This document shows, piece by piece, positions 1 through 53,922 of a stretch of DNA of 53,922 bases. The stretch is from the IMG/VR virus record IMGVR_UViG_3300040806_002192, positions 1 through 53,922 of that record. One strand, written 5' to 3'. Under the pieces are notes generated by a model. It was not told the origin of the DNA, searched no databases, and saw nothing but the letters and a program-made list of their open reading frames with translations. The translations under genes were made by a program, and so were the position numbers. The DNA is from a virus (lineage: Duplodnaviria; Caudoviricetes). How positions within the stretch are numbered: the stretch's first letter is position 1; every line of letters starts with the position of its first letter.

Positions 1-2
1 AG

Positions 3-1325
3 GGCTCTGAAGATACGCCATTACACCGTATTTCACATGTGATTAACTCGCCTTTTGTTAAAACTGATAAAGTGGGTTATAGATATATGAAACGTGCAGT
101 AATTCCTGAATATGCTCAAGGAAGTTTAGGCAGTGCGGCGGCGGAAGGGTATAATTTAGCTATTGATAAATATAATTATAATGAAGCTGTTAAAGAAGAC
201 TTTGACAATTTACTAGAGGAAGAAACAGAAGGTTTAATTATAGAACAAGACTTTACAGGAAAAGAATTTCAACAAGATTTTTTAGAGTTTGGTCAAAGAG
301 AAAAGTTAAAAGTAGCTAATGCGGTTGCTGAATACGCTAAAGGTAATATAAGCAAAATTGAATTAGAAAATATAAAGTTAGAAGCAAAAAGTGCTGTAGA
401 TAATTTTGCTGCAGCGGGTAATAACTTAAAAGTGCTTAGATCAGATTTTTTAAAGCAAGTTGAAAATGGAACTATTGATATAGGCGCATCAAAAAAACAA
501 CATGCAGATTTTTTAAATACATTATTAAAATCACCTGACAATTTAACAATAAAAAATATTAATGGTGCAGATTATGTTGTGGGAAAAACAATGAAAGGCG
601 AAAATTTACAAATACCCATTTCAAAGTTAGCCGATGGAACTGCTAGTTTTGGTTTAAACCCAAAAGCTGATTTGTCTTCAATATCATCTAATGCGCTAAA
701 AATAGTACAAAATTTACCAAAGAAAGAAGGTAGAACCCAGTTTGGCGTAGGTACATCTACTGCTAGCCTTGAAGACGCAGAAAAGGCATCTATGTCATAT
801 TTTAAAAATCTTTTAAGTAAGGATGAAAACTTACTGAGATCTGTTGTTTCTCAAACTGCTGGTTTGGGTTATGATCAATTTGAAGAAGCTATGGGTGAGG
901 ACAAGCAAGCTGATATGACAGAAATGATTAATGATGCCAGCTCATATCTTTTTAAAAATTACATTGCTCCTGTTTATGGGCAAGAAACAACAACTAGAAA
1001 GTTTGATACTACTGAAAAACAATACAGACCTACAGCTGGAGAAAGGGAAGTACAAAGAATAAAAGCTTTATTTGACTCTAAAGGTAACATTACTAAAAAT
1101 AATTATAAAGAATTTTTAACTTTAGTGCCGGGTTTTGAAAAAAATTACAGATCAATAATAAAAGATGGCAAATTGCAAATTGGTAAGGGAAAAGATTTGG
1201 TTGCTAACATTGACCTATCAAATCCAACTTTAGCAAAACAACAATTAGCAAATTTAGCCGGAGTAACTGGCTATTCTGGACCTACATATGATGCTACATC
1301 ATTAATACAAAAATATTCAAAATAA
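3..1325 (+). CDS. Putative virion/internal (ejected) protein, 5'-truncated by window edge
   Basis: The frame of the 39..1325 ORF stays open back to position 3 (GSEDTPLHRISHVINSPF...), so the real start is probably outside the window. Helical, charged protein lying just before the giant protein. Confidence 0.55.
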   Translation, partial: GSEDTPLHRISHVINSPFVKTDKVGYRYMKRAVIPEYAQGSLGSAAAEGYNLAIDKYNYNEAVKEDFDNLLEEETEGLIIEQDFTGKEFQQDFLEFGQREKLKVANAVAEYAKGNISKIELENIKLEAKSAVDNFAAAGNNLKVLRSDFLKQVENGTIDIGASKKQHADFLNTLLKSPDNLTIKNINGADYVVGKTMKGENLQIPISKLADGTASFGLNPKADLSSISSNALKIVQNLPKKEGRTQFGVGTSTASLEDAEKASMSYFKNLLSKDENLLRSVVSQTAGLGYDQFEEAMGEDKQADMTEMINDASSYLFKNYIAPVYGQETTTRKFDTTEKQYRPTAGEREVQRIKALFDSKGNITKNNYKEFLTLVPGFEKNYRSIIKDGKLQIGKGKDLVANIDLSNPTLAKQQLANLAGVTGYSGPTYDATSLIQKYSK

Positions 1326-1329
1326 TTTT

Positions 1330-4300
1330 ATGAACGAGCTAGAACAAATCGTACAAAGAATGATTGACGCAGGAGAGCCCGAAGCGGCTATTGCTGCAGT
1401 TATACAAGAGTATAATCAATCTGTAGGTTCGGGAAAGACGGATGCCGCTGCGGAGGAGACTGCGACTGTAGTGGCAGATCAACCAAGCGAATTGGGTTTG
1501 CAGTCGGGAAATGGTTTATCGGAGCAACGTTACAGCCACCCAGATGAAGATAGAGGGTTTTTTGATGCTTTAATTTTTGAGCCATTAAGTAAAGGTATAG
1601 CTCAGGGAGGCTCTAGTGATGAAACCTATGATGTATTTTTAGGTGGGGATTTTTCTCCGGAAGCTTTAAAAACCTTAAGAGAGGCTGACAGAAAAGTAAT
1701 GGAGTCTGGAATGACGAAAGAGGGTATGGCTTATGAAGCTGCCGTTAATAAAAGAATAGAAGACGGCGAAAACCCTATACTTGCTTATTTTAAAGAATTG
1801 CCTAATAATAAAATGGGAGCTGCCCAATATATGATACAGTCCCAGACCGCGGCAGCAACTGCGGGTTTAGAAAATCCTGAAATATCACTTACTGCAGCTG
1901 GAGCTGGTGCTTTGGCAACAGGAGCTATTGGGTCAGCCGCTAGCCCCGTTGGAACAGCTATTGGTGCTGGAATTGGTGGAGTTAGAGGCTTTATGTCTGG
2001 ATCAATGCTTGCTTTAGAGGGTGCATCAAGAATGAGCGAATTAGCCAAAGAATGGTTTGAAGAAAATAATTTAGATTGGAATAAAGATAGTGATTGGCAA
2101 AAGCTTAAAAACGATGAATCTGCCTTGCGCGAGATACAGCTAAGAGGAATGGGGGCAGGCCTTACTATCGGAGCTGCTGAGTACTTTGGTGGTAAGCTAG
2201 GCGGAAAGCTAGTATCAAAAGCAGTAGGTGCGGTCGGCGGTAAAGTGGCGAAAGCAGCTACTAAAACGGTTGGATCATTAGCTTCTGAGGCTACAGTCGG
2301 CGGCTTGGGCGAAGCCGGTGCATTGGGGGTTATGGGAAGAGACATAACCAGTACCGAAAGCTTAAAAGAAATTGGTATGGAATCTGTTATAGGTATGGTT
2401 GGGGCACCAATTACTGCGGCCCAAGCTACTCTTGAGCAGGTGAAAGCTAAAAACAAATATATTGTTAATGGCGGTAAAACAACAGATAAGTCAAAAGTAA
2501 ACAATATAATAAATAATGCAAGTGATAAAGACTTTGTAAATATAAAAATAAAATCTGACGATAAAAAAGTTAATCAAAAAATTAAAAGTCGCAGAGAAAA
2601 AATTATAAAAGAAGATAAAAACCTTATAAAAAACAAAGTTGAGCCGCAAACCATTACTGACCAAAAGAAAAAGCTTGATTCAGATATTCAGCAAACTGAA
2701 ATTGATATTGCTAATGTAAAAGAACAGGGCGACAATCTATCAGCATTGCCTTTTGAAACAAGGCTTAAAGATTTAAAAGACAAAAGAGCTGCGCTTGATA
2801 AAATTGTTCAATACCAATTAGACGAGTTAAGTGAACAAGAATCTATGGATTTAATGGATATGGATGATGACATATCTCTGTACCAGTCTATAGTAAATGA
2901 TCCCCTGTCAACTGAGGCAGCTAAAAAAGAAGCACAAAAGCAATTAGACTTGCTAAAAGTACAACAGGTTCAAACTTTTATGAATCCTAATACTATAGAC
3001 TCGCGTAACCCTGATGGTCCTAAAAGTCAAAAAAATATTGATCTTTCTAGAAAAACTCAAGAAGCTTACGAAAGAGGTGATATTGACGGGGTTATTGAAG
3101 CACAGCAGGGCCTTATATCCTCTATTGCAACGTCTTTATGGTCTAGAGTGCCGAAAGAAAAACAAGTTGGTACATACGAAGGGTTTAAAGCGGCTCTTGT
3201 TACATCTAAAAGCGGGATGTTAGACATGCTTGCATCTTATAAATCTGAAACAGGCGTTCCTTTAGCGGCTTATCTTGGAGACAGGCAAAAAGGGTTAAGA
3301 GTTAGAGCTAATCGTATAATAAAAGAACTAACTAAACAAGACTTTGAAGTTAGCACTGATTCAACAGAAGTATTAAACTCTTTTTCTGATAGTGAAACAA
3401 ATATTGATGACATAGATATTTATGGTCCTAAATATAATTCACAAAAATTAGGTTTAGGAACTAACCTACTAGAAGAAGCTTCTAAAGATGTTGAATTAGC
3501 TACTCAAAAAATAGAAAATGAATTAGCTAAAGCTGATGAAAAAGCTAAACCTTTAACCCAAAAACAAAGACAATCTAAAGCTGAAAAAGCTTTTAACAGT
3601 GTTTTTAAAAATAAATATGCAAAAAGAGTTAAAGATAAAATTGGTAAAAAACTAGACAAAGAAAAGTACATTAGAGATAATGTTACTACTTTGAAAAAAA
3701 TAGTTTTAGCTAATCGTGATTTTCAAAAGGGTAATCAAGGGTTGGCTAAGGACTGGAATAAATATCCACCATCTGACCAAGCTTTTGTAGATTATTATAT
3801 GGGTACTGACACTAGCAACGCTCAGGCTATTAGCGATAGAAAAAAATCGTTAGCGGAAGCTGTATCCGATCAAATAGGCAAGGACGCTAGAAATAACTAT
3901 TTTGAAGGTAAAGAAGCCGAACGTGCAGAAATAGGCGAAAGATTAGGTATAGCTTATTCAGAAGACCTTGAGGTTAAAAAAATAAGAATATTTGATTTTG
4001 ATGATACTTTGGCGCAGAGTAATTCACAAGTGCTATACACGCTACCTGATGGAACTACTGGAAAGCTCAATGCAACCGAGTTTGCAAAACAATATGAAAA
4101 GCTAAATAATGAGGGCGCTACATTTGATTTTTCTGAATTTAGTAAAGTTATAGACGGTAAGAAAGGGCCTTTGTTTGAAGTAGCGCAAAAAATAAATGCG
4201 GCTAGGGGTAATGAAGACTTATTTGTTCTTACAGCTAGACCGGAAGATTCAGCTGGGGCTATACAAGAATTTTTAAAAGCAGCAGGTTTAGATTTTAGAA

Positions 4301-7300
4301 AAGAAAACATTATTGGTTTAGGCGATGGAACCGCACAGGCTAAAGCTGATTGGGTACAAAGCAAGATTAACGAAGGTTATAATGACTTTTACTTTGCAGA
4401 TGATGCTATTAAAAATGTAGAAGCTGTAAAACAAGTTCTTGATAATGCCGATGTTAAAGGCAAGGTCCAACAAGCTAAAGTATACCAAGAAGTTATTGAA
4501 GAGATAACCGGCGATAATCAAGTTTCCGAACAAGAATACCAATCCCGGCTTGAAGAATATAATAAATTAACCACATCTATAGCTAATCAAATAGCAAAAT
4601 TAACCGGGAAAGACCCTAAGGATGTCAAAAAAGAGTTAAGTAGCCGGAGAGGACAACTAAGAAGTGATTCTAGCAAAACAATAAAATTTATTGAAAAAGT
4701 ATTACCAAAATTCATGAGTCGCGGAACAATGGAATACCTACGCAATACTTTTACAACGTCTAGTTCTAATAGGTTGCAATACCCTTCTTCAGGAGCTTAC
4801 CAAGAGGCTTTGGCAATTATGGAATTTATTAACCCCGAATTGCTTACAAAAGAAGATAAAAAAGCTTTAAGTAAAATTAAATTTAGACCATCACCTGTAA
4901 GTAAGGACATGAGAGCTAAAATGTCTCAGGAAGAATTAGCTGAAAGAATGCTAAAAGATTATAAAAAATTATACGATTCTATTTTTTCAGATCCTAAAGC
5001 TTATGCTAATAAAAGAAAAGCACAAGAAAAAATGCTTTACAATTTATTAAAAGGCTTTGAAAAAGCTTATTCTAACGATAATGCTTTTGAGTTGGCCGCT
5101 ATATTTTTAGGGCAAAGCGAAAGCATGCAACATTTCATACGGTCCTTAGCTATACCTAAAGTTTTTGCAGATCCAAGCACGCTAACGGCCAAAGATATTA
5201 TATTCAATAAAGATGGTGTTCCTAAACTAATAGAAGAAGAGCATTCTTTTAAAGCTGTTTTAGCTGCGAATACTATGTTTAACATGGTTTCAAACGGCAC
5301 GGTTGATGCAAATTTTGATAAATTAATGACTTTATACTTTCAAACAGGTTTATTAGTTAATGATAATAACAAACTAAACGCTAAATATAAAGACACTATG
5401 GCCCCAGGTACTATTTTTGGGGACCCATTAATAACATTAAAAACATATCAAGAAGTAGGTATTGATTTAACTAGATACACGTCTCTAATAAATGAAGTTG
5501 CAGAAAAATTAAACATAGATTCCAAAGGTGCACTAAAGCTAGTAGAGGTTGAGGAGTTAGCTAAAGACGAGATACCAGATAAATTACAGTCTGCTGTACA
5601 AATGCAAGAAGATCTTAATCCTAATCCCGAATTATCTAATAATGAAGCTGTAGAAGCTTTAAGTGATATGTTGGGTACTATTTATGGTATGGATGTGATC
5701 ACAACTAAAAAGGCTCTAGAAGAGGCTGGCTATAGCGAAGCAGATGTAAAAAAGGCTTTAAGAAGCTTTGGCTTTGAGGATTCTGAAAATGGTTATGTTT
5801 TTATAAATTCAGAAAAAGCAGGGCTAGATACAGCAATGCATGAGTTCACTCATGTTTGGGCTAACCTTGTTTTTGCAAAAGATCCCGAGCTATTTAATGC
5901 CATATATGATAAATTAAAATCTCACCCTAGGTATGCTGAGGCTATATCGAGAATGAGTAAAGGTGGATATGCAAATATTCCCGTTGACTCGTTTGGTTAT
6001 AAAAACGAAGTGATGGCTTACATACTCGGTGAAGAAGGTAAATCTCTTTATGAGGTATTTGCAGGAGATGCAGAGGCCAAAAGTTTAATTGATAAATTCT
6101 TTGACTATGTTAGAGAAGCTTTAGGATTTGATCCTACGGTAAAAAACTTTGCTGATTTAAATGTAGACCAAGTTGTTAAACTTGCTGTTAAAGATATGAT
6201 GGAGGGCAATCCTTCTGCTAACTTTAATAAGCTACAAAACGTTGCTGAAGGAAAAAGTTGGTATGCTAAGTCAGAAGCAGCACAAAGCCCTAGTGCTAAA
6301 GCTAAGGCTGACCCTTTAGTAAGGGCATTTAATAAACTAAAACTTTCATATAGAGCTAATAAAGATTTGGCACGCGCTATTAACGATGCTTATGCTGAGG
6401 TAGAAGGCTTAATGAGTTTTATGGATTTTGTTAAAATTGTATCTAAAAATACAAAAGAAATAAAAACCGGTAAAACAAATCAACTTCTTATAGCTAAAGC
6501 TGAAATAATTAAAGCTGATAAAATAGCTGAAGAAAGTGCTAAGAAACAAGCTGAAGATAAAGTAAATGAGGAGCAGGCTTCTAAGCTACAATCTATGTTT
6601 AGAAGAATTATTTATCAAGCAAAAGGTGAGGGAGCTAAGGCGTCAAGATGGTTTATTCCACCTAACGCTGAAGACTTCAAAGGTTTGCTATACGCATTCT
6701 TGCCTAAAGGTCAATTAGGTGTTGATGCACGCAAGTGGATGGAAGAGCATTTAATTAAGCCTTATTCTAATGGCATTGCTACTCTTGACACTGAAATACT
6801 TCATAAGTCTAAGGCTTGGACTGATATGTCTAAAGGCTTTAACTTTGAAGAAAAAGTTGGCGGTACACCATATACTTTAGGTGATGCTATTAAAGTTTAC
6901 AATGCGCTTAAAGAAGGTGTTGATCCAGGCATTGCTAAGAAAAAACATTTAGACGCACTTATACACGCTGTAGAAAGTAATTCTGAAGTATTAGATCTGG
7001 CCAATGAAGTTGCTGAATCATTCCCGATTAAACTTGAATCAGGTTGGCAAACAAGAGCGTTTGCTAAAGAAATTTATGATTCTATAAATAATGGTGCACG
7101 TAAAAGACATCTTGAAACATTTAGTAATAATGTTGATGCTGTATTTACAGATGCAACTCTTGATTTAATTGCAGACCAATATGGCGAAAAGTATAGACAA
7201 GCAATAGTATCTACACTGCGTAGAATGAAAAGCGGTAGAAATAGAGTATCTACTGATGCTAATGCAAACTCTTACATGAACTGGCTAAACAGAGCGGTAG

Positions 7301-8826
7301 GAACAACAATGTTCTTAAACACCCGTTCTGCTATATTGCAGTTGCTATCTACATTAAACTTTTTAGGGAAACCTGGTAATAATATATTCCAAGCTACTGC
7401 AGCATTTGCAAATCAAAAGCAATGGAAAGCAGATTATAATAAACTATGGAATAGTGATTATCTATCTAATAGACGTGATGGCGCGAAGTTTGATGTATTA
7501 GCAGATGAGATTGCAGAAGGACCGCAAGGTTTAAACAAGATACTTAAGTTTGGCTTTTTACCAACAAGGTATGCGGATAGCTTTGCTATTGCTCTTGGGG
7601 GTGCTGCATACTATAGGAATAGAGTTAATATGCTAATGAAGGAAGGAATGAGTGAGGCTGACGCTGAAGCTCAAGCTATGATTGATTGGAGAAATACTGC
7701 GGAAGAATCTCAGCAGTCTTCTGATCCATCTAAAATTTCTGAAATACAAGCATCGTCAATTGGTAAAATAATATATGCATTTGCTAATACACCGTTTCAG
7801 TACGCAAGGATAACAAAAAGAAAACTACAAGATATTACATCAGGTAGATCCGCAGCCGCTGGTACGGTGAGAACAGATATGCAATCTATATTGTACTATT
7901 CTGTTGGGCAAGCTATAATGTTTAACGCTCTACAAAGTGGCTTAGTGGCTTTATTAAATTCAGATGATCCTGAGGATGATGAAATGAAAAAAGAAAAGTA
8001 TGCATTATTAATAGAGCGTACTTTAACGTCTTTTGCTAAGTCCACAGGTAATCCTGGGGCTGTTGCTTCAACTTTATATGCAATGATGAAAGAAGGCTAT
8101 ATGCAGCAGACTGGTAAGAAAAGACCTGATGCAAATGCTTTTGCAATTACCGCTACATCTATATCTCCACCTTTAAATTCTAAGATGCGTGATTTAGCTG
8201 GTGCTTATAGAGCTTTTAATAAGATAGAAGAGGGTGATACATTTACACCGTCTTTAGACAATGAAGCTTTAACCATGGCGGGTGAAGTTGCATCATTTGG
8301 CGGTGTACCTTTAGATAGAGTAATTAGGAAAGCAAGACATTTGGCGGCAATTAAAAACGAAGAAGCCGAACTATGGCAAAAAATTTGGATGCTTGCTGGC
8401 TGGAGTAGCTGGGAGCTTGGTGTTAAAGAAAGTAAAGATACTGAGTTTAAAGCTATGGATTTTAAAGATGTAGATTTTAAAGAAGTTGAGTTTAAAGAAT
8501 CCGCATTTAAGAAATTAGAAAACGGCATAGCCGGAAGAGCAAACAATGATGGCACTATAGAGATAGACCCTAACCTATCTCCCGTCGAACGCGAAAAAAC
8601 TATTGCTCATGAAGAACAACACATGAAAGATATGGAAGCTGGAAAGCTTAATTATGATGATAATTATGTGTATTGGAATGACAGTAAGTATGAGCGCAAA
8701 AATGGTAAGATTATTTATAAAGGGAAATCTTATATAGAAGGCCATTCTAGTTTACCTTGGGAAAAGAAAGCATATGATGCTGAACCGAGTACCAAAGAAA
8801 TTAAGCGTAAAAAGTTATATGCTTAA
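1330..8826 (+). CDS. Giant polyvalent virion (probably DNA-ejection) protein: Gly/Ala hydrophobic N-terminal region, sigma70-r2-like segment, HAD-like domain, two HExxH metallopeptidase-like domains
   Basis: 2498-aa ORF at the end of the late strand. HAD motifs IFDFDDTL, LTARP and FADD lie at about 3980-4430. AMHEFTHVW at about 5833-5860 and IAHEEQH...PWE at about 8600-8765. The Gly/Ala-rich stretch at about 1830-2430 is typical of ejection proteins. Confidence 0.7.
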   Translation: MNELEQIVQRMIDAGEPEAAIAAVIQEYNQSVGSGKTDAAAEETATVVADQPSELGLQSGNGLSEQRYSHPDEDRGFFDALIFEPLSKGIAQGGSSDETYDVFLGGDFSPEALKTLREADRKVMESGMTKEGMAYEAAVNKRIEDGENPILAYFKELPNNKMGAAQYMIQSQTAAATAGLENPEISLTAAGAGALATGAIGSAASPVGTAIGAGIGGVRGFMSGSMLALEGASRMSELAKEWFEENNLDWNKDSDWQKLKNDESALREIQLRGMGAGLTIGAAEYFGGKLGGKLVSKAVGAVGGKVAKAATKTVGSLASEATVGGLGEAGALGVMGRDITSTESLKEIGMESVIGMVGAPITAAQATLEQVKAKNKYIVNGGKTTDKSKVNNIINNASDKDFVNIKIKSDDKKVNQKIKSRREKIIKEDKNLIKNKVEPQTITDQKKKLDSDIQQTEIDIANVKEQGDNLSALPFETRLKDLKDKRAALDKIVQYQLDELSEQESMDLMDMDDDISLYQSIVNDPLSTEAAKKEAQKQLDLLKVQQVQTFMNPNTIDSRNPDGPKSQKNIDLSRKTQEAYERGDIDGVIEAQQGLISSIATSLWSRVPKEKQVGTYEGFKAALVTSKSGMLDMLASYKSETGVPLAAYLGDRQKGLRVRANRIIKELTKQDFEVSTDSTEVLNSFSDSETNIDDIDIYGPKYNSQKLGLGTNLLEEASKDVELATQKIENELAKADEKAKPLTQKQRQSKAEKAFNSVFKNKYAKRVKDKIGKKLDKEKYIRDNVTTLKKIVLANRDFQKGNQGLAKDWNKYPPSDQAFVDYYMGTDTSNAQAISDRKKSLAEAVSDQIGKDARNNYFEGKEAERAEIGERLGIAYSEDLEVKKIRIFDFDDTLAQSNSQVLYTLPDGTTGKLNATEFAKQYEKLNNEGATFDFSEFSKVIDGKKGPLFEVAQKINAARGNEDLFVLTARPEDSAGAIQEFLKAAGLDFRKENIIGLGDGTAQAKADWVQSKINEGYNDFYFADDAIKNVEAVKQVLDNADVKGKVQQAKVYQEVIEEITGDNQVSEQEYQSRLEEYNKLTTSIANQIAKLTGKDPKDVKKELSSRRGQLRSDSSKTIKFIEKVLPKFMSRGTMEYLRNTFTTSSSNRLQYPSSGAYQEALAIMEFINPELLTKEDKKALSKIKFRPSPVSKDMRAKMSQEELAERMLKDYKKLYDSIFSDPKAYANKRKAQEKMLYNLLKGFEKAYSNDNAFELAAIFLGQSESMQHFIRSLAIPKVFADPSTLTAKDIIFNKDGVPKLIEEEHSFKAVLAANTMFNMVSNGTVDANFDKLMTLYFQTGLLVNDNNKLNAKYKDTMAPGTIFGDPLITLKTYQEVGIDLTRYTSLINEVAEKLNIDSKGALKLVEVEELAKDEIPDKLQSAVQMQEDLNPNPELSNNEAVEALSDMLGTIYGMDVITTKKALEEAGYSEADVKKALRSFGFEDSENGYVFINSEKAGLDTAMHEFTHVWANLVFAKDPELFNAIYDKLKSHPRYAEAISRMSKGGYANIPVDSFGYKNEVMAYILGEEGKSLYEVFAGDAEAKSLIDKFFDYVREALGFDPTVKNFADLNVDQVVKLAVKDMMEGNPSANFNKLQNVAEGKSWYAKSEAAQSPSAKAKADPLVRAFNKLKLSYRANKDLARAINDAYAEVEGLMSFMDFVKIVSKNTKEIKTGKTNQLLIAKAEIIKADKIAEESAKKQAEDKVNEEQASKLQSMFRRIIYQAKGEGAKASRWFIPPNAEDFKGLLYAFLPKGQLGVDARKWMEEHLIKPYSNGIATLDTEILHKSKAWTDMSKGFNFEEKVGGTPYTLGDAIKVYNALKEGVDPGIAKKKHLDALIHAVESNSEVLDLANEVAESFPIKLESGWQTRAFAKEIYDSINNGARKRHLETFSNNVDAVFTDATLDLIADQYGEKYRQAIVSTLRRMKSGRNRVSTDANANSYMNWLNRAVGTTMFLNTRSAILQLLSTLNFLGKPGNNIFQATAAFANQKQWKADYNKLWNSDYLSNRRDGAKFDVLADEIAEGPQGLNKILKFGFLPTRYADSFAIALGGAAYYRNRVNMLMKEGMSEADAEAQAMIDWRNTAEESQQSSDPSKISEIQASSIGKIIYAFANTPFQYARITKRKLQDITSGRSAAAGTVRTDMQSILYYSVGQAIMFNALQSGLVALLNSDDPEDDEMKKEKYALLIERTLTSFAKSTGNPGAVASTLYAMMKEGYMQQTGKKRPDANAFAITATSISPPLNSKMRDLAGAYRAFNKIEEGDTFTPSLDNEALTMAGEVASFGGVPLDRVIRKARHLAAIKNEEAELWQKIWMLAGWSSWELGVKESKDTEFKAMDFKDVDFKEVEFKESAFKKLENGIAGRANNDGTIEIDPNLSPVEREKTIAHEEQHMKDMEAGKLNYDDNYVYWNDSKYERKNGKIIYKGKSYIEGHSSLPWEKKAYDAEPSTKEIKRKKLYA
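8443..8511 (+). repeat. Degenerate 15-nt tandem repeat (pentapeptide xxxFK) inside the giant ORF
   Basis: gagtttaaagctatg / gattttaaagatgta / gattttaaagaagtt / gagtttaaagaatcc / gcatttaag = EFKAM DFKDV DFKEV EFKES AFK. Confidence 0.8.
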
Positions 8827-8827
8827 A

Positions 8828-8872
8828 TAAAAAAAAGGGGATGATACCAATTACGGCGTCATCCCCTTTAAT
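8828..8872. terminator. Bidirectional intrinsic terminator between convergent late and replication blocks
   Basis: Stem AAAGGGGATGA (8834-8844) / TCATCCCCTTT (8859-8869), with an A-run on the left and T-rich sequence on the right, between two convergent stop codons. Confidence 0.85.
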
Positions 8873-8875
8873 TAT

Positions 8876-9064
8876 TTAAAATAGTAATCCAATACCTAAA
8901 CCTACAATAGGTCCGATTATTGACCAACCTTCTAAAAACCTAATTTTATTAAGTTCTTTTTGCGTAAACACGTTGTCATTCGTATCAAGAATAACATTAG
9001 CTGCTTTTTGCTTGGCTTCAAGCAATTCAGCTTCTAACTTTTTTACTTTTTCTTTTAAAGTCAT
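8876..9064 (-). CDS. Small coiled-coil protein with C-terminal transmembrane helix
   Basis: 62 aa, C-terminus WSIIGPIVGLGIGLLF; in operon order after nrdA. Confidence 0.6.
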   Translation of the reverse strand: MTLKEKVKKLEAELLEAKQKAANVILDTNDNVFTQKELNKIRFLEGWSIIGPIVGLGIGLLF

Positions 9065-9079
9065 AATATATAATTTAAA

Positions 9080-10822
9080 TTATCCATCGCAGCTTAAACA
9101 ATCAGGATCCATAGCCGCTGCTGCTATATCTCCCCTTAATACAGATTCTGTACGTGTATAATACAAAGTTTTAATACCACGTTTCCACGCTTCAATATGC
9201 ACCTGATTCAACCATCTAGGCGGTGCTTCTGATGGAAATGCTAGATTTAAACTAACAGACTGGTCTATATAATCTTGTCTTATACCCGCTTGTTTTACTA
9301 GTTCTAATTGATTAATTTCTTTAAATGTTTTAAATACATTTTTTACAGGTTCTCCTTCTTCTTGAGTAAGTCTTCCTCCGTGATCGTAAAACCATCCATT
9401 AAGTTGTTTAATTCCTTGAATGGATCCACCATCTTCCAAAATTTTGTCCCAAGTTTCTTTATTATTGATTCCAACTTTTCTTAATACTTTTTCTAATTCT
9501 TTATTTTTTCTAATAAATGTTCCTTTAGCAGATTGTTCAGTGAACACATTTGCAGCCCATGGCTCAATTCCTGGCGAAACATTACCAGAAAGTTTTGAGT
9601 TCGATACGGTTGGCGCAACAGCTCTTAAATGCGTATTGCGGAAGCCTGTACCGACGCACCAAAGTGGTTCGCCATATGTTTCAGCTAATGCTCTTGAAGC
9701 TCTTTCTGTTTCAATTTTTATTTTGCTAAATATCTCGCGAGTTTTAAATTGAGCTAACAAGCCTTCAAAGGCAATACCGTTTCTTTGTAGTAAACTATGC
9801 CAGCCTAGAACTCCCAGCCCAAGAGCCCGTCCCTTCACAGCTGACCTTACAGAATTTTCGAACCCTCGCATGTTCTTTGCTCTCTGTATGAATTCTTCCA
9901 GGACACCGTCCAGGAACCAAGTAGCATCGTACACTAGATTTGTATTTTTCCATTCGTCGTATTTTTCTAAATTAAGTGATGATAAGCAGCAAACAAAACT
10001 ATGCGATTCATCTGTATGTAGTGTTATTTCACTACATATATTAGTCATGTGCACCTTTAGGCTATTTTTCTTATATGCTTCTGGATTAGACTTGTTCGTG
10101 TTGCCTTTAAAAAGGATATATGGTTCCCCAGTTGCTTTACGTTTTTGGAGTAGCTTCGACCATCTTTGCCTAGCGTCTTGATTTCCCGCTTCAAGTCTTC
10201 GCATAAACTTATCGCCAACGACAACACACTGGTGTAAGTTAAGAGATTGTCTATTGACGTCTCCTTTAGGTTCCCTAATTTCAAGCCAATCGAGGAAGTC
10301 ATCGTGTTCAATATTGATATTAACTGAAGCAGCTCCTCTTCTAACGCTACCTTGGTTGGTTGCGAGTATAGTTGAGTCGTAGATTTTGCAAAAAGGGACA
10401 ACGCCGTCTGAAGTTCCATTACCTGTTATTTTAGCACCAGCGGGACGTATCATATTAATTCCGATACCAACACCCCCGCCGTGTTTTGCTAGTAACATCA
10501 TTTCTAAATTTTTAGCTCCAATATCCTGTATACTATCTGCTACGTCAATACCAAAGCAACTAATAGGTAAACCCCTGTCTGTGCCTGTATTAGACAGCAC
10601 AGGAGAAGCTAAACATAACCAACCCTGCCATATATACTCAAAAAACTTTTCAGCTAATTCTGGCTTGTATAATCGTCTCGCGACTGCGTTGCAGACTCTC
10701 CAGTACGCTTCTTTAGGGGTTTCTCCGTTAAGTAAATATCCCCCGGATATAGTCTTTTTGTAAACTTCTGTGTCTCCCCAGTTTGGATAGTCAACACCTT
10801 TTTTCCATTCATTGTTCCACAT
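9080..10822 (-). CDS. nrdA: Ribonucleotide reductase class Ia alpha subunit (short, no ATP cone)
   Basis: Motifs LASPVLSN, LPISCF, KHGGGVG, active-site TNICSE, APTVSNS, KTLYY and C-terminal CLSC. Confidence 0.95.
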   Translation of the reverse strand: MWNNEWKKGVDYPNWGDTEVYKKTISGGYLLNGETPKEAYWRVCNAVARRLYKPELAEKFFEYIWQGWLCLASPVLSNTGTDRGLPISCFGIDVADSIQDIGAKNLEMMLLAKHGGGVGIGINMIRPAGAKITGNGTSDGVVPFCKIYDSTILATNQGSVRRGAASVNINIEHDDFLDWLEIREPKGDVNRQSLNLHQCVVVGDKFMRRLEAGNQDARQRWSKLLQKRKATGEPYILFKGNTNKSNPEAYKKNSLKVHMTNICSEITLHTDESHSFVCCLSSLNLEKYDEWKNTNLVYDATWFLDGVLEEFIQRAKNMRGFENSVRSAVKGRALGLGVLGWHSLLQRNGIAFEGLLAQFKTREIFSKIKIETERASRALAETYGEPLWCVGTGFRNTHLRAVAPTVSNSKLSGNVSPGIEPWAANVFTEQSAKGTFIRKNKELEKVLRKVGINNKETWDKILEDGGSIQGIKQLNGWFYDHGGRLTQEEGEPVKNVFKTFKEINQLELVKQAGIRQDYIDQSVSLNLAFPSEAPPRWLNQVHIEAWKRGIKTLYYTRTESVLRGDIAAAAMDPDCLSCDG

Positions 10823-11185
10823 TTATATATTGTATAAATAAATTAAATAACCTATTACAAGGTTTATGTTAATAATAACTAAGTTCCACTGTTTAGCTAC
10901 CCATACTTGGGGGATTAATAATAACCCTCCAACTATATAAGTTAGAGCACCCATTATACCATAATTAAGTAAGTAAGGTGAAATCATTATGAAAGCTGAG
11001 CCCATATATCCTAATCTAGAAGACAATCTTTCAACTGGAGTTAGTCTTCTTTCTTTAACTAATGATCTAAGCCATCTTTGTTTGAAACGGTATTCGCATT
11101 TTATGCATGTTTTTTTACCTTTTCTAAACTTTATTGGTAATTTACTTTTTTCACATTTATTACATGTTATTTTAATTTCTGCCAT
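10823..11185 (-). CDS. Zn-ribbon (CxxC...CxxC) plus multi-TM membrane protein between nrdB and nrdA
   Basis: CNKC...CIKC followed by about 3 hydrophobic segments; its stop abuts the nrdA start. Confidence 0.6.
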   Translation of the reverse strand: MAEIKITCNKCEKSKLPIKFRKGKKTCIKCEYRFKQRWLRSLVKERRLTPVERLSSRLGYMGSAFIMISPYLLNYGIMGALTYIVGGLLLIPQVWVAKQWNLVIININLVIGYLIYLYNI

Positions 11186-11257
11186 AGCTCATTTATATTG
11201 TAGTTTACAAGCGAAAATAAAAATATAATTTTTTTTATTGTCATTTATTTAAATATA

Positions 11258-12226
11258 TTACCAAATATCCTCAAAGTCTTCTCCCTCATTCGCTTTGGAA
11301 TAATCAGTCGGGCGAACAGCAAAAAAATCAGTATGAGTATGCCCCCCGGTAAGATGATAGAACCAATCAAGATTTTCTGATGCGCTTTCGTCAAACGCAA
11401 AGTACTCCCCGAGGTCGAAGTAACCAAGTTCTTGCAATTTTTCATTGAGACGTTTTCTAATGAATTGTTTAAGGTCGTAAGCTCTAAGGTTTTCAATGTC
11501 CCCGAGTTCGAACATTTTGTCAATATACTTTTCTTCTGATTCAAGCATTGTTTTTGCTGCTGTAATAACGTCATCTCTACAATCTTCTAGTAAGTTAGGT
11601 CTTTCTTTACACATATGTCTAAATAATTGACAGCCCATCTTACTGTGCAATGATTCGTCTCTAACAGACCATTTCATCTGTTGTCCAATGCCTTTAAGAA
11701 GGTTTCTAAGCTGAAAAGAATAAAGCACAGCAAAAGCGGAATATAAAGATACTCCTTCAGCAAAAGCACTAAATATAGCCAAAGACTTTCCAATTCCCAC
11801 AGGGTCAATACCGTCATAGGCAACAAGGTTTTCGAATCGCTCTGCAGTAGCAGGTTCATGCAAAAATGCTTCAAAGTCTTCAAGCCCTAGTGTTTCGTTT
11901 AAATATGAATATGCTACAGCGTGAATTGTTTCTTGGCTACCAAACATCATAGCCATTTGCTGGATTTCGTGCTTGGGAAACCAATTAACAACTTTTTGTG
12001 TCCAGTAATCAGATACCGCACATTCTGTTTGAGCAAAACCTAAAAGAATATTTCCTACTAAATTTTTTTCAGCACTAGTTAATTTTTCGTTCCAGTCTTT
12101 AACGTCTCCCGACATAGGTATTTCGGTATGTAACCAAAATGCTTGTGCTTGTTTTAACCATCCGTCATTATAGTATTCAGGATATTCAAAAGGTTTATAT
12201 GCTATACGCGGTTCAAATAGACCCAT
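11258..12226 (-). CDS. nrdB: Ribonucleotide reductase class Ia beta subunit
   Basis: YKPFEYP, FWLHTE, ETIHAVAY (Fe ligands and radical Tyr), EGVSLYSAF, RDESLH, C-terminal TDFF. Confidence 0.95.
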   Translation of the reverse strand: MGLFEPRIAYKPFEYPEYYNDGWLKQAQAFWLHTEIPMSGDVKDWNEKLTSAEKNLVGNILLGFAQTECAVSDYWTQKVVNWFPKHEIQQMAMMFGSQETIHAVAYSYLNETLGLEDFEAFLHEPATAERFENLVAYDGIDPVGIGKSLAIFSAFAEGVSLYSAFAVLYSFQLRNLLKGIGQQMKWSVRDESLHSKMGCQLFRHMCKERPNLLEDCRDDVITAAKTMLESEEKYIDKMFELGDIENLRAYDLKQFIRKRLNEKLQELGYFDLGEYFAFDESASENLDWFYHLTGGHTHTDFFAVRPTDYSKANEGEDFEDIW

Positions 12227-12436
12227 TTATATTTCTAATTTTTTTTCGTTATTATTTTGTTTTGCTTTTTCTTTTAGCTGTTCTACCATTTCATCATAAT
12301 TAGGAAGCTGTTGTATAAAAGCGTATAGTCCAGAAACACGCTCATCTAACATTTTCATTTCCATAATTATTTGTTCTGATATGGTTTTTAGCTGTATAAT
12401 TTTGCCAGCAAGCTCAGCTCTGGTTGGTGTGCTCAT
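12227..12436 (-). CDS. Hypothetical coiled-coil protein
   Basis: 69-aa ORF abutting the nrdB start. Confidence 0.6.
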   Translation of the reverse strand: MSTPTRAELAGKIIQLKTISEQIIMEMKMLDERVSGLYAFIQQLPNYDEMVEQLKEKAKQNNNEKKLEI

Positions 12437-12573
12437 ATTTAAAATTTTTACTTAATATTAAAGGACTTTCATCTTTATTAGATTGTATTTCAAAATGACT
12501 GTCTTTTTCTTTTATAATTATTTTTTTATTCTTAAATCTATTAGGATATTTTTTTAATAAGTATTCGTATAAA

Positions 12574-12711
12574 TCATTCATTATATATTGCTAAACAAAG
12601 TTCTACAAAAGGTATATATATTACGTGCTCATTGTATCCGTCGTTAATATAAGTTCTCGCTCCAATAACAACACCAGGATATAGTCCTATGCTAAGTTCC
12701 CATGGCTTCAT
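12574..12711 (-). CDS. Small hypothetical protein (45 aa, below ORF-track cutoff)
   Basis: Read manually: MKPWELSIGLYPGVVIGARTYINDGYNEHVIYIPFVELCLAIYNE*; fills the gap in the operon. Confidence 0.55.
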   Translation of the reverse strand: MKPWELSIGLYPGVVIGARTYINDGYNEHVIYIPFVELCLAIYNE

Positions 12712-12734
12712 ATTGTTGTTCTTTTAAATAATAA

Positions 12735-13004
12735 TTAAGCATTTTCATGTGGTGGGTTATCCTCTCTGAATAATGACTCCTCAATGTAAAATCCATATCG
12801 TCCTGCGATTTCGTCAATTGTTCTTGAGTTAATTCGCTTGCTATTTCTTGCATATTTTTTAATATCTTTTTCTAGTTTACGTCTTTTATAATGTAAAGAA
12901 GCTAATTTTTTCTGCTTTCTTTTATTAATTGAATCGTCCTGTCCACTTCTCTCTGATTTTGCGGTTTGTAAAGCGTCTTTCCAATATTGTTTTTTGTCAG
13001 CCAT
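12735..13004 (-). CDS. Basic hypothetical protein (start uncertain)
   Basis: The 3' part fills the gap after the endonuclease; the 5' ~100 nt overlap that gene, so the true start is likely downstream. Confidence 0.4.
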   Translation of the reverse strand: MADKKQYWKDALQTAKSERSGQDDSINKRKQKKLASLHYKRRKLEKDIKKYARNSKRINSRTIDEIAGRYGFYIEESLFREDNPPHENA

Positions 13005-13351
13005 AATTTAAATAATTTCCAACGCAAGGGAAAAGACTCATTAGCTCTTCCCTTACATTCTATTATGTAATCTTTTCCAGTAAAGTCAGGTGTATATTTA
13101 ATCCCCAGCACTTTCTTGCTCCCCCTGTTAGTGTAGTCACCTTTTCCATTTGATTGTTTTTCGTAAGATTCATTTTTAAAATCAAAACTTTCGACAAGCT
13201 GGAAAACTTCACCTTCATAATATTCAAATAATTTTTCTTTCTTTAAAGCCATATAAGTATAACGTTCTAAACCTGACGCAAAATTAATACCATCATATGT
13301 TATTTTCTTTGCTGTTACAGGCCCTCGCTTTTTACTTTTTTTTCGTTTCAT
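12902..13351 (-). CDS. PD-(D/E)xK endonuclease (T7 endo I / DUF1064-like; possible Holliday junction resolvase)
   Basis: DGINFASGLE...YTPDF...IIECKG...RWKLFK. Confidence 0.75.
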   Translation of the reverse strand: MKRKKSKKRGPVTAKKITYDGINFASGLERYTYMALKKEKLFEYYEGEVFQLVESFDFKNESYEKQSNGKGDYTNRGSKKVLGIKYTPDFTGKDYIIECKGRANESFPLRWKLFKLWLTKNNIGKTLYKPQNQREVDRTIQLIKESRKN

Positions 13352-13662
13352 GTATTATTAGTTGTCCAGGTTTTATCAATATTATATCCCAATTGATCTG
13401 GTGGGCCAGGCTCAGGATATGATGACATAAGTTCTGCATCTACATCAATATCTTTAATATAGCAGTCTTCAATTTCTTCTCGCAAAGACATTCTTGCTTT
13501 TTCAATATAATTAACCGCATCCATTAATTCTTCTTGTAAATGATTAAGCCAGGCATCTAATGGTTGATCGTCATCATTAAGAGTCACGCCATATTTCTTA
13601 AAGCCTACATCAGATCGTTTCTGTATTTTGCTTATTACTTGTTGTATAATTTTATCACGCAT
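13348..13662 (-). CDS. Conserved phage protein, MazG/dNTP-pyrophosphatase-like helical fold
   Basis: RSDVGFKKYG...WLNHLQEELMDAVNY with an EExxD acidic motif; next to MazG and thyA. Confidence 0.5.
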   Translation of the reverse strand: MRDKIIQQVISKIQKRSDVGFKKYGVTLNDDDQPLDAWLNHLQEELMDAVNYIEKARMSLREEIEDCYIKDIDVDAELMSSYPEPGPPDQLGYNIDKTWTTNNT

Positions 13663-14446
13663 CTTTTACAAATGTTCCATTAATCATTCTACCAGTTCTA
13701 TTAGATATTTCATCATAAGCAGACTGAATGCAGTCTTCAATATTGACACCGACAAGGTGGGCAAGATTAGTAAGAACAACAACACTATCACCAATAGCAT
13801 CAATAATACCCTCTTTGTCGTTTTTAAGTATAGCTTGGGATAGCTCTCCTGATTCTTCATATAGTTTAATTAATTGTGTTTTTGCGTCGCCCTTATCATA
13901 TATACCTCTGATTTTAGCCCATTCTCTAATTAATTCAAATTGGTCATTGTGCGAATATAGTTTTTCTTCGCTTAGTTTTTGGAACTCACCCGCTTCAGCC
14001 ATGGCTTTATTATAAATATAACAGGAGTTAGGGCCAAATTGACTATTATGTACATTAGATATAACCCAATCAATTTTATCAGTTGAATCAAGTTTAAACG
14101 TTCCATACTGTGTTTTAATTTCTAAGTCCGCTAAAAATGCTGTATCTAATTCTTTAGAAGATATTTTAAATGTAGTAGTTGCCGCGGATGAGCTGTGTTT
14201 ATTCATAGTCTTTTTAAATAAGTCTTTATAAGGTCTCCTATCTATTTTGTAGCCTAAATCCTCTTGAAGTGTTCTTTCAACTTTGGAAGCTTCAGCCACG
14301 TCATCGGTTTCAAATAATATTTCGTATTCGCCATTTTTATAACCTTGAGCTTCAATCACTCGCTTTTGTATATTGCTTGTGCACCCAACTTTAACTCCTG
14401 GTATATGGTAAATTTTATATTTACCTTTGCTTATTGTTGCTTCCAT
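13655..14446 (-). CDS. GIY-YIG-like N-terminal domain fused to MazG-like NTP pyrophosphohydrolase
   Basis: N-terminal YKIYHIPGVKVGCTSNIQKR...E; C-terminal WAKIRGI...KLYEESGEL...DAIGDSVVVL. Confidence 0.75.
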   Translation of the reverse strand: MEATISKGKYKIYHIPGVKVGCTSNIQKRVIEAQGYKNGEYEILFETDDVAEASKVERTLQEDLGYKIDRRPYKDLFKKTMNKHSSSAATTTFKISSKELDTAFLADLEIKTQYGTFKLDSTDKIDWVISNVHNSQFGPNSCYIYNKAMAEAGEFQKLSEEKLYSHNDQFELIREWAKIRGIYDKGDAKTQLIKLYEESGELSQAILKNDKEGIIDAIGDSVVVLTNLAHLVGVNIEDCIQSAYDEISNRTGRMINGTFVKDA

Positions 14447-14527
14447 TTCTTTTTTAATGATTTAATTATATTTAAACTTTCTTCGCTAAGAAATTGACCC
14501 ATATAGTTGTTTTTTTCAAACCAGTAT

Positions 14528-15358
14528 TTAAATTCCGACGTTGAGTTTTGCTTTGATTGGCTCATGAGGATTATAATCTTTTAAATGAATCATATTATGT
14601 GTTGGTATCATTATGAAATTTCCAGCACCCTGTTCAATACGTAGTCCGTAGTCAATTTCCACGTTAGGCAATTCCCTAAAATCACGAGATAATTGCTTTC
14701 TAGCTTGGTCGATATGGTTGTTGTAAAGATGACAATCACCAAGTGAAGCAGTAAGCCTCCCAGGTTTATAACCCGATCCTTTTGCCAACATAAGTAAAAG
14801 TAAACCATACATGGCAATATCATAAGGCAAACCAAGAAAAACATCAACGGATCGCTGATTCCATAATAAGTCAAGTTTTCCATTATTTATATATATTTGA
14901 AAACCATAATGACAAGGAGGAAGTGCCATGTCATCCACATCATTGGGATTCCATAAGCTTGCCATAATACGCCTCGATGTTGGCTCCTGTTTAATTTGCT
15001 TGAGTATTTTTTCAAGCTGATCAACACCATTAAAGTTCCTAAGCTGGCGCCCATAAACAGGACCAAGCGTACCATCAGTTCTACCTGACCGCTCATAATC
15101 AGCATTCCAGTAAGTAAGGCCATTATTGTTAAGGAAAGCAATGTCAGTACGTCCCTGTAAAATCCATAATAATTCTGTAACCGCATGTTTAAAAAATATT
15201 TTTTTAGTAGTTAGCAATGGAAACCCAAGCTCCATATCATGTCTAAGCATTCTTCCAAAGACAGATTGCGTCCCAGTTTTTGTTCTATCCTCTTTTTGTG
15301 CTCCGCCGTGGAGTACTCCTGATAATAGTCCTCTGTATTCATCTTGTACGTTTATCAT
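14528..15358 (-). CDS. thyA: Thymidylate synthase
   Basis: DRTKTGT, FPLLTTKK, ELLW, LGPVYG, SRR, MALPPCH, QRSVDVFLGLPYD, HLYNNH. Confidence 0.95.
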   Translation of the reverse strand: MINVQDEYRGLLSGVLHGGAQKEDRTKTGTQSVFGRMLRHDMELGFPLLTTKKIFFKHAVTELLWILQGRTDIAFLNNNGLTYWNADYERSGRTDGTLGPVYGRQLRNFNGVDQLEKILKQIKQEPTSRRIMASLWNPNDVDDMALPPCHYGFQIYINNGKLDLLWNQRSVDVFLGLPYDIAMYGLLLLMLAKGSGYKPGRLTASLGDCHLYNNHIDQARKQLSRDFRELPNVEIDYGLRIEQGAGNFIMIPTHNMIHLKDYNPHEPIKAKLNVGI

Positions 15359-15605
15359 AATAATATTTACACATTTCGTAATAGCTAGGCCATATGGTAT
15401 TTTTGTCGTATATATGTGGTGCTATATTAGCTTTTTCACCTTTTATATATGGCCCAATATTTATACCAATCTTCCATTTACCAATTTCACCGTTTATACC
15501 TAAAGGCGATATTCTTATGTTGTTTCTAACACAGTAATCACGCGCTTTGGTTTCTTCGATAGTAGGATTATATGCTGGCATCCAGTTTTCTTTTTTCTTA
15601 GCCAT
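15339..15605 (-). CDS. Hypothetical protein
   Basis: 88-aa ORF coupled to the primase-helicase stop and thyA start. Confidence 0.6.
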   Translation of the reverse strand: MAKKKENWMPAYNPTIEETKARDYCVRNNIRISPLGINGEIGKWKIGINIGPYIKGEKANIAPHIYDKNTIWPSYYEMCKYYYDKRTR

Positions 15606-17308
15606 TATTCCCAGGGCATTGATTCGTTACTAAAGGTAGTTAAAGGCATATAATCTCCTGAAGCATGATTCCATTTAAAATGTGCTTCCGCTTGATTTTC
15701 TCCTAAGTTTTGAAATTTTACTTTAAGTACTTTGACTTTCACTGAATTATTAGTATAGTCTCTATGTACTAGTAACCCGTGATAAGACGCATCATACCAT
15801 TCTCCCCCTCCTTTGATATTATACATAGTGGGTTCGTCCATAGTACCATCGTCTTTTTTGTACATTTTAGTTGGGTGTGCTACAACAACCACTAGAACGT
15901 CATACTTTTTTGCAAAAGCTTCTATTCTAGCTAAATATTCCATTGTTGCGTCTGGTATAGACATATCAGAAGCACCTTTCATTTTAACTTTATTGTAAGG
16001 ATCAATTACTAAACATTTAATGCCTTTTCTTTTAACTAATTCCGCACCTTTTTTAAGAACTGTATCTAAGTCATATCGTTCCGCTTCTATAAAATAAAAA
16101 TTATCATTTACAACTTCAAAGCAACGATTCCACTTTTCAGAGCCTAAATCGCTTTCTTTAGGCATCCAACCGCCAATCTTTCTAATTAATTTATGCGCAT
16201 GTAAAAACGTGGGTTTATTTTCCGGTGAAGCAAAAGCTGTTTTCCAACCATATTTCATTTGGTAACCCACAGCCATTCGATCAACAAAATCAGACTTGCC
16301 AGAGCTAGGCACACCTGTAACGGTGATGAATTGTCCTGTGTAAGTACTGAATATGCTATCAAAGTTATCAAGACCGATTTGATACCCAGGTTTAAAACCT
16401 TCATAAATAAATTCTTCAAGTTCTTCATTTATATCTCCTACTGTTACAACGTTCTCTAAAGGAACGGGTTGTGCATTATGTATAGCATCGCGAACAGCGT
16501 TCCTACCATTAGCAATAATAAGCTCATTAGCATCTTTATACTCTCCGAAACTTGCCAGCCAGCATACCTCCGCCCCAAAGCGACGTATAAGTTCTTGTTG
16601 TAAATTTTGACCAGCTTCATCAGAGTCCGTAGCGAGTATGATTTTTGATTTATTTTCAAAATACTCAATACAGTTATCAAGGTAATCAAGATTAAGCCGG
16701 TTAAGTGTAGCACCATTTGGTACGGAAACAACATTATGTATGCCAGCTTCATATAAAGATAAAGCATCCATTTCACCTTCCACAATAACGCACCAGTCGT
16801 GGCCAACAATATTATCGAGATTATAAAAGATTTTTTCGGCGTCCTTAACAAGTTTGAAATTTTTCCTACCATCTCTATATTTTATATTTATTAATTCTTT
16901 ATTTATAAAATAATTAAATTGGATTGTATTTTCATTCTTTCCCGTTTGAGGCATCCATTCTATACCTTCAGATACTTTTAAATGTTTAAGGGTAGATTGT
17001 GATATTCCTCTACCCTCAAACCATTTAATTGCTTTGTCAGACAGATTAGTAGTGTTTTTCCATTCAGGTCTAACATAAACTTTATCGCTGCCGCCTTTTC
17101 TTTTAAAGGTATGCAATTGAAATACTTCATCGCAATTCATACAAGTACCGAGACCACGTTCCCAATCATACATAGCGCATTTTGCCTTACGATTTTCAGG
17201 TTTCCTATCATGTGAACATTTAGGGCATACACCTTCCTTCTTGCCAACTTCAAGGTCATATTGATTGAACTGGTCAATCGTAAATCCATTGATCTCTGTT
17301 GTATTCAT
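15605..17308 (-). CDS. T7 gp4/Twinkle-type primase-helicase
   Basis: Zn finger CPKC...CMNC, NIKYR, TOPRIM IVEGEMDALS and ATDSDEAG, Walker A GVPSSGKS, VIDPY, VAHPTK. Confidence 0.93.
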   Translation of the reverse strand: MNTTEINGFTIDQFNQYDLEVGKKEGVCPKCSHDRKPENRKAKCAMYDWERGLGTCMNCDEVFQLHTFKRKGGSDKVYVRPEWKNTTNLSDKAIKWFEGRGISQSTLKHLKVSEGIEWMPQTGKNENTIQFNYFINKELINIKYRDGRKNFKLVKDAEKIFYNLDNIVGHDWCVIVEGEMDALSLYEAGIHNVVSVPNGATLNRLNLDYLDNCIEYFENKSKIILATDSDEAGQNLQQELIRRFGAEVCWLASFGEYKDANELIIANGRNAVRDAIHNAQPVPLENVVTVGDINEELEEFIYEGFKPGYQIGLDNFDSIFSTYTGQFITVTGVPSSGKSDFVDRMAVGYQMKYGWKTAFASPENKPTFLHAHKLIRKIGGWMPKESDLGSEKWNRCFEVVNDNFYFIEAERYDLDTVLKKGAELVKRKGIKCLVIDPYNKVKMKGASDMSIPDATMEYLARIEAFAKKYDVLVVVVAHPTKMYKKDDGTMDEPTMYNIKGGGEWYDASYHGLLVHRDYTNNSVKVKVLKVKFQNLGENQAEAHFKWNHASGDYMPLTTFSNESMPWE

Positions 17309-17377
17309 TTAATCTTCAATTAAAGTTATTTCACCGTCTTCGTTATACTCTGCGTACAAATAATCTTCTTCGTACAT
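17309..17377 (-). CDS. 22-aa acidic micro-ORF between SSB and primase-helicase
   Basis: MYEEDYLYAEYNEDGEITLIED*; TAATG overlap with the SSB stop, and its TAA directly precedes the primase ATG. Confidence 0.45.
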   Translation of the reverse strand: MYEEDYLYAEYNEDGEITLIED

Positions 17378-17691
17378 TAGAAAGGTAAATCAGGTTCTGC
17401 TGGCGCTTGCATTTGCACGGATGCTTGCTGAGGTGTATTTTCTCTAGCAGCTGTTGCAACATTTTCACCATTAGTCCAAACTACTTTAACATTACCAAGA
17501 TATTGCTTTTGCATTTTAGCATCTCTCTCTTCTTTAGTTTGTTCTGTCATAATATAACCAGAGTCGCCATATTGTCCTGGTTCATCGTTTAAAACGATAC
17601 TTACAGGATAATACTTTCCTTTTTTACCTTCGTAAATTTTTGACTTATCAATTTTTGTTAAGTCAATGTTTGCTGAAATAATACTTGCCAT
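17377..17691 (-). CDS. ssb: Single-stranded DNA-binding protein (Bacteroidota-phage type)
   Basis: IDLTKIDKSK..GKKGKY...TKEERDAK...YLGN and C-terminal DLPF tail; lies within the recombination/replication cluster. Confidence 0.75.
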   Translation of the reverse strand: MASIISANIDLTKIDKSKIYEGKKGKYYPVSIVLNDEPGQYGDSGYIMTEQTKEERDAKMQKQYLGNVKVVWTNGENVATAARENTPQQASVQMQAPAEPDLPF

Positions 17692-17858
17692 TAGTATGTA
17701 GCTAATTGATTAAACATTCTTCTTAACTGGTCTTTGTTAGCTCCAGTAACTCTACGTAAATTATCCACAGCCTTAACATGATTTTGTTTGCTGTAAAAAT
17801 TGTTAATACTAGTTGTTACTCCTGTAACATCACAAGTTCTTTTTCTTGTTCTTGCCAT
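17691..17858 (-). CDS. Small basic hypothetical protein (55 aa, below cutoff)
   Basis: MARTRKRTCDVTGVTTSINNFYSKQNHVKAVDNLRRVTGANKDQLRRMFNQLATY*; TAATG coupling to ssb. Confidence 0.6.
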   Translation of the reverse strand: MARTRKRTCDVTGVTTSINNFYSKQNHVKAVDNLRRVTGANKDQLRRMFNQLATY

Positions 17859-17873
17859 AATAAATAAATTAAA

Positions 17874-18605
17874 TTAAAGTGTTTTGGAGATATAATATTG
17901 GCTAAAATCTCCTTCGCCATTTACAAAAAATTCGTTATAAGCCTGTACGGCTCTAGCAACTTTATTTGAACCTGAATGCATGAATTTATCACTACAATCA
18001 AATAAACCAAGTTGCTTAGTGTTTTTATCAATTACAATAAAAACAAGTTCGTAGCCAAACATTTTTGAATAAATGTATGCCTGACTGTCGTAATTATATT
18101 TATAAGCGCTACTTTGAAAAGCATTTATATTTCCAGTAGTTTTTAAATCAACTACTAATTGATGCGAATGGTTTATAATATCCGCTTTGCCTTTCCACAT
18201 CATGCCCTCGAGCTCTACCAAACCAGGTACCTCATATTCAACTTTGCCCTCTTGAATTAAATCTTTAAATAATTCATTGTCTAACACTGTTTCCCTCATT
18301 AGTTCAATATCATCGGCTTCTTTTTCTAACAAACAAATATCTCCGCCTGATAATTCTTTATAAAGTTTAGTGTTGCGCGTACTCGATTTAATTATTTTGT
18401 ACTTATCAAGTTTGTGAGGCTCAAGGATGCACGTGTGAAAATAACCACCAATAACCAGTGCGGGAGATGGTGGTGTTTGCTTCTTAAAATCAAGAGGATT
18501 ATTTAATAATGCTGATATATCAGAATTACTTAGGTATTGTTTTCCAAACTCACCGTAATAATTCTCATCATCACGCAGATTATTTAATATCTCTTGTTTA
18601 TCCAT
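17874..18605 (-). CDS. RecE/ExoVIII-like PD-(D/E)xK exonuclease (DUF3799-like)
   Basis: LSNSDI...GGYFHTCILEP...EVP...WKGKADI...VDLKTT...YNYDSQAYIY. Confidence 0.85.
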   Translation of the reverse strand: MDKQEILNNLRDDENYYGEFGKQYLSNSDISALLNNPLDFKKQTPPSPALVIGGYFHTCILEPHKLDKYKIIKSSTRNTKLYKELSGGDICLLEKEADDIELMRETVLDNELFKDLIQEGKVEYEVPGLVELEGMMWKGKADIINHSHQLVVDLKTTGNINAFQSSAYKYNYDSQAYIYSKMFGYELVFIVIDKNTKQLGLFDCSDKFMHSGSNKVARAVQAYNEFFVNGEGDFSQYYISKTL

Positions 18606-19152
18606 TCTGTAATTGTTTAAGAGCAGTTGGCTCTATGTCATATTTATCTTGCAACGTTTTTAATAATCCCCCATTTGATAAAAACTTTTTAGCTTTGTCA
18701 AGATTATCAGATGTTATTTTGGGTTTACGTGTAGCCCCGTGGTCATTTGTAGCGTCCGCATCTGCAGTATCATCTATTAATAGTAAATTACCAAGCGCAT
18801 ATTTTTTAGCGTAACTAGAAGCACTCCCAAACTGCTGAGGTGTGGCCATACCTTTTTGGTGTAGATCAACACCCACAATAGCTGTAGAGTGTATTGCGCT
18901 GTTATCTTCTATATCAAACATAGTTGCTTTCGTTTCTATTATAGGCAATTGATCTGTATGTATATACTTTTCATCAATAGTAAAATACACACGGTATTTT
19001 TCGTTCATTGGTTTCAATGCCTCCAGTATATCTTCAGCTGATCTGAAGTTGTACTTGCCAAAAGAATTGAATCTAGATTTTTTGGCTTTAAACTCAATTT
19101 GAATTTTACTTAATTTTTCTGCTGTTGTCATATTATATTTAATTTGTGCCAT
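18598..19152 (-). CDS. erf: ERF-family ssDNA-annealing recombinase
   Basis: KSRFNSFGKYNFRSAEDILEALKP...QQFGSASSYAKKYALGNLLLIDDTADAD. Confidence 0.9.
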   Translation of the reverse strand: MAQIKYNMTTAEKLSKIQIEFKAKKSRFNSFGKYNFRSAEDILEALKPMNEKYRVYFTIDEKYIHTDQLPIIETKATMFDIEDNSAIHSTAIVGVDLHQKGMATPQQFGSASSYAKKYALGNLLLIDDTADADATNDHGATRKPKITSDNLDKAKKFLSNGGLLKTLQDKYDIEPTALKQLQNG

Positions 19153-19364
19153 TTCACATTATCCATTCTAAGTGCTCTAGTCATATACTTACCTTTAATA
19201 TAATAAGTATTGTGATAATCAGCTTCAATTTTCTGATTTAAATTAATGTCCGAAGGACTATTATCAATGTTGTAATAACTAAGCTCTTCAGATAAATTAG
19301 ATGCGTCGCCTCTATCAATTATGTCGTCTTCGATGTCGTATAATCTATTAATGTTATTATTCAT
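19128..19364 (-). CDS. Hypothetical protein
   Basis: 78-aa ORF directly downstream of the candidate promoter at 19368-19387. Confidence 0.55.
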   Translation of the reverse strand: MNNNINRLYDIEDDIIDRGDASNLSEELSYYNIDNSPSDINLNQKIEADYHNTYYIKGKYMTRALRMDNVKWHKLNII

Positions 19365-19367
19365 AGG

Positions 19368-19387
19368 TATAATATATATTACATAAA
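19368..19387 (-). promoter_or_regulatory. Candidate middle/late promoter motif TTTATGTAATATATATTATA
   Basis: Exact 20-nt match to 26640-26659 (+); intergenic, just downstream of the sigma gene and upstream of the replication genes. Confidence 0.55.
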
Positions 19388-19403
19388 AATAGTATTAAGT
19401 ATA

Positions 19404-20135
19404 CTATTCTTGTAGATAATTTTGAATTATTTCTTTAACTTCTTCATTTTGTAACTTTTTTAAAGCTTCCGCTTTTTTCTTTTTAACCCATATTTCAGAT
19501 TTGTTAGCCCATTCAGCTATTTTAGCAACACTGAGCTTTTTGTCATAAGGCTCATCAATACCATAATATTTACATATGATACCTTTTTCCATGGGTGTTA
19601 AATATTTATCCATAACTTTATTTAAAAAGTCATTTAATAAATCATTATCATAACTGGAAACTTCGTTTGCAATATCTAAATAATAATCATTAAAGAAAGA
19701 AGAAAACGTTCTTGTTAAGAATATATCGGTTTGATAATTCATATCGTATTTTCCTCCGTGTGTGGTTCCGTGAGGCTTTTCTGTGTAATATGCCTCTGGA
19801 ATTCTAATAGTGTCTCTATCGCGAGCTATGGCTCTTCTAATACCGTTTTTTATGTTCAATTTTAAATAATTTGTTATAACAGCGGGTTTTTCATCGTCAT
19901 CTGCTTTATCTATTATATCCCAGTTTAATTTTTTCCATGCTTTATAAAAAGAACAATAACCTTCTTGTAATAAATCTGTAAGATCAAGTACGCCTATTCG
20001 AGGGTATGATCTTTCAAAGATATTAGCTAAAGATTTTGGCCATTCTATATAAGGAGACCTTAATGGGTCAATTCTGTGATATGATTTTAGATTATTTAGA
20101 TGCGATTTATATGTAGCGTGGCTGTACCATTTCAT
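19404..20135 (-). CDS. Phage-encoded sigma70-family RNA polymerase sigma factor
   Basis: Region 2 LDLTDLLQEG...YLKLNIKNGIRRAIARDRDTIRIP; region 4 LTPMEKGIICKYYGID...LSVAKIAE...KAEALKKLQ. Confidence 0.88.
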   Translation of the reverse strand: MKWYSHATYKSHLNNLKSYHRIDPLRSPYIEWPKSLANIFERSYPRIGVLDLTDLLQEGYCSFYKAWKKLNWDIIDKADDDEKPAVITNYLKLNIKNGIRRAIARDRDTIRIPEAYYTEKPHGTTHGGKYDMNYQTDIFLTRTFSSFFNDYYLDIANEVSSYDNDLLNDFLNKVMDKYLTPMEKGIICKYYGIDEPYDKKLSVAKIAEWANKSEIWVKKKKAEALKKLQNEEVKEIIQNYLQE

Positions 20136-20344
20136 GTATCTAGTATTCTTAATCTTCTACTATATTTTCTTATAAGCTCTGCCTTTCTTTTAAGCAGCTT
20201 TACTGGAATCCTATTTTTTATTGAGGACTCTAATACTTCTTGTATTATTTCGTTTCGTAGTTGCATTATTCTTTCAAAAAGAAAATCTTTATGATCTTTT
20301 TTTCTTGTGCAAAGAATTGTTTTGTTTCCTATTTTTATTTTCAT
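20132..20344 (-). CDS. Basic hypothetical protein
   Basis: 70-aa ORF with ATGA overlap to the sigma gene. Confidence 0.6.
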   Translation of the reverse strand: MKIKIGNKTILCTRKKDHKDFLFERIMQLRNEIIQEVLESSIKNRIPVKLLKRKAELIRKYSRRLRILDT

Positions 20345-20419
20345 TTTGAAAATCTTTTATTTTTTTAGCAACGCCGAAAGCGTTGGTGTATAGCAAATGT
20401 CTGTATTGTTTTATTGCGC

Positions 20420-20575
20420 TCATAACCAGTTAATTATAATGTTTATAGATATTAATATATTTGTTATAACAGCCTGTGCTATTAATAACGTTCTTACAAA
20501 AGCAACAGTATCTGCGTTTTCTGCCGCTTTTTCACCTAAAGCTTTAGCCCATATTCTCCATATTTTTTTTAACAT
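20420..20575 (-). CDS. Small membrane protein (51 aa, below cutoff)
   Basis: MLKKIWRIWAKALGEKAAENADTVAFVRTLLIAQAVITNILISINIIINWL*; WRIWAKALGEK-type small proteins recur in marine phages (from recall). Confidence 0.6.
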   Translation of the reverse strand: MLKKIWRIWAKALGEKAAENADTVAFVRTLLIAQAVITNILISINIIINWL

Positions 20576-20730
20576 ATTTCTTCAAAATCAATTATTGCTT
20601 CATTACTAAAGTATTTTAATATGCCGGCAACTGTAGCGTCTTGAACGTGATCAGCTACTTGCGTATTAATTAAAAATTCGTCGTGACCATATTTTGGACA
20701 GTCAACAATTAGCTTACATAATATACTCAT
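20569..20730 (-). CDS. Small hypothetical protein (53 aa)
   Basis: MSILCKLIVDCPKYGHDEFLINTQVADHVQDATVAGILKYFSNEAIIDFEEIC*; overlaps neighbours by a few nt. Confidence 0.5.
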   Translation of the reverse strand: MSILCKLIVDCPKYGHDEFLINTQVADHVQDATVAGILKYFSNEAIIDFEEIC

Positions 20731-20900
20731 TTTAATACGTCTGACCAGTGTTCTTTTTCTTCAATATAAGTTATACCACCTTTATTAAAATATAAATCTT
20801 TATATTTATTAAAGCTATTTGGTATACTACCAATCTGATAAGGTTTAAATGTAATTGTTCGGTTGTCCATTGTACTTGTTAATTTAATTTTTTTATTCAT
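20727..20900 (-). CDS. Small hypothetical protein (57 aa)
   Basis: MNKKIKLTSTMDNRTITFKPYQIGSIPNSFNKYKDLYFNKGGITYIEEKEHWSDVLK*; ATGA coupling downstream. Confidence 0.5.
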   Translation of the reverse strand: MNKKIKLTSTMDNRTITFKPYQIGSIPNSFNKYKDLYFNKGGITYIEEKEHWSDVLK

Positions 20901-21171
20901 TTGTTTTTGTTATTAATGCGAAAAATAATACTTTTAATATTGTGCCTAAAAATATGCCAATAGCAATATCGATTTTTTCTATGCCTAATTTATAAAATAA
21001 ATAAATTACAGATGCGTCAATACTTAGCATAAGTATCATTGATACCATTACAAAGATACCAAAAAAATCTTTAATATAAAAAATTAATAAAGCAATTGAT
21101 AATAATAATAAACTTAATATAACACTATTCATAATTACGTAATGCTTTAGCTCGAGGGAAACGATAAGCAC
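20893..21171 (-). CDS. Small multi-TM membrane protein (true start probably ATG near 21131)
   Basis: Three hydrophobic segments; very AT-rich. Confidence 0.5.
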   Translation of the reverse strand: MLIVSLELKHYVIMNSVILSLLLLSIALLIFYIKDFFGIFVMVSMILMLSIDASVIYLFYKLGIEKIDIAIGIFLGTILKVLFFALITKTNE

Positions 21172-21991
21172 CGGCTGGTGTGCGCTCGAAGTACTCGAAT
21201 GTTAGTTGTTTGCCAATATAGGATGCTCTGTTGTGCCAGATGCCTTGACGATCAAGTATTGTAAGTGATGGCCAAGGTACTTCAACTACTCGATTGTCTG
21301 AATCAACACCGATGAATTTGCCAAGACCGTTTTTGAATTTGCCGCGGCCTTCAATGTAATCAGTGATCGTGATCTCGGTGTCCGACCAGTCTTTGACTTT
21401 TTGTAGTGTGTAGCTTCGTTTTTGTTCATAAGGTTTGTTTTGCCTGAGCATAGAGCCTTCGTAGCCATTTGCTTTGTTTTGTTTGTGAAATTTGTTTAGT
21501 TTAGTTTCTGAGTAAATAACTTTAGTATCAACCTCGTGGGTAAACTTAAGTTTGTATTTGCTTTTAAGACTTGTAATAGCAAGTGTACGATCAATAAAAT
21601 CAACATTAGAAAAGCCTGTTGTTTCAAATAAATCGTAGCAATGGAATTGCAAATAACTTGCTGCTTCAAATTTATCTTGTTGTGTCGGTTTTTGTTTACG
21701 AACAAGAGAAATTATTTTGTTGAAATTGTTTTTAAACCTATGATTGTAAAGCTCGCCATCAAGAATAAGATAAGGATTATCAGCAAAAAGTGGTTTAAGC
21801 TCAGTGAGTATATGTTTACAATTGTAGAATTGCTTACCGTTTCTGCTAAATGCTCCATTGGCTGTAATGTAGCAGCGAACGCCGTCGAGCTTAGGTTGAA
21901 TAAATAATGTTTGATCATAGTCAATTTGTTTTGATACTGGGTGCGCCAGCATTGGTTTAAAGTTTGTCATATTCTTTTTTAAGTTTGTCAT
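21125..21991 (-). CDS. ATP-dependent DNA ligase
   Basis: KPMLA, motif I QPKLDGVR, LDGELY, FHCYD, YEGSMLR, KVK, YRFP. Confidence 0.93.
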   Translation of the reverse strand: MTNLKKNMTNFKPMLAHPVSKQIDYDQTLFIQPKLDGVRCYITANGAFSRNGKQFYNCKHILTELKPLFADNPYLILDGELYNHRFKNNFNKIISLVRKQKPTQQDKFEAASYLQFHCYDLFETTGFSNVDFIDRTLAITSLKSKYKLKFTHEVDTKVIYSETKLNKFHKQNKANGYEGSMLRQNKPYEQKRSYTLQKVKDWSDTEITITDYIEGRGKFKNGLGKFIGVDSDNRVVEVPWPSLTILDRQGIWHNRASYIGKQLTFEYFERTPAGAYRFPRAKALRNYE

Positions 21992-22325
21992 ATATTTCTT
22001 GTAGTTCAGTTAATAATTCGTATTTTTCTTCATTTAGTAATTTTGATCTTTGATCGTCGAGTTGCTGTAATTGCATGTATAATATATCTTTACGATCAAT
22101 ATGCTTTATGTTTCCAAAGCCATCTACTTGGTGGTGAAAAAATTCTTGAGGGCTCATTGGTTCCCATGATTGTGGTGCAGGTTCTTCTTCAAAAAGTTTT
22201 TCTAATTTTTTGCTAACTTTGTCAGCAATAAGCTGAGCAAGCTTTTCTAATTCTTTGTTAGTCATCTGTATCCTCGTTATCGTTAATCCATTGCTCAATT
22301 TCATACTCAGGCATAAACTCTTCAA
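21957..22325 (-). CDS. Hypothetical protein with C-terminal UVR-like helical hairpin (start probably near 22265)
   Basis: LQQLDDQRSKLLNEEKYELLTELQEIYDKL resembles the UvrB/UvrC motif. Confidence 0.5.
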   Translation of the reverse strand: MKSLCLSMKLSNGLTITRIQMTNKELEKLAQLIADKVSKKLEKLFEEEPAPQSWEPMSPQEFFHHQVDGFGNIKHIDRKDILYMQLQQLDDQRSKLLNEEKYELLTELQEIYDKLKKEYDKL

Positions 22326-22584
22326 TATCAGATATATGTACTTCTGAATTAGGGCCTAATTCCATGATACGATCCATAATATCATTAAATGATGGCGGAT
22401 AATAAAATATACTATTTTCCCAGTCAATGTCTACGTCGTGGTCATATGGTGTATCTTTCATAAGATATACGTCATATCCATCTGCTGTGGTGCGTGTACT
22501 AATTTCAAAATCATAGCTATCATGCTTATAATCTTCGGTAATTGTAATGTTTAATTTTTGTTGTAATTTTTCAATTGCAGTCAT
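22258..22584 (-). CDS. Highly acidic early protein
   Basis: 108 aa, about 29 D/E versus about 6 K/R. Confidence 0.6.
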   Translation of the reverse strand: MTAIEKLQQKLNITITEDYKHDSYDFEISTRTTADGYDVYLMKDTPYDHDVDIDWENSIFYYPPSFNDIMDRIMELGPNSEVHISDIEEFMPEYEIEQWINDNEDTDD

Positions 22585-22590
22585 ATATAT

Positions 22591-22833
22591 TTATTTAGTT
22601 AATTGTTTTGCATAATAAGTTTCATAAGGTATAGAATTTGTATCATCTACAAGTTCAGCAATACGTTTCCACACTCTAAGCTCATTTATATGATACATAC
22701 ATTGATGCATATTTAATTCTGGAAATGCACCTTTGCGTCGTTTTCTAAATAGATCACGCGCCATTAATCTGTGATTAGCCATTTTGGCTATCAGCTTTGA
22801 TTCAATTCTTAAGTCAATTTGTTTTTTAGTCAT
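22591..22833 (-). CDS. Basic hypothetical early protein
   Basis: 80-aa ORF with AT-rich leader. Confidence 0.6.
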   Translation of the reverse strand: MTKKQIDLRIESKLIAKMANHRLMARDLFRKRRKGAFPELNMHQCMYHINELRVWKRIAELVDDTNSIPYETYYAKQLTK

Positions 22834-22846
22834 AATTTTAATTTAG

Positions 22847-22922
22847 TGGACGTGGGAGGAGTCGAACCTCCGTTTGTTGATAGTGTACTTTCGAACTTTG
22901 TCAACACTTACCCGTCACGCCC
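22847..22922 (-). ncRNA. tRNA-Ala-like / tmRNA tRNA-like-domain (TLD)-only RNA
   Basis: GGGCGUG/CACGUCC acceptor stem with G3.U70 and discriminator A. Perfect T-arm GGAGG-UUCGACU-CCUCC. No D-stem or anticodon arm; a UGUUGA/UCAACA helix takes their place. Fills an intergenic gap exactly. Confidence 0.7.
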
Positions 22923-23113
22923 TATTTTCTTCGCCAAGCTCTGTGAACATTTGCACTTGTAGCTTGATCAACGATTTGTACTTCTAATACTTGTTTGTTT
23001 GCAATGATTGGCACATAACTATATAATTGTGTATCAGAGCATTGCACACATTTATTATAGCCAAGATCAATTCTTGCTTGTGGCATTACTTTGCCACATC
23101 TACAATATTTCAT
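22922..23113 (-). CDS. TraR/DksA-like C4 zinc-finger protein
   Basis: CRCGKVMPQARIDLGYNKCVQC matches the C..CG..IP..R......C..C pattern. Confidence 0.6.
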   Translation of the reverse strand: MKYCRCGKVMPQARIDLGYNKCVQCSDTQLYSYVPIIANKQVLEVQIVDQATSANVHRAWRRK

Positions 23114-23292
23114 AATTGTTGGTTTAGTATATAATTTAATACTTGTTTAGTTGTGCCTTGCATGCTTTGTACAACGCCATTTTGATCTTCATATTGAAGT
23201 TTATAAAATGATGGCTTGTGTATAGCAAATTCGGTATTGAATTTATTGCCCGCCATTTTCATCTGTTTTCGTTGGTTCATATTTATTATCAA
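23110..23292 (-). CDS. Hypothetical early protein
   Basis: Small ORF in the tightly packed early operon. Confidence 0.5.
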   Translation of the reverse strand: MIINMNQRKQMKMAGNKFNTEFAIHKPSFYKLQYEDQNGVVQSMQGTTKQVLNYILNQQL

Positions 23293-23473
23293 TATAATCG
23301 ATTAATCTGATTGTAAAGTATTCAATTATATCGTTACCATCAAAGCCATCATCAAGTAAAGGCTTTAGCTCTTTAATGTTGTAGTCAATAGCAAATACGT
23401 CAACAATTAATTGCATTCTATCATGCTTTTGTTTAATTTCTAAATAGTTTTCTAGTTTTGTGTTTTTATTCAT
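23243..23473 (-). CDS. Hypothetical early protein
   Basis: First ORF of 60 aa or more downstream of early promoter copy 4. Confidence 0.55.
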   Translation of the reverse strand: MNKNTKLENYLEIKQKHDRMQLIVDVFAIDYNIKELKPLLDDGFDGNDIIEYFTIRLIDYIDNKYEPTKTDENGGQ

Positions 23474-23584
23474 AATATTTAATTTATATTTTTGTTTTTT
23501 ACTAATAATGAAAATAAGATAAAGTTATATTTTCAGATTCATCAATTTGTAATTTAAGAAACATATTATTAATTTCTTCACTTA

Positions 23585-23616
23585 TATTATCACTTTGTGT
23601 ATTAGTTTGTAACGTA
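23585..23616 (-). promoter_or_regulatory. Early promoter copy 4: TACGTTACA-N14-GTGATAATA
   Basis: Intergenic; one of four copies with exact boxes and identical 14-nt spacing. Confidence 0.8.
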
Positions 23617-23620
23617 TTTT

Positions 23621-23854
23621 TCATAATAAATTTTTAATTATTTCATGGCGTATTTGATAAGCAAAATTAATATAATCGTCACCCTCTAAACTTTCAGCAT
23701 ATTCGTGTCCATCTGTTTGCCATGCAATTGTTTCTTGTATTTGTTCGCTGACAACAGGAGCTATTCGCTCAGCTAAATCTTGTATTGCTATTTGTCTTTC
23801 TTTTTTCATATTACCATAATTTAATTCCGCATTCAGTGCACAAAGGCATTGCAT
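23621..23854 (-). CDS. Hypothetical early protein (start probably MKKERQ near 23809)
   Basis: ORF ending just before promoter copy 4. Confidence 0.5.
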   Translation of the reverse strand: MQCLCALNAELNYGNMKKERQIAIQDLAERIAPVVSEQIQETIAWQTDGHEYAESLEGDDYINFAYQIRHEIIKNLL

Positions 23855-23923
23855 CTACGTTTGATTTATAAAATTCTATTTCTTCTTCTTGCAATGGTTC
23901 GTTGCAATATGTACATTTTGTTA

Positions 23924-24121
23924 TCATGCTATTTTTATATATTGGTTTTCTTCGTTCCAAGCTTTATTTGTCATATATCCAGTTGTATAATATTCATTAA
24001 AGTCTAGTCTTCTCATCATATCTTTATATTCACCGGTCATTTCAGGTTTTTTGCATTGTTTAATATAATGTATTGTTTTAATACCTTCTTTGTTTGTTCC
24101 GTAAAATATCCAGTTATTCAT
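23924..24121 (-). CDS. Hypothetical early protein
   Basis: 65-aa ORF overlapping its upstream neighbour by 8 nt. Confidence 0.55.
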   Translation of the reverse strand: MNNWIFYGTNKEGIKTIHYIKQCKKPEMTGEYKDMMRRLDFNEYYTTGYMTNKAWNEENQYIKIA

Positions 24122-24311
24122 TTTTTAATAATTTAATTAGTTCTTCATTGCAGAGCATATGTCTGGTTTGATTTGCAGTGAAGTTATCAAGGTGTAGTAT
24201 TTGTTGATCGAGTGATAAACCGCCTTGCATAATTCTTTTGCTTATAAGATCCATTTTAGTTTGTGCATCGTGCGCAACATTTCTTAATTCTTTAATTCTT
24301 TTTAGATTCAT
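24114..24311 (-). CDS. Hypothetical early protein
   Basis: 65-aa helical ORF. Confidence 0.55.
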   Translation of the reverse strand: MNLKRIKELRNVAHDAQTKMDLISKRIMQGGLSLDQQILHLDNFTANQTRHMLCNEELIKLLKNE

Positions 24312-24535
24312 ATTGCACCGCCGATGTTATAGGTTGTAAACTTATTTAAATATACGCCGTGGTACATAATTGCAATTATGCTTGGCAATATAAATGTTAA
24401 TGCAATAATTCTAATAGTCAATTCTAAGTTTTTCATTTTAATCCGTATTGTGTTTTTAATTTATTTTTTGTAATATTTAATTGTTTACTTATTTCAGTTA
24501 TGCTTTTATTATCTATAATATATAATCTCCAAACT

Positions 24536-24850
24536 TTATGCATTTGCTTCTTCTTCTTGTAATTTCATTTTATCGTAAGTTAATGTATCATTGTGATCGT
24601 TAAGCAAATCATATATTGCAGCATATGCAGCTTGAGACCAGTTTTCAGCTCTGCCATATACATCATGCTCTTCAAATATATCATAATCTAAAGCATCACA
24701 TATTTTTTTACTTTCGTGAGTATAGATAACTTTGTTGTCAATCCAATCGTGCAATTGGTCGTAAAAATCATCTTGATTGTTAATTGTACCGTCGTGGTAC
24801 ATTAGCCACATATCGTCGTTAAATTCATATACTAAATCGTTTCTAGTCAT
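24536..24850 (-). CDS. Ocr (T7 gp0.3)-like acidic DNA-mimic anti-restriction protein
   Basis: 25 D/E versus 7 K/R in 104 aa. Pattern I...DD..D..H...DN.V...D.FE...A.IY..L aligns by eye with T7 Ocr as recalled; early-region location. Confidence 0.6.
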   Translation of the reverse strand: MTRNDLVYEFNDDMWLMYHDGTINNQDDFYDQLHDWIDNKVIYTHESKKICDALDYDIFEEHDVYGRAENWSQAAYAAIYDLLNDHNDTLTYDKMKLQEEEANA

Positions 24851-25032
24851 AATCTATAATAATTTTTAATTGTTTCTTTACTTGCTTTATTGAATGCATC
24901 AACATTTGCTCGATAGTTTGGATCGGTGCAATATTTTTTCATTGCTCTTGACGCAGTACATTCGCCATATTTTTCTTCAAATGTAGCAATTTGTTTTAAT
25001 TTATCGTCAATCATTTGTTTAGTTAATTGCAT
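24847..25032 (-). CDS. Hypothetical early protein
   Basis: 61 aa, ATGA-coupled to the Ocr-like gene. Confidence 0.55.
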   Translation of the reverse strand: MQLTKQMIDDKLKQIATFEEKYGECTASRAMKKYCTDPNYRANVDAFNKASKETIKNYYRL

Positions 25033-25192
25033 TTTATTTTATATTTTTTATTAATTTGTGTATTTCTTTTGTATCTTTTATATGATAATTAGAATGATAC
25101 TTATCATTTACTTTTATAACCGTGTCTATTAAATAATCAAATTCTTTGTCAGTGTAATAAAGTTCAATTGTGATTTTTTTAGTGTGCATTTA

Positions 25193-25375
25193 TTATTTTT
25201 TATTTATATTATTATTATCACTTATTAGTGGTACTTGTAACGTATTTTTTTTATTATTTTTAATTTTATAAATTTCTTTTTCTACGTCTTTACGTGTAAT
25301 TTCACCTCTCATTTGTTTATTAATTAAACTTGTAAAGTCGTATTCTTTTCCGTTATGATTCATTACTACTATCAT
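25193..25375 (-). CDS. Hypothetical early protein
   Basis: 60-aa ORF whose 3' tail runs through promoter copy 3. Confidence 0.45.
   Translation of the reverse strand: MIVVMNHNGKEYDFTSLINKQMRGEITRKDVEKEIYKIKNNKKNTLQVPLISDNNNINKK
25213..25244 (-). promoter_or_regulatory. Early promoter copy 3: TACGTTACA-N14-GTGATAATA
   Basis: Exact boxes, 14-nt spacer AGTACCACTAATAA. Confidence 0.8.
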
Positions 25376-25564
25376 AATTTACTAAATTTTTCTATTAATT
25401 CTAATTCTATTTTACATTCTTCTTTATCACTTTCGGATAATTCATTTAATCTATCAATATTATATAATACTTTTACATAATCTTTAAGATCAAAATATAA
25501 TCTATCTATTTCTTTTTGAGTTAATTCTACTTTCATATTTTTATTTTTTTTGTGTATAGCAATT

Positions 25565-25762
25565 TTATAATATTGAATAATATATATCGTTTATATTATA
25601 TCCTTCAAATTTTAATTCTTCATCTAATAATTCTTCTTCAAATATTCTTGTAAAATCATCATTATTATCATCTAAATTTATAATATTATTTATATATAAT
25701 ATATCTAATTTATTATCACTTTCTTGATCGTACAATTGTACGGAAAAATTATTTTGTATCAT
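25565..25762 (-). CDS. Acidic hypothetical early protein
   Basis: 65 aa, D/E/N-rich. Confidence 0.5.
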   Translation of the reverse strand: MIQNNFSVQLYDQESDNKLDILYINNIINLDDNNDDFTRIFEEELLDEELKFEGYNINDIYYSIL

Positions 25763-26308
25763 ATTTTTATTTTTTATTTATCGATTTTATTCAACAGTTT
25801 TTATAGTAGTGTCAGAAAATTGTTTACTCAAATCCTCTACTTTCATATTTTATTTATAATTCTTTATATTCTACTAAATCTTCTTTATAAATTTCTTTTA
25901 TTTCATTTATATTTTTACATGTAACTATTTTAGTTAATATTCCATTAAACTTTTTATAATAACTACTATTTTTATTACTTAATCTATTTTTTAATTTTAT
26001 TTCAAAACTTTTCATTATAGACTATGTTTAATTATTAATCTTTCATTTTCACTTAAGTTATAATATCTTTTTAGTTTATAACTTAATAATTCTTTATTCA
26101 TATTTGAATTTTTGTAACTTTGTATTATTTTATTTAATTTCATATTTTTATTTTTATTTATTCATTTCAATTATTTGATTATATATTTCATTTATTTCTT
26201 CTTCACTAAAAGTTAATAAATCTTTAAAATCTTTTTCATTATGAGTATTTTTAATATACTTTTTTATAAATTTTATTTTATTTTTCATATTTATTTTATT
26301 TACATTAT

Positions 26309-26340
26309 TATTATCACTTTATTATATATTTTGTAACGTA
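26309..26340 (-). promoter_or_regulatory. Early promoter copy 2: TACGTTACA-N14-GTGATAATA
   Basis: Exact boxes, 14-nt spacer AAATATATAATAAA. Confidence 0.8.
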
Positions 26341-26540
26341 CTTTTAAGATTATTTTTATTTATAAAACTTAAACCTTTTAAATTAAATTCTACAATGTTT
26401 TTATTTTTTATAAATTCTTTTAAAGAAAACAAATCATTTATATTAAAACCTAAATAAGTTGTATTATTAAATTTAACTTTTTTATATTTTAGTAATTTAC
26501 TTTTGTAGTGATTTGTTTTAAGATGTTTTAAATTTGACAT
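26322..26540 (-). CDS. First early gene, basic hypothetical protein
   Basis: ATG lies 28 nt downstream of promoter copy 1. Confidence 0.55.
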   Translation of the reverse strand: MSNLKHLKTNHYKSKLLKYKKVKFNNTTYLGFNINDLFSLKEFIKNKNIVEFNLKGLSFINKNNLKSTLQNI

Positions 26541-26567
26541 TGTATTTATATTTTTTAATTACACTTA

Positions 26568-26599
26568 TATTATCACATTGTTATAAGATCTGTAACGTA
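26568..26599 (-). promoter_or_regulatory. Early promoter copy 1: TACGTTACA-N14-GTGATAATA
   Basis: Exact boxes, 14-nt spacer GATCTTATAACAAT; heads the whole minus-strand block. Confidence 0.8.
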
Positions 26600-27018
26600 T
26601 ATTATATAATAAAATTAAAAAAATATACTTTTTTCTAAATTTATGTAATATATATTATATAAAGTAATTAAATACAATAACTATACAAAGATCTTAAGTA
26701 ATTATTAATAATAATGTGATAAATGTTATTAATTAACAATAATAATGTAAACGTGTATAAGACAATTATATAATGTGTGAATATACTTAATAAAATTCAC
26801 TAATATAATAAATATAATTAATAATGTTTACATTATATGTGGTAATTACTTAATAGTATTAACAATAATACAATGATCTGTGTAAGTAATTGAAAATTAA
26901 GCAAGTATATGCTGCAAATAATGTGTATATGCATGTAAAATACTGTAAATAATGCAATGTATAGTGGCATAGGTTGTTAATATGGCTTTAAAATATAGTT
27001 TTTATTGCTAAATATGTA
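26600..27018. other. Extremely AT-rich non-coding divergence region (candidate origin and/or genome terminus)
   Basis: About 420 nt with no ORF at the strand switch; repeated ATAATGT cores near 26711, 26742, 26770 and 26821. Confidence 0.5.
26640..26659 (+). promoter_or_regulatory. Candidate late promoter motif TTTATGTAATATATATTATA
   Basis: Exact match to 19368-19387 (-); the core YGTAATATATA also occurs at 27474-27484 before the 27496 ORF. Confidence 0.55.
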
Positions 27019-27201
27019 ATGCAACCCATTGCTTCTATACATCTTAATAAAAATAAATTTGGTATGAAAAGACATACTGTGAATGGTTTATCGCCTATTA
27101 CTAGGAAGGATAAGTGTTATTATAAGGTAAAGAGACAGTATAAGGTATTCCCCTCTGCGTATGCATCTGGGGCTATCGCTAAATGTAGAAAAAATAGTTA
27201 A
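27019..27201 (+). CDS. Small basic Cys-containing phage protein
   Basis: KDKCYYKVK..YKVFPSAYASGAIAKCRK motif, recurrent in marine phages (from recall); start may be ATG near 27063. Confidence 0.6.
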   Translation: MQPIASIHLNKNKFGMKRHTVNGLSPITRKDKCYYKVKRQYKVFPSAYASGAIAKCRKNS

Positions 27202-27478
27202 TATGAAAAAAGGAATAGGGCCTCAGGGCTTAGGTGCTTCTAAAGCAAGTTACAAAAGTGGTAAGTCGCCACTTAAAAGAAGCGACAAGGTAGCCAGGCA
27301 GAACTACAAGCCAAGCGACCAAGATAAAGCTGACTATGCATCTTACAAAGCATCGGGAGGTAAGGGTGACATATATCAAGCCTACCGCGTAGGTTTTAAA
27401 TCACCTGATCAATCTAGAGAGGTGTTAAGTACTACTGGAAGTGGTCAGTTAGGTGGCGTTGCATCCAGAAAGGCGTAA
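27161..27478 (+). CDS. Small basic protein (start probably MKKGIG near 27203)
   Basis: K/G/S-rich, contains SPLK. Confidence 0.55.
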   Translation: MHLGLSLNVEKIVNMKKGIGPQGLGASKASYKSGKSPLKRSDKVARQNYKPSDQDKADYASYKASGGKGDIYQAYRVGFKSPDQSREVLSTTGSGQLGGVASRKA

Positions 27479-27495
27479 TATATAAAAAATAAGGT

Positions 27496-27840
27496 ATGGC
27501 AAACATAGATATTGATGGTGACGGCAAAGGCGACATACAAGTTGACATAAAAACATTGATTGGAATTGCTATGGCTTTATTTTCAATTGCTGGAGTTTAT
27601 TTCACACTTCTGTCCCAAATACAAGCATTGGAGGTTTCGGTGATGAGAATGGAGTCTGAGCTAAAAATGAATAGTGAATTTCGTATAAAATGGCCTAGAG
27701 GAGAAATGGGTGCATTACCAGAGGATGCTGAACAAAATCTAAGGATTTTATATTTAGAAAAAAACGCAGAAAAATATTTCAATGATGTTGACTATTTAAA
27801 ATTAAAAGTCAAAGAAATAGAAGAGTGCATGAATGAATAG
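27496..27840 (+). CDS. Single-TM plus coiled-coil membrane protein
   Basis: N-terminal DIDGDGKGD, TM LIGIAMALFSIAGVYFTLL, then ...KWPRGEMGALPEDAEQ. Confidence 0.65.
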   Translation: MANIDIDGDGKGDIQVDIKTLIGIAMALFSIAGVYFTLLSQIQALEVSVMRMESELKMNSEFRIKWPRGEMGALPEDAEQNLRILYLEKNAEKYFNDVDYLKLKVKEIEECMNE

Positions 27841-27857
27841 ATTAGAAAAATAATAAA

Positions 27858-27983
27858 ATGGCAACTAAGGTAACATCAGATGTAGTAGACAGTTCTATAA
27901 CTAAAACAGTATTTTTGACTCAAAGCGCATATGACGCATTAAGCTCCAAAGATACTTCTACACTATATATAATAACAGATTAA
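27858..27983 (+). CDS. 41-aa fibre-adaptor-like peptide (below cutoff)
   Basis: MATKVTSDVVDSSITKTVFLTQSAYDALSSKDTSTLYIITD*; the TQ..YDAL..KD..TLY.I motif recurs in the next ORF as GTYQEYDAISTPDDYTIYFV. Confidence 0.6.
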   Translation: MATKVTSDVVDSSITKTVFLTQSAYDALSSKDTSTLYIITD

Positions 27984-27985
27984 TT

Positions 27986-28819
27986 ATGGCAAACGTATAT
28001 TTAGGATCAGAATTACTAAACGGAGGTTCGGGGGGCGGCTCATTATCTGCCCAATCGGATGCTGTAGCTATTTCGGAATTAGCTATATGGTCAGGGACCT
28101 ACCAGGAATATGATGCTATCTCCACTCCGGACGATTACACAATATATTTTGTTACTGGAAAACAAACTGCTGTGGCTGCAACGGGTTTTACAATTTCACA
28201 AACTCATACACAAGCAACACCTAATACAGCAATAACATTTAGTGTAGATAGTATAACAGGGGATGCTGATGCGCAACCCGGTCAAGTAGATGCAGACGGA
28301 TATAAATGGTGGATAACCTCAACGGGCCCTACAGTCAGCGAGTTTACAACTCCATCCGGAGGAACTGGCATTGGCACCTCGCAGGCTACTGCAACAAAAA
28401 TATCAAATTCATCAATCACATTAAACTCAAGTACAGACGGTGGTATAACAGTAAATGTTGTTCCTTTTGAAGGCGACACTCAAATAGGGTCACCCCAAGC
28501 TTTTAATGTTGTTACTATTTCCTCAACGGTAGTTTTAAGGTTTAATGTTACATACACCAGTAGCGCTAGTTGGTTTTTTCAGTGTGGGGGACCAACTGTT
28601 CAAAGCACTGTAACAGCCGGTACGTCGACTACCGACGGCGGCAGTATAAGATTTGGAGGCGAAGTTGATCCTGACGATTTTGGTCCAGTGATGCAATTTC
28701 AAGGCAAAACTGGAGATGGAAGACTTGTTACTGAAATATGTAATAATTGGGATGACGGATTTGGAAAAAGAATGTATGCAAGAACTACAGATAGTACTGC
28801 AAACTATTATCTTTACTAA
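27986..28819 (+). CDS. Tail-fibre/receptor-binding-like protein
   Basis: Upper-tail-fibre-like motif and Thr/Ser/Gly-rich beta domains. Confidence 0.6.
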   Translation: MANVYLGSELLNGGSGGGSLSAQSDAVAISELAIWSGTYQEYDAISTPDDYTIYFVTGKQTAVAATGFTISQTHTQATPNTAITFSVDSITGDADAQPGQVDADGYKWWITSTGPTVSEFTTPSGGTGIGTSQATATKISNSSITLNSSTDGGITVNVVPFEGDTQIGSPQAFNVVTISSTVVLRFNVTYTSSASWFFQCGGPTVQSTVTAGTSTTDGGSIRFGGEVDPDDFGPVMQFQGKTGDGRLVTEICNNWDDGFGKRMYARTTDSTANYYLY

Positions 28820-28859
28820 TAGCAAAAATTTAGTTTTATAAAAATAAAATAAAAAAATT

Positions 28860-29285
28860 ATGGATATATTTTGGGGCAGCGATTTGCTTACAGAATCTAC
28901 ATATAAAAACAGAATAATTGTAAAAACCACACAAACATTATCAGCAAGTGATCTTAATTTTAGCAATGGTGATGTTATAAAGTTTATGATTGTTGCTGGA
29001 GGGACTGCTAGTTATGGAGGCAGGGTAAATATTGGAAATTTTACTGTAACAAATAACACTGTAGATTTAATATGTACTGTTGGAGGCTATAATGGAATTA
29101 GCACCATACAAGGTCTTGGGGCAAATACCATATCTTCAGAGGACACGTGGATTCCCCAAGGAGGCGGAGCATACCAAGGTATATATGGTCTTGGAGCCGG
29201 TTCTTCTTCTGGCGTTGCAAATGGTGCTAATACAGGTAAACAAGGCAATAGTGCAAATACAGGAATTATAATTTTATTTTATTAA
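28860..29285 (+). CDS. Glycine-rich fibre-associated protein
   Basis: MIVAGG...GANTG.....GIIILFY, the pattern of glycine-rich fibre tip domains. Confidence 0.55.
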   Translation: MDIFWGSDLLTESTYKNRIIVKTTQTLSASDLNFSNGDVIKFMIVAGGTASYGGRVNIGNFTVTNNTVDLICTVGGYNGISTIQGLGANTISSEDTWIPQGGGAYQGIYGLGAGSSSGVANGANTGKQGNSANTGIIILFY

Positions 29286-29288
29286 AAA

Positions 29289-29678
29289 ATGGAGCAATAC
29301 GCAAAAATAAAAAACAATAAAGTAGATAACATTATAGCTAGCATGTCTCATCCTGAGCCAGCAAGCGAGCATATCTATATATACGAAAACAGAAAAGGCA
29401 TTGCGATAGGAGATGCTTATGACGCTAGCGTAGGGTTTACACCTGTAAAAGGAGATGTGATAACAATAAATGATTTGCAGGATTTGACAGATGACGCTGA
29501 GGCTCTTAAAAGAAAAAAAGAAAAAGCCAGAGAAACTAGGGATAATGTTTTGAAAAAAACAGATTGGGTTATTTCCGCTACAGATCACCCCCAGCTTGAA
29601 GAGTATAAAACTTATAGGCAAGCAATGAGAGATTGGCCTTCTACAGAAGACTTCCCGCACAACCCTCCGCAGCTATGA
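29289..29678 (+). CDS. Tail fibre assembly chaperone
   Basis: RETRDNVLKKTDW...YKTYRQAMRDWPSTEDFP. Confidence 0.75.
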   Translation: MEQYAKIKNNKVDNIIASMSHPEPASEHIYIYENRKGIAIGDAYDASVGFTPVKGDVITINDLQDLTDDAEALKRKKEKARETRDNVLKKTDWVISATDHPQLEEYKTYRQAMRDWPSTEDFPHNPPQL

Positions 29679-29980
29679 CATTATCTCAAAAAATAGGGCG
29701 TTTGAAAGAAATTTCAAGCAAAGCAAATTTTAAGGTTTTTTCTTTTAGTCATGGCCCAGAAAATTATGTTGCGGACTTTTCAGAAAAAAATACTAAAATT
29801 TTTTTTGAAAAAGAATACCTTTCAGTAAAAAGAAAAATTAAAAAAGTAGCTAAATATAATAAATTACAAGCAGAAAAAATACTTTGGATTGATGAAGAAG
29901 ATAACGAGCTAGGCTACGGGGAAAAGGGTAGATTAAAATCCATAGAAATTGCAAAAAATAAAATTAAATTAAATGATTGA
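29633..29980 (+). CDS. Hypothetical protein (start probably ATG 29675)
   Basis: ATGA-coupled on the 5' side; basic. Confidence 0.5.
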   Translation: MAFYRRLPAQPSAAMTLSQKIGRLKEISSKANFKVFSFSHGPENYVADFSEKNTKIFFEKEYLSVKRKIKKVAKYNKLQAEKILWIDEEDNELGYGEKGRLKSIEIAKNKIKLND

Positions 29981-30542
29981 AAATATATTTTCTGTTCCCA
30001 TATATTCCACTATAGTTAATAATTTTATTGATATTCAAACAGAAATTGAAGATGCTATTGATATTATAGATAATCAATTTTCTATGAAAAAAGAATGGGG
30101 CGATACTCACTATATATCTGATGTTACATTCACAGATAATATTATAAACGAGTGCAGCATGGATGTTTTTTTTAAAGAAATTCATGATAACATAAAAAAA
30201 TATAGAAAAGTAACTCCTTTCGGAAATAAAAATATAAGGTACTCTCTTGCTGGAGATCCTAAAATTACAGCGTCGTGGATAACTAAATTTGAAAAAAATA
30301 ATTATTCTGCTATTCATGACCATGGACCCGACGATATTTCTGGCTGCTACTATTACAAAACTAGCGGATCTGACGGCGATTTCTTTTTTGAATCACCCTC
30401 TAATTGGGGTGGCAGACACACTATAACGCCTAAAGAGGGGCAATTAATATTATTTCCATCGTGGTTAAAACATGGCGTAACTACTAATAATACTAAAAAT
30501 ACCAGAATGAGTGTTGCGTTTAATATAAAGTTTGAAAGATAA
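29973..30542 (+). CDS. 2OG-Fe(II) oxygenase (TIGR02466-like)
   Basis: IFSVPIY...W...HDH...ISGCYY...LILFPSWLKHGV...RMSVAFNI. Confidence 0.88.
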   Translation: MIENIFSVPIYSTIVNNFIDIQTEIEDAIDIIDNQFSMKKEWGDTHYISDVTFTDNIINECSMDVFFKEIHDNIKKYRKVTPFGNKNIRYSLAGDPKITASWITKFEKNNYSAIHDHGPDDISGCYYYKTSGSDGDFFFESPSNWGGRHTITPKEGQLILFPSWLKHGVTTNNTKNTRMSVAFNIKFER

Positions 30543-30547
30543 ATAAA

Positions 30548-30820
30548 ATGGCAGTACGCAAAACACAAAAAGGAGCAAATCTTAAACGCTGGTTTAAAGA
30601 AAAGTGGACCGACGAAAAAGGTAATCCTTGCGGTTCTGCTAAACGCAAAGGTGTAAAGAAGTGTAGACCATCTAAACGTATATCAGGAAAGACAGTTAAA
30701 ACGTGGGGCGAAATGTCGGCTTCTGAAAAACGTAAAGCTGTTGCCGAAAAAAAACGTGTAGGGATGGGTAAACGCACATCACAGATAAGAAGAAAGAAAA
30801 CAAAACGTAAAAAGAAATAA
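30548..30820 (+). CDS. Small very basic protein (DUF5872-like)
   Basis: LKRWFKEKW...CG...CRPSKR...KTWGEMS. Confidence 0.7.
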   Translation: MAVRKTQKGANLKRWFKEKWTDEKGNPCGSAKRKGVKKCRPSKRISGKTVKTWGEMSASEKRKAVAEKKRVGMGKRTSQIRRKKTKRKKK

Positions 30821-30822
30821 TT

Positions 30823-30948
30823 ATGGGTAAAAAAGGAATAACTGTAATGCCTGGCGTTTACAATAAGCTAAAGGGCAGAACTGAATCATCGAAACTATTG
30901 GGTCTTAAAAAGAAGTCCCCTATTAAAAAAATGAACTATAAATATTAA
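30823..30948 (+). CDS. 41-aa basic protein (below cutoff)
   Basis: MGKKGITVMPGVYNKLKGRTESSKLLGLKKKSPIKKMNYKY*. Confidence 0.55.
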   Translation: MGKKGITVMPGVYNKLKGRTESSKLLGLKKKSPIKKMNYKY

Positions 30949-30951
30949 GCT

Positions 30952-31164
30952 ATGCCGAATATAGATAGAAGTCCAGATAGCTTCCCAGCTAGCTCATTTA
31001 ATAGATTTAATTATGGAGCGCCATTAATGAAAAGAGAGGCTCCTGAAAACTTTAAAGCTGCTATAAAAGAGGCTGCAGAAGATCCGGAAAATAAAGGGGC
31101 TCAAATACTTGCTCCAACTTTAAGATTTTGTGGGGGTATGTCTAAGGCTTATAAAAGAAAATAA
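30952..31164 (+). CDS. Small hypothetical protein
   Basis: 70-aa ORF, tightly packed with neighbours. Confidence 0.6.
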   Translation: MPNIDRSPDSFPASSFNRFNYGAPLMKREAPENFKAAIKEAAEDPENKGAQILAPTLRFCGGMSKAYKRK

Positions 31165-31286
31165 TGCCCTACGTAAGTGAAGCACAGCGCAAAGCCGTAT
31201 GGGCAAGTAAAAACGAACTAAAAAACAAAAGAAATGTCAGAAGAAAAAAAAGAAGTAGTAAAAAAAGAAAAAGTACAAAAGCCTAA
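31164..31286 (+). CDS. 40-aa basic peptide (below cutoff)
   Basis: MPYVSEAQRKAVWASKNELKNKRNVRRKKRSSKKRKSTKA*; TAATG coupling. Confidence 0.5.
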   Translation: MPYVSEAQRKAVWASKNELKNKRNVRRKKRSSKKRKSTKA

Positions 31287-31319
31287 GCCGGCACCAAAAC
31301 CTTACGTAGACGTAAGATA

Positions 31320-31559
31320 ATGCCACAAAAATTATCTCCTGAGGCCCGTAAACGAAAAGCGGCCCGTGACCTTGCATATGCTAAAACTCCCCGGCGTCGA
31401 GCTATGAAGGCGGAGAATCAAAGAAAAAGACGCAGTGCACTTAAAAGGGGATTAAATATACAGGGCAAAGACTATGACCACAATAAAAAGAAGTTTGTGC
31501 CAATTAAAACAAACAGAGGTGGTTATGGCAAAGGTACTAAAAAATACAACACAAAATGA
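31320..31559 (+). CDS. Small basic protein
   Basis: Arg/Lys-rich; GKDYDH...NRG resembles a degenerate HNH motif. Confidence 0.6.
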   Translation: MPQKLSPEARKRKAARDLAYAKTPRRRAMKAENQRKRRSALKRGLNIQGKDYDHNKKKFVPIKTNRGGYGKGTKKYNTK

Positions 31560-31900
31560 AACCATTCACTAATAAATTTGCTAGCTGCAGTTGTAGTGCA
31601 ACGCCGTTGGAACGCAGGAAATCAAATGCACCTTCGCGCAAAAAGTCTAAAGGCTATTATGCGAAAGTAAAGTCCGGAAGTGGCACTGGCTCAAAAGCTG
31701 GTGGTGGTATGACTGCAAGAGGGGTTGCTAAATACCGCAAAGACAATCCGGGGTCAAAGCTTAAAACTGCTGTAACAACTCCTCCTTCAAAACTTAAAAG
31801 AGGCAGTAAAGCTTGGAAGCGAAGGAAATCATTTTGTGCTAGATCTAGAAGCTGGAAGTCAGAGCGCGGTAAAGCAGCACGCCGTAAATGGAACTGCTAA
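31556..31900 (+). CDS. Small basic protein (DUF6321-like)
   Basis: GGMTARGVAKYRKDNPGSKLKTAVT...RRKSFCARS...ARRKWNC. Confidence 0.7.
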   Translation: MKPFTNKFASCSCSATPLERRKSNAPSRKKSKGYYAKVKSGSGTGSKAGGGMTARGVAKYRKDNPGSKLKTAVTTPPSKLKRGSKAWKRRKSFCARSRSWKSERGKAARRKWNC

Positions 31901-31934
31901 TATAAATTATATAAATTAAATCAAATTAAATTAA

Positions 31935-33533
31935 ATGGCAATACAATTCGGTTCGCCTAAAATAGTTAAAGAACTAAGCTTTAAAGATGAAGCTAAGAAA
32001 AAACTTATTAAAGGCATTGATAAATTAGCGGAAGCTGTAGGCAGCACACTAGGAGCTTCCGGGAGGACAGTAGTACTTGAAGATGATTTTGGTAACCCGC
32101 ATGTTACAAAAGATGGGGTTACTGTTGCAAATTATGTTAATTTAGAAGATCCTGTTGAAAACTTAGGCGTTACTATGTTAAAGCAAGCGTCTCGCCAAAC
32201 AGCATCTAAAGCAGGAGATGGTACTACAACCTCAACAGTGCTTGCGCAAGCTATTATTCATAATTACTTTAAACAAAACGGTGAAGAATATTCATTTCGT
32301 GATGTTAAAAGCGGTATTATGGCTTTTGCGAAACATACGTTAAAACAATTGGAAAAAAGAAGTGTTTCCGTTGATGATAAAAGATTAAACCAAGTCTCAA
32401 GAATATCAGCCAATAATGACACTGAGCTTGGTGACTTTATAGCAGAAGCATTTAAATCAGCGGGAGATAACGGAGTAGTTACCATGGAGACATCTCCAAC
32501 AAACGAAACGTATATAGATGTAGTAGATGGAACACATATTAATGCTACATCAAAAAGTATACACTTCTATACTAATAGAGAAAAAGAAATAGGCGAGCTA
32601 GAGAAGCCGCTTATATTTCTATGTGCTTCTGAAGTTACAAATATTAGAAGAATACAAACAATATTAGAGCACGCGATTAAGTCCAATAGATCGTTACTGC
32701 TCATTGCCCCTTGCGAACAGCAGGTAGTGTCAGCTTTAGCAATGAATCACGTAAAGGGCAATATTAAGTGTAATATCATAGATCCTCCGTCGTTTGGGCT
32801 GAAACGTAAGGATATATTAGATGATATTGCCCTTCTAACGGGTGCTACTGTTATTGATGAAAGTCTAGGCGACTCTCTAGATAATATCACCCCAGAAGTG
32901 TTAGGACAGGCCGATAAGGCTATCATAGATAATGATGGTACTACTCTTGCTATTAAAGAGGTATCAAAAGAAGTTACAGAACGCGTTGATTATTTAAAAG
33001 CGCAGCTAGATGAAGAAGATCACCATGTGATGCGACCACATATTGAAAACCGCTTGGCTATATTATCCGGAGGTGTTTCTATAGTATATGTTGGTGGCGA
33101 TACAGATGTTGAGGTTTCAGAGAAAAAAGATCGCGTCGACGATGCTATACACGCTGTGCGTGCTGCAAAAAAAGAAGGTATACTACCAGGAGGTGGTTCA
33201 GCTTTGGCTTTTGTTGCTGGTGCGGATTGGGAAATGAAACTAAAGCCGGGTGAGCTTGTAGGTGTTAATATATTGAAAAGTTCTTTATATGCACCTTTTT
33301 TACTTATATTAAGTAACGCAGGATTAGATATATCAAACTATCCTAAACTAGATGGATGGGGTAAAGGTATTGATGTTACAGATGGTAAAATTAAAGACAT
33401 GCGTAAAGCTGGAATTATAGATCCATTATTAGTAACTAAGTCTGCTCTTCAAAACGCTATATCTGTAGCTACTACGATTCTTTCAACTGATTGTGTAATT
33501 TCAAATGTACGAGAAGGTGAAAGCAATAGGTAG
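31935..33533 (+). CDS. groEL: Phage chaperonin GroEL
   Basis: TLGASGR, VTKDGVTVA, AGDGTTT, EKKDRVDDA, GILPGGG, GIIDP; no GGM tail. Confidence 0.95.
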   Translation: MAIQFGSPKIVKELSFKDEAKKKLIKGIDKLAEAVGSTLGASGRTVVLEDDFGNPHVTKDGVTVANYVNLEDPVENLGVTMLKQASRQTASKAGDGTTTSTVLAQAIIHNYFKQNGEEYSFRDVKSGIMAFAKHTLKQLEKRSVSVDDKRLNQVSRISANNDTELGDFIAEAFKSAGDNGVVTMETSPTNETYIDVVDGTHINATSKSIHFYTNREKEIGELEKPLIFLCASEVTNIRRIQTILEHAIKSNRSLLLIAPCEQQVVSALAMNHVKGNIKCNIIDPPSFGLKRKDILDDIALLTGATVIDESLGDSLDNITPEVLGQADKAIIDNDGTTLAIKEVSKEVTERVDYLKAQLDEEDHHVMRPHIENRLAILSGGVSIVYVGGDTDVEVSEKKDRVDDAIHAVRAAKKEGILPGGGSALAFVAGADWEMKLKPGELVGVNILKSSLYAPFLLILSNAGLDISNYPKLDGWGKGIDVTDGKIKDMRKAGIIDPLLVTKSALQNAISVATTILSTDCVISNVREGESNR

Positions 33534-33777
33534 ATACATTATTATTTCTGAAATAAAAGAAGATATAAAGAAAACAGATGGTGGACTGCTACTTGCGGAA
33601 AGTCATCGCGAAGATATAAGATACCGCACTGCAGATGTTATTTCTGTGGGTACAGCGGTAGAGGGAGTAAATATAAATGACAAAATATATTATGACAGGC
33701 ATGCTGGACATAATATAGAGATTGGTAAAGATATTTATAAAGTTATACAAGAGCAAGATGTTATAATAGTGTTGTAA
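33505..33777 (+). CDS. groES: Co-chaperonin GroES
   Basis: KAIGRYIII...KTDGGLLL...VISVG...DKIYY...IQEQDVI; follows groEL. Confidence 0.85.
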   Translation: MYEKVKAIGRYIIISEIKEDIKKTDGGLLLAESHREDIRYRTADVISVGTAVEGVNINDKIYYDRHAGHNIEIGKDIYKVIQEQDVIIVL

Positions 33778-34223
33778 TGGATAGAAGCGATTTTTTAGAG
33801 CGAGGCGAACTAAAAGTTGACTTTCTTAAATATTATAGACTTGTGTCTCGCTGGGCTTGTAAAGAAAACAATATATCAATATCAGATTTAGAATTGTTAT
33901 TTTATTTAGATCCAATTAAATACTTTACTATAAAAGATTTTCAAAACGGAACTATGTATTATCATTGGGATAGGCAAAGGTTCTATCGCCTGCAAAGAGA
34001 AGAGTGGATTGAAAAGATACATAAAGGTAATGGCCGTTTAGGCGATCATAATAAATACAAAGTATCTTTTAAAGGCAAGCGTCTTATTAATAGAATATAT
34101 AAAATATTAATAGGAGAAGAGGATATGCCTATTTCTGCTAAGCGGGGTTTTGGTAAACGTAAAACTTATGTAGATAAGGTATATGCTAACGCAATAGATA
34201 AATTTAACAAAGATAAACTATAA
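33777..34223 (+). CDS. Putative winged-helix DNA-binding protein
   Basis: ISISDLELLFYL...RFYRLQREEWI...YKVSFKGKRLI is a MarR-like wHTH pattern. Confidence 0.5.
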   Translation: MDRSDFLERGELKVDFLKYYRLVSRWACKENNISISDLELLFYLDPIKYFTIKDFQNGTMYYHWDRQRFYRLQREEWIEKIHKGNGRLGDHNKYKVSFKGKRLINRIYKILIGEEDMPISAKRGFGKRKTYVDKVYANAIDKFNKDKL

Positions 34224-37200
34224 ATGGCTAGAATATCAACGTACGGTCAGGACAGCACTTTAAACAAGCTAGATAAGGTATTAGGTACTGACAGTGCTAC
34301 TGGTGGAACAAAAAATTATACCATTGATTCTATAATGGGGTTAATTAATGATCAGGGCTTGGTACAAGCTTTTGATGGTTCTACTTTTAAATTTCAAAGT
34401 TATGTAGCTGGTGCCTCCGACCCTCAGGGTGTGATAAATTTAAACGCGGGAGCAGCTACTACCGCAGCTTTTTCTGCTATTAATCAAATATATATATCTA
34501 CAAAAGATTCGACCGGTCTTTCCTTAAACGAATATTTAGAAAATGCAGATAACGATTTTATAAAAATATCAAAAAAGGGTAATCTTAATCAATTTGGTAT
34601 TTTTGAAGTCACCGATATTGCTGACCATGACGGAGGTGCTTATAAGCTATTAACATTAACACCTAGAGGTACAAATGGCAATTTAGTTGTAAATGATGAC
34701 TATTTTGTATCTAATTATTCTGCTCTGTATGATATGGATTTCTCCGATGACTCCGTAACAGAGTTTGGAGATGTAACAGATGCAGGCTCAGGTGAAATTA
34801 TAACAGATGCAGAAAGAACAAGCCTAAATAACTTTACAGCTAATGGGCTTGTGCACGCTGACGTTGTAGATAACGTAACCTCAACGACTACAGACGTACC
34901 TTTATCGGCTAATCAAGGCAAAGTATTAAAAGAACTTATTGACGCTATAAATACTTTACTAACTAGTGACAATGTTGACTTAGATAGCCTTCAAGAAGTT
35001 GTAGATTTTATAGAAGCTAATAAAGATACCTTAGATAATTTAGGTATTGGCAATATAGCAGGGCTACAATCGGCTTTAAACGATAAACAAAATACAGAAG
35101 TTGGTAAAGGTTTATCGACTGAGGATTTTACTACAGCTTTACTGGCTAAATTAAATGGTATAGCTGCATCTGCTGAGGTAAATGTACAGTCTAATTGGAA
35201 TGAAGCTAATACAGGAAGCGATGCGTTTATACAAAATAAGCCTACCGATCTAACAAATTTAAGTATACATAATGTAACTGAGCTTAGTGACGTAACTTCA
35301 GCGGGCTCGGGTGATATTATAACTTCATCTGAAAGAACAAAGCTAACCGGAATTGAAACTAATGCGGATGTAACAGACACCGCAAATGTAACGGCAGCTG
35401 GAGCATTGATGGATTCAGAAGTTACTAATCTGGACGATGTTAAGTCTTTCGACCCCACGGATTATGCTACGGCAGCGCAAGGAGCGGCAGCAGATGGTGC
35501 TTTGCCGACGACGGGGGGAGCTATGACGGGAGCTATAACAACTAATAGCACATTCGACGGTAGGGATGTAGCGATAGATGGCTCTAAGCTGGATACAATT
35601 GAAAATAATGCAGATATAACAGATTTTGATAATGTTAGAGCTTCTGGCGCATTAATGGATTCAGAAGTTGCCAATTTAGCTCAGGTAAAAGCTTTTGATA
35701 CTGCTGATTACGCTACAGCTGCGCAAGGAGTAAAAGCTGATAGTGCTCAGCAGCCGCCCGCGGAAGGTCCTTTTGTAGATGGTGATAAAACTAAATTAGA
35801 CAATACAACAAGCACCACTACTACTATAGAAGTTGCTGGGACAACTAATGAAATAGAAGTTAGTCCAACAGGCCCGCAAAATTTATCAACCAATAGAACC
35901 TTTACAGTTGGTCTTCCTGATGATGTTACCATAAGCGGTGATTTAACAGTAAACGAAACAATAGAATTAGTCAACGCGCAGGCTTCAACACCTACGTTTG
36001 ATAATGGCTTATATTATAGTACAGAAGATTCCCATGACACCTTACATTTTAGGTATCATGGGCACGACATTAGTATTGATCATTTAACTGAAAATATACC
36101 AACAGGTATATTAAACGGTGGTGAACTTTCTACAAATACATCTACAACTTTTGATGTAGCTGCGGGTGACGGCGTTATTAATATTCTTAATAAAGATAAT
36201 AGCGATCCTCACCCCGAAATTAAAAAAGTTCAATGGACCGCTACAACTATAACTCATACCTTAGGCGATGCGGGTGAAACAGATCAATTAAATACATGGA
36301 TTTATGTAGATAGTACAGGCGCAATACAGCAAACACTTACAATACCAACACCATCTCTTTGGAGAAATAATATAGTATTAGGATCTGTTATACACTCTGA
36401 AAATGTAATTAGATTTGTAAAAACATTTCCTAGAACTGCTTATTCTAATGGCAATACTGTATCAGAATTTATAGAAATATTTGGTCCTCTTAAAAAATCA
36501 GGCCATTTGCTTACTGTAAATTCTAGCAATAATATGGCTCTTGATAGATCCACAGGGGTTGCTTTTGCATTGGGTAGAAATTATGCAACAGATGCAGAAG
36601 AGCCAAATCTTGTTAGCGACGGAGCTAGCACCCCTGTATTTCATAGGTACTCAAGCACCTCTGGAGGTTTTACAAAAGATGACGGAGTAGCTGGGGCTGG
36701 ATATACAAGTATTGATCCTACTAAATATGATAATAACGGTACTTTAACAAGCGTATCTGGAGGTAACTATTCAGTACAAAGATTATACTATTTTCCAAAT
36801 AACACAAGCGTAATTGTTGCTTATTACGGAAAAAATGAGTATGCCTCAATGGATGCCGCTGAACAAAATTATCTTTTAGAAAACTTTCAAGAAGCGGAAA
36901 ACACAAATAGCCAAGCTATATACTTAGGCGCTATCATATTAAAAGGTAATGTTACTAATTTAAATACAGCTGCAGATGCTAAAATATTAACAGGTGGCAT
37001 ATTTAGAAGTTTATCGGCTACTAATTTAGGTGGAGTCGCTGCGGGCGCTATATTGAATGATTTAGCTGACGTAGAAATAGTTAGTCCTTCTAATAATGAA
37101 TCTATTATTTATAATTCTTCTACAGGGCTTTTTGAAAATAAAAACCTTGAGTTTGATTATGATTTAGTAGTAGATTCTAAAATAGTTACAAAGCATAACA

Positions 37201-39056
37201 ATAACGCAAAAGTTATGGTTACTACTGTAGCTACTAAAACTGCTGCTCATCCAGCACATAATGTTGGAAGTTCATCTGGTTTTGTTATAGATGGCGTAGA
37301 GTCTCCTGAATTAACATTTGCTGTTGGGAACACTTACTATTTTGATCAATCTGACTCAAGTAATTCAAATCATCCGTTAAGATTTTATTACGACGAAAAT
37401 AAAACAACTCAATATACAGCCGGTGTAACTACAGCTGGCATTCCTGGCCAAGCCGGTGCATATACGCAAATAGTGCCGAGCCAATCAACACCTAATGTTT
37501 TATACTATCAATGTTCTTCTCATTTAAACATGGGCTGGAAAACTGTATTTAATACAAGAAATTTAACAGGTTTTTCAACAAATGATTTAACTGAAGATAC
37601 TAATTTATATTATACAGATGCAAGGTTTGATACAAGGCTTAGCTTAAAAGACACTGGTGATTTATCAGAAGGCTCTAATCTTTATTACACGGAAGCAAGA
37701 GTACTGAGCAAAATTAACTTAACGAGCGTTGATGCTCTCAGCGATGTAGACACCACAACAAGCGCGCCGTCTTCCGGACAGGCTCTTGTTTGGGATGGAA
37801 GTAATTTTGTACCAGACACTGTAGGCAGCACTTTAACAGTACAAGAAGAAGGCAGTTCGTTAACCGGTGCAGCAACTACATTAAATTTTGTAGGCCCAAG
37901 TGTTACGGCCTCAGGCTCAGGCGGCACAAAAACGATAACTATAGGGGGTAGCATTGGCGATTTATCTGATGTAGACATCACAAGTAACGCTCCTTCTACA
38001 GGACAAATATTAAAATGGAATGGAACTAATTTCGTTCCAGGTACCGATAATTCCGGATCTGCTGCATCCGATTCTTTTGCCACTATTTCTGTTTCAGGAG
38101 AAACAAACGTCGTGGCTGATTCAAGTTCAGATACGCTTACTTTTGTTGCTGGAGACGGAATAACAATAACCACTGATTCTGCAACAGATTCAATAACTTT
38201 TGAAGCTGACGGTGGATCCGGGTCTGCAACTTTTACAGTGGACAATTTTACAGGAAATGGAAGCACAGCCACTTACCAGTTGACTGCCTCTCCAACTTCT
38301 GAGAATTTTACGGATATTTATTTTGATGGTGTGTATCAACAAAAAGATACATATACTTTAAATGCTTCTACTGATCAAATAACTTTTGATGCAAACGTGG
38401 CTAATGGTGTGAGTATAGAGGTAAGGTCCTTGGCAAACTTATCAGCTGCTGATGCCGCTAAAACAAATCTAGTTTCTGATTCGTTTACCGCAACAGCTGA
38501 CCAAACAACATTCACTTTAGTTAACGGAACACCAAGCACAAAAGAACTTACAATGGTTTTTGTTCAAGGTGTATATCAGTCTAAAGCAAATTATAGCTTA
38601 ACGTCTGGAAACATAGTGTTTTCCACTGGAGTGGAAGCAGGGGATGTCGTTGAAGTAATTTCAATAAGCGGGGCTAATATAACAACAAGTCCTGTAACAA
38701 GTGTTGATGGAAACACAGGAGCTGTAACCTCTGCTGTAACAAGCGTAAACGGCCAAACAGGTGCAGTTACAGTTGCTTCTACAATGGGAGTTAATGTAAT
38801 AAGCTCAGATACAACTGCTACAGCAAATAATCTTTATGTGTTTACGGCAAATCTTACGTTAACACTTCCGACTAGTCCAAGTGCGGGCGACTCTATAAAA
38901 ATTTCAAATAGATCTGGAGTCACAACTTGCGTGCTCGCTAGAAACGGTAGTAATATAATGGGCAGCGGGTCTGATCTTACGTTAGATACGGCATCTGCAA
39001 GTTTTGAATTAATATACTCTGACGCAACAAACGGTTGGGTAATAATAGGGCAATAA
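34224..39056 (+). CDS. Long mosaic tail fibre protein
   Basis: 1610 aa, Thr/Ser/Asp-rich, with paired internal repeats, a cupredoxin-like module, VTSVNGQTG repeats and a C-terminal TLTLP.SPS.GD...GW domain. Confidence 0.85.
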   Translation: MARISTYGQDSTLNKLDKVLGTDSATGGTKNYTIDSIMGLINDQGLVQAFDGSTFKFQSYVAGASDPQGVINLNAGAATTAAFSAINQIYISTKDSTGLSLNEYLENADNDFIKISKKGNLNQFGIFEVTDIADHDGGAYKLLTLTPRGTNGNLVVNDDYFVSNYSALYDMDFSDDSVTEFGDVTDAGSGEIITDAERTSLNNFTANGLVHADVVDNVTSTTTDVPLSANQGKVLKELIDAINTLLTSDNVDLDSLQEVVDFIEANKDTLDNLGIGNIAGLQSALNDKQNTEVGKGLSTEDFTTALLAKLNGIAASAEVNVQSNWNEANTGSDAFIQNKPTDLTNLSIHNVTELSDVTSAGSGDIITSSERTKLTGIETNADVTDTANVTAAGALMDSEVTNLDDVKSFDPTDYATAAQGAAADGALPTTGGAMTGAITTNSTFDGRDVAIDGSKLDTIENNADITDFDNVRASGALMDSEVANLAQVKAFDTADYATAAQGVKADSAQQPPAEGPFVDGDKTKLDNTTSTTTTIEVAGTTNEIEVSPTGPQNLSTNRTFTVGLPDDVTISGDLTVNETIELVNAQASTPTFDNGLYYSTEDSHDTLHFRYHGHDISIDHLTENIPTGILNGGELSTNTSTTFDVAAGDGVINILNKDNSDPHPEIKKVQWTATTITHTLGDAGETDQLNTWIYVDSTGAIQQTLTIPTPSLWRNNIVLGSVIHSENVIRFVKTFPRTAYSNGNTVSEFIEIFGPLKKSGHLLTVNSSNNMALDRSTGVAFALGRNYATDAEEPNLVSDGASTPVFHRYSSTSGGFTKDDGVAGAGYTSIDPTKYDNNGTLTSVSGGNYSVQRLYYFPNNTSVIVAYYGKNEYASMDAAEQNYLLENFQEAENTNSQAIYLGAIILKGNVTNLNTAADAKILTGGIFRSLSATNLGGVAAGAILNDLADVEIVSPSNNESIIYNSSTGLFENKNLEFDYDLVVDSKIVTKHNNNAKVMVTTVATKTAAHPAHNVGSSSGFVIDGVESPELTFAVGNTYYFDQSDSSNSNHPLRFYYDENKTTQYTAGVTTAGIPGQAGAYTQIVPSQSTPNVLYYQCSSHLNMGWKTVFNTRNLTGFSTNDLTEDTNLYYTDARFDTRLSLKDTGDLSEGSNLYYTEARVLSKINLTSVDALSDVDTTTSAPSSGQALVWDGSNFVPDTVGSTLTVQEEGSSLTGAATTLNFVGPSVTASGSGGTKTITIGGSIGDLSDVDITSNAPSTGQILKWNGTNFVPGTDNSGSAASDSFATISVSGETNVVADSSSDTLTFVAGDGITITTDSATDSITFEADGGSGSATFTVDNFTGNGSTATYQLTASPTSENFTDIYFDGVYQQKDTYTLNASTDQITFDANVANGVSIEVRSLANLSAADAAKTNLVSDSFTATADQTTFTLVNGTPSTKELTMVFVQGVYQSKANYSLTSGNIVFSTGVEAGDVVEVISISGANITTSPVTSVDGNTGAVTSAVTSVNGQTGAVTVASTMGVNVISSDTTATANNLYVFTANLTLTLPTSPSAGDSIKISNRSGVTTCVLARNGSNIMGSGSDLTLDTASASFELIYSDATNGWVIIGQ
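35349..35750 (+). repeat. Internal ~52-aa duplication in the tail fibre
   Basis: GIETNADVTDTANVTAAGALMDSEVTNLDDVKSFDPTDYATAAQG versus TIENNADITDFDNVRASGALMDSEVANLAQVKAFDTADYATAAQG. Confidence 0.85.
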
Positions 39057-39057
39057 T

Positions 39058-39618
39058 ATGAGTAATCTATCAACATTTTTTCCGGCAGCTTCTAGCACAA
39101 ATGTATTAGAACATTTAATTTGGCAGCCAGACGGCAGAACTATAAAAACTGTTAATGGAGATAAAACAGCAGATAATGTAACTGCGTATGCAATCGCTCC
39201 AGCTAGTTTTACAGATTTTGGTAGCACTATTTCTTATACACCTCCTGAAGGAACTAAAAATTTATTATTTGCTATGAATTTTAATTATGTAAGGGAAGGC
39301 TCAACTAGTACCATATGGCTTACCTCTATATATGTAGATAGTACAAATGTAACTACATCCCATGATTCTATGTATGGCGGCACTACTGATTACTATAATA
39401 CAGTAAACGTACAAAGATGCCTCCAGGTAGGTGCATCTTCAGAAAATATTGCTAATGGAATAATAGGGACTTGGACTAGTGATAAAGTTTTAGAATATAG
39501 AATTGGTTCGTATAATACTAGTAGTTATAGAGTAGGGATAGGCAAAAACGTTTATAATTTTGGGGGTAGCGAAAATACTTTTCAAAGACCAACGTATCAA
39601 TTAATAGCAACAACTTAA
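39058..39618 (+). CDS. Fibre-associated beta-rich protein
   Basis: MSNLSTFFP start and ISYTPP motif; directly follows the tail fibre. Confidence 0.6.
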   Translation: MSNLSTFFPAASSTNVLEHLIWQPDGRTIKTVNGDKTADNVTAYAIAPASFTDFGSTISYTPPEGTKNLLFAMNFNYVREGSTSTIWLTSIYVDSTNVTTSHDSMYGGTTDYYNTVNVQRCLQVGASSENIANGIIGTWTSDKVLEYRIGSYNTSSYRVGIGKNVYNFGGSENTFQRPTYQLIATT

Positions 39619-39621
39619 ATT

Positions 39622-39924
39622 ATGATTTCATATACATATCAAATATTATCATTAAGAAAGCATAACGATACTTTTTTAAATAATATAAAAAGCTTTAAAA
39701 TACGTATTACCGGTACAGAGGGTGGCGAATCATATTATGCGGATGATGAAATATTATTAGATATGCCTTCTGAAGAATCATTTATTGAATACCAAAATTT
39801 AACTGAACAAAATTTAATTGATTGGTATCAAGATGGTATAAGAGAAGAAATGGTTAAATACGATATACAACAAAAATTTAATTTAAACGTAGGTGCTGAA
39901 ACAAATAATTTTCCTTGGTTATGA
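39622..39924 (+). CDS. Fibre-associated small protein (chaperone-like)
   Basis: FIEYQNLTEQNLIDW...FPW motif. Confidence 0.6.
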   Translation: MISYTYQILSLRKHNDTFLNNIKSFKIRITGTEGGESYYADDEILLDMPSEESFIEYQNLTEQNLIDWYQDGIREEMVKYDIQQKFNLNVGAETNNFPWL

Positions 39925-40844
39925 TAGGAGCATCGCAATTAATTAATGTATTTAGCGGCGGATCTGTGCCTGTAGCGGTGCACTTTTTAGTAGTTGCCGG
40001 GGGAGGCGCAGGTGCAGGATTAAGTTCAGGAAGTGGAGGTGGAGGAGCAGGGGGGCTTAGGACTTCTTTCGCGGCTTCAGGCGGTGGTGCATCAGCTGAA
40101 TCGCAAGTAACGTTAAACCCGGATATTACATATACCGCATCAGTTGGAAGTGGCGGAACGGGTACAAGTAGTGGAAACAAGTATGCGCAGCGCGGAGGCG
40201 GTTCTTCTTTATCAGGCTCAGATATAACAACAATAGGTTGTACGGGCGGCGGCGGGGGCGGTCCTCACAGAAGTATTCAAGGCCAATATCCATATTCAGG
40301 GCAAAGCGGAGGTTCTGGAGGTGGGGGGTGCACTATTGGCGGTACATACAGTGGTGGTGGTGGTGCTGCTAACCAAGGTTTTGCTGGTGGTTCAGGGTCT
40401 AATACAGGCGGAGGTGGAGGAGGTTCTGCCGAAGCTGGTGGGGGTAGTTGTTCAATATATACAGATACTCAAAGAGGCGGAGATGGAAATGCTGTTAACA
40501 TTATAAGCACCTCAAATGCAACAACTTCGTCAATAGGAGAAGTAATAGGTACAGATGTTTTTTTTGCAGGTGGCGGTTCGGGCAATGGATATTCTGGGGG
40601 TAACGCATCAGGTTGTGGTGGTAATGGTGGTGGAGGAGAACCCTCCGCAAGCGGAAGTGTAAATTCAGGCGGAGGAGGATCGGCACCATACAATTCAGCC
40701 GCGAGGCCTGGAGGGTCAGGAATTGTAATTTTAAGAATGCCAACTGCAAATTACTCAGGCGTAACAACAGGTTCTCCTGATGTTTATACAGAAGGAACTG
40801 ATACTGTTATTGTTTTCAAAGGAACAGGAACTTATACACATTGA
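39915..40844 (+). CDS. Glycine-rich tail fibre/adhesin protein
   Basis: FLVVAGGG.....GGGGAGG...GGSGIVILR. Confidence 0.75.
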   Translation: MVMIGASQLINVFSGGSVPVAVHFLVVAGGGAGAGLSSGSGGGGAGGLRTSFAASGGGASAESQVTLNPDITYTASVGSGGTGTSSGNKYAQRGGGSSLSGSDITTIGCTGGGGGGPHRSIQGQYPYSGQSGGSGGGGCTIGGTYSGGGGAANQGFAGGSGSNTGGGGGGSAEAGGGSCSIYTDTQRGGDGNAVNIISTSNATTSSIGEVIGTDVFFAGGGSGNGYSGGNASGCGGNGGGGEPSASGSVNSGGGGSAPYNSAARPGGSGIVILRMPTANYSGVTTGSPDVYTEGTDTVIVFKGTGTYTH

Positions 40845-41212
40845 TTATGGCACACTTTGCAAGATTAAATTCAGACAATATTGTAATTGAAGTATTGGTT
40901 GTGAAAAATGAAGTTTTACTAAATGATTTAAACGAAGAACAAGAATCTTTGGGAATTGAATTTTTAAAATCAATATTTGGACAAGATACCAAATGGGTTC
41001 AAACTTCATATAATAACAATATAAGAAACAAATTTGCTGGGTTAGATGAATTTTATGATGAACAAAATGACGTATTTTATCCCCAACAACCTTTTGACTC
41101 TTGGACATTAAACACAACAAGTTGGGATTGGGAAGCTCCAGTAGCATATCCTAATGATGACAATCTATATGAGTGGGATGAAGAAGATCAAACTTGGAAT
41201 TTAATAGAATAA
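40841..41212 (+). CDS. Fibre-associated protein (MAHFA family)
   Basis: MAHFARL...WVQTSYN..IR.KFAG...F..QQPFDSW.L....W.WEAPV.YP. Confidence 0.7.
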   Translation: MIMAHFARLNSDNIVIEVLVVKNEVLLNDLNEEQESLGIEFLKSIFGQDTKWVQTSYNNNIRNKFAGLDEFYDEQNDVFYPQQPFDSWTLNTTSWDWEAPVAYPNDDNLYEWDEEDQTWNLIE

Positions 41213-41218
41213 CAAACA

Positions 41219-41569
41219 ATGGCTTTAACAAAAATAACTTCTGGCATAATAGCTACAGAATTTACTACTTCAGCAAATTTAGTGTCAGGCGCATCCGTAT
41301 CTGTTGATTGGAATAGTGCGCAAATATTTAGAATAACTCCTAATCATGCTATAACATTTTCTTTTACAGATTATAAAATAGGTATGGTAAAAATAATTAT
41401 TGCTACAGGAGCTGGTGGAAGCAACACGCTTACCTTTCCATCAGAGGCAATTAAATTAAGTGGAGATTACGACGACACAAGTGGTACTAAAAATTTTATA
41501 CAAATAGTGTGTACAGATGACGACGGTACTCCCGAATTTTTCTATACAATATCTCAAGAAGCCACATAA
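41219..41569 (+). CDS. Structural/fibre-associated protein
   Basis: MALTKI start, beta-rich. Confidence 0.6.
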   Translation: MALTKITSGIIATEFTTSANLVSGASVSVDWNSAQIFRITPNHAITFSFTDYKIGMVKIIIATGAGGSNTLTFPSEAIKLSGDYDDTSGTKNFIQIVCTDDDGTPEFFYTISQEAT

Positions 41570-41580
41570 AATTAAATAAA

Positions 41581-41997
41581 ATGGCTAAAAAACGTTTTAA
41601 AGAAACTGCGGTTGGTAAATTTTTATTGCAAAAAATACCTTCAGTAGTTGGCGCAATAGCAGAGGATACCCCTGTTGGAAGTGTTATACAGGCTATTATA
41701 GGTGGATCCGACATGAGCGCTGAAGATAAAGATATAGCATTAAAAAAGCTTGAACTTGAAAGGGCTGAAATGGATGGCATAACTAGAAGATGGGTTGCTG
41801 ACGCAAGATCCGGATCGTGGATTGCTTCTAACGTACGGCCTTTAACTTTAGTTTTTTTAACAGTTGCTTTTGTAATTGGGTGGTATTTAGAAATAAAAGA
41901 ATTAGATACAGTTAAAGAATTATTAACTATTGTATTCATAGGATATTTTGGTTCGCGAGGAGCGGAAAAGATTATGGGCAATAATCGACACAAATGA
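41581..41997 (+). CDS. Holin (3TM/GTA-holin-like)
   Basis: RW..D..S.SW...NVRPL plus two TM helices and YFGSRGAEK; upstream of the endolysin. Confidence 0.75.
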   Translation: MAKKRFKETAVGKFLLQKIPSVVGAIAEDTPVGSVIQAIIGGSDMSAEDKDIALKKLELERAEMDGITRRWVADARSGSWIASNVRPLTLVFLTVAFVIGWYLEIKELDTVKELLTIVFIGYFGSRGAEKIMGNNRHK

Positions 41998-42146
41998 CAG
42001 ATTTAAAAATATACGGAATAAACATTACAGCATTATTAGCTAGCTCGCCTATTGTGGAAGGTATAAACCCTTTGCTACAGACAATTGTACTCTTATTAAC
42101 TATAGTATATACAGCAACAAATATATATGCAAAATTTAAAAAGTAA
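41994..42146 (+). CDS. 50-aa membrane protein in lysis cassette (below cutoff)
   Basis: MTDLKIYGINITALLASSPIVEGINPLLQTIVLLLTIVYTATNIYAKFKK*; ATGA and TAATG coupling. Confidence 0.6.
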   Translation: MTDLKIYGINITALLASSPIVEGINPLLQTIVLLLTIVYTATNIYAKFKK

Positions 42147-42478
42147 TGAAAAAATCAAATTTAAATGTTAATTTAGAAGATCTTGATCCTAAAATGATAG
42201 AATTTATAGCTAAGCTTGAAAAGGTTTTAGATAGAGAACTTGTGGCTACTTCAGGCTATAGATCGCCCGAACATCCCATTGAAGCTAAAAAAGAAAAACC
42301 AGGGGAGCATGCAGAAGGTCTCGCTGTAGACGTTATTGCGGTAGGCGGGCCGTCTGTTTACGAAATAGTTTCAAAAGCTATAAAGCTAGGCTGTAAAAGA
42401 ATAGGAATATCAAGAAAATCAAATTTTATCCACCTTGGCTTATCCCCCGATAGGGTTAATTCAATTTGGACTTATTAA
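42146..42478 (+). CDS. Endolysin, peptidase M15 family
   Basis: TSGYRSPEH...H..G.AVD...RIGI...FIHL. Confidence 0.85.
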   Translation: MKKSNLNVNLEDLDPKMIEFIAKLEKVLDRELVATSGYRSPEHPIEAKKEKPGEHAEGLAVDVIAVGGPSVYEIVSKAIKLGCKRIGISRKSNFIHLGLSPDRVNSIWTY

Positions 42479-42487
42479 AATATTACA

Positions 42488-42709
42488 ATGAAATTAATTA
42501 GAAAAATATCTATAGGCCAAGATTATAAGAATGAGGCTATGCATTATTCTGTAGGCCAAGACGTATACGGTGGGCATAAAATTTGCGACATACTGCGTAC
42601 AGAAGATGGGTCATATCAAATATACATTGAAAAGATGGGCTCACAATTACCTTGGAAGCATTTTAATAAAAACATGGCTATATCAATAGAATATAACTTA
42701 GATTATTGA
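42488..42709 (+). CDS. Conserved hypothetical protein
   Basis: IRKISIGQDYK..AMHY.VGQ...WK.FN. Confidence 0.65.
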   Translation: MKLIRKISIGQDYKNEAMHYSVGQDVYGGHKICDILRTEDGSYQIYIEKMGSQLPWKHFNKNMAISIEYNLDY

Positions 42710-43297
42710 ATGAGATCATTATACAATTATATTATATCAACAAATAACAGATACAAAAATAAAACGTCTGTTGAAGGAAAAGAGCTTATATTAAATACCG
42801 AAGTTACCGAAAGAGATTACGAATTTGTAAATAGAGTAGGCACAGTTGTAAGCGTTCCTATAAATATAAAAACCCCTATAAAACCAGGCGACCATGTTAT
42901 AATACATCATAACGTATTTAGAAGATGGTATGACATTAGAGGTAACGAGAGAAATTCAGGTAATTATATAGACGAAAACAGATACACCGTATCGCCAGAA
43001 GAATTGTTTGCTTATAAACAAAACGATAAATGGCATTGCCCTAATATGTATTGTTTTGTAGAGCCTTTACAAAACGAAGACATATGGAGCACCGAAAGCG
43101 AACAAAAACTTTTAGGAGTGCTTACATATACTAATGACTATTTAACCTCGTTAGGTGTAGTCTGTGGCGATACTGTAGGGTTTACACCCGATTCTGAATA
43201 CGAATTTAACATAGATGATAAAAAATTATATAGAATTTTATCAACAGAAATAACTATCAACTATGGACATAAAAAAGAAACGCATACTTATTCTTGA
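42710..43297 (+). CDS. GroES-like (tandem) co-chaperonin-like protein
   Basis: GTVVSVP...IKPGDHVI..H and YCFVEP...GV......GDTVGF...EF.ID...YRI. Confidence 0.55.
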   Translation: MRSLYNYIISTNNRYKNKTSVEGKELILNTEVTERDYEFVNRVGTVVSVPINIKTPIKPGDHVIIHHNVFRRWYDIRGNERNSGNYIDENRYTVSPEELFAYKQNDKWHCPNMYCFVEPLQNEDIWSTESEQKLLGVLTYTNDYLTSLGVVCGDTVGFTPDSEYEFNIDDKKLYRILSTEITINYGHKKETHTYS

Positions 43298-43523
43298 AGC
43301 TGCTGAAAATTCAATTAATGAATTAATAAAAGTAATGAATAAGAAAATGGATCCAGATGAACTCGATCCTGAAAAAGTAAAAATATCAGCCTCAGCTTAC
43401 AGGCTTGCAATGGAAGATGCTATTATGCTTTTACAAAAAGTAGAAGAAATAAATGAAATGATGAACGAAACGCCCAAGACTGCTAAAGATAGTTTTTACG
43501 GTGTAGAAAACAGGGTTAAATAA
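43263..43523 (+). CDS. Helical protein upstream of TerL (candidate small terminase)
   Basis: Position and TAATG coupling to terL only. Confidence 0.45.
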   Translation: MDIKKKRILILEAAENSINELIKVMNKKMDPDELDPEKVKISASAYRLAMEDAIMLLQKVEEINEMMNETPKTAKDSFYGVENRVK

Positions 43524-45760
43524 TGTATAAACAAAATCTATATGCTATACACTCTGCGCATTTATCCACAAAAAATGTAAAAAGAAACAATAAGCTAAAA
43601 AATTATAAATACGGTTATAATGATGATCTTGATTGTGTAGTAATAAGTAAAGATGGCACTATAGGTGAAATTTTTGAAGTACAAGGATTACGTATTGCTT
43701 TACCTGCGATACCTAAAGAAGTGTATTCAAATAGCGAAAAACCTGAAGATCAAGTTTTTAAGCAAACCTTAAAGCCCGCTACGCTATCAAAGATTAAATC
43801 AATACACGATTTTCAATTATATCCAGATGACATTAAAGAAAAGTATTACGAATATATTAATTCAGAGTTTGATCGCCGCAGTGATGGTTACTGGTTTATG
43901 TGCAACGGCACAGCAACCTATCTTACAGGAACACACTATATGTACCTTAACTGGACAAAAATTGACATTGGTGCACCTGAATTTAGACAATCAAACAAAA
44001 TATTCTTTTACTTTTGGGAAGCCTGTAAAGCTGATTACAGATGTTATGGAATGTGCTATCTCAAAAATAGACGGAGTGGATTCTCGTTTATGGCTAGCGG
44101 AGAAACAGTTAATCAAGCTACAATATCAAAAGACGCAAGATTTGGGGTGCTATCAAAAAGTGGTAGCGACGCAAAAAAAATGTTTACCGATAAAATTGTA
44201 CCTATATCAATCAACTACCCGTTCTTTTTTAAGCCGATACAAGATGGGATGGAAAGACCTAAAACAGAACTTTCCTACAAAATACCATCAAAAAGACTTA
44301 CAAGAAATTCACTTAAAGTCACTGATCAAAACGAAGTTCAAGTTGGCGAGGGGCTTGACACTACAATTGACTGGAAAAATACAGGCGATAACTCCTATGA
44401 CGGTGAAAAATTAAAATTATTAGTTCACGACGAATCCGGTAAATGGGAAAAACCCGATAACATATTAAATAACTGGCGTGTTACTAAAACTTGTTTAAGA
44501 CTAGGTGCTAAAATAGTTGGTAAATGCATGATGGGGTCTACATCAAATGCTCTAGATAAAGGTGGCGAAAACTTTAAAAAATTATATAATGATTCAAAAG
44601 TTGAAAACCGAAACCGCAATGGGCAGACTGCTAGTGGACTATACTCTTTGTTCATTCCTATGGAATGGAACTATGAAGGATTCATTGACAAATATGGATT
44701 TCCTGTCTTCGATAATCCAGAAGAACCGGTTGAAGGAATCGACGGAGAACTTATCAGAAATGGAGTCATCGATCATTGGGAGAATGAAGCAGATGGACTC
44801 AAAGGGAATAATGATGCTTTAAATGAATTTTATAGACAATTCCCCAGAAGTGAGAAGCATGCATTTAGAGATGAAATAGAAAAGTCTTTATTTAATTTAA
44901 ATAAAATATACGAGCAGATAGATTTCAACGAAGAAATGACTATGAAAGGTTACATAACCCGAGGTTCTTTTCAATGGAAAAATGGTGTTAAAGATTCTGA
45001 GGTAGAATTTTATCCAAATAAAACAGGTAGATTTAAATTATCTTGGATTCCACCAGTTGAAATGCAAAATAATATAATAATAAAAAATGGTATTAAATAC
45101 CCGGGCAATAAAGATTTAGGTGCTTTTGGTTGTGATAGTTATGATATTAGCGGAACAACAGATGGCAGTGGATCTAATGGTGCGCTTCACGGGCTTACTA
45201 CATTTAGTATGCTTTCAGATGTACCGTCTAGTCAATTTTTTTTAGAATATGTTGCTAGGCCACAAACAGCTGAAATATTTTTTGAAGATGTACTTATGGC
45301 AATGATATTTTATGGAATGCCAATACTTGCTGAAAATAACAAACCTAGACTATTATATCATATCAAGAGAAGAGGCTATAGAGGGTTTTCAATGAACAGG
45401 CCTGATAAAGCATTTAGAAAATTATCTGTAACAGAAAAAGAATTAGGTGGCATACCTAATACTTCGGAGGATATAAGACAAGCTCATGCAGCTGCAATTG
45501 AAAGTTATATTGAAACCCATGTTGGGTTGAAAGAAAACGGCGATTGCGGTAGAATGTACTTTCAAAGAACATTAGAAGATTGGGCTAAATTTGATATTAA
45601 TAAAAGAACAAAATTTGATGCGTCTATAAGTTCAGGCCTTGCTATAATGGCTTGCCAAAGACATTTATATGCATCTAAAACCGTAAGAGAGGTTAAAAAA
45701 ATAGACTTTGGATTTTCAAAATATAACAACCAAGGTTCAAAAAGTCAAATAATACAATAA
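43523..45760 (+). CDS. terL: Terminase large subunit
   Basis: Walker A-like LKNRRSGFS, Walker B LLVHDESGK, motif III MGST, nuclease GCDSYD, AENN and FDA. Confidence 0.9.
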   Translation: MYKQNLYAIHSAHLSTKNVKRNNKLKNYKYGYNDDLDCVVISKDGTIGEIFEVQGLRIALPAIPKEVYSNSEKPEDQVFKQTLKPATLSKIKSIHDFQLYPDDIKEKYYEYINSEFDRRSDGYWFMCNGTATYLTGTHYMYLNWTKIDIGAPEFRQSNKIFFYFWEACKADYRCYGMCYLKNRRSGFSFMASGETVNQATISKDARFGVLSKSGSDAKKMFTDKIVPISINYPFFFKPIQDGMERPKTELSYKIPSKRLTRNSLKVTDQNEVQVGEGLDTTIDWKNTGDNSYDGEKLKLLVHDESGKWEKPDNILNNWRVTKTCLRLGAKIVGKCMMGSTSNALDKGGENFKKLYNDSKVENRNRNGQTASGLYSLFIPMEWNYEGFIDKYGFPVFDNPEEPVEGIDGELIRNGVIDHWENEADGLKGNNDALNEFYRQFPRSEKHAFRDEIEKSLFNLNKIYEQIDFNEEMTMKGYITRGSFQWKNGVKDSEVEFYPNKTGRFKLSWIPPVEMQNNIIIKNGIKYPGNKDLGAFGCDSYDISGTTDGSGSNGALHGLTTFSMLSDVPSSQFFLEYVARPQTAEIFFEDVLMAMIFYGMPILAENNKPRLLYHIKRRGYRGFSMNRPDKAFRKLSVTEKELGGIPNTSEDIRQAHAAAIESYIETHVGLKENGDCGRMYFQRTLEDWAKFDINKRTKFDASISSGLAIMACQRHLYASKTVREVKKIDFGFSKYNNQGSKSQIIQ

Positions 45761-45763
45761 AAA

Positions 45764-48124
45764 ATGGCAGAAGCTACAGGACAAGTTACCCAATTTCCCA
45801 GCCAATCGGTTGACGATGCTACAAAGGCTAGCATGGACTACGGAATGGAAGTGGCCCGCGGTATACAAAATGAATGGTTTAGAAAATCATCTGGCACAGG
45901 AAGATTCGTTCAAAATCAACGAGACTTTCATAAACTAAGATTATATGCCAGGGGTGAGCAATCTGTTCAAAAATATAAAGATGAGTTCTCTGTTAACGGA
46001 GATTTATCTTACCTTAATCTTGATTGGAAGCCGGTACCAATTATACCTAAATTCGTAGATATAGTCGTTAACGGTATGCAAGACAGGCTATTTACAATTA
46101 AAGCTTTTGCGCAAGACCCGACATCTGTTAAAGAAAGAACTAATTTTGTAGAAATGATACTTGAGGATATGAATACTCAAGATATTATAGACGAAATAGA
46201 TGACAAACTTGGAATAGATGTTAGAAACATAAAAAAAGAAGATCTACCTTCTGACAAAGATGAATTAGAGTTATATATGCAAATTGGCTACAAACAGTCT
46301 ATTGAAATAGCTCAAGAACAATCTATACATAATATTTTTGAAAGAAATAAATATTATGAAACAAAAAAACGTTTAGATTACGATCAAACTGTTTTAGGTA
46401 TTTCTGCAGCAAAACACGGCTTTAATAATACAGATGGAATAACAATAGAATATGTTGACCCAAGTAATTTAGTTTATTCTTATACAGAAGACCCTAATTT
46501 TCAAGATGTATATTATTTTGGTGAAATAAAACAAATAAAAACCAACGAGCTTAAAAAACAATTTCCAGATCTTTCTGATGATGAATTTAATGATGTTGTT
46601 AAAAAATCTAGCAATTATAACAATTATGACTACGCAACTGTAGAGAAAGATGACAATTATGATTCTAATACATTGACTGTAATGTATTTTAACTGGAAAT
46701 CTTGGGAAAAAAGCGTATATAAAATAAAAGAAACATCTACCGGTGCTAAAAAAGCTATAAAAAAAGACGACAAATTTAATCCCCCTAAGGATCAAAGAGC
46801 ACGTTTTGAAAAAGTAGCTCAAGCTAGGGAGGTAATATATGAAGGAGTAATGGTATTAGGCGCCAATAAACTTCTTAAATGGGAAAAGGCTACTAATATG
46901 GTTCGGCCTGATTCTAACGCTAATAAAGTAATGATGAATTACATTGTTAGCGCCCCTAGAATGTATAAAGGGAAAATTGAAAGCCTAGTTAGTAGAATGG
47001 TAACTTATGCTGATTTAATTCAGCTTACGCATTTAAAATTGCAGCAGGTCATACAGAGAATGACGCCATCAGGTGTTTATTTGGATGCTGATGGACTTGC
47101 GGAAATTGATTTAGGTAACGGAACAAATTATAATCCACAAGAGGCTTTAAATTTATATTTTCAAACAGGTTCCGTAATAGGAAGGTCAATGACAGTTGAC
47201 GGAGATATGAATCCTGGTAAAATACCAATACAAGAATTGCCAGGTGGGGGCGGCCAACAATCCGCACTTCTTATACAAGCGTATAATTATTATTTAAATA
47301 TGATACGCGACGTAACGGGATTAAATGAAGCAAGAGATGGATCAGATCCAGATCAATATGCTTTAGTTGGCGTACAAAAGCTTGCTGCTGCAAATTCTAA
47401 TACAGCTACAAGGCATATATTACATAGTTCTTTGTATACAACCACGTCTTTAGCGGAAGCTATATCGATAAGAATAAAAGATGTATTGGAATTTCACCCG
47501 CAAAGAGATGCTTTAATAACAGGAATCGGCAGGTTTAATGTTGGAGCATTAGCAGAAATGGAAAATTTGCATCTTCATGATTTTGGTATATTTTTAGAAT
47601 TAGACCCTGATGAAGAAGAAAAACAACTTGTAGAAAATAATATACAAGTAGCATTATCAAGAGACCAAATACATCTTGAAGATGTTATAGACATTAGGCA
47701 AGTTAAAAATATAAAATTAGCAAATCAATTATTAAAATACAGAAGAGCTAGAAAAGAAGCTGCGGACCAATTAAAAGCAGAAAGGAATATTGCAGCGCAG
47801 TCAGAGGCTAATGCGCAGGCAGCTCAAGCTGCTGAAATGGCAAAAGCACAATCTGAAATGATGAAAGTTGAGGCTAAAATGAAATTAGCAGAAGCTCAAT
47901 CAAACTTTGATATTAAAAAATTACAAAACGAAGCTGAAACTAAAAAAGGCTTAATGCAATATGAGTTTGATTTAAATATGAAACTTAAAGGTATGGAGTT
48001 GGATGCGAAAAAAGAAATAGCATTAAATAAACCAGTATCTAATCCAGAACCTAAAAAAGCTTTTGAATCTAGTGGAAATGATGTTTTAGGTGGTATAGAT
48101 CTTAGCAGGTTTGAACCTAGATAA
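45764..48124 (+). CDS. Portal protein
   Basis: 786 aa after TerL; LRLYARGEQ, PIIPKFVDIVVNG, TGLNEARDG, C-terminal coiled coil (crAss-related type). Confidence 0.85.
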   Translation: MAEATGQVTQFPSQSVDDATKASMDYGMEVARGIQNEWFRKSSGTGRFVQNQRDFHKLRLYARGEQSVQKYKDEFSVNGDLSYLNLDWKPVPIIPKFVDIVVNGMQDRLFTIKAFAQDPTSVKERTNFVEMILEDMNTQDIIDEIDDKLGIDVRNIKKEDLPSDKDELELYMQIGYKQSIEIAQEQSIHNIFERNKYYETKKRLDYDQTVLGISAAKHGFNNTDGITIEYVDPSNLVYSYTEDPNFQDVYYFGEIKQIKTNELKKQFPDLSDDEFNDVVKKSSNYNNYDYATVEKDDNYDSNTLTVMYFNWKSWEKSVYKIKETSTGAKKAIKKDDKFNPPKDQRARFEKVAQAREVIYEGVMVLGANKLLKWEKATNMVRPDSNANKVMMNYIVSAPRMYKGKIESLVSRMVTYADLIQLTHLKLQQVIQRMTPSGVYLDADGLAEIDLGNGTNYNPQEALNLYFQTGSVIGRSMTVDGDMNPGKIPIQELPGGGGQQSALLIQAYNYYLNMIRDVTGLNEARDGSDPDQYALVGVQKLAAANSNTATRHILHSSLYTTTSLAEAISIRIKDVLEFHPQRDALITGIGRFNVGALAEMENLHLHDFGIFLELDPDEEEKQLVENNIQVALSRDQIHLEDVIDIRQVKNIKLANQLLKYRRARKEAADQLKAERNIAAQSEANAQAAQAAEMAKAQSEMMKVEAKMKLAEAQSNFDIKKLQNEAETKKGLMQYEFDLNMKLKGMELDAKKEIALNKPVSNPEPKKAFESSGNDVLGGIDLSRFEPR

Positions 48125-48155
48125 AAAATTATTAACTATTATATATTATTAAATT

Positions 48156-49379
48156 ATGGCAGAATGGAAAATTAAAGGTGCTGCTGAAGACGTTGAACAA
48201 AAGTCAGCACAAGAACAAGAACAAGCTGTTTTAGATAAAGCAGTTGAAGAAGGTAAGATTGAACCCGAAGCTGCGGGCAAAGAGGTTGATGAAATACCAA
48301 AAATTAACTTAGACGAATTAAACAAAGAAAAAGATGCCGTTCAAGAGCGAGAAACAGAGGAGGTTCCTGTGGAAGATGCACCCGGAGATAGCAAAGAAGT
48401 GGAGCAAAAAGTACAAGAACAAACCGAAGCCGAAGAAACAAAAGAGCAAGACTCGCCGCTCGAACTCGTTGAGGACGAAGAAAAAACGGTAGAAACTAAT
48501 CAGCCTAGCATAGACGAAAGAGCTGCACAAGTAAACGAACAACCAAAACCTGCAGAACCAGAAGTTGTACTTCCGGAGAACGTGGATAAGCTTGTTAAGT
48601 TTATGGAAGAAACAGGTGGTAGTGTTGAAGACTTTGTTTTATTAAATAGAGATCTATCAAAATATAATGATGGCGATCTATTGAGAGAATATTATAAACA
48701 ATCAAAACCTTGGGATTCGCAAGAAGTGTCTGAGTATATGGAAGACAATTTTTCATATGATGAAGACGATGACCCAAGAGAAATACGCTCTAAAAAAAGA
48801 GCATTTAAAGAAGAGTTATTTAATGCTAAAAAGTTTTTAGAAGGAAACAAAGAGAAATATTACGCTGACCTCAAGTTGAAGAAGCAAACAGATGTTCCTC
48901 AGGAGTACAAAGAAGCTTTGGAGTATTACAATACATACCAGCAGAACGCTGAGTCAAATAAACAACTTACAGAAAGTTTTTTACAAAAAACAGATAATGT
49001 TTTTAATCAAGATTTTAAAGGTTTTGATTTCCAAGTTGGAGACAATAAATACCGTTATAAAGTCAACAATGTTAATGATACGAAAACACAACAATCTGAT
49101 ATTAATAATTTTGTAAAACAATTTTTAGGAGAAGATGGTCAAATAAAAGATGCTAAAGGTTACCATAAGGCTTTATTTACCGCAAGAAATGCAGATAAAT
49201 TAGCCGAACATTTTTATGAGCAAGGCCGTGCCGATGCTCTTCGCCAATCCGCTAAGGAGGCTAAAAATATAAATATGGATCCAAGGCAAGAAGGTGTTAT
49301 TAAAACATCTACAGGCCAAAAGTTTAAAGTTGTTTCTGGTGATTCTAGTTCTAAACTAAAAATTAAACTAAGACAATAA
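48156..49379 (+). CDS. Capsid scaffolding/assembly protein
   Basis: Very acidic N-terminal half, helical C-terminal half (HFYEQG.ADA), between portal and MCP. Confidence 0.7.
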   Translation: MAEWKIKGAAEDVEQKSAQEQEQAVLDKAVEEGKIEPEAAGKEVDEIPKINLDELNKEKDAVQERETEEVPVEDAPGDSKEVEQKVQEQTEAEETKEQDSPLELVEDEEKTVETNQPSIDERAAQVNEQPKPAEPEVVLPENVDKLVKFMEETGGSVEDFVLLNRDLSKYNDGDLLREYYKQSKPWDSQEVSEYMEDNFSYDEDDDPREIRSKKRAFKEELFNAKKFLEGNKEKYYADLKLKKQTDVPQEYKEALEYYNTYQQNAESNKQLTESFLQKTDNVFNQDFKGFDFQVGDNKYRYKVNNVNDTKTQQSDINNFVKQFLGEDGQIKDAKGYHKALFTARNADKLAEHFYEQGRADALRQSAKEAKNINMDPRQEGVIKTSTGQKFKVVSGDSSSKLKIKLRQ

Positions 49380-49396
49380 CTTAAAAATTTATTACA

Positions 49397-50851
49397 ATGG
49401 CTATTACAACTGGCATTGAACACTTAACGCCCTCTTCAACCAAGGGGTCATTATTTCAAGGTAATTATATTACCGACTTTGATTTTACAAAACAATTTTT
49501 ACCTGATGTATACGAAAAAGAAGCTGAGATTTACGGAAATCGTTCTATCTCTTCTTTTCTACGTATGGTATCAGCCGAAATGCCTTCTACTTCTGACGAA
49601 ATCAGATGGATTGAGCAAGGGAGACTACACACACGTTACGACAACGTAGCAATTGCTACTGCTAGTGGAACTGGTGAGTCTGTATTTACAGTTACTTTTG
49701 ACGCAAAAGCTGACGGTACTGCTTATGCTGCCGGAGACGCTCCTGTTGTTAGAGCTGGACAAACCATTATGGTACAGGGTTTAACCGCTGCGGGTGCCGC
49801 TACTGGACCTGTTGTTAAAGGTGTTGTTACTGTTGCCGGAGCTGCTGCAGCTGGTGATACTGGAACTTTTACTGCTGTTGCTTATACAGCCGCTAACTGG
49901 ACGGGTGTTACCGGAGCTACTGGGTATGCTAAAGCAAATGTACTAGTATATGGATCTGAGTTTGCTAAAGGAACTGACGGAATGGTTGGTTCTTTAGATT
50001 CTGACTATAGCTCTTACACTAACAAGCCTATCATTTTAAAAGACAACTACGCTATCAACGGATCTGACACTGCTCAGATTGGATGGATTGAAGTTACTTC
50101 TGAAAATGGTGCTTCTGGTTATCTATGGTACCTAAAGTCTGAGCACGAAACTAGACTAAGATTCGAAGACTATCTAGAAATGTCTATGGTAGAAGCAGTT
50201 AAGAAAACAGCTTCCGCTGGTACTGCTGCTGCAAACTATAGTGGTTCTGAAGGTTTCTTCGCTGCTCTTGAAGCAAGGGGGAATGTATATGATGGTCTAT
50301 CTACGGATTTAGCATCTAACATGACCGGCTTTGATAACATTCTTAAGCAATTAGACAAGAATGGATCTATTGAAGAAAACATGATCTATAGCAACAGAGC
50401 CTTATCTCTAGCTATTGATGATGCATTAGCTGCTAAAAATTCTTACGGATCTGGCGGTACTTCCTACGGGGTATTCAACAATTCTGAAGATATGGCGCTA
50501 AATCTAGGATTTTCTGGATTCAGAAGAGGTTCTTATGACTTCTACAAAACTGACTGGAAATATCTAAATGATTTTGCTACAAGAGGCGGATTTGGCGATG
50601 TTGAAGGAACTATTATTCCTGCAGGTACATCTACTGTATATGATCAAGATCTAGGTAAAAACATCAAAAGACCATTTTTACATGTACGTTATCGTTCTTC
50701 TGAAACTGATGACAGAAAAATGAAAACTTGGATTACTGGATCAGTAGGAGGTGCATATACTTCTAGTTTGGACGAAATGAGAGTTAACTTCTTATCTGAA
50801 AGATGTTTAATTACTCAAGGAGCCAACAACTTCTTCTTGTTGAAGTCGTAA
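49397..50851 (+). CDS. Major capsid protein
   Basis: QFLPDVYEKE.E.YGNR, W.EQGRLH, G.EG.F.A...RGN, GF.RG.YDFYK, LSERCL; followed by a terminator. Confidence 0.88.
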   Translation: MAITTGIEHLTPSSTKGSLFQGNYITDFDFTKQFLPDVYEKEAEIYGNRSISSFLRMVSAEMPSTSDEIRWIEQGRLHTRYDNVAIATASGTGESVFTVTFDAKADGTAYAAGDAPVVRAGQTIMVQGLTAAGAATGPVVKGVVTVAGAAAAGDTGTFTAVAYTAANWTGVTGATGYAKANVLVYGSEFAKGTDGMVGSLDSDYSSYTNKPIILKDNYAINGSDTAQIGWIEVTSENGASGYLWYLKSEHETRLRFEDYLEMSMVEAVKKTASAGTAAANYSGSEGFFAALEARGNVYDGLSTDLASNMTGFDNILKQLDKNGSIEENMIYSNRALSLAIDDALAAKNSYGSGGTSYGVFNNSEDMALNLGFSGFRRGSYDFYKTDWKYLNDFATRGGFGDVEGTIIPAGTSTVYDQDLGKNIKRPFLHVRYRSSETDDRKMKTWITGSVGGAYTSSLDEMRVNFLSERCLITQGANNFFLLKS

Positions 50852-50860
50852 TTAATTAAT

Positions 50861-50900
50861 ATAGCGGGGGCAGTTACGGCTGCCCTTTAGCTATTTATTT
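50861..50900 (+). terminator. Intrinsic terminator after MCP
   Basis: GGGCAGT-TACG-GCTGCCC hairpin extended by ATAGC/GCTAT, followed by T-rich sequence. Confidence 0.75.
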
Positions 50901-50914
50901 TATTAAATTATATT

Positions 50915-51640
50915 ATGAAAAATTGGGAAATTAAAGATAGAACATACGTTCTTACAAACGGAATGTCTCCGTTAACATACAAAATAAAAAGTACAGGTTT
51001 ATTGTACTTTGATGAAGAAAAGGGCATAAATAGAGAAATAAGATACGCTGACAATCAAAAATCATTATTTGTAGATGAACAAGATGGTTTTGCTCAGCTT
51101 AGGCATATTGTATTTCAAGATGGCATTCTTGTTGTACCAAGAAACCAACCCTTGCTTCAAAAACTATTATCAATATATCACCCAGATAGATTAAATCTAT
51201 GGGAAGAAATAGACTATGTAAAAGAAGCTGTTGATGATATTGATGTTATAGAATTAGAATTAGAAGCGTTAAAATTAGTGCAAGAACTTGATGTTGAACA
51301 TCTTGAAGCTATACTTAGAACTGAAATTGGTTCTGACGTAACAAAAATGTCTTCTAAAGAAATAAAAAGAGATTGTTATTTATTTGCTAAAAATAATCCA
51401 GAGCTATTTATTGAAGTCGCAAAGGATGAAGATATTAAACTTCGTAACTTAGCTAACCGATGCGTAGAAGCTGGAATTGTTAAATTAACAGATGACAATA
51501 CAGTATTTAAATGGAGCGCAAATGGCAAGAAAATTATGACTGTACCATTTGACGAACATCCATATGCAGCGTTTGCGCGATTCTTAAAAACAGATGAAGG
51601 CGTGGACGTTATGAAAGCTATCGAAAAGAAACTTTCATAA
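50915..51640 (+). CDS. Conserved hypothetical protein following MCP
   Basis: 241-aa ORF in the head-tail module. Confidence 0.65.
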   Translation: MKNWEIKDRTYVLTNGMSPLTYKIKSTGLLYFDEEKGINREIRYADNQKSLFVDEQDGFAQLRHIVFQDGILVVPRNQPLLQKLLSIYHPDRLNLWEEIDYVKEAVDDIDVIELELEALKLVQELDVEHLEAILRTEIGSDVTKMSSKEIKRDCYLFAKNNPELFIEVAKDEDIKLRNLANRCVEAGIVKLTDDNTVFKWSANGKKIMTVPFDEHPYAAFARFLKTDEGVDVMKAIEKKLS

Positions 51641-51647
51641 AATACCA

Positions 51648-51675
51648 GGTTATAGCCATTCGCTTGGTTATAACC
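51648..51675 (+). other. Intergenic 11-bp RNA hairpin without U-tract
   Basis: GGTTATAGCCA-TTCGCT-TGGTTATAACC. Confidence 0.55.
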
Positions 51676-51697
51676 ATCTAATAAACAAAAAACAACA

Positions 51698-52402
51698 ATG
51701 GTAAGCATAGACAAAGTTTATAAAACAGTATTAAACATACTGAATAAAGAAAATAGAGGTTATATTACCCCGGCAGAAATTAACTCGCTGGCTAACCAAG
51801 CTCAAAATGAAATTTTTGAAGGTTACTTTTCTTTAAGAAATTATGTTGTATCTAATGATTCTGATTATTCAGACATTAGAAAAAACGTAGAAGAAAAAAT
51901 AGCTTTATTTGAAAACGAGGAAACAATTACTGCGGGTGCTTTTTCTAATCCAGCGGGTAATACAACTTCTAGTTATTATGCTTACCCTAGTAATTTTTTT
52001 AGGCTAGGTACTGTTTCTGTAAATGCTATACACGCTCCAGAAGCTTCTAGTCAAAAAATACTTTATTTAAATAGATCACCATTAACAAAGCCAACTGTTA
52101 AAAATCCAGTGTATGTTAGACATGAAGGTGGTATTGTTATGTATCCTACAACAGGAATAACGGATATAAATATAAATTATATAAGAAAGCCTGCAGAAGT
52201 GAAATGGGTTGGGGGCACTGCAGCTGGCCAAGTTGTTGCTAATACTAGTGCCACTGATTATAAAGATTTTGAACTGCACGCTTCTGAGCAGCATGAACTA
52301 GTTGTAAAGATATTATCATATGCTGGAGTTATTATAAGAGCTGCGGATATAACACAAGCTGCTTCAGCTAAAGAACAACAAATAACTCAATCTGAACGAT
52401 AA
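51698..52402 (+). CDS. Head-tail adaptor / tail ring protein
   Basis: NKENRGYITP.E.N..A..AQ..IFE...YIRKP...FELH; position after the capsid genes. Confidence 0.7.
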   Translation: MVSIDKVYKTVLNILNKENRGYITPAEINSLANQAQNEIFEGYFSLRNYVVSNDSDYSDIRKNVEEKIALFENEETITAGAFSNPAGNTTSSYYAYPSNFFRLGTVSVNAIHAPEASSQKILYLNRSPLTKPTVKNPVYVRHEGGIVMYPTTGITDININYIRKPAEVKWVGGTAAGQVVANTSATDYKDFELHASEQHELVVKILSYAGVIIRAADITQAASAKEQQITQSER

Positions 52403-53352
52403 TGGCAGAATCAAGAAAAATATACACCAGTCAAGAGTATTACGCAAAACACGAGGGGGATGCGGGTAATATACCCGCTGATTTTCAAGGCTTAGGGTAT
52501 TATAGTAGGACTAGTTTAGAAGATATTATAAACAACTTTGTAGTTGCTTATATAGGAGAAGATAAGGTTTTGCCTAAAGTTCCTAAATACGAGATTGATT
52601 TTTGGGCACAAAGAGGGATGCAAGAATTTAGTTATGACATTTTGCATAGCGAAAAAAGCGTTGAAATAGAATTAGGTTCAACCCTGCAATTTCCTTTACC
52701 TCAAGATTATGTTAACTATGTTAAAATATCACATATTGGTACAGATGGACGTAAAAATGTTTTAGTGCCTATAAGAACAGCTGGTAATCCTACAGCAATA
52801 TTACAAGACGCGGATCATACTTTTTTATACGATGGTGACGGAAATTTGCAAACAGCTGCTAAATCAAATTCCGCTACACGATTTCAAGATCCTAATAACC
52901 CGTCTAATAGGTCACAAGCCGCACAGGACTATTATAATAATAATTATAACGAAGATAATTTTTCTTATTTTAATAAAAGATACGGCAGCAACCCGGAAGA
53001 TATGTCGGGTACTGGAACATTTTTTATAGACACAGTAAGCGGAATTATATTCTTCGATGGCACCTTTGCTGGCAGATCTGACAATCTAATTGTTTTAGAC
53101 TATATTTCTGACGGCATTGCTGATAATGGAGACCTATCTAAGGTTTACGTACCAAAGCTTGCTGAAGACGCTCTATATGCTTACATGCTATATAATTTAG
53201 CTAAACTCAGGCCATCTACTGTGCAAGTTGCTACTTTATATAAAAAAGAGGCAAGCTCAAAAATGCGAAATACTAAAATAAGATTAACAAATTATAAATC
53301 CGAAGAAATGGCTCAAGTTTTAAGAGGCAAAGCTAAGTGGATTAAACATTAA
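52402..53352 (+). CDS. Tail ring/tubular protein
   Basis: AQRG.QEFSYD...LPQDYVNYVK...LDYISDG...PKLAEDALY. Confidence 0.7.
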   Translation: MAESRKIYTSQEYYAKHEGDAGNIPADFQGLGYYSRTSLEDIINNFVVAYIGEDKVLPKVPKYEIDFWAQRGMQEFSYDILHSEKSVEIELGSTLQFPLPQDYVNYVKISHIGTDGRKNVLVPIRTAGNPTAILQDADHTFLYDGDGNLQTAAKSNSATRFQDPNNPSNRSQAAQDYYNNNYNEDNFSYFNKRYGSNPEDMSGTGTFFIDTVSGIIFFDGTFAGRSDNLIVLDYISDGIADNGDLSKVYVPKLAEDALYAYMLYNLAKLRPSTVQVATLYKKEASSKMRNTKIRLTNYKSEEMAQVLRGKAKWIKH

Positions 53353-53362
53353 ATTAAATTAA

Positions 53363-53922
53363 ATGGCAGAAAGTAAAAGAACATTTCAGTCCGCAAAAAT
53401 GGACAAAGATGTTGATGACAGGATATTAAAACCTGGTCAATATAGAGACGCTTTAAATATTAGTGTTGATTTTTCAGAAGACGGAAATGTAGGGGCTGTT
53501 GAAAACCTTAAAGGTAATGAGCTTATTGCCAATCAAGATATATATGGCCTATCTGCCTCTTCTAACCCAAACGCTACTGTAATTGCAAGTTATCCGCATC
53601 CTGAAGAAAAAAAAATATATTATTTTGTTACAGGTGATAAAGCGGATGGTATTTTTGAATATGATATTGAAGCTAACGAAATAAACACTATAGTCATAGA
53701 AAGCATAAAAGCCTCTGTTGTAGAGACTATAAACTTAGCTTTTGAAGACGCAGGAATAACAGGTGCGGTAGCACAAGACGGGGCAATATCTTTAGCGGCT
53801 AGAATTGGAGCAAATTCTATTGAATCTTTAACCGAAAATTTTAATGCTAATGAAACAGGTAGTGCTGTTTCTAGAAAAATAACGGCAAGGCTAACAGTGC
53901 CTGCTCCTTACACTAATCAAGG
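53363..53922 (+). CDS. Tail muzzle/stabilisation protein, 3'-truncated by window edge
   Basis: Not in the ORF track because there is no stop in the window. Reads MAESKRTFQSAKMDKDVDDRILKPGQYRDALNI...GAVENLKGN, an N-terminus typical of crAss-related tail proteins. Confidence 0.7.
   Translation, partial: MAESKRTFQSAKMDKDVDDRILKPGQYRDALNISVDFSEDGNVGAVENLKGNELIANQDIYGLSASSNPNATVIASYPHPEEKKIYYFVTGDKADGIFEYDIEANEINTIVIESIKASVVETINLAFEDAGITGAVAQDGAISLAARIGANSIESLTENFNANETGSAVSRKITARLTVPAPYTNQ

What the first reader, a model, noticed from the sequence alone, without database searches (positions are those of the whole stretch)
22844..22922. 76-nt alanine-accepting tRNA-like RNA with no D-stem or anticodon: a TLD-only tmRNA mimic?
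Seen (minus strand): GGGCGUG ACGGGUAAG UGUUGA caaaguucgaaaguacacua UCAACA AAC GGAGG UUCGACU CCUCC CACGUCC A CUA. It has a 7-bp acceptor stem with G3.U70, A73 and a canonical T-arm. The D region is unpaired, a single helix replaces the anticodon arm and a 3-nt linker joins the T-arm. Established: G3.U70 plus A73 is the AlaRS identity, and a stemless D-loop with a short linker is the architecture of the tmRNA TLD that binds SmpB. There is no room for a tag ORF, and CCA is not encoded. Inference: an early-expressed decoy that titrates SmpB or alters ribosome rescue, or a decoy for anticodon-nuclease defences. Standard tRNA finders would probably miss it.
Basis: partly seen in the sequence, partly recalled or inferred. 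Interest (0 to 1): 0.8.

Follow-up and report, generated by a model that had tools for sequence, protein, structure and literature searches.

The report
Phage tmRNA reduced to tRNA-like domain
A marine phage carries a 76-base gene that is only the alanine-accepting, tRNA-like end of the bacterial ribosome-rescue RNA (tmRNA); this kind of gene was reported once before in a phage, probably interferes with the host's rescue system, and proves to be common in uncultured phages.

Summary
ARAGORN and Rfam at gathering thresholds miss it. The tmRNA model aligns both of its ends (31.4 bits, below the cut-off of 47).

It is a real, conserved gene. Near-identical copies lie in other viral contigs with unrelated flanks. 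The same kind of element follows the same upstream gene in 24 of 33 relatives. All three helices show compensatory changes.

The kind is already known. Mycobacteriophage DS6A carries a "TLD only" tmRNA, and a similar molecule was reported to inhibit tmRNA in E. coli, perhaps by titrating SmpB. My model, built from the marine elements, finds the DS6A element.

Three things are new:
- Most members keep G3.U70, but a few have lost it.
- The central hairpin holds exchangeable modules. The window's 20-nt loop also occurs as a free-standing hairpin in related phages.

Function is inferred, not shown.

The parts
22916..22922 (-). Acceptor stem, 5' strand GGGCGTG (nt 1-7). G1 (22922) is also the third base of the TAG stop of the upstream ORF.
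   Evidence: Pairs 5:68 and 6:67 covary across 59 elements. The 4:69 pair changes from C-G to A-T in relatives while G3.T70 is kept.
22907..22915 (-). Unpaired D-like loop ACGGGTAAG (nt 8-16), with tmRNA-type A8 and a GG.
   Evidence: The tmRNA model aligns the homologous stretch in relatives. A at nt 8 occurs in 45 of 59 elements, and GG within nt 8-21 in 50 of 59.
22875..22906 (-). Central hairpin in the P2 position. It has a 6-bp stem TGTTGA/TCAACA (22906-22901 with 22880-22875). The stem closes a 20-nt loop (22900-22881) that holds an inner GTTC-GAAA-GTAC mini-hairpin.
   Evidence: Stem: 96.7% of cells paired and 5 of 6 pairs with compensatory change in 15 distinct copies. Loop: the 19-mer occurs once in the window and in 19 other viral loci in three contexts.
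22872..22874 (-). AAC linker between the central hairpin and the T-arm.
   Evidence: 'AC' directly precedes the T-stem in 47 of 59 elements although the search pattern did not force it. The tmRNA consensus has GGAC at that place.
22855..22871 (-). T-arm: GGAGG, TTCGACT, CCTCC.
   Evidence: The two stem pairs left free by the search pattern are paired in 57 of 59 and 59 of 59 elements, with 4-5 pair types.
22847..22854 (-). Acceptor stem, 3' strand CACGTCC (with T70 opposite G3), plus discriminator A (22847).
22844..22846 (-). 3' trailer CTA. CCA is not encoded, so maturation would need 3' trimming and the CCA-adding enzyme.
   Evidence: The trailer is CTA or CAA in relatives and CTA in DS6A.
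22922..23113 (-). Upstream ORF P0001 (63 aa, with CxxC...CxxC motifs). It is the syntenic anchor of the locus and has no family match.
22591..22833 (-). Downstream ORF P0002 (80 aa, no family match). Its ATG lies 13 nt after the discriminator, on the same strand.

Best explanation
It is a phage gene for a tmRNA reduced to its tRNA-like domain (TLD), the same kind as the 'TLD only' tmRNA of mycobacteriophage DS6A.

Shown:
- It has a tmRNA-type acceptor stem with G3.U70 and A73, a stemless D-like loop, a T-arm, and one hairpin where the body of tmRNA would be.
- It has no tag reading frame.
- It is conserved, and all three helices covary.

Inferred:
1. It is transcribed with the surrounding minus-strand genes.
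2. It is cut out by RNase P at G1, trimmed at the 3' end, and given CCA.
3. Host alanyl-tRNA synthetase charges it through G3.U70 and A73.
4. Host SmpB binds it.
5. Because it has no resume codon or tag frame, it cannot complete trans-translation. It therefore competes with host tmRNA for SmpB, and possibly for stalled ribosomes. This would lower tagging and decay of products from truncated phage messages.

I put about 0.9 on the identity as a TLD-only tmRNA gene and about 0.5 on interference with trans-translation. The 20-nt loop module probably adds a second, unknown function.
For: Identity:
- RF00023 aligns end to end at 22844-22922 (31.4 bits, E 1.4e-12). It does the same for 78-126-nt elements in 5 of 5 related records (28.8-41.2 bits; alignments).
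- The tRNA model scores lower, 22.4 bits.
- In the scan of bacterial genomes, 21 loci held the 3' motif, and ARAGORN of them full tmRNAs with tag peptides. In 5 of those 6, the same GGGCGTG forms the tmRNA's own 5' end.
- Signatures not forced by my pattern: A at nt 8 in 45 of 59 elements, GG in the D-like loop in 50 of 59, and AC before the T-stem in 47 of 59.

Selection:
- Exact or near-exact copies sit in unrelated flanks.
- Among relatives chosen only by the upstream protein, 24 of 33 have such an element just downstream on the same strand. Of those 24, 20 keep G3.U70 and A73. The neighbouring 4:69 pair switches from C-G to A-U.
- Covariation is shown.
- 21 of 59 elements lie within 300 nt of a tRNA gene. 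Two directly abut tRNA-Met. This fits shared tRNA processing.

Precedent:
- DS6A is listed as 'TLD only'. [quoted passage not shown]
- Model R1, built from the marine elements, finds the DS6A element (31.3 bits, E 8.6e-4). That element has the same parts and a similar length of 80 nt.
Against: - No expression, processing, charging or SmpB-binding data exist for this element. The RNA-library contigs laid cannot show transcription.
- All Rfam scores are below the curated cut-offs.
- The single-sequence fold is not better than shuffles.
- Four of the 24 syntenic elements (2 sequence types) have A3-U70 and a C or U discriminator, so alanine charging is not universally kept.
- The loop is conserved more strongly than a mere spacer would be. 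It also survives without the T-arm or without any tRNA-like frame. Part of the selection is therefore on something other than the TLD.
- The window encodes no SmpB, and the host is unknown. The host is only inferred to be a flavobacterium from 46% terminase identity.
- The primary paper on DS6A (Mao et al. 2009) is not held. I know it only through two citing papers.
Confidence: 0.55

Rival explanations
1. The tRNA-like frame is mainly a scaffold and processing handle. The working part would be the conserved hairpin module in the P2 position. The TLD would supply precise RNase P and 3' processing, CCA addition and nuclease resistance, as engineered tRNA scaffolds do. The module's target, whether a protein or an RNA, is unknown.
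For: - The window's 19-nt loop core is identical in 13 of 15 distinct hairpins while the closing stem changes by compensatory substitutions.
- The same hairpin occurs in three contexts: inside a full TLD; inside a GGCGTG...CACGCC stem with no T-arm (L008, L012 types); and as a bare hairpin right after the same upstream gene (L009, L011, L013, L019, L020).
- The relatives with the bare hairpin carry TLDs with other inserts.
- A related module (AAATAGGAG.CGAAAG.CACACTAA) is likewise found both free and inside TLDs.
- 26 of 82 TLD inserts match sequence outside any masked TLD.
- Inserts range up to about 100 nt (L156, L180).
Against: - The 13 of 15 count is biased, because most copies were found by searching for that exact 19-mer.
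- The TLD part is conserved across lineages whose inserts are unrelated, including the AlaRS identity pair. A mere scaffold would not need that pair.
- At least 2 of the 26 'outside' matches (c5, c24) lie in degenerate TLDs that my mask missed.
- This reading and the best explanation are not exclusive.
Confidence: 0.2
2. It is a helper, not an inhibitor. The charged TLD with SmpB would enter stalled ribosomes and free them without tagging the protein, as proposed for the tag-less tmRNAs of jakobid mitochondria. Phage proteins made from truncated messages would then survive.
For: - G3.U70 and A73 are kept in 20 of 24 syntenic elements, which suggests that charging matters.
- Tag-less tmRNAs are conserved in mitochondria and in some plastids, together with SmpB (passage in PMC11915505).
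- G1 is the last base of the upstream TAG stop. RNase P cutting would therefore leave that message without a stop codon.
Against: - No release step is known for a ribosome that holds peptidyl-Ala-TLD and has no stop codon to read.
- The cited E. coli result was inhibition of tmRNA, not rescue.
- The mt-tmRNA model RF02544 does not match the window.
Confidence: 0.1
3. It is a decoy for a host defence that attacks tRNAs or their acceptor ends.
For: Phages are known to carry tRNAs that replace ones cut by defence nucleases (recalled, not from a call). The element often sits among phage tRNA genes.
Against: There is no anticodon arm, which is the usual target. The architecture is specifically tmRNA-like (A8, AC linker, stemless D-loop), not that of any one tRNA. 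Nothing in the window links it to a defence system.
Confidence: 0.04
4. It is a non-functional relic: a decayed tRNA-Ala or tmRNA gene, or an attP-type fragment of a host ssrA end.
For: - Phages that integrate into ssrA carry its 3' part (passage in PMC10865867).
- One relative (L173) has a visibly decayed copy.
- 9 of 33 syntenic loci have no element at E <= 0.01.
Against: - Both acceptor strands are present, and they covary. An attP core holds only the 3' part.
- No integrase is found in the window.
- In the scan of bacterial genomes, the window's own GGAGG-type T-arm occurred only in L207, a 76-nt mini identical to the L002 type. It occurred in no full-length tmRNA.
- Copies are conserved in unrelated flanks.
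Confidence: 0.03

Closest known systems
TLD-only tmRNA of Mycobacterium phage DS6A (tmRNA Website entry; Mao et al. 2009, known to me only through PMC4131195 and PMC11915505)
   Same: - It is a phage gene of about 80 nt.
- It has the same parts: a 7-bp acceptor stem with G3.U70, A73, a stemless D-like loop with GG, one hairpin, a 3-nt linker ending in AC, a T-arm, and no tag frame.
- CCA is not encoded, and the trailer is CTA in both.
- The model built from the marine elements finds it.
   Different: - The sequences are unrelated outside the TLD consensus (31.3 bits only).
- The host phylum differs: Actinomycetota against a probable flavobacterial host.
- The window's hairpin carries a conserved module that also exists free-standing. 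I saw nothing like that for DS6A.
- DS6A is a single published case, whereas here there is a large family.
Tag-less organellar tmRNAs (jakobid mitochondria, Rfam RF02544; about 65-bp plastid forms in Mallomonadaceae)
   Same: They are tmRNAs reduced to the tRNA-like part, with no tag reading frame, yet conserved (passage in PMC11915505; listing of PMC3590771).
   Different: - RF02544 gives no match in the window.
- The organellar genes are usually permuted and live with a dedicated imported SmpB.
- The phage RNA must act on the host's system, in the presence of a complete host tmRNA.
Full-length bacterial and phage tmRNA (RF00023)
   Same: Both ends align to the model. The acceptor stem is identical to that of real tmRNAs of several phyla. 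Phages are known to carry complete tmRNAs: 402 of 18,146 genomes according to PMC9004378 (passages).
   Different: There are no pseudoknots, resume codon or tag frame. The element has 76 nt against about 300-400, and it scores below the gathering cut-off.
tRNA-Ala
   Same: It shares G3.U70, A73, a 7-bp acceptor stem, a T-arm and a length of about 76 nt.
   Different: - It has no D-stem and no anticodon arm.
- It has A rather than U at position 8.
- ARAGORN does not call it.
- RF00005 scores 22.4 bits against a cut-off of 29.
- By contrast, 27 of the 86 pattern matches that are true tRNAs are called normally.
tRNA-like processing handles and tRNA scaffolds (for example mascRNA at the 3' end of MALAT1, or engineered tRNA scaffolds; recalled, not from a call)
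   Same: A tRNA-shaped fold is used to define the ends of, or to stabilise, an unrelated RNA part. Inserts sit where the anticodon arm would be.
   Different: No evidence here shows that processing or stabilisation is the purpose. The frame is tmRNA-type and keeps the AlaRS identity.

Membership tests
tmRNA (Rfam RF00023, full length) | tRNA-like domain: 7-bp acceptor stem with G3.U70, A73, T-arm, D-loop without a stem | tested here: met
   The model aligns both ends.
tmRNA (Rfam RF00023, full length) | mRNA-like domain with resume codon, tag reading frame and stop codon | tested here: not met
   Only a 32-nt hairpin lies between the two TLD halves. ARAGORN finds no tmRNA. No frame through the loop meets a stop codon before the 3' end (my reading).
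tmRNA (Rfam RF00023, full length) | Pseudoknots PK1-PK4 | tested here: not met
   There is no room in 76 nt. The model deletes about 280-326 positions.
tmRNA (Rfam RF00023, full length) | Score at or above the curated gathering cut-off (47 bits) | tested here: not met
   31.4 bits. No match at gathering thresholds.
TLD-only phage tmRNA (DS6A type) | [quoted passage not shown] | tested here: met
   The parts match DS6A one for one. Model R1 finds DS6A at 31.3 bits, E 8.6e-4.
TLD-only phage tmRNA (DS6A type) | Inhibits host tmRNA, and binds or titrates SmpB | not testable with these tools
   Only the literature statement is available. No RNA-protein tool is offered.
TLD-only phage tmRNA (DS6A type) | Processed to a discrete small RNA with added CCA, and alanylated | not testable with these tools
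   The runs found are contigs only, which cannot show ends, strand or CCA.
Mitochondrial tmRNA (Rfam RF02544) | Match to the family model | tested here: not met
   No match at E <= 10. All 18 candidates of the first look were scored and none passed.
tRNA (Rfam RF00005) | Cloverleaf with D-arm and anticodon arm, and a score at or above 29 bits | tested here: not met
   22.4 bits. ARAGORN finds 0 genes. The consensus fold has no D-stem or anticodon stem.
attP core derived from host ssrA | Only the 3' part of the host gene, next to an integrase | tested here: not met
   The 5' acceptor strand is present and covaries. PF00589 is absent from the window, with the control ringing in 14 of 14 genomes. 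The record is estimated 83% complete, so an integrase outside it is not excluded.

The most novel reading that the evidence does not exclude
The TLD-only tmRNA of these marine phages may be one of several interchangeable frames, the others being a bare stem and a larger conserved RNA. These frames would present a shared set of small structured RNA modules.

The locus after the zinc-ribbon gene would then be a hypervariable 'RNA island'. In it, modules such as the window's loop (outer stem, an AAA/ACTA internal loop, and an inner GAAA-capped mini-hairpin) are shuffled between frames.

On this reading the tRNA-like frame does more than bind SmpB. It could deliver a cargo RNA to the ribosome, or stabilise it. 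The cargo might act against host factors still to be found.
Probability: 0.2. Interest if true: 0.8.

Novelty: new member of a known kind. Interest (0 to 1): 0.55.

Why it matters
Why phages carry tmRNA genes is unresolved. The tag-less form has rested on one phage, DS6A.

It is invisible to ARAGORN and to Rfam at default thresholds, and it is unannotated even in cultured phages: Microbacterium phage Gack and DS6A itself.

That opens three lines of work:
- It gives a covariance model to find these genes.
- Natural variants that keep or lose the alanine identity pair offer a built-in test of whether charging matters.
- A tractable non-pathogenic phage-host pair (Gack on Microbacterium foliorum) is available in which to ask whether phages switch off ribosome rescue.

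The exchangeable hairpin modules are an unexplained layer that may point to new phage small-RNA functions.

Tried and rejected
1. The loop as a T7/SP6-type promoter (it contains ACACTAT). The 19-mer occurs only once in the window even with up to 3 mismatches. No single-subunit RNA polymerase was found, although the control rang nowhere, so this is weak. The flanking bases covary as a stem rather than keeping a start-site consensus. Rejected.

2. The loop as a sigma-70 promoter, or the element as a terminator. No promoter-like site lies at the element. The only terminator-like hit is the T-arm read on the wrong strand. Rejected.

3. A hidden tag frame or a hammerhead core in the loop. No frame has a stop codon, and the CTGA/GAAA resemblance is not conserved. 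Rejected.

4. Permuted tmRNA. The match is weak (19.3 bits) and runs into the downstream ORF. Rejected.

5. Expression.
- The DNA of the region is held by 14 seawater or estuary metagenome runs at 0.84-0.93 of the sampled words.
- Four RNA-labelled runs were laid. One metatranscriptome, X20, has a contig over 22778-22922 with 2 differences, and contigs of relatives that share only the element.
- Contigs cannot show transcription, ends or CCA, and DNA may be present in such libraries. No conclusion was drawn.

6. blastn of the 1.2-kb region and tblastn of P0001 against cultured phages found no match. The nearest relatives by terminase (Elemovirus MT497068 and MW202828) have no such element.

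7. Pfam and PHROGs on eight neighbouring small ORFs found only one sub-threshold Pfam match (DUF6017, 17.1 bits against a cut-off of 27, for the ORF at 23110-23292).

8. The conserved upstream RNAs in relatives have no Rfam match.

10. Mao et al. 2009 is not held. Supplementary tables of PMC9004378 and PMC11915505, which list phage tmRNAs, could not be seen and may hold further tag-less phage forms.

11. Literature searches for a described family of TLD-only tmRNAs in phages found only the DS6A statements.

Full report
**The observation**

On the minus strand, 22922-22847 reads GGGCGTG, ACGGGTAAG, TGTTGA, a 20-nt loop, TCAACA, AAC, GGAGG-TTCGACT-CCTCC, CACGTCC, A. It is followed by CTA.

The MFE fold and the RNAalifold consensus of ten homologues both give three helices:
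- a 7-bp acceptor stem with G3.U70;
- a 6-bp central stem;
- a 5-bp T-stem with a 7-nt loop.

Nucleotides 8-16 stay unpaired. The single-sequence energy is unremarkable: z = -1.21, and 26 of 200 shuffles fold as well.

Standard tools do not call the element. ARAGORN finds no gene in the whole window. Rfam at gathering scores finds nothing.

Looser searches do align it:
- The tmRNA model RF00023 aligns end to end at exactly 22844-22922, with its interior deleted (31.4 bits, E 1.4e-12, cut-off 47).
- The tRNA model gives 22.4 bits against a cut-off of 29.
- The mitochondrial tmRNA model gives nothing.

**The setting**

The window is a virus record of 53,922 bases, estimated 83% complete.

The minus strand carries ribonucleotide reductase, thymidylate synthase, primase-helicase, an ERF recombinase, a sigma-like protein, a ligase and many small ORFs. 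The plus strand carries GroEL, terminase, portal and virion proteins.

The terminase is 46% identical to that of Flavobacterium phages (Elemovirus), and further matches are to Cellulophaga phages. A flavobacterial host is therefore likely but not shown.

The element sits between two small minus-strand ORFs:
- G1 is the last base of the TAG stop of the 63-aa protein P0001.
- The next ATG follows 13 nt after the discriminator.

No SmpB gene and no tyrosine integrase is present in the window.

**Homologues**

The 25-base T-arm and acceptor end occurs exactly in five other viral contigs. The 19-base loop core occurs in 19.

In L002, L004, L005, L007, L017 and L021 the element is kept while the flanks are unrelated.

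I then chose relatives only by the upstream protein P0001, which gave 33 loci, and searched them with R1. R1 is a covariance model built from 59 elements. It finds an element on the same strand just downstream in 24 of the 33 loci at E <= 0.01.

These elements are 75-185 nt long. Twenty of the 24 (18 of 21 distinct sequences) keep G3.U70 and A73. One lineage changes the neighbouring 4:69 pair from C-G to A-U and leaves G3.U70 untouched.

Four loci (two sequence types: L158/L159 and L161/L179) have A3-U70 and a C or U discriminator. R1 was built from G3.U70 sequences, so these counts lean towards G3.U70.

**Breadth**

I scanned the viral contigs for a pattern that forces GGGC at the 5' end, the T-loop, and GTCCA at the 3' end.
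- 86 distinct matches have at least 6 of 7 acceptor pairs.
- ARAGORN of them as ordinary tRNAs, mostly tRNA-Ala, and does not.
- Of those 59, 45 meet strict criteria: 7 of 7 acceptor pairs, 5 of 5 T-stem pairs, one outer hairpin, 1-16 unpaired nucleotides before it, and at most 6 after it.
- Lengths run from 70 to 98 nt, with a median of 79.

**Covariation and tmRNA signatures**

On the alignment of the 59 elements, 98.7% of the acceptor and T-stem cells pair. None of 500 shuffles reaches this, and sliding the partners drops pairing to 38-56%.

The two T-stem pairs that the pattern left free pair in 57 of 59 and 59 of 59 elements, with four to five pair types. The acceptor pairs 5:68 and 6:67 also covary, but I had filtered on acceptor pairing.

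Three features were not forced by the pattern and are tmRNA-like rather than tRNA-like: A at nt 8 (45 of 59), GG in the D-like loop (50 of 59), and AC directly before the T-stem (47 of 59) (tmRNA consensus).

Twenty-one of the 59 lie within 300 nt of a tRNA gene.

**Descent from tmRNA**

A scan of one genome per bacterial species for the lineage's 3' end found 21 loci.
- ARAGORN calls six as full tmRNAs with tag peptides. In five of these, GGGCGTG lies 305-399 nt upstream as the tmRNA's own 5' end.
- Ten others are minis of 69-147 nt, mostly on small contigs of metagenome bins. One (L207) is identical to the L002-type element.

So the phage acceptor stem is a natural tmRNA acceptor stem. The minis also turn up in bins that are labelled as bacteria.

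**What is already known**

The searchable literature holds one precedent, which I know only through two citing papers.
- Hudson, Lau and Williams 2014 list 'Mycobacterium phage DS6A (TLD only)'. [quoted passage not shown]
- The 2025 tmRNA database paper repeats this. It also reports tag-less plastid forms of about 65 bp and tag-less mitochondrial tmRNAs (passages).
- The 2009 paper itself is not held.

I fetched DS6A and searched it with R1. The single hit at 28479-28557 scores 31.3 bits, E 8.6e-4. It lies in an unannotated gap between gp33 and gp34.

Read one base earlier, the hit gives GGGGCCG/CGGCTCC with G3.U70, a stemless loop with GG, one hairpin, a CAC linker, a T-arm, A73 and a CTA trailer, 80 nt in all. 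The parts are the same as in the window.

R1 also finds an unannotated element in Microbacterium phage Gack, between tRNA-Asn and tRNA-Gln (57.9 bits).

Complete tmRNAs in phages are well known: 402 of 18,146 genomes according to PMC9004378 (passages). Seven searches found no description of a family of tag-less phage tmRNAs.

**The central hairpin**

The stem of the hairpin is real. In 15 distinct copies, 96.7% of cells pair and five of six pairs show compensatory changes.

The loop is the unexpected part. The same hairpin occurs in three contexts:
- inside a full TLD (window, L002-L007, L015, L017, L021, L040);
- inside a GGCGTG...CACGCC stem with no T-arm (L008, L012 types);
- as a bare hairpin directly after the P0001 homologue (L009, L011, L013, L019, L020).

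The phages of the third group carry TLD-only elements with different inserts nearby.

A related module, AAATAGGAG.CGAAAG.CACACTAA, shares the plan of the window's loop: an outer stem, an internal loop with AAA on one side and ACTA on the other, and an inner mini-hairpin capped by GAAA. It too is found both free and inside TLDs.

I masked the TLDs and compared 82 inserts with the rest of the loci. Twenty-six inserts match elsewhere (at least 18 nt, E <= 1e-3). At least two of these matches fall in decayed TLDs that the mask missed.

The window itself holds only this one module.

I could not assign a function to the loop. The promoter, terminator, tag-frame and ribozyme ideas all failed (my reading).

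**Mechanism**

The anatomy, the conservation and the kinship to tmRNA are shown. The following steps are inferred:
1. The element is transcribed with its operon.
2. RNase P cleaves at G1.
3. The 3' end is trimmed and CCA is added.
4. AlaRS charges the RNA through G3.U70 and A73.
5. SmpB binds it.
6. It competes with host tmRNA.

Because there is no resume codon, a ribosome that accepts the RNA cannot finish trans-translation. The cited E. coli result points to inhibition.

The variants without G3.U70 fit the remark that chargeability was not needed for inhibition. The strong retention of G3.U70 elsewhere suggests that charging usually matters.

A helper role (tag-free rescue) and a scaffold role for the loop module remain open, and they do not exclude the main reading.

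**Expression**

Expression could not be tested. The runs found are contigs only.

**Verdict**

The kind is already described from one phage, so this is a new member of a known kind.

Noticed in passing
L153-L181 (about 1690-2100 in each locus); L009, L011, L013, L019: The stretch after the P0001 homologue is a hypervariable non-coding 'RNA island'. Recurring modules are nested in one another. One frame is ACGAGTAGCTTAATTAGG ... CATAAGTGAATTGC, with variable hairpins inserted. Another unit ends in ACGGAAGTGTATTACA. None has an Rfam match.
   Followed up: partly
L009, L011, L013, L019, between the bare hairpin and the TLD (sequences): A conserved non-coding stretch of about 150-300 nt runs from GAGAGGTTTAAGGTTGGAAG to CAGTCCCGTCC.CCTCTC and ends 4 nt before the TLD. 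It looks like a structured RNA closed by a GAGAGG/CCTCTC stem. It has no Rfam match.
   Followed up: partly
window 22922-22924; L149, L156, L100; DS6A (L184): G1 of the element is the third base of a TAG. 'TA' precedes G1 in 12 of 78 distinct upstream contexts, against 3.5% for TA before GGG in the same loci. In 5 of the 12, an open frame of at least 40 codons ends there. RNase P cutting would leave that message without a stop codon. The background is crude, because intergenic DNA is AT-rich.
   Followed up: partly
L158/L159 (1792-1870, 1858-1936); L161/L179 (1829-1934, 1881-1986): These are TLD-shaped elements at the syntenic place with A3-U70 and a C or U discriminator. They are natural variants that should not be alanine acceptors.
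   Followed up: partly
L008, L010, L014, L012, L016: These copies have no T-arm. The window's hairpin sits inside a perfect GGCGTG/CACGCC stem, with a 9-nt unpaired stretch before it and TA after it. No TLD is found elsewhere in L008, L012 or L014, the three of these five loci searched.
   Followed up: partly
PP978884.1 39854-39942 (L148 639-727); JN698994.1 28478-28557: TLD-only tmRNA genes are unannotated in the GenBank records of two cultured phages, Microbacterium phage Gack and Mycobacterium phage DS6A.
   Followed up: yes
L188-L190, L195, L198, L199, L202, L205-L207: TLD-only minis of 69-147 nt occur in contigs of metagenome bins labelled as Aliivibrio, Bacteroidetes, Actinomycetes, Rickettsiales and others. 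Most are on small contigs and may be phage DNA binned with bacteria. One (L202) lies in a 2.6-Mb contig.
   Followed up: no
L147 1458-1527 (Rhodobacter phage RcXuper, OP186293.1 about 12847-12916): An unannotated tRNA-like element sits inside a large tRNA cluster. It has a T-arm and a 7-bp acceptor stem but U3-A70, and it has two hairpins instead of a cloverleaf.
   Followed up: no
L146 1452-1525 (Arthrobacter phage Reedo and relatives): A T-arm plus CCCGGCCA end, 93% identical to the window's 3' part, lies between small ORFs and DNA polymerase I. The 5' acceptor strand pairs only in part (5 of 7), and R1 scores 25 bits.
   Followed up: no
window 31935-33533; 19404-20135; 1330-8826; 34224-39056: The phage encodes a GroEL-type chaperonin, a sigma-factor-like protein, and two very large ORFs of 2498 and 1610 aa.
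   Followed up: no
L156 1692-1876; L180 1246-1420; L167 1772-1909: These TLD elements of 138-185 nt have an extra 60-100 nt inserted into the inner mini-hairpin of the module. The P2 position therefore tolerates large nested insertions.
   Followed up: no
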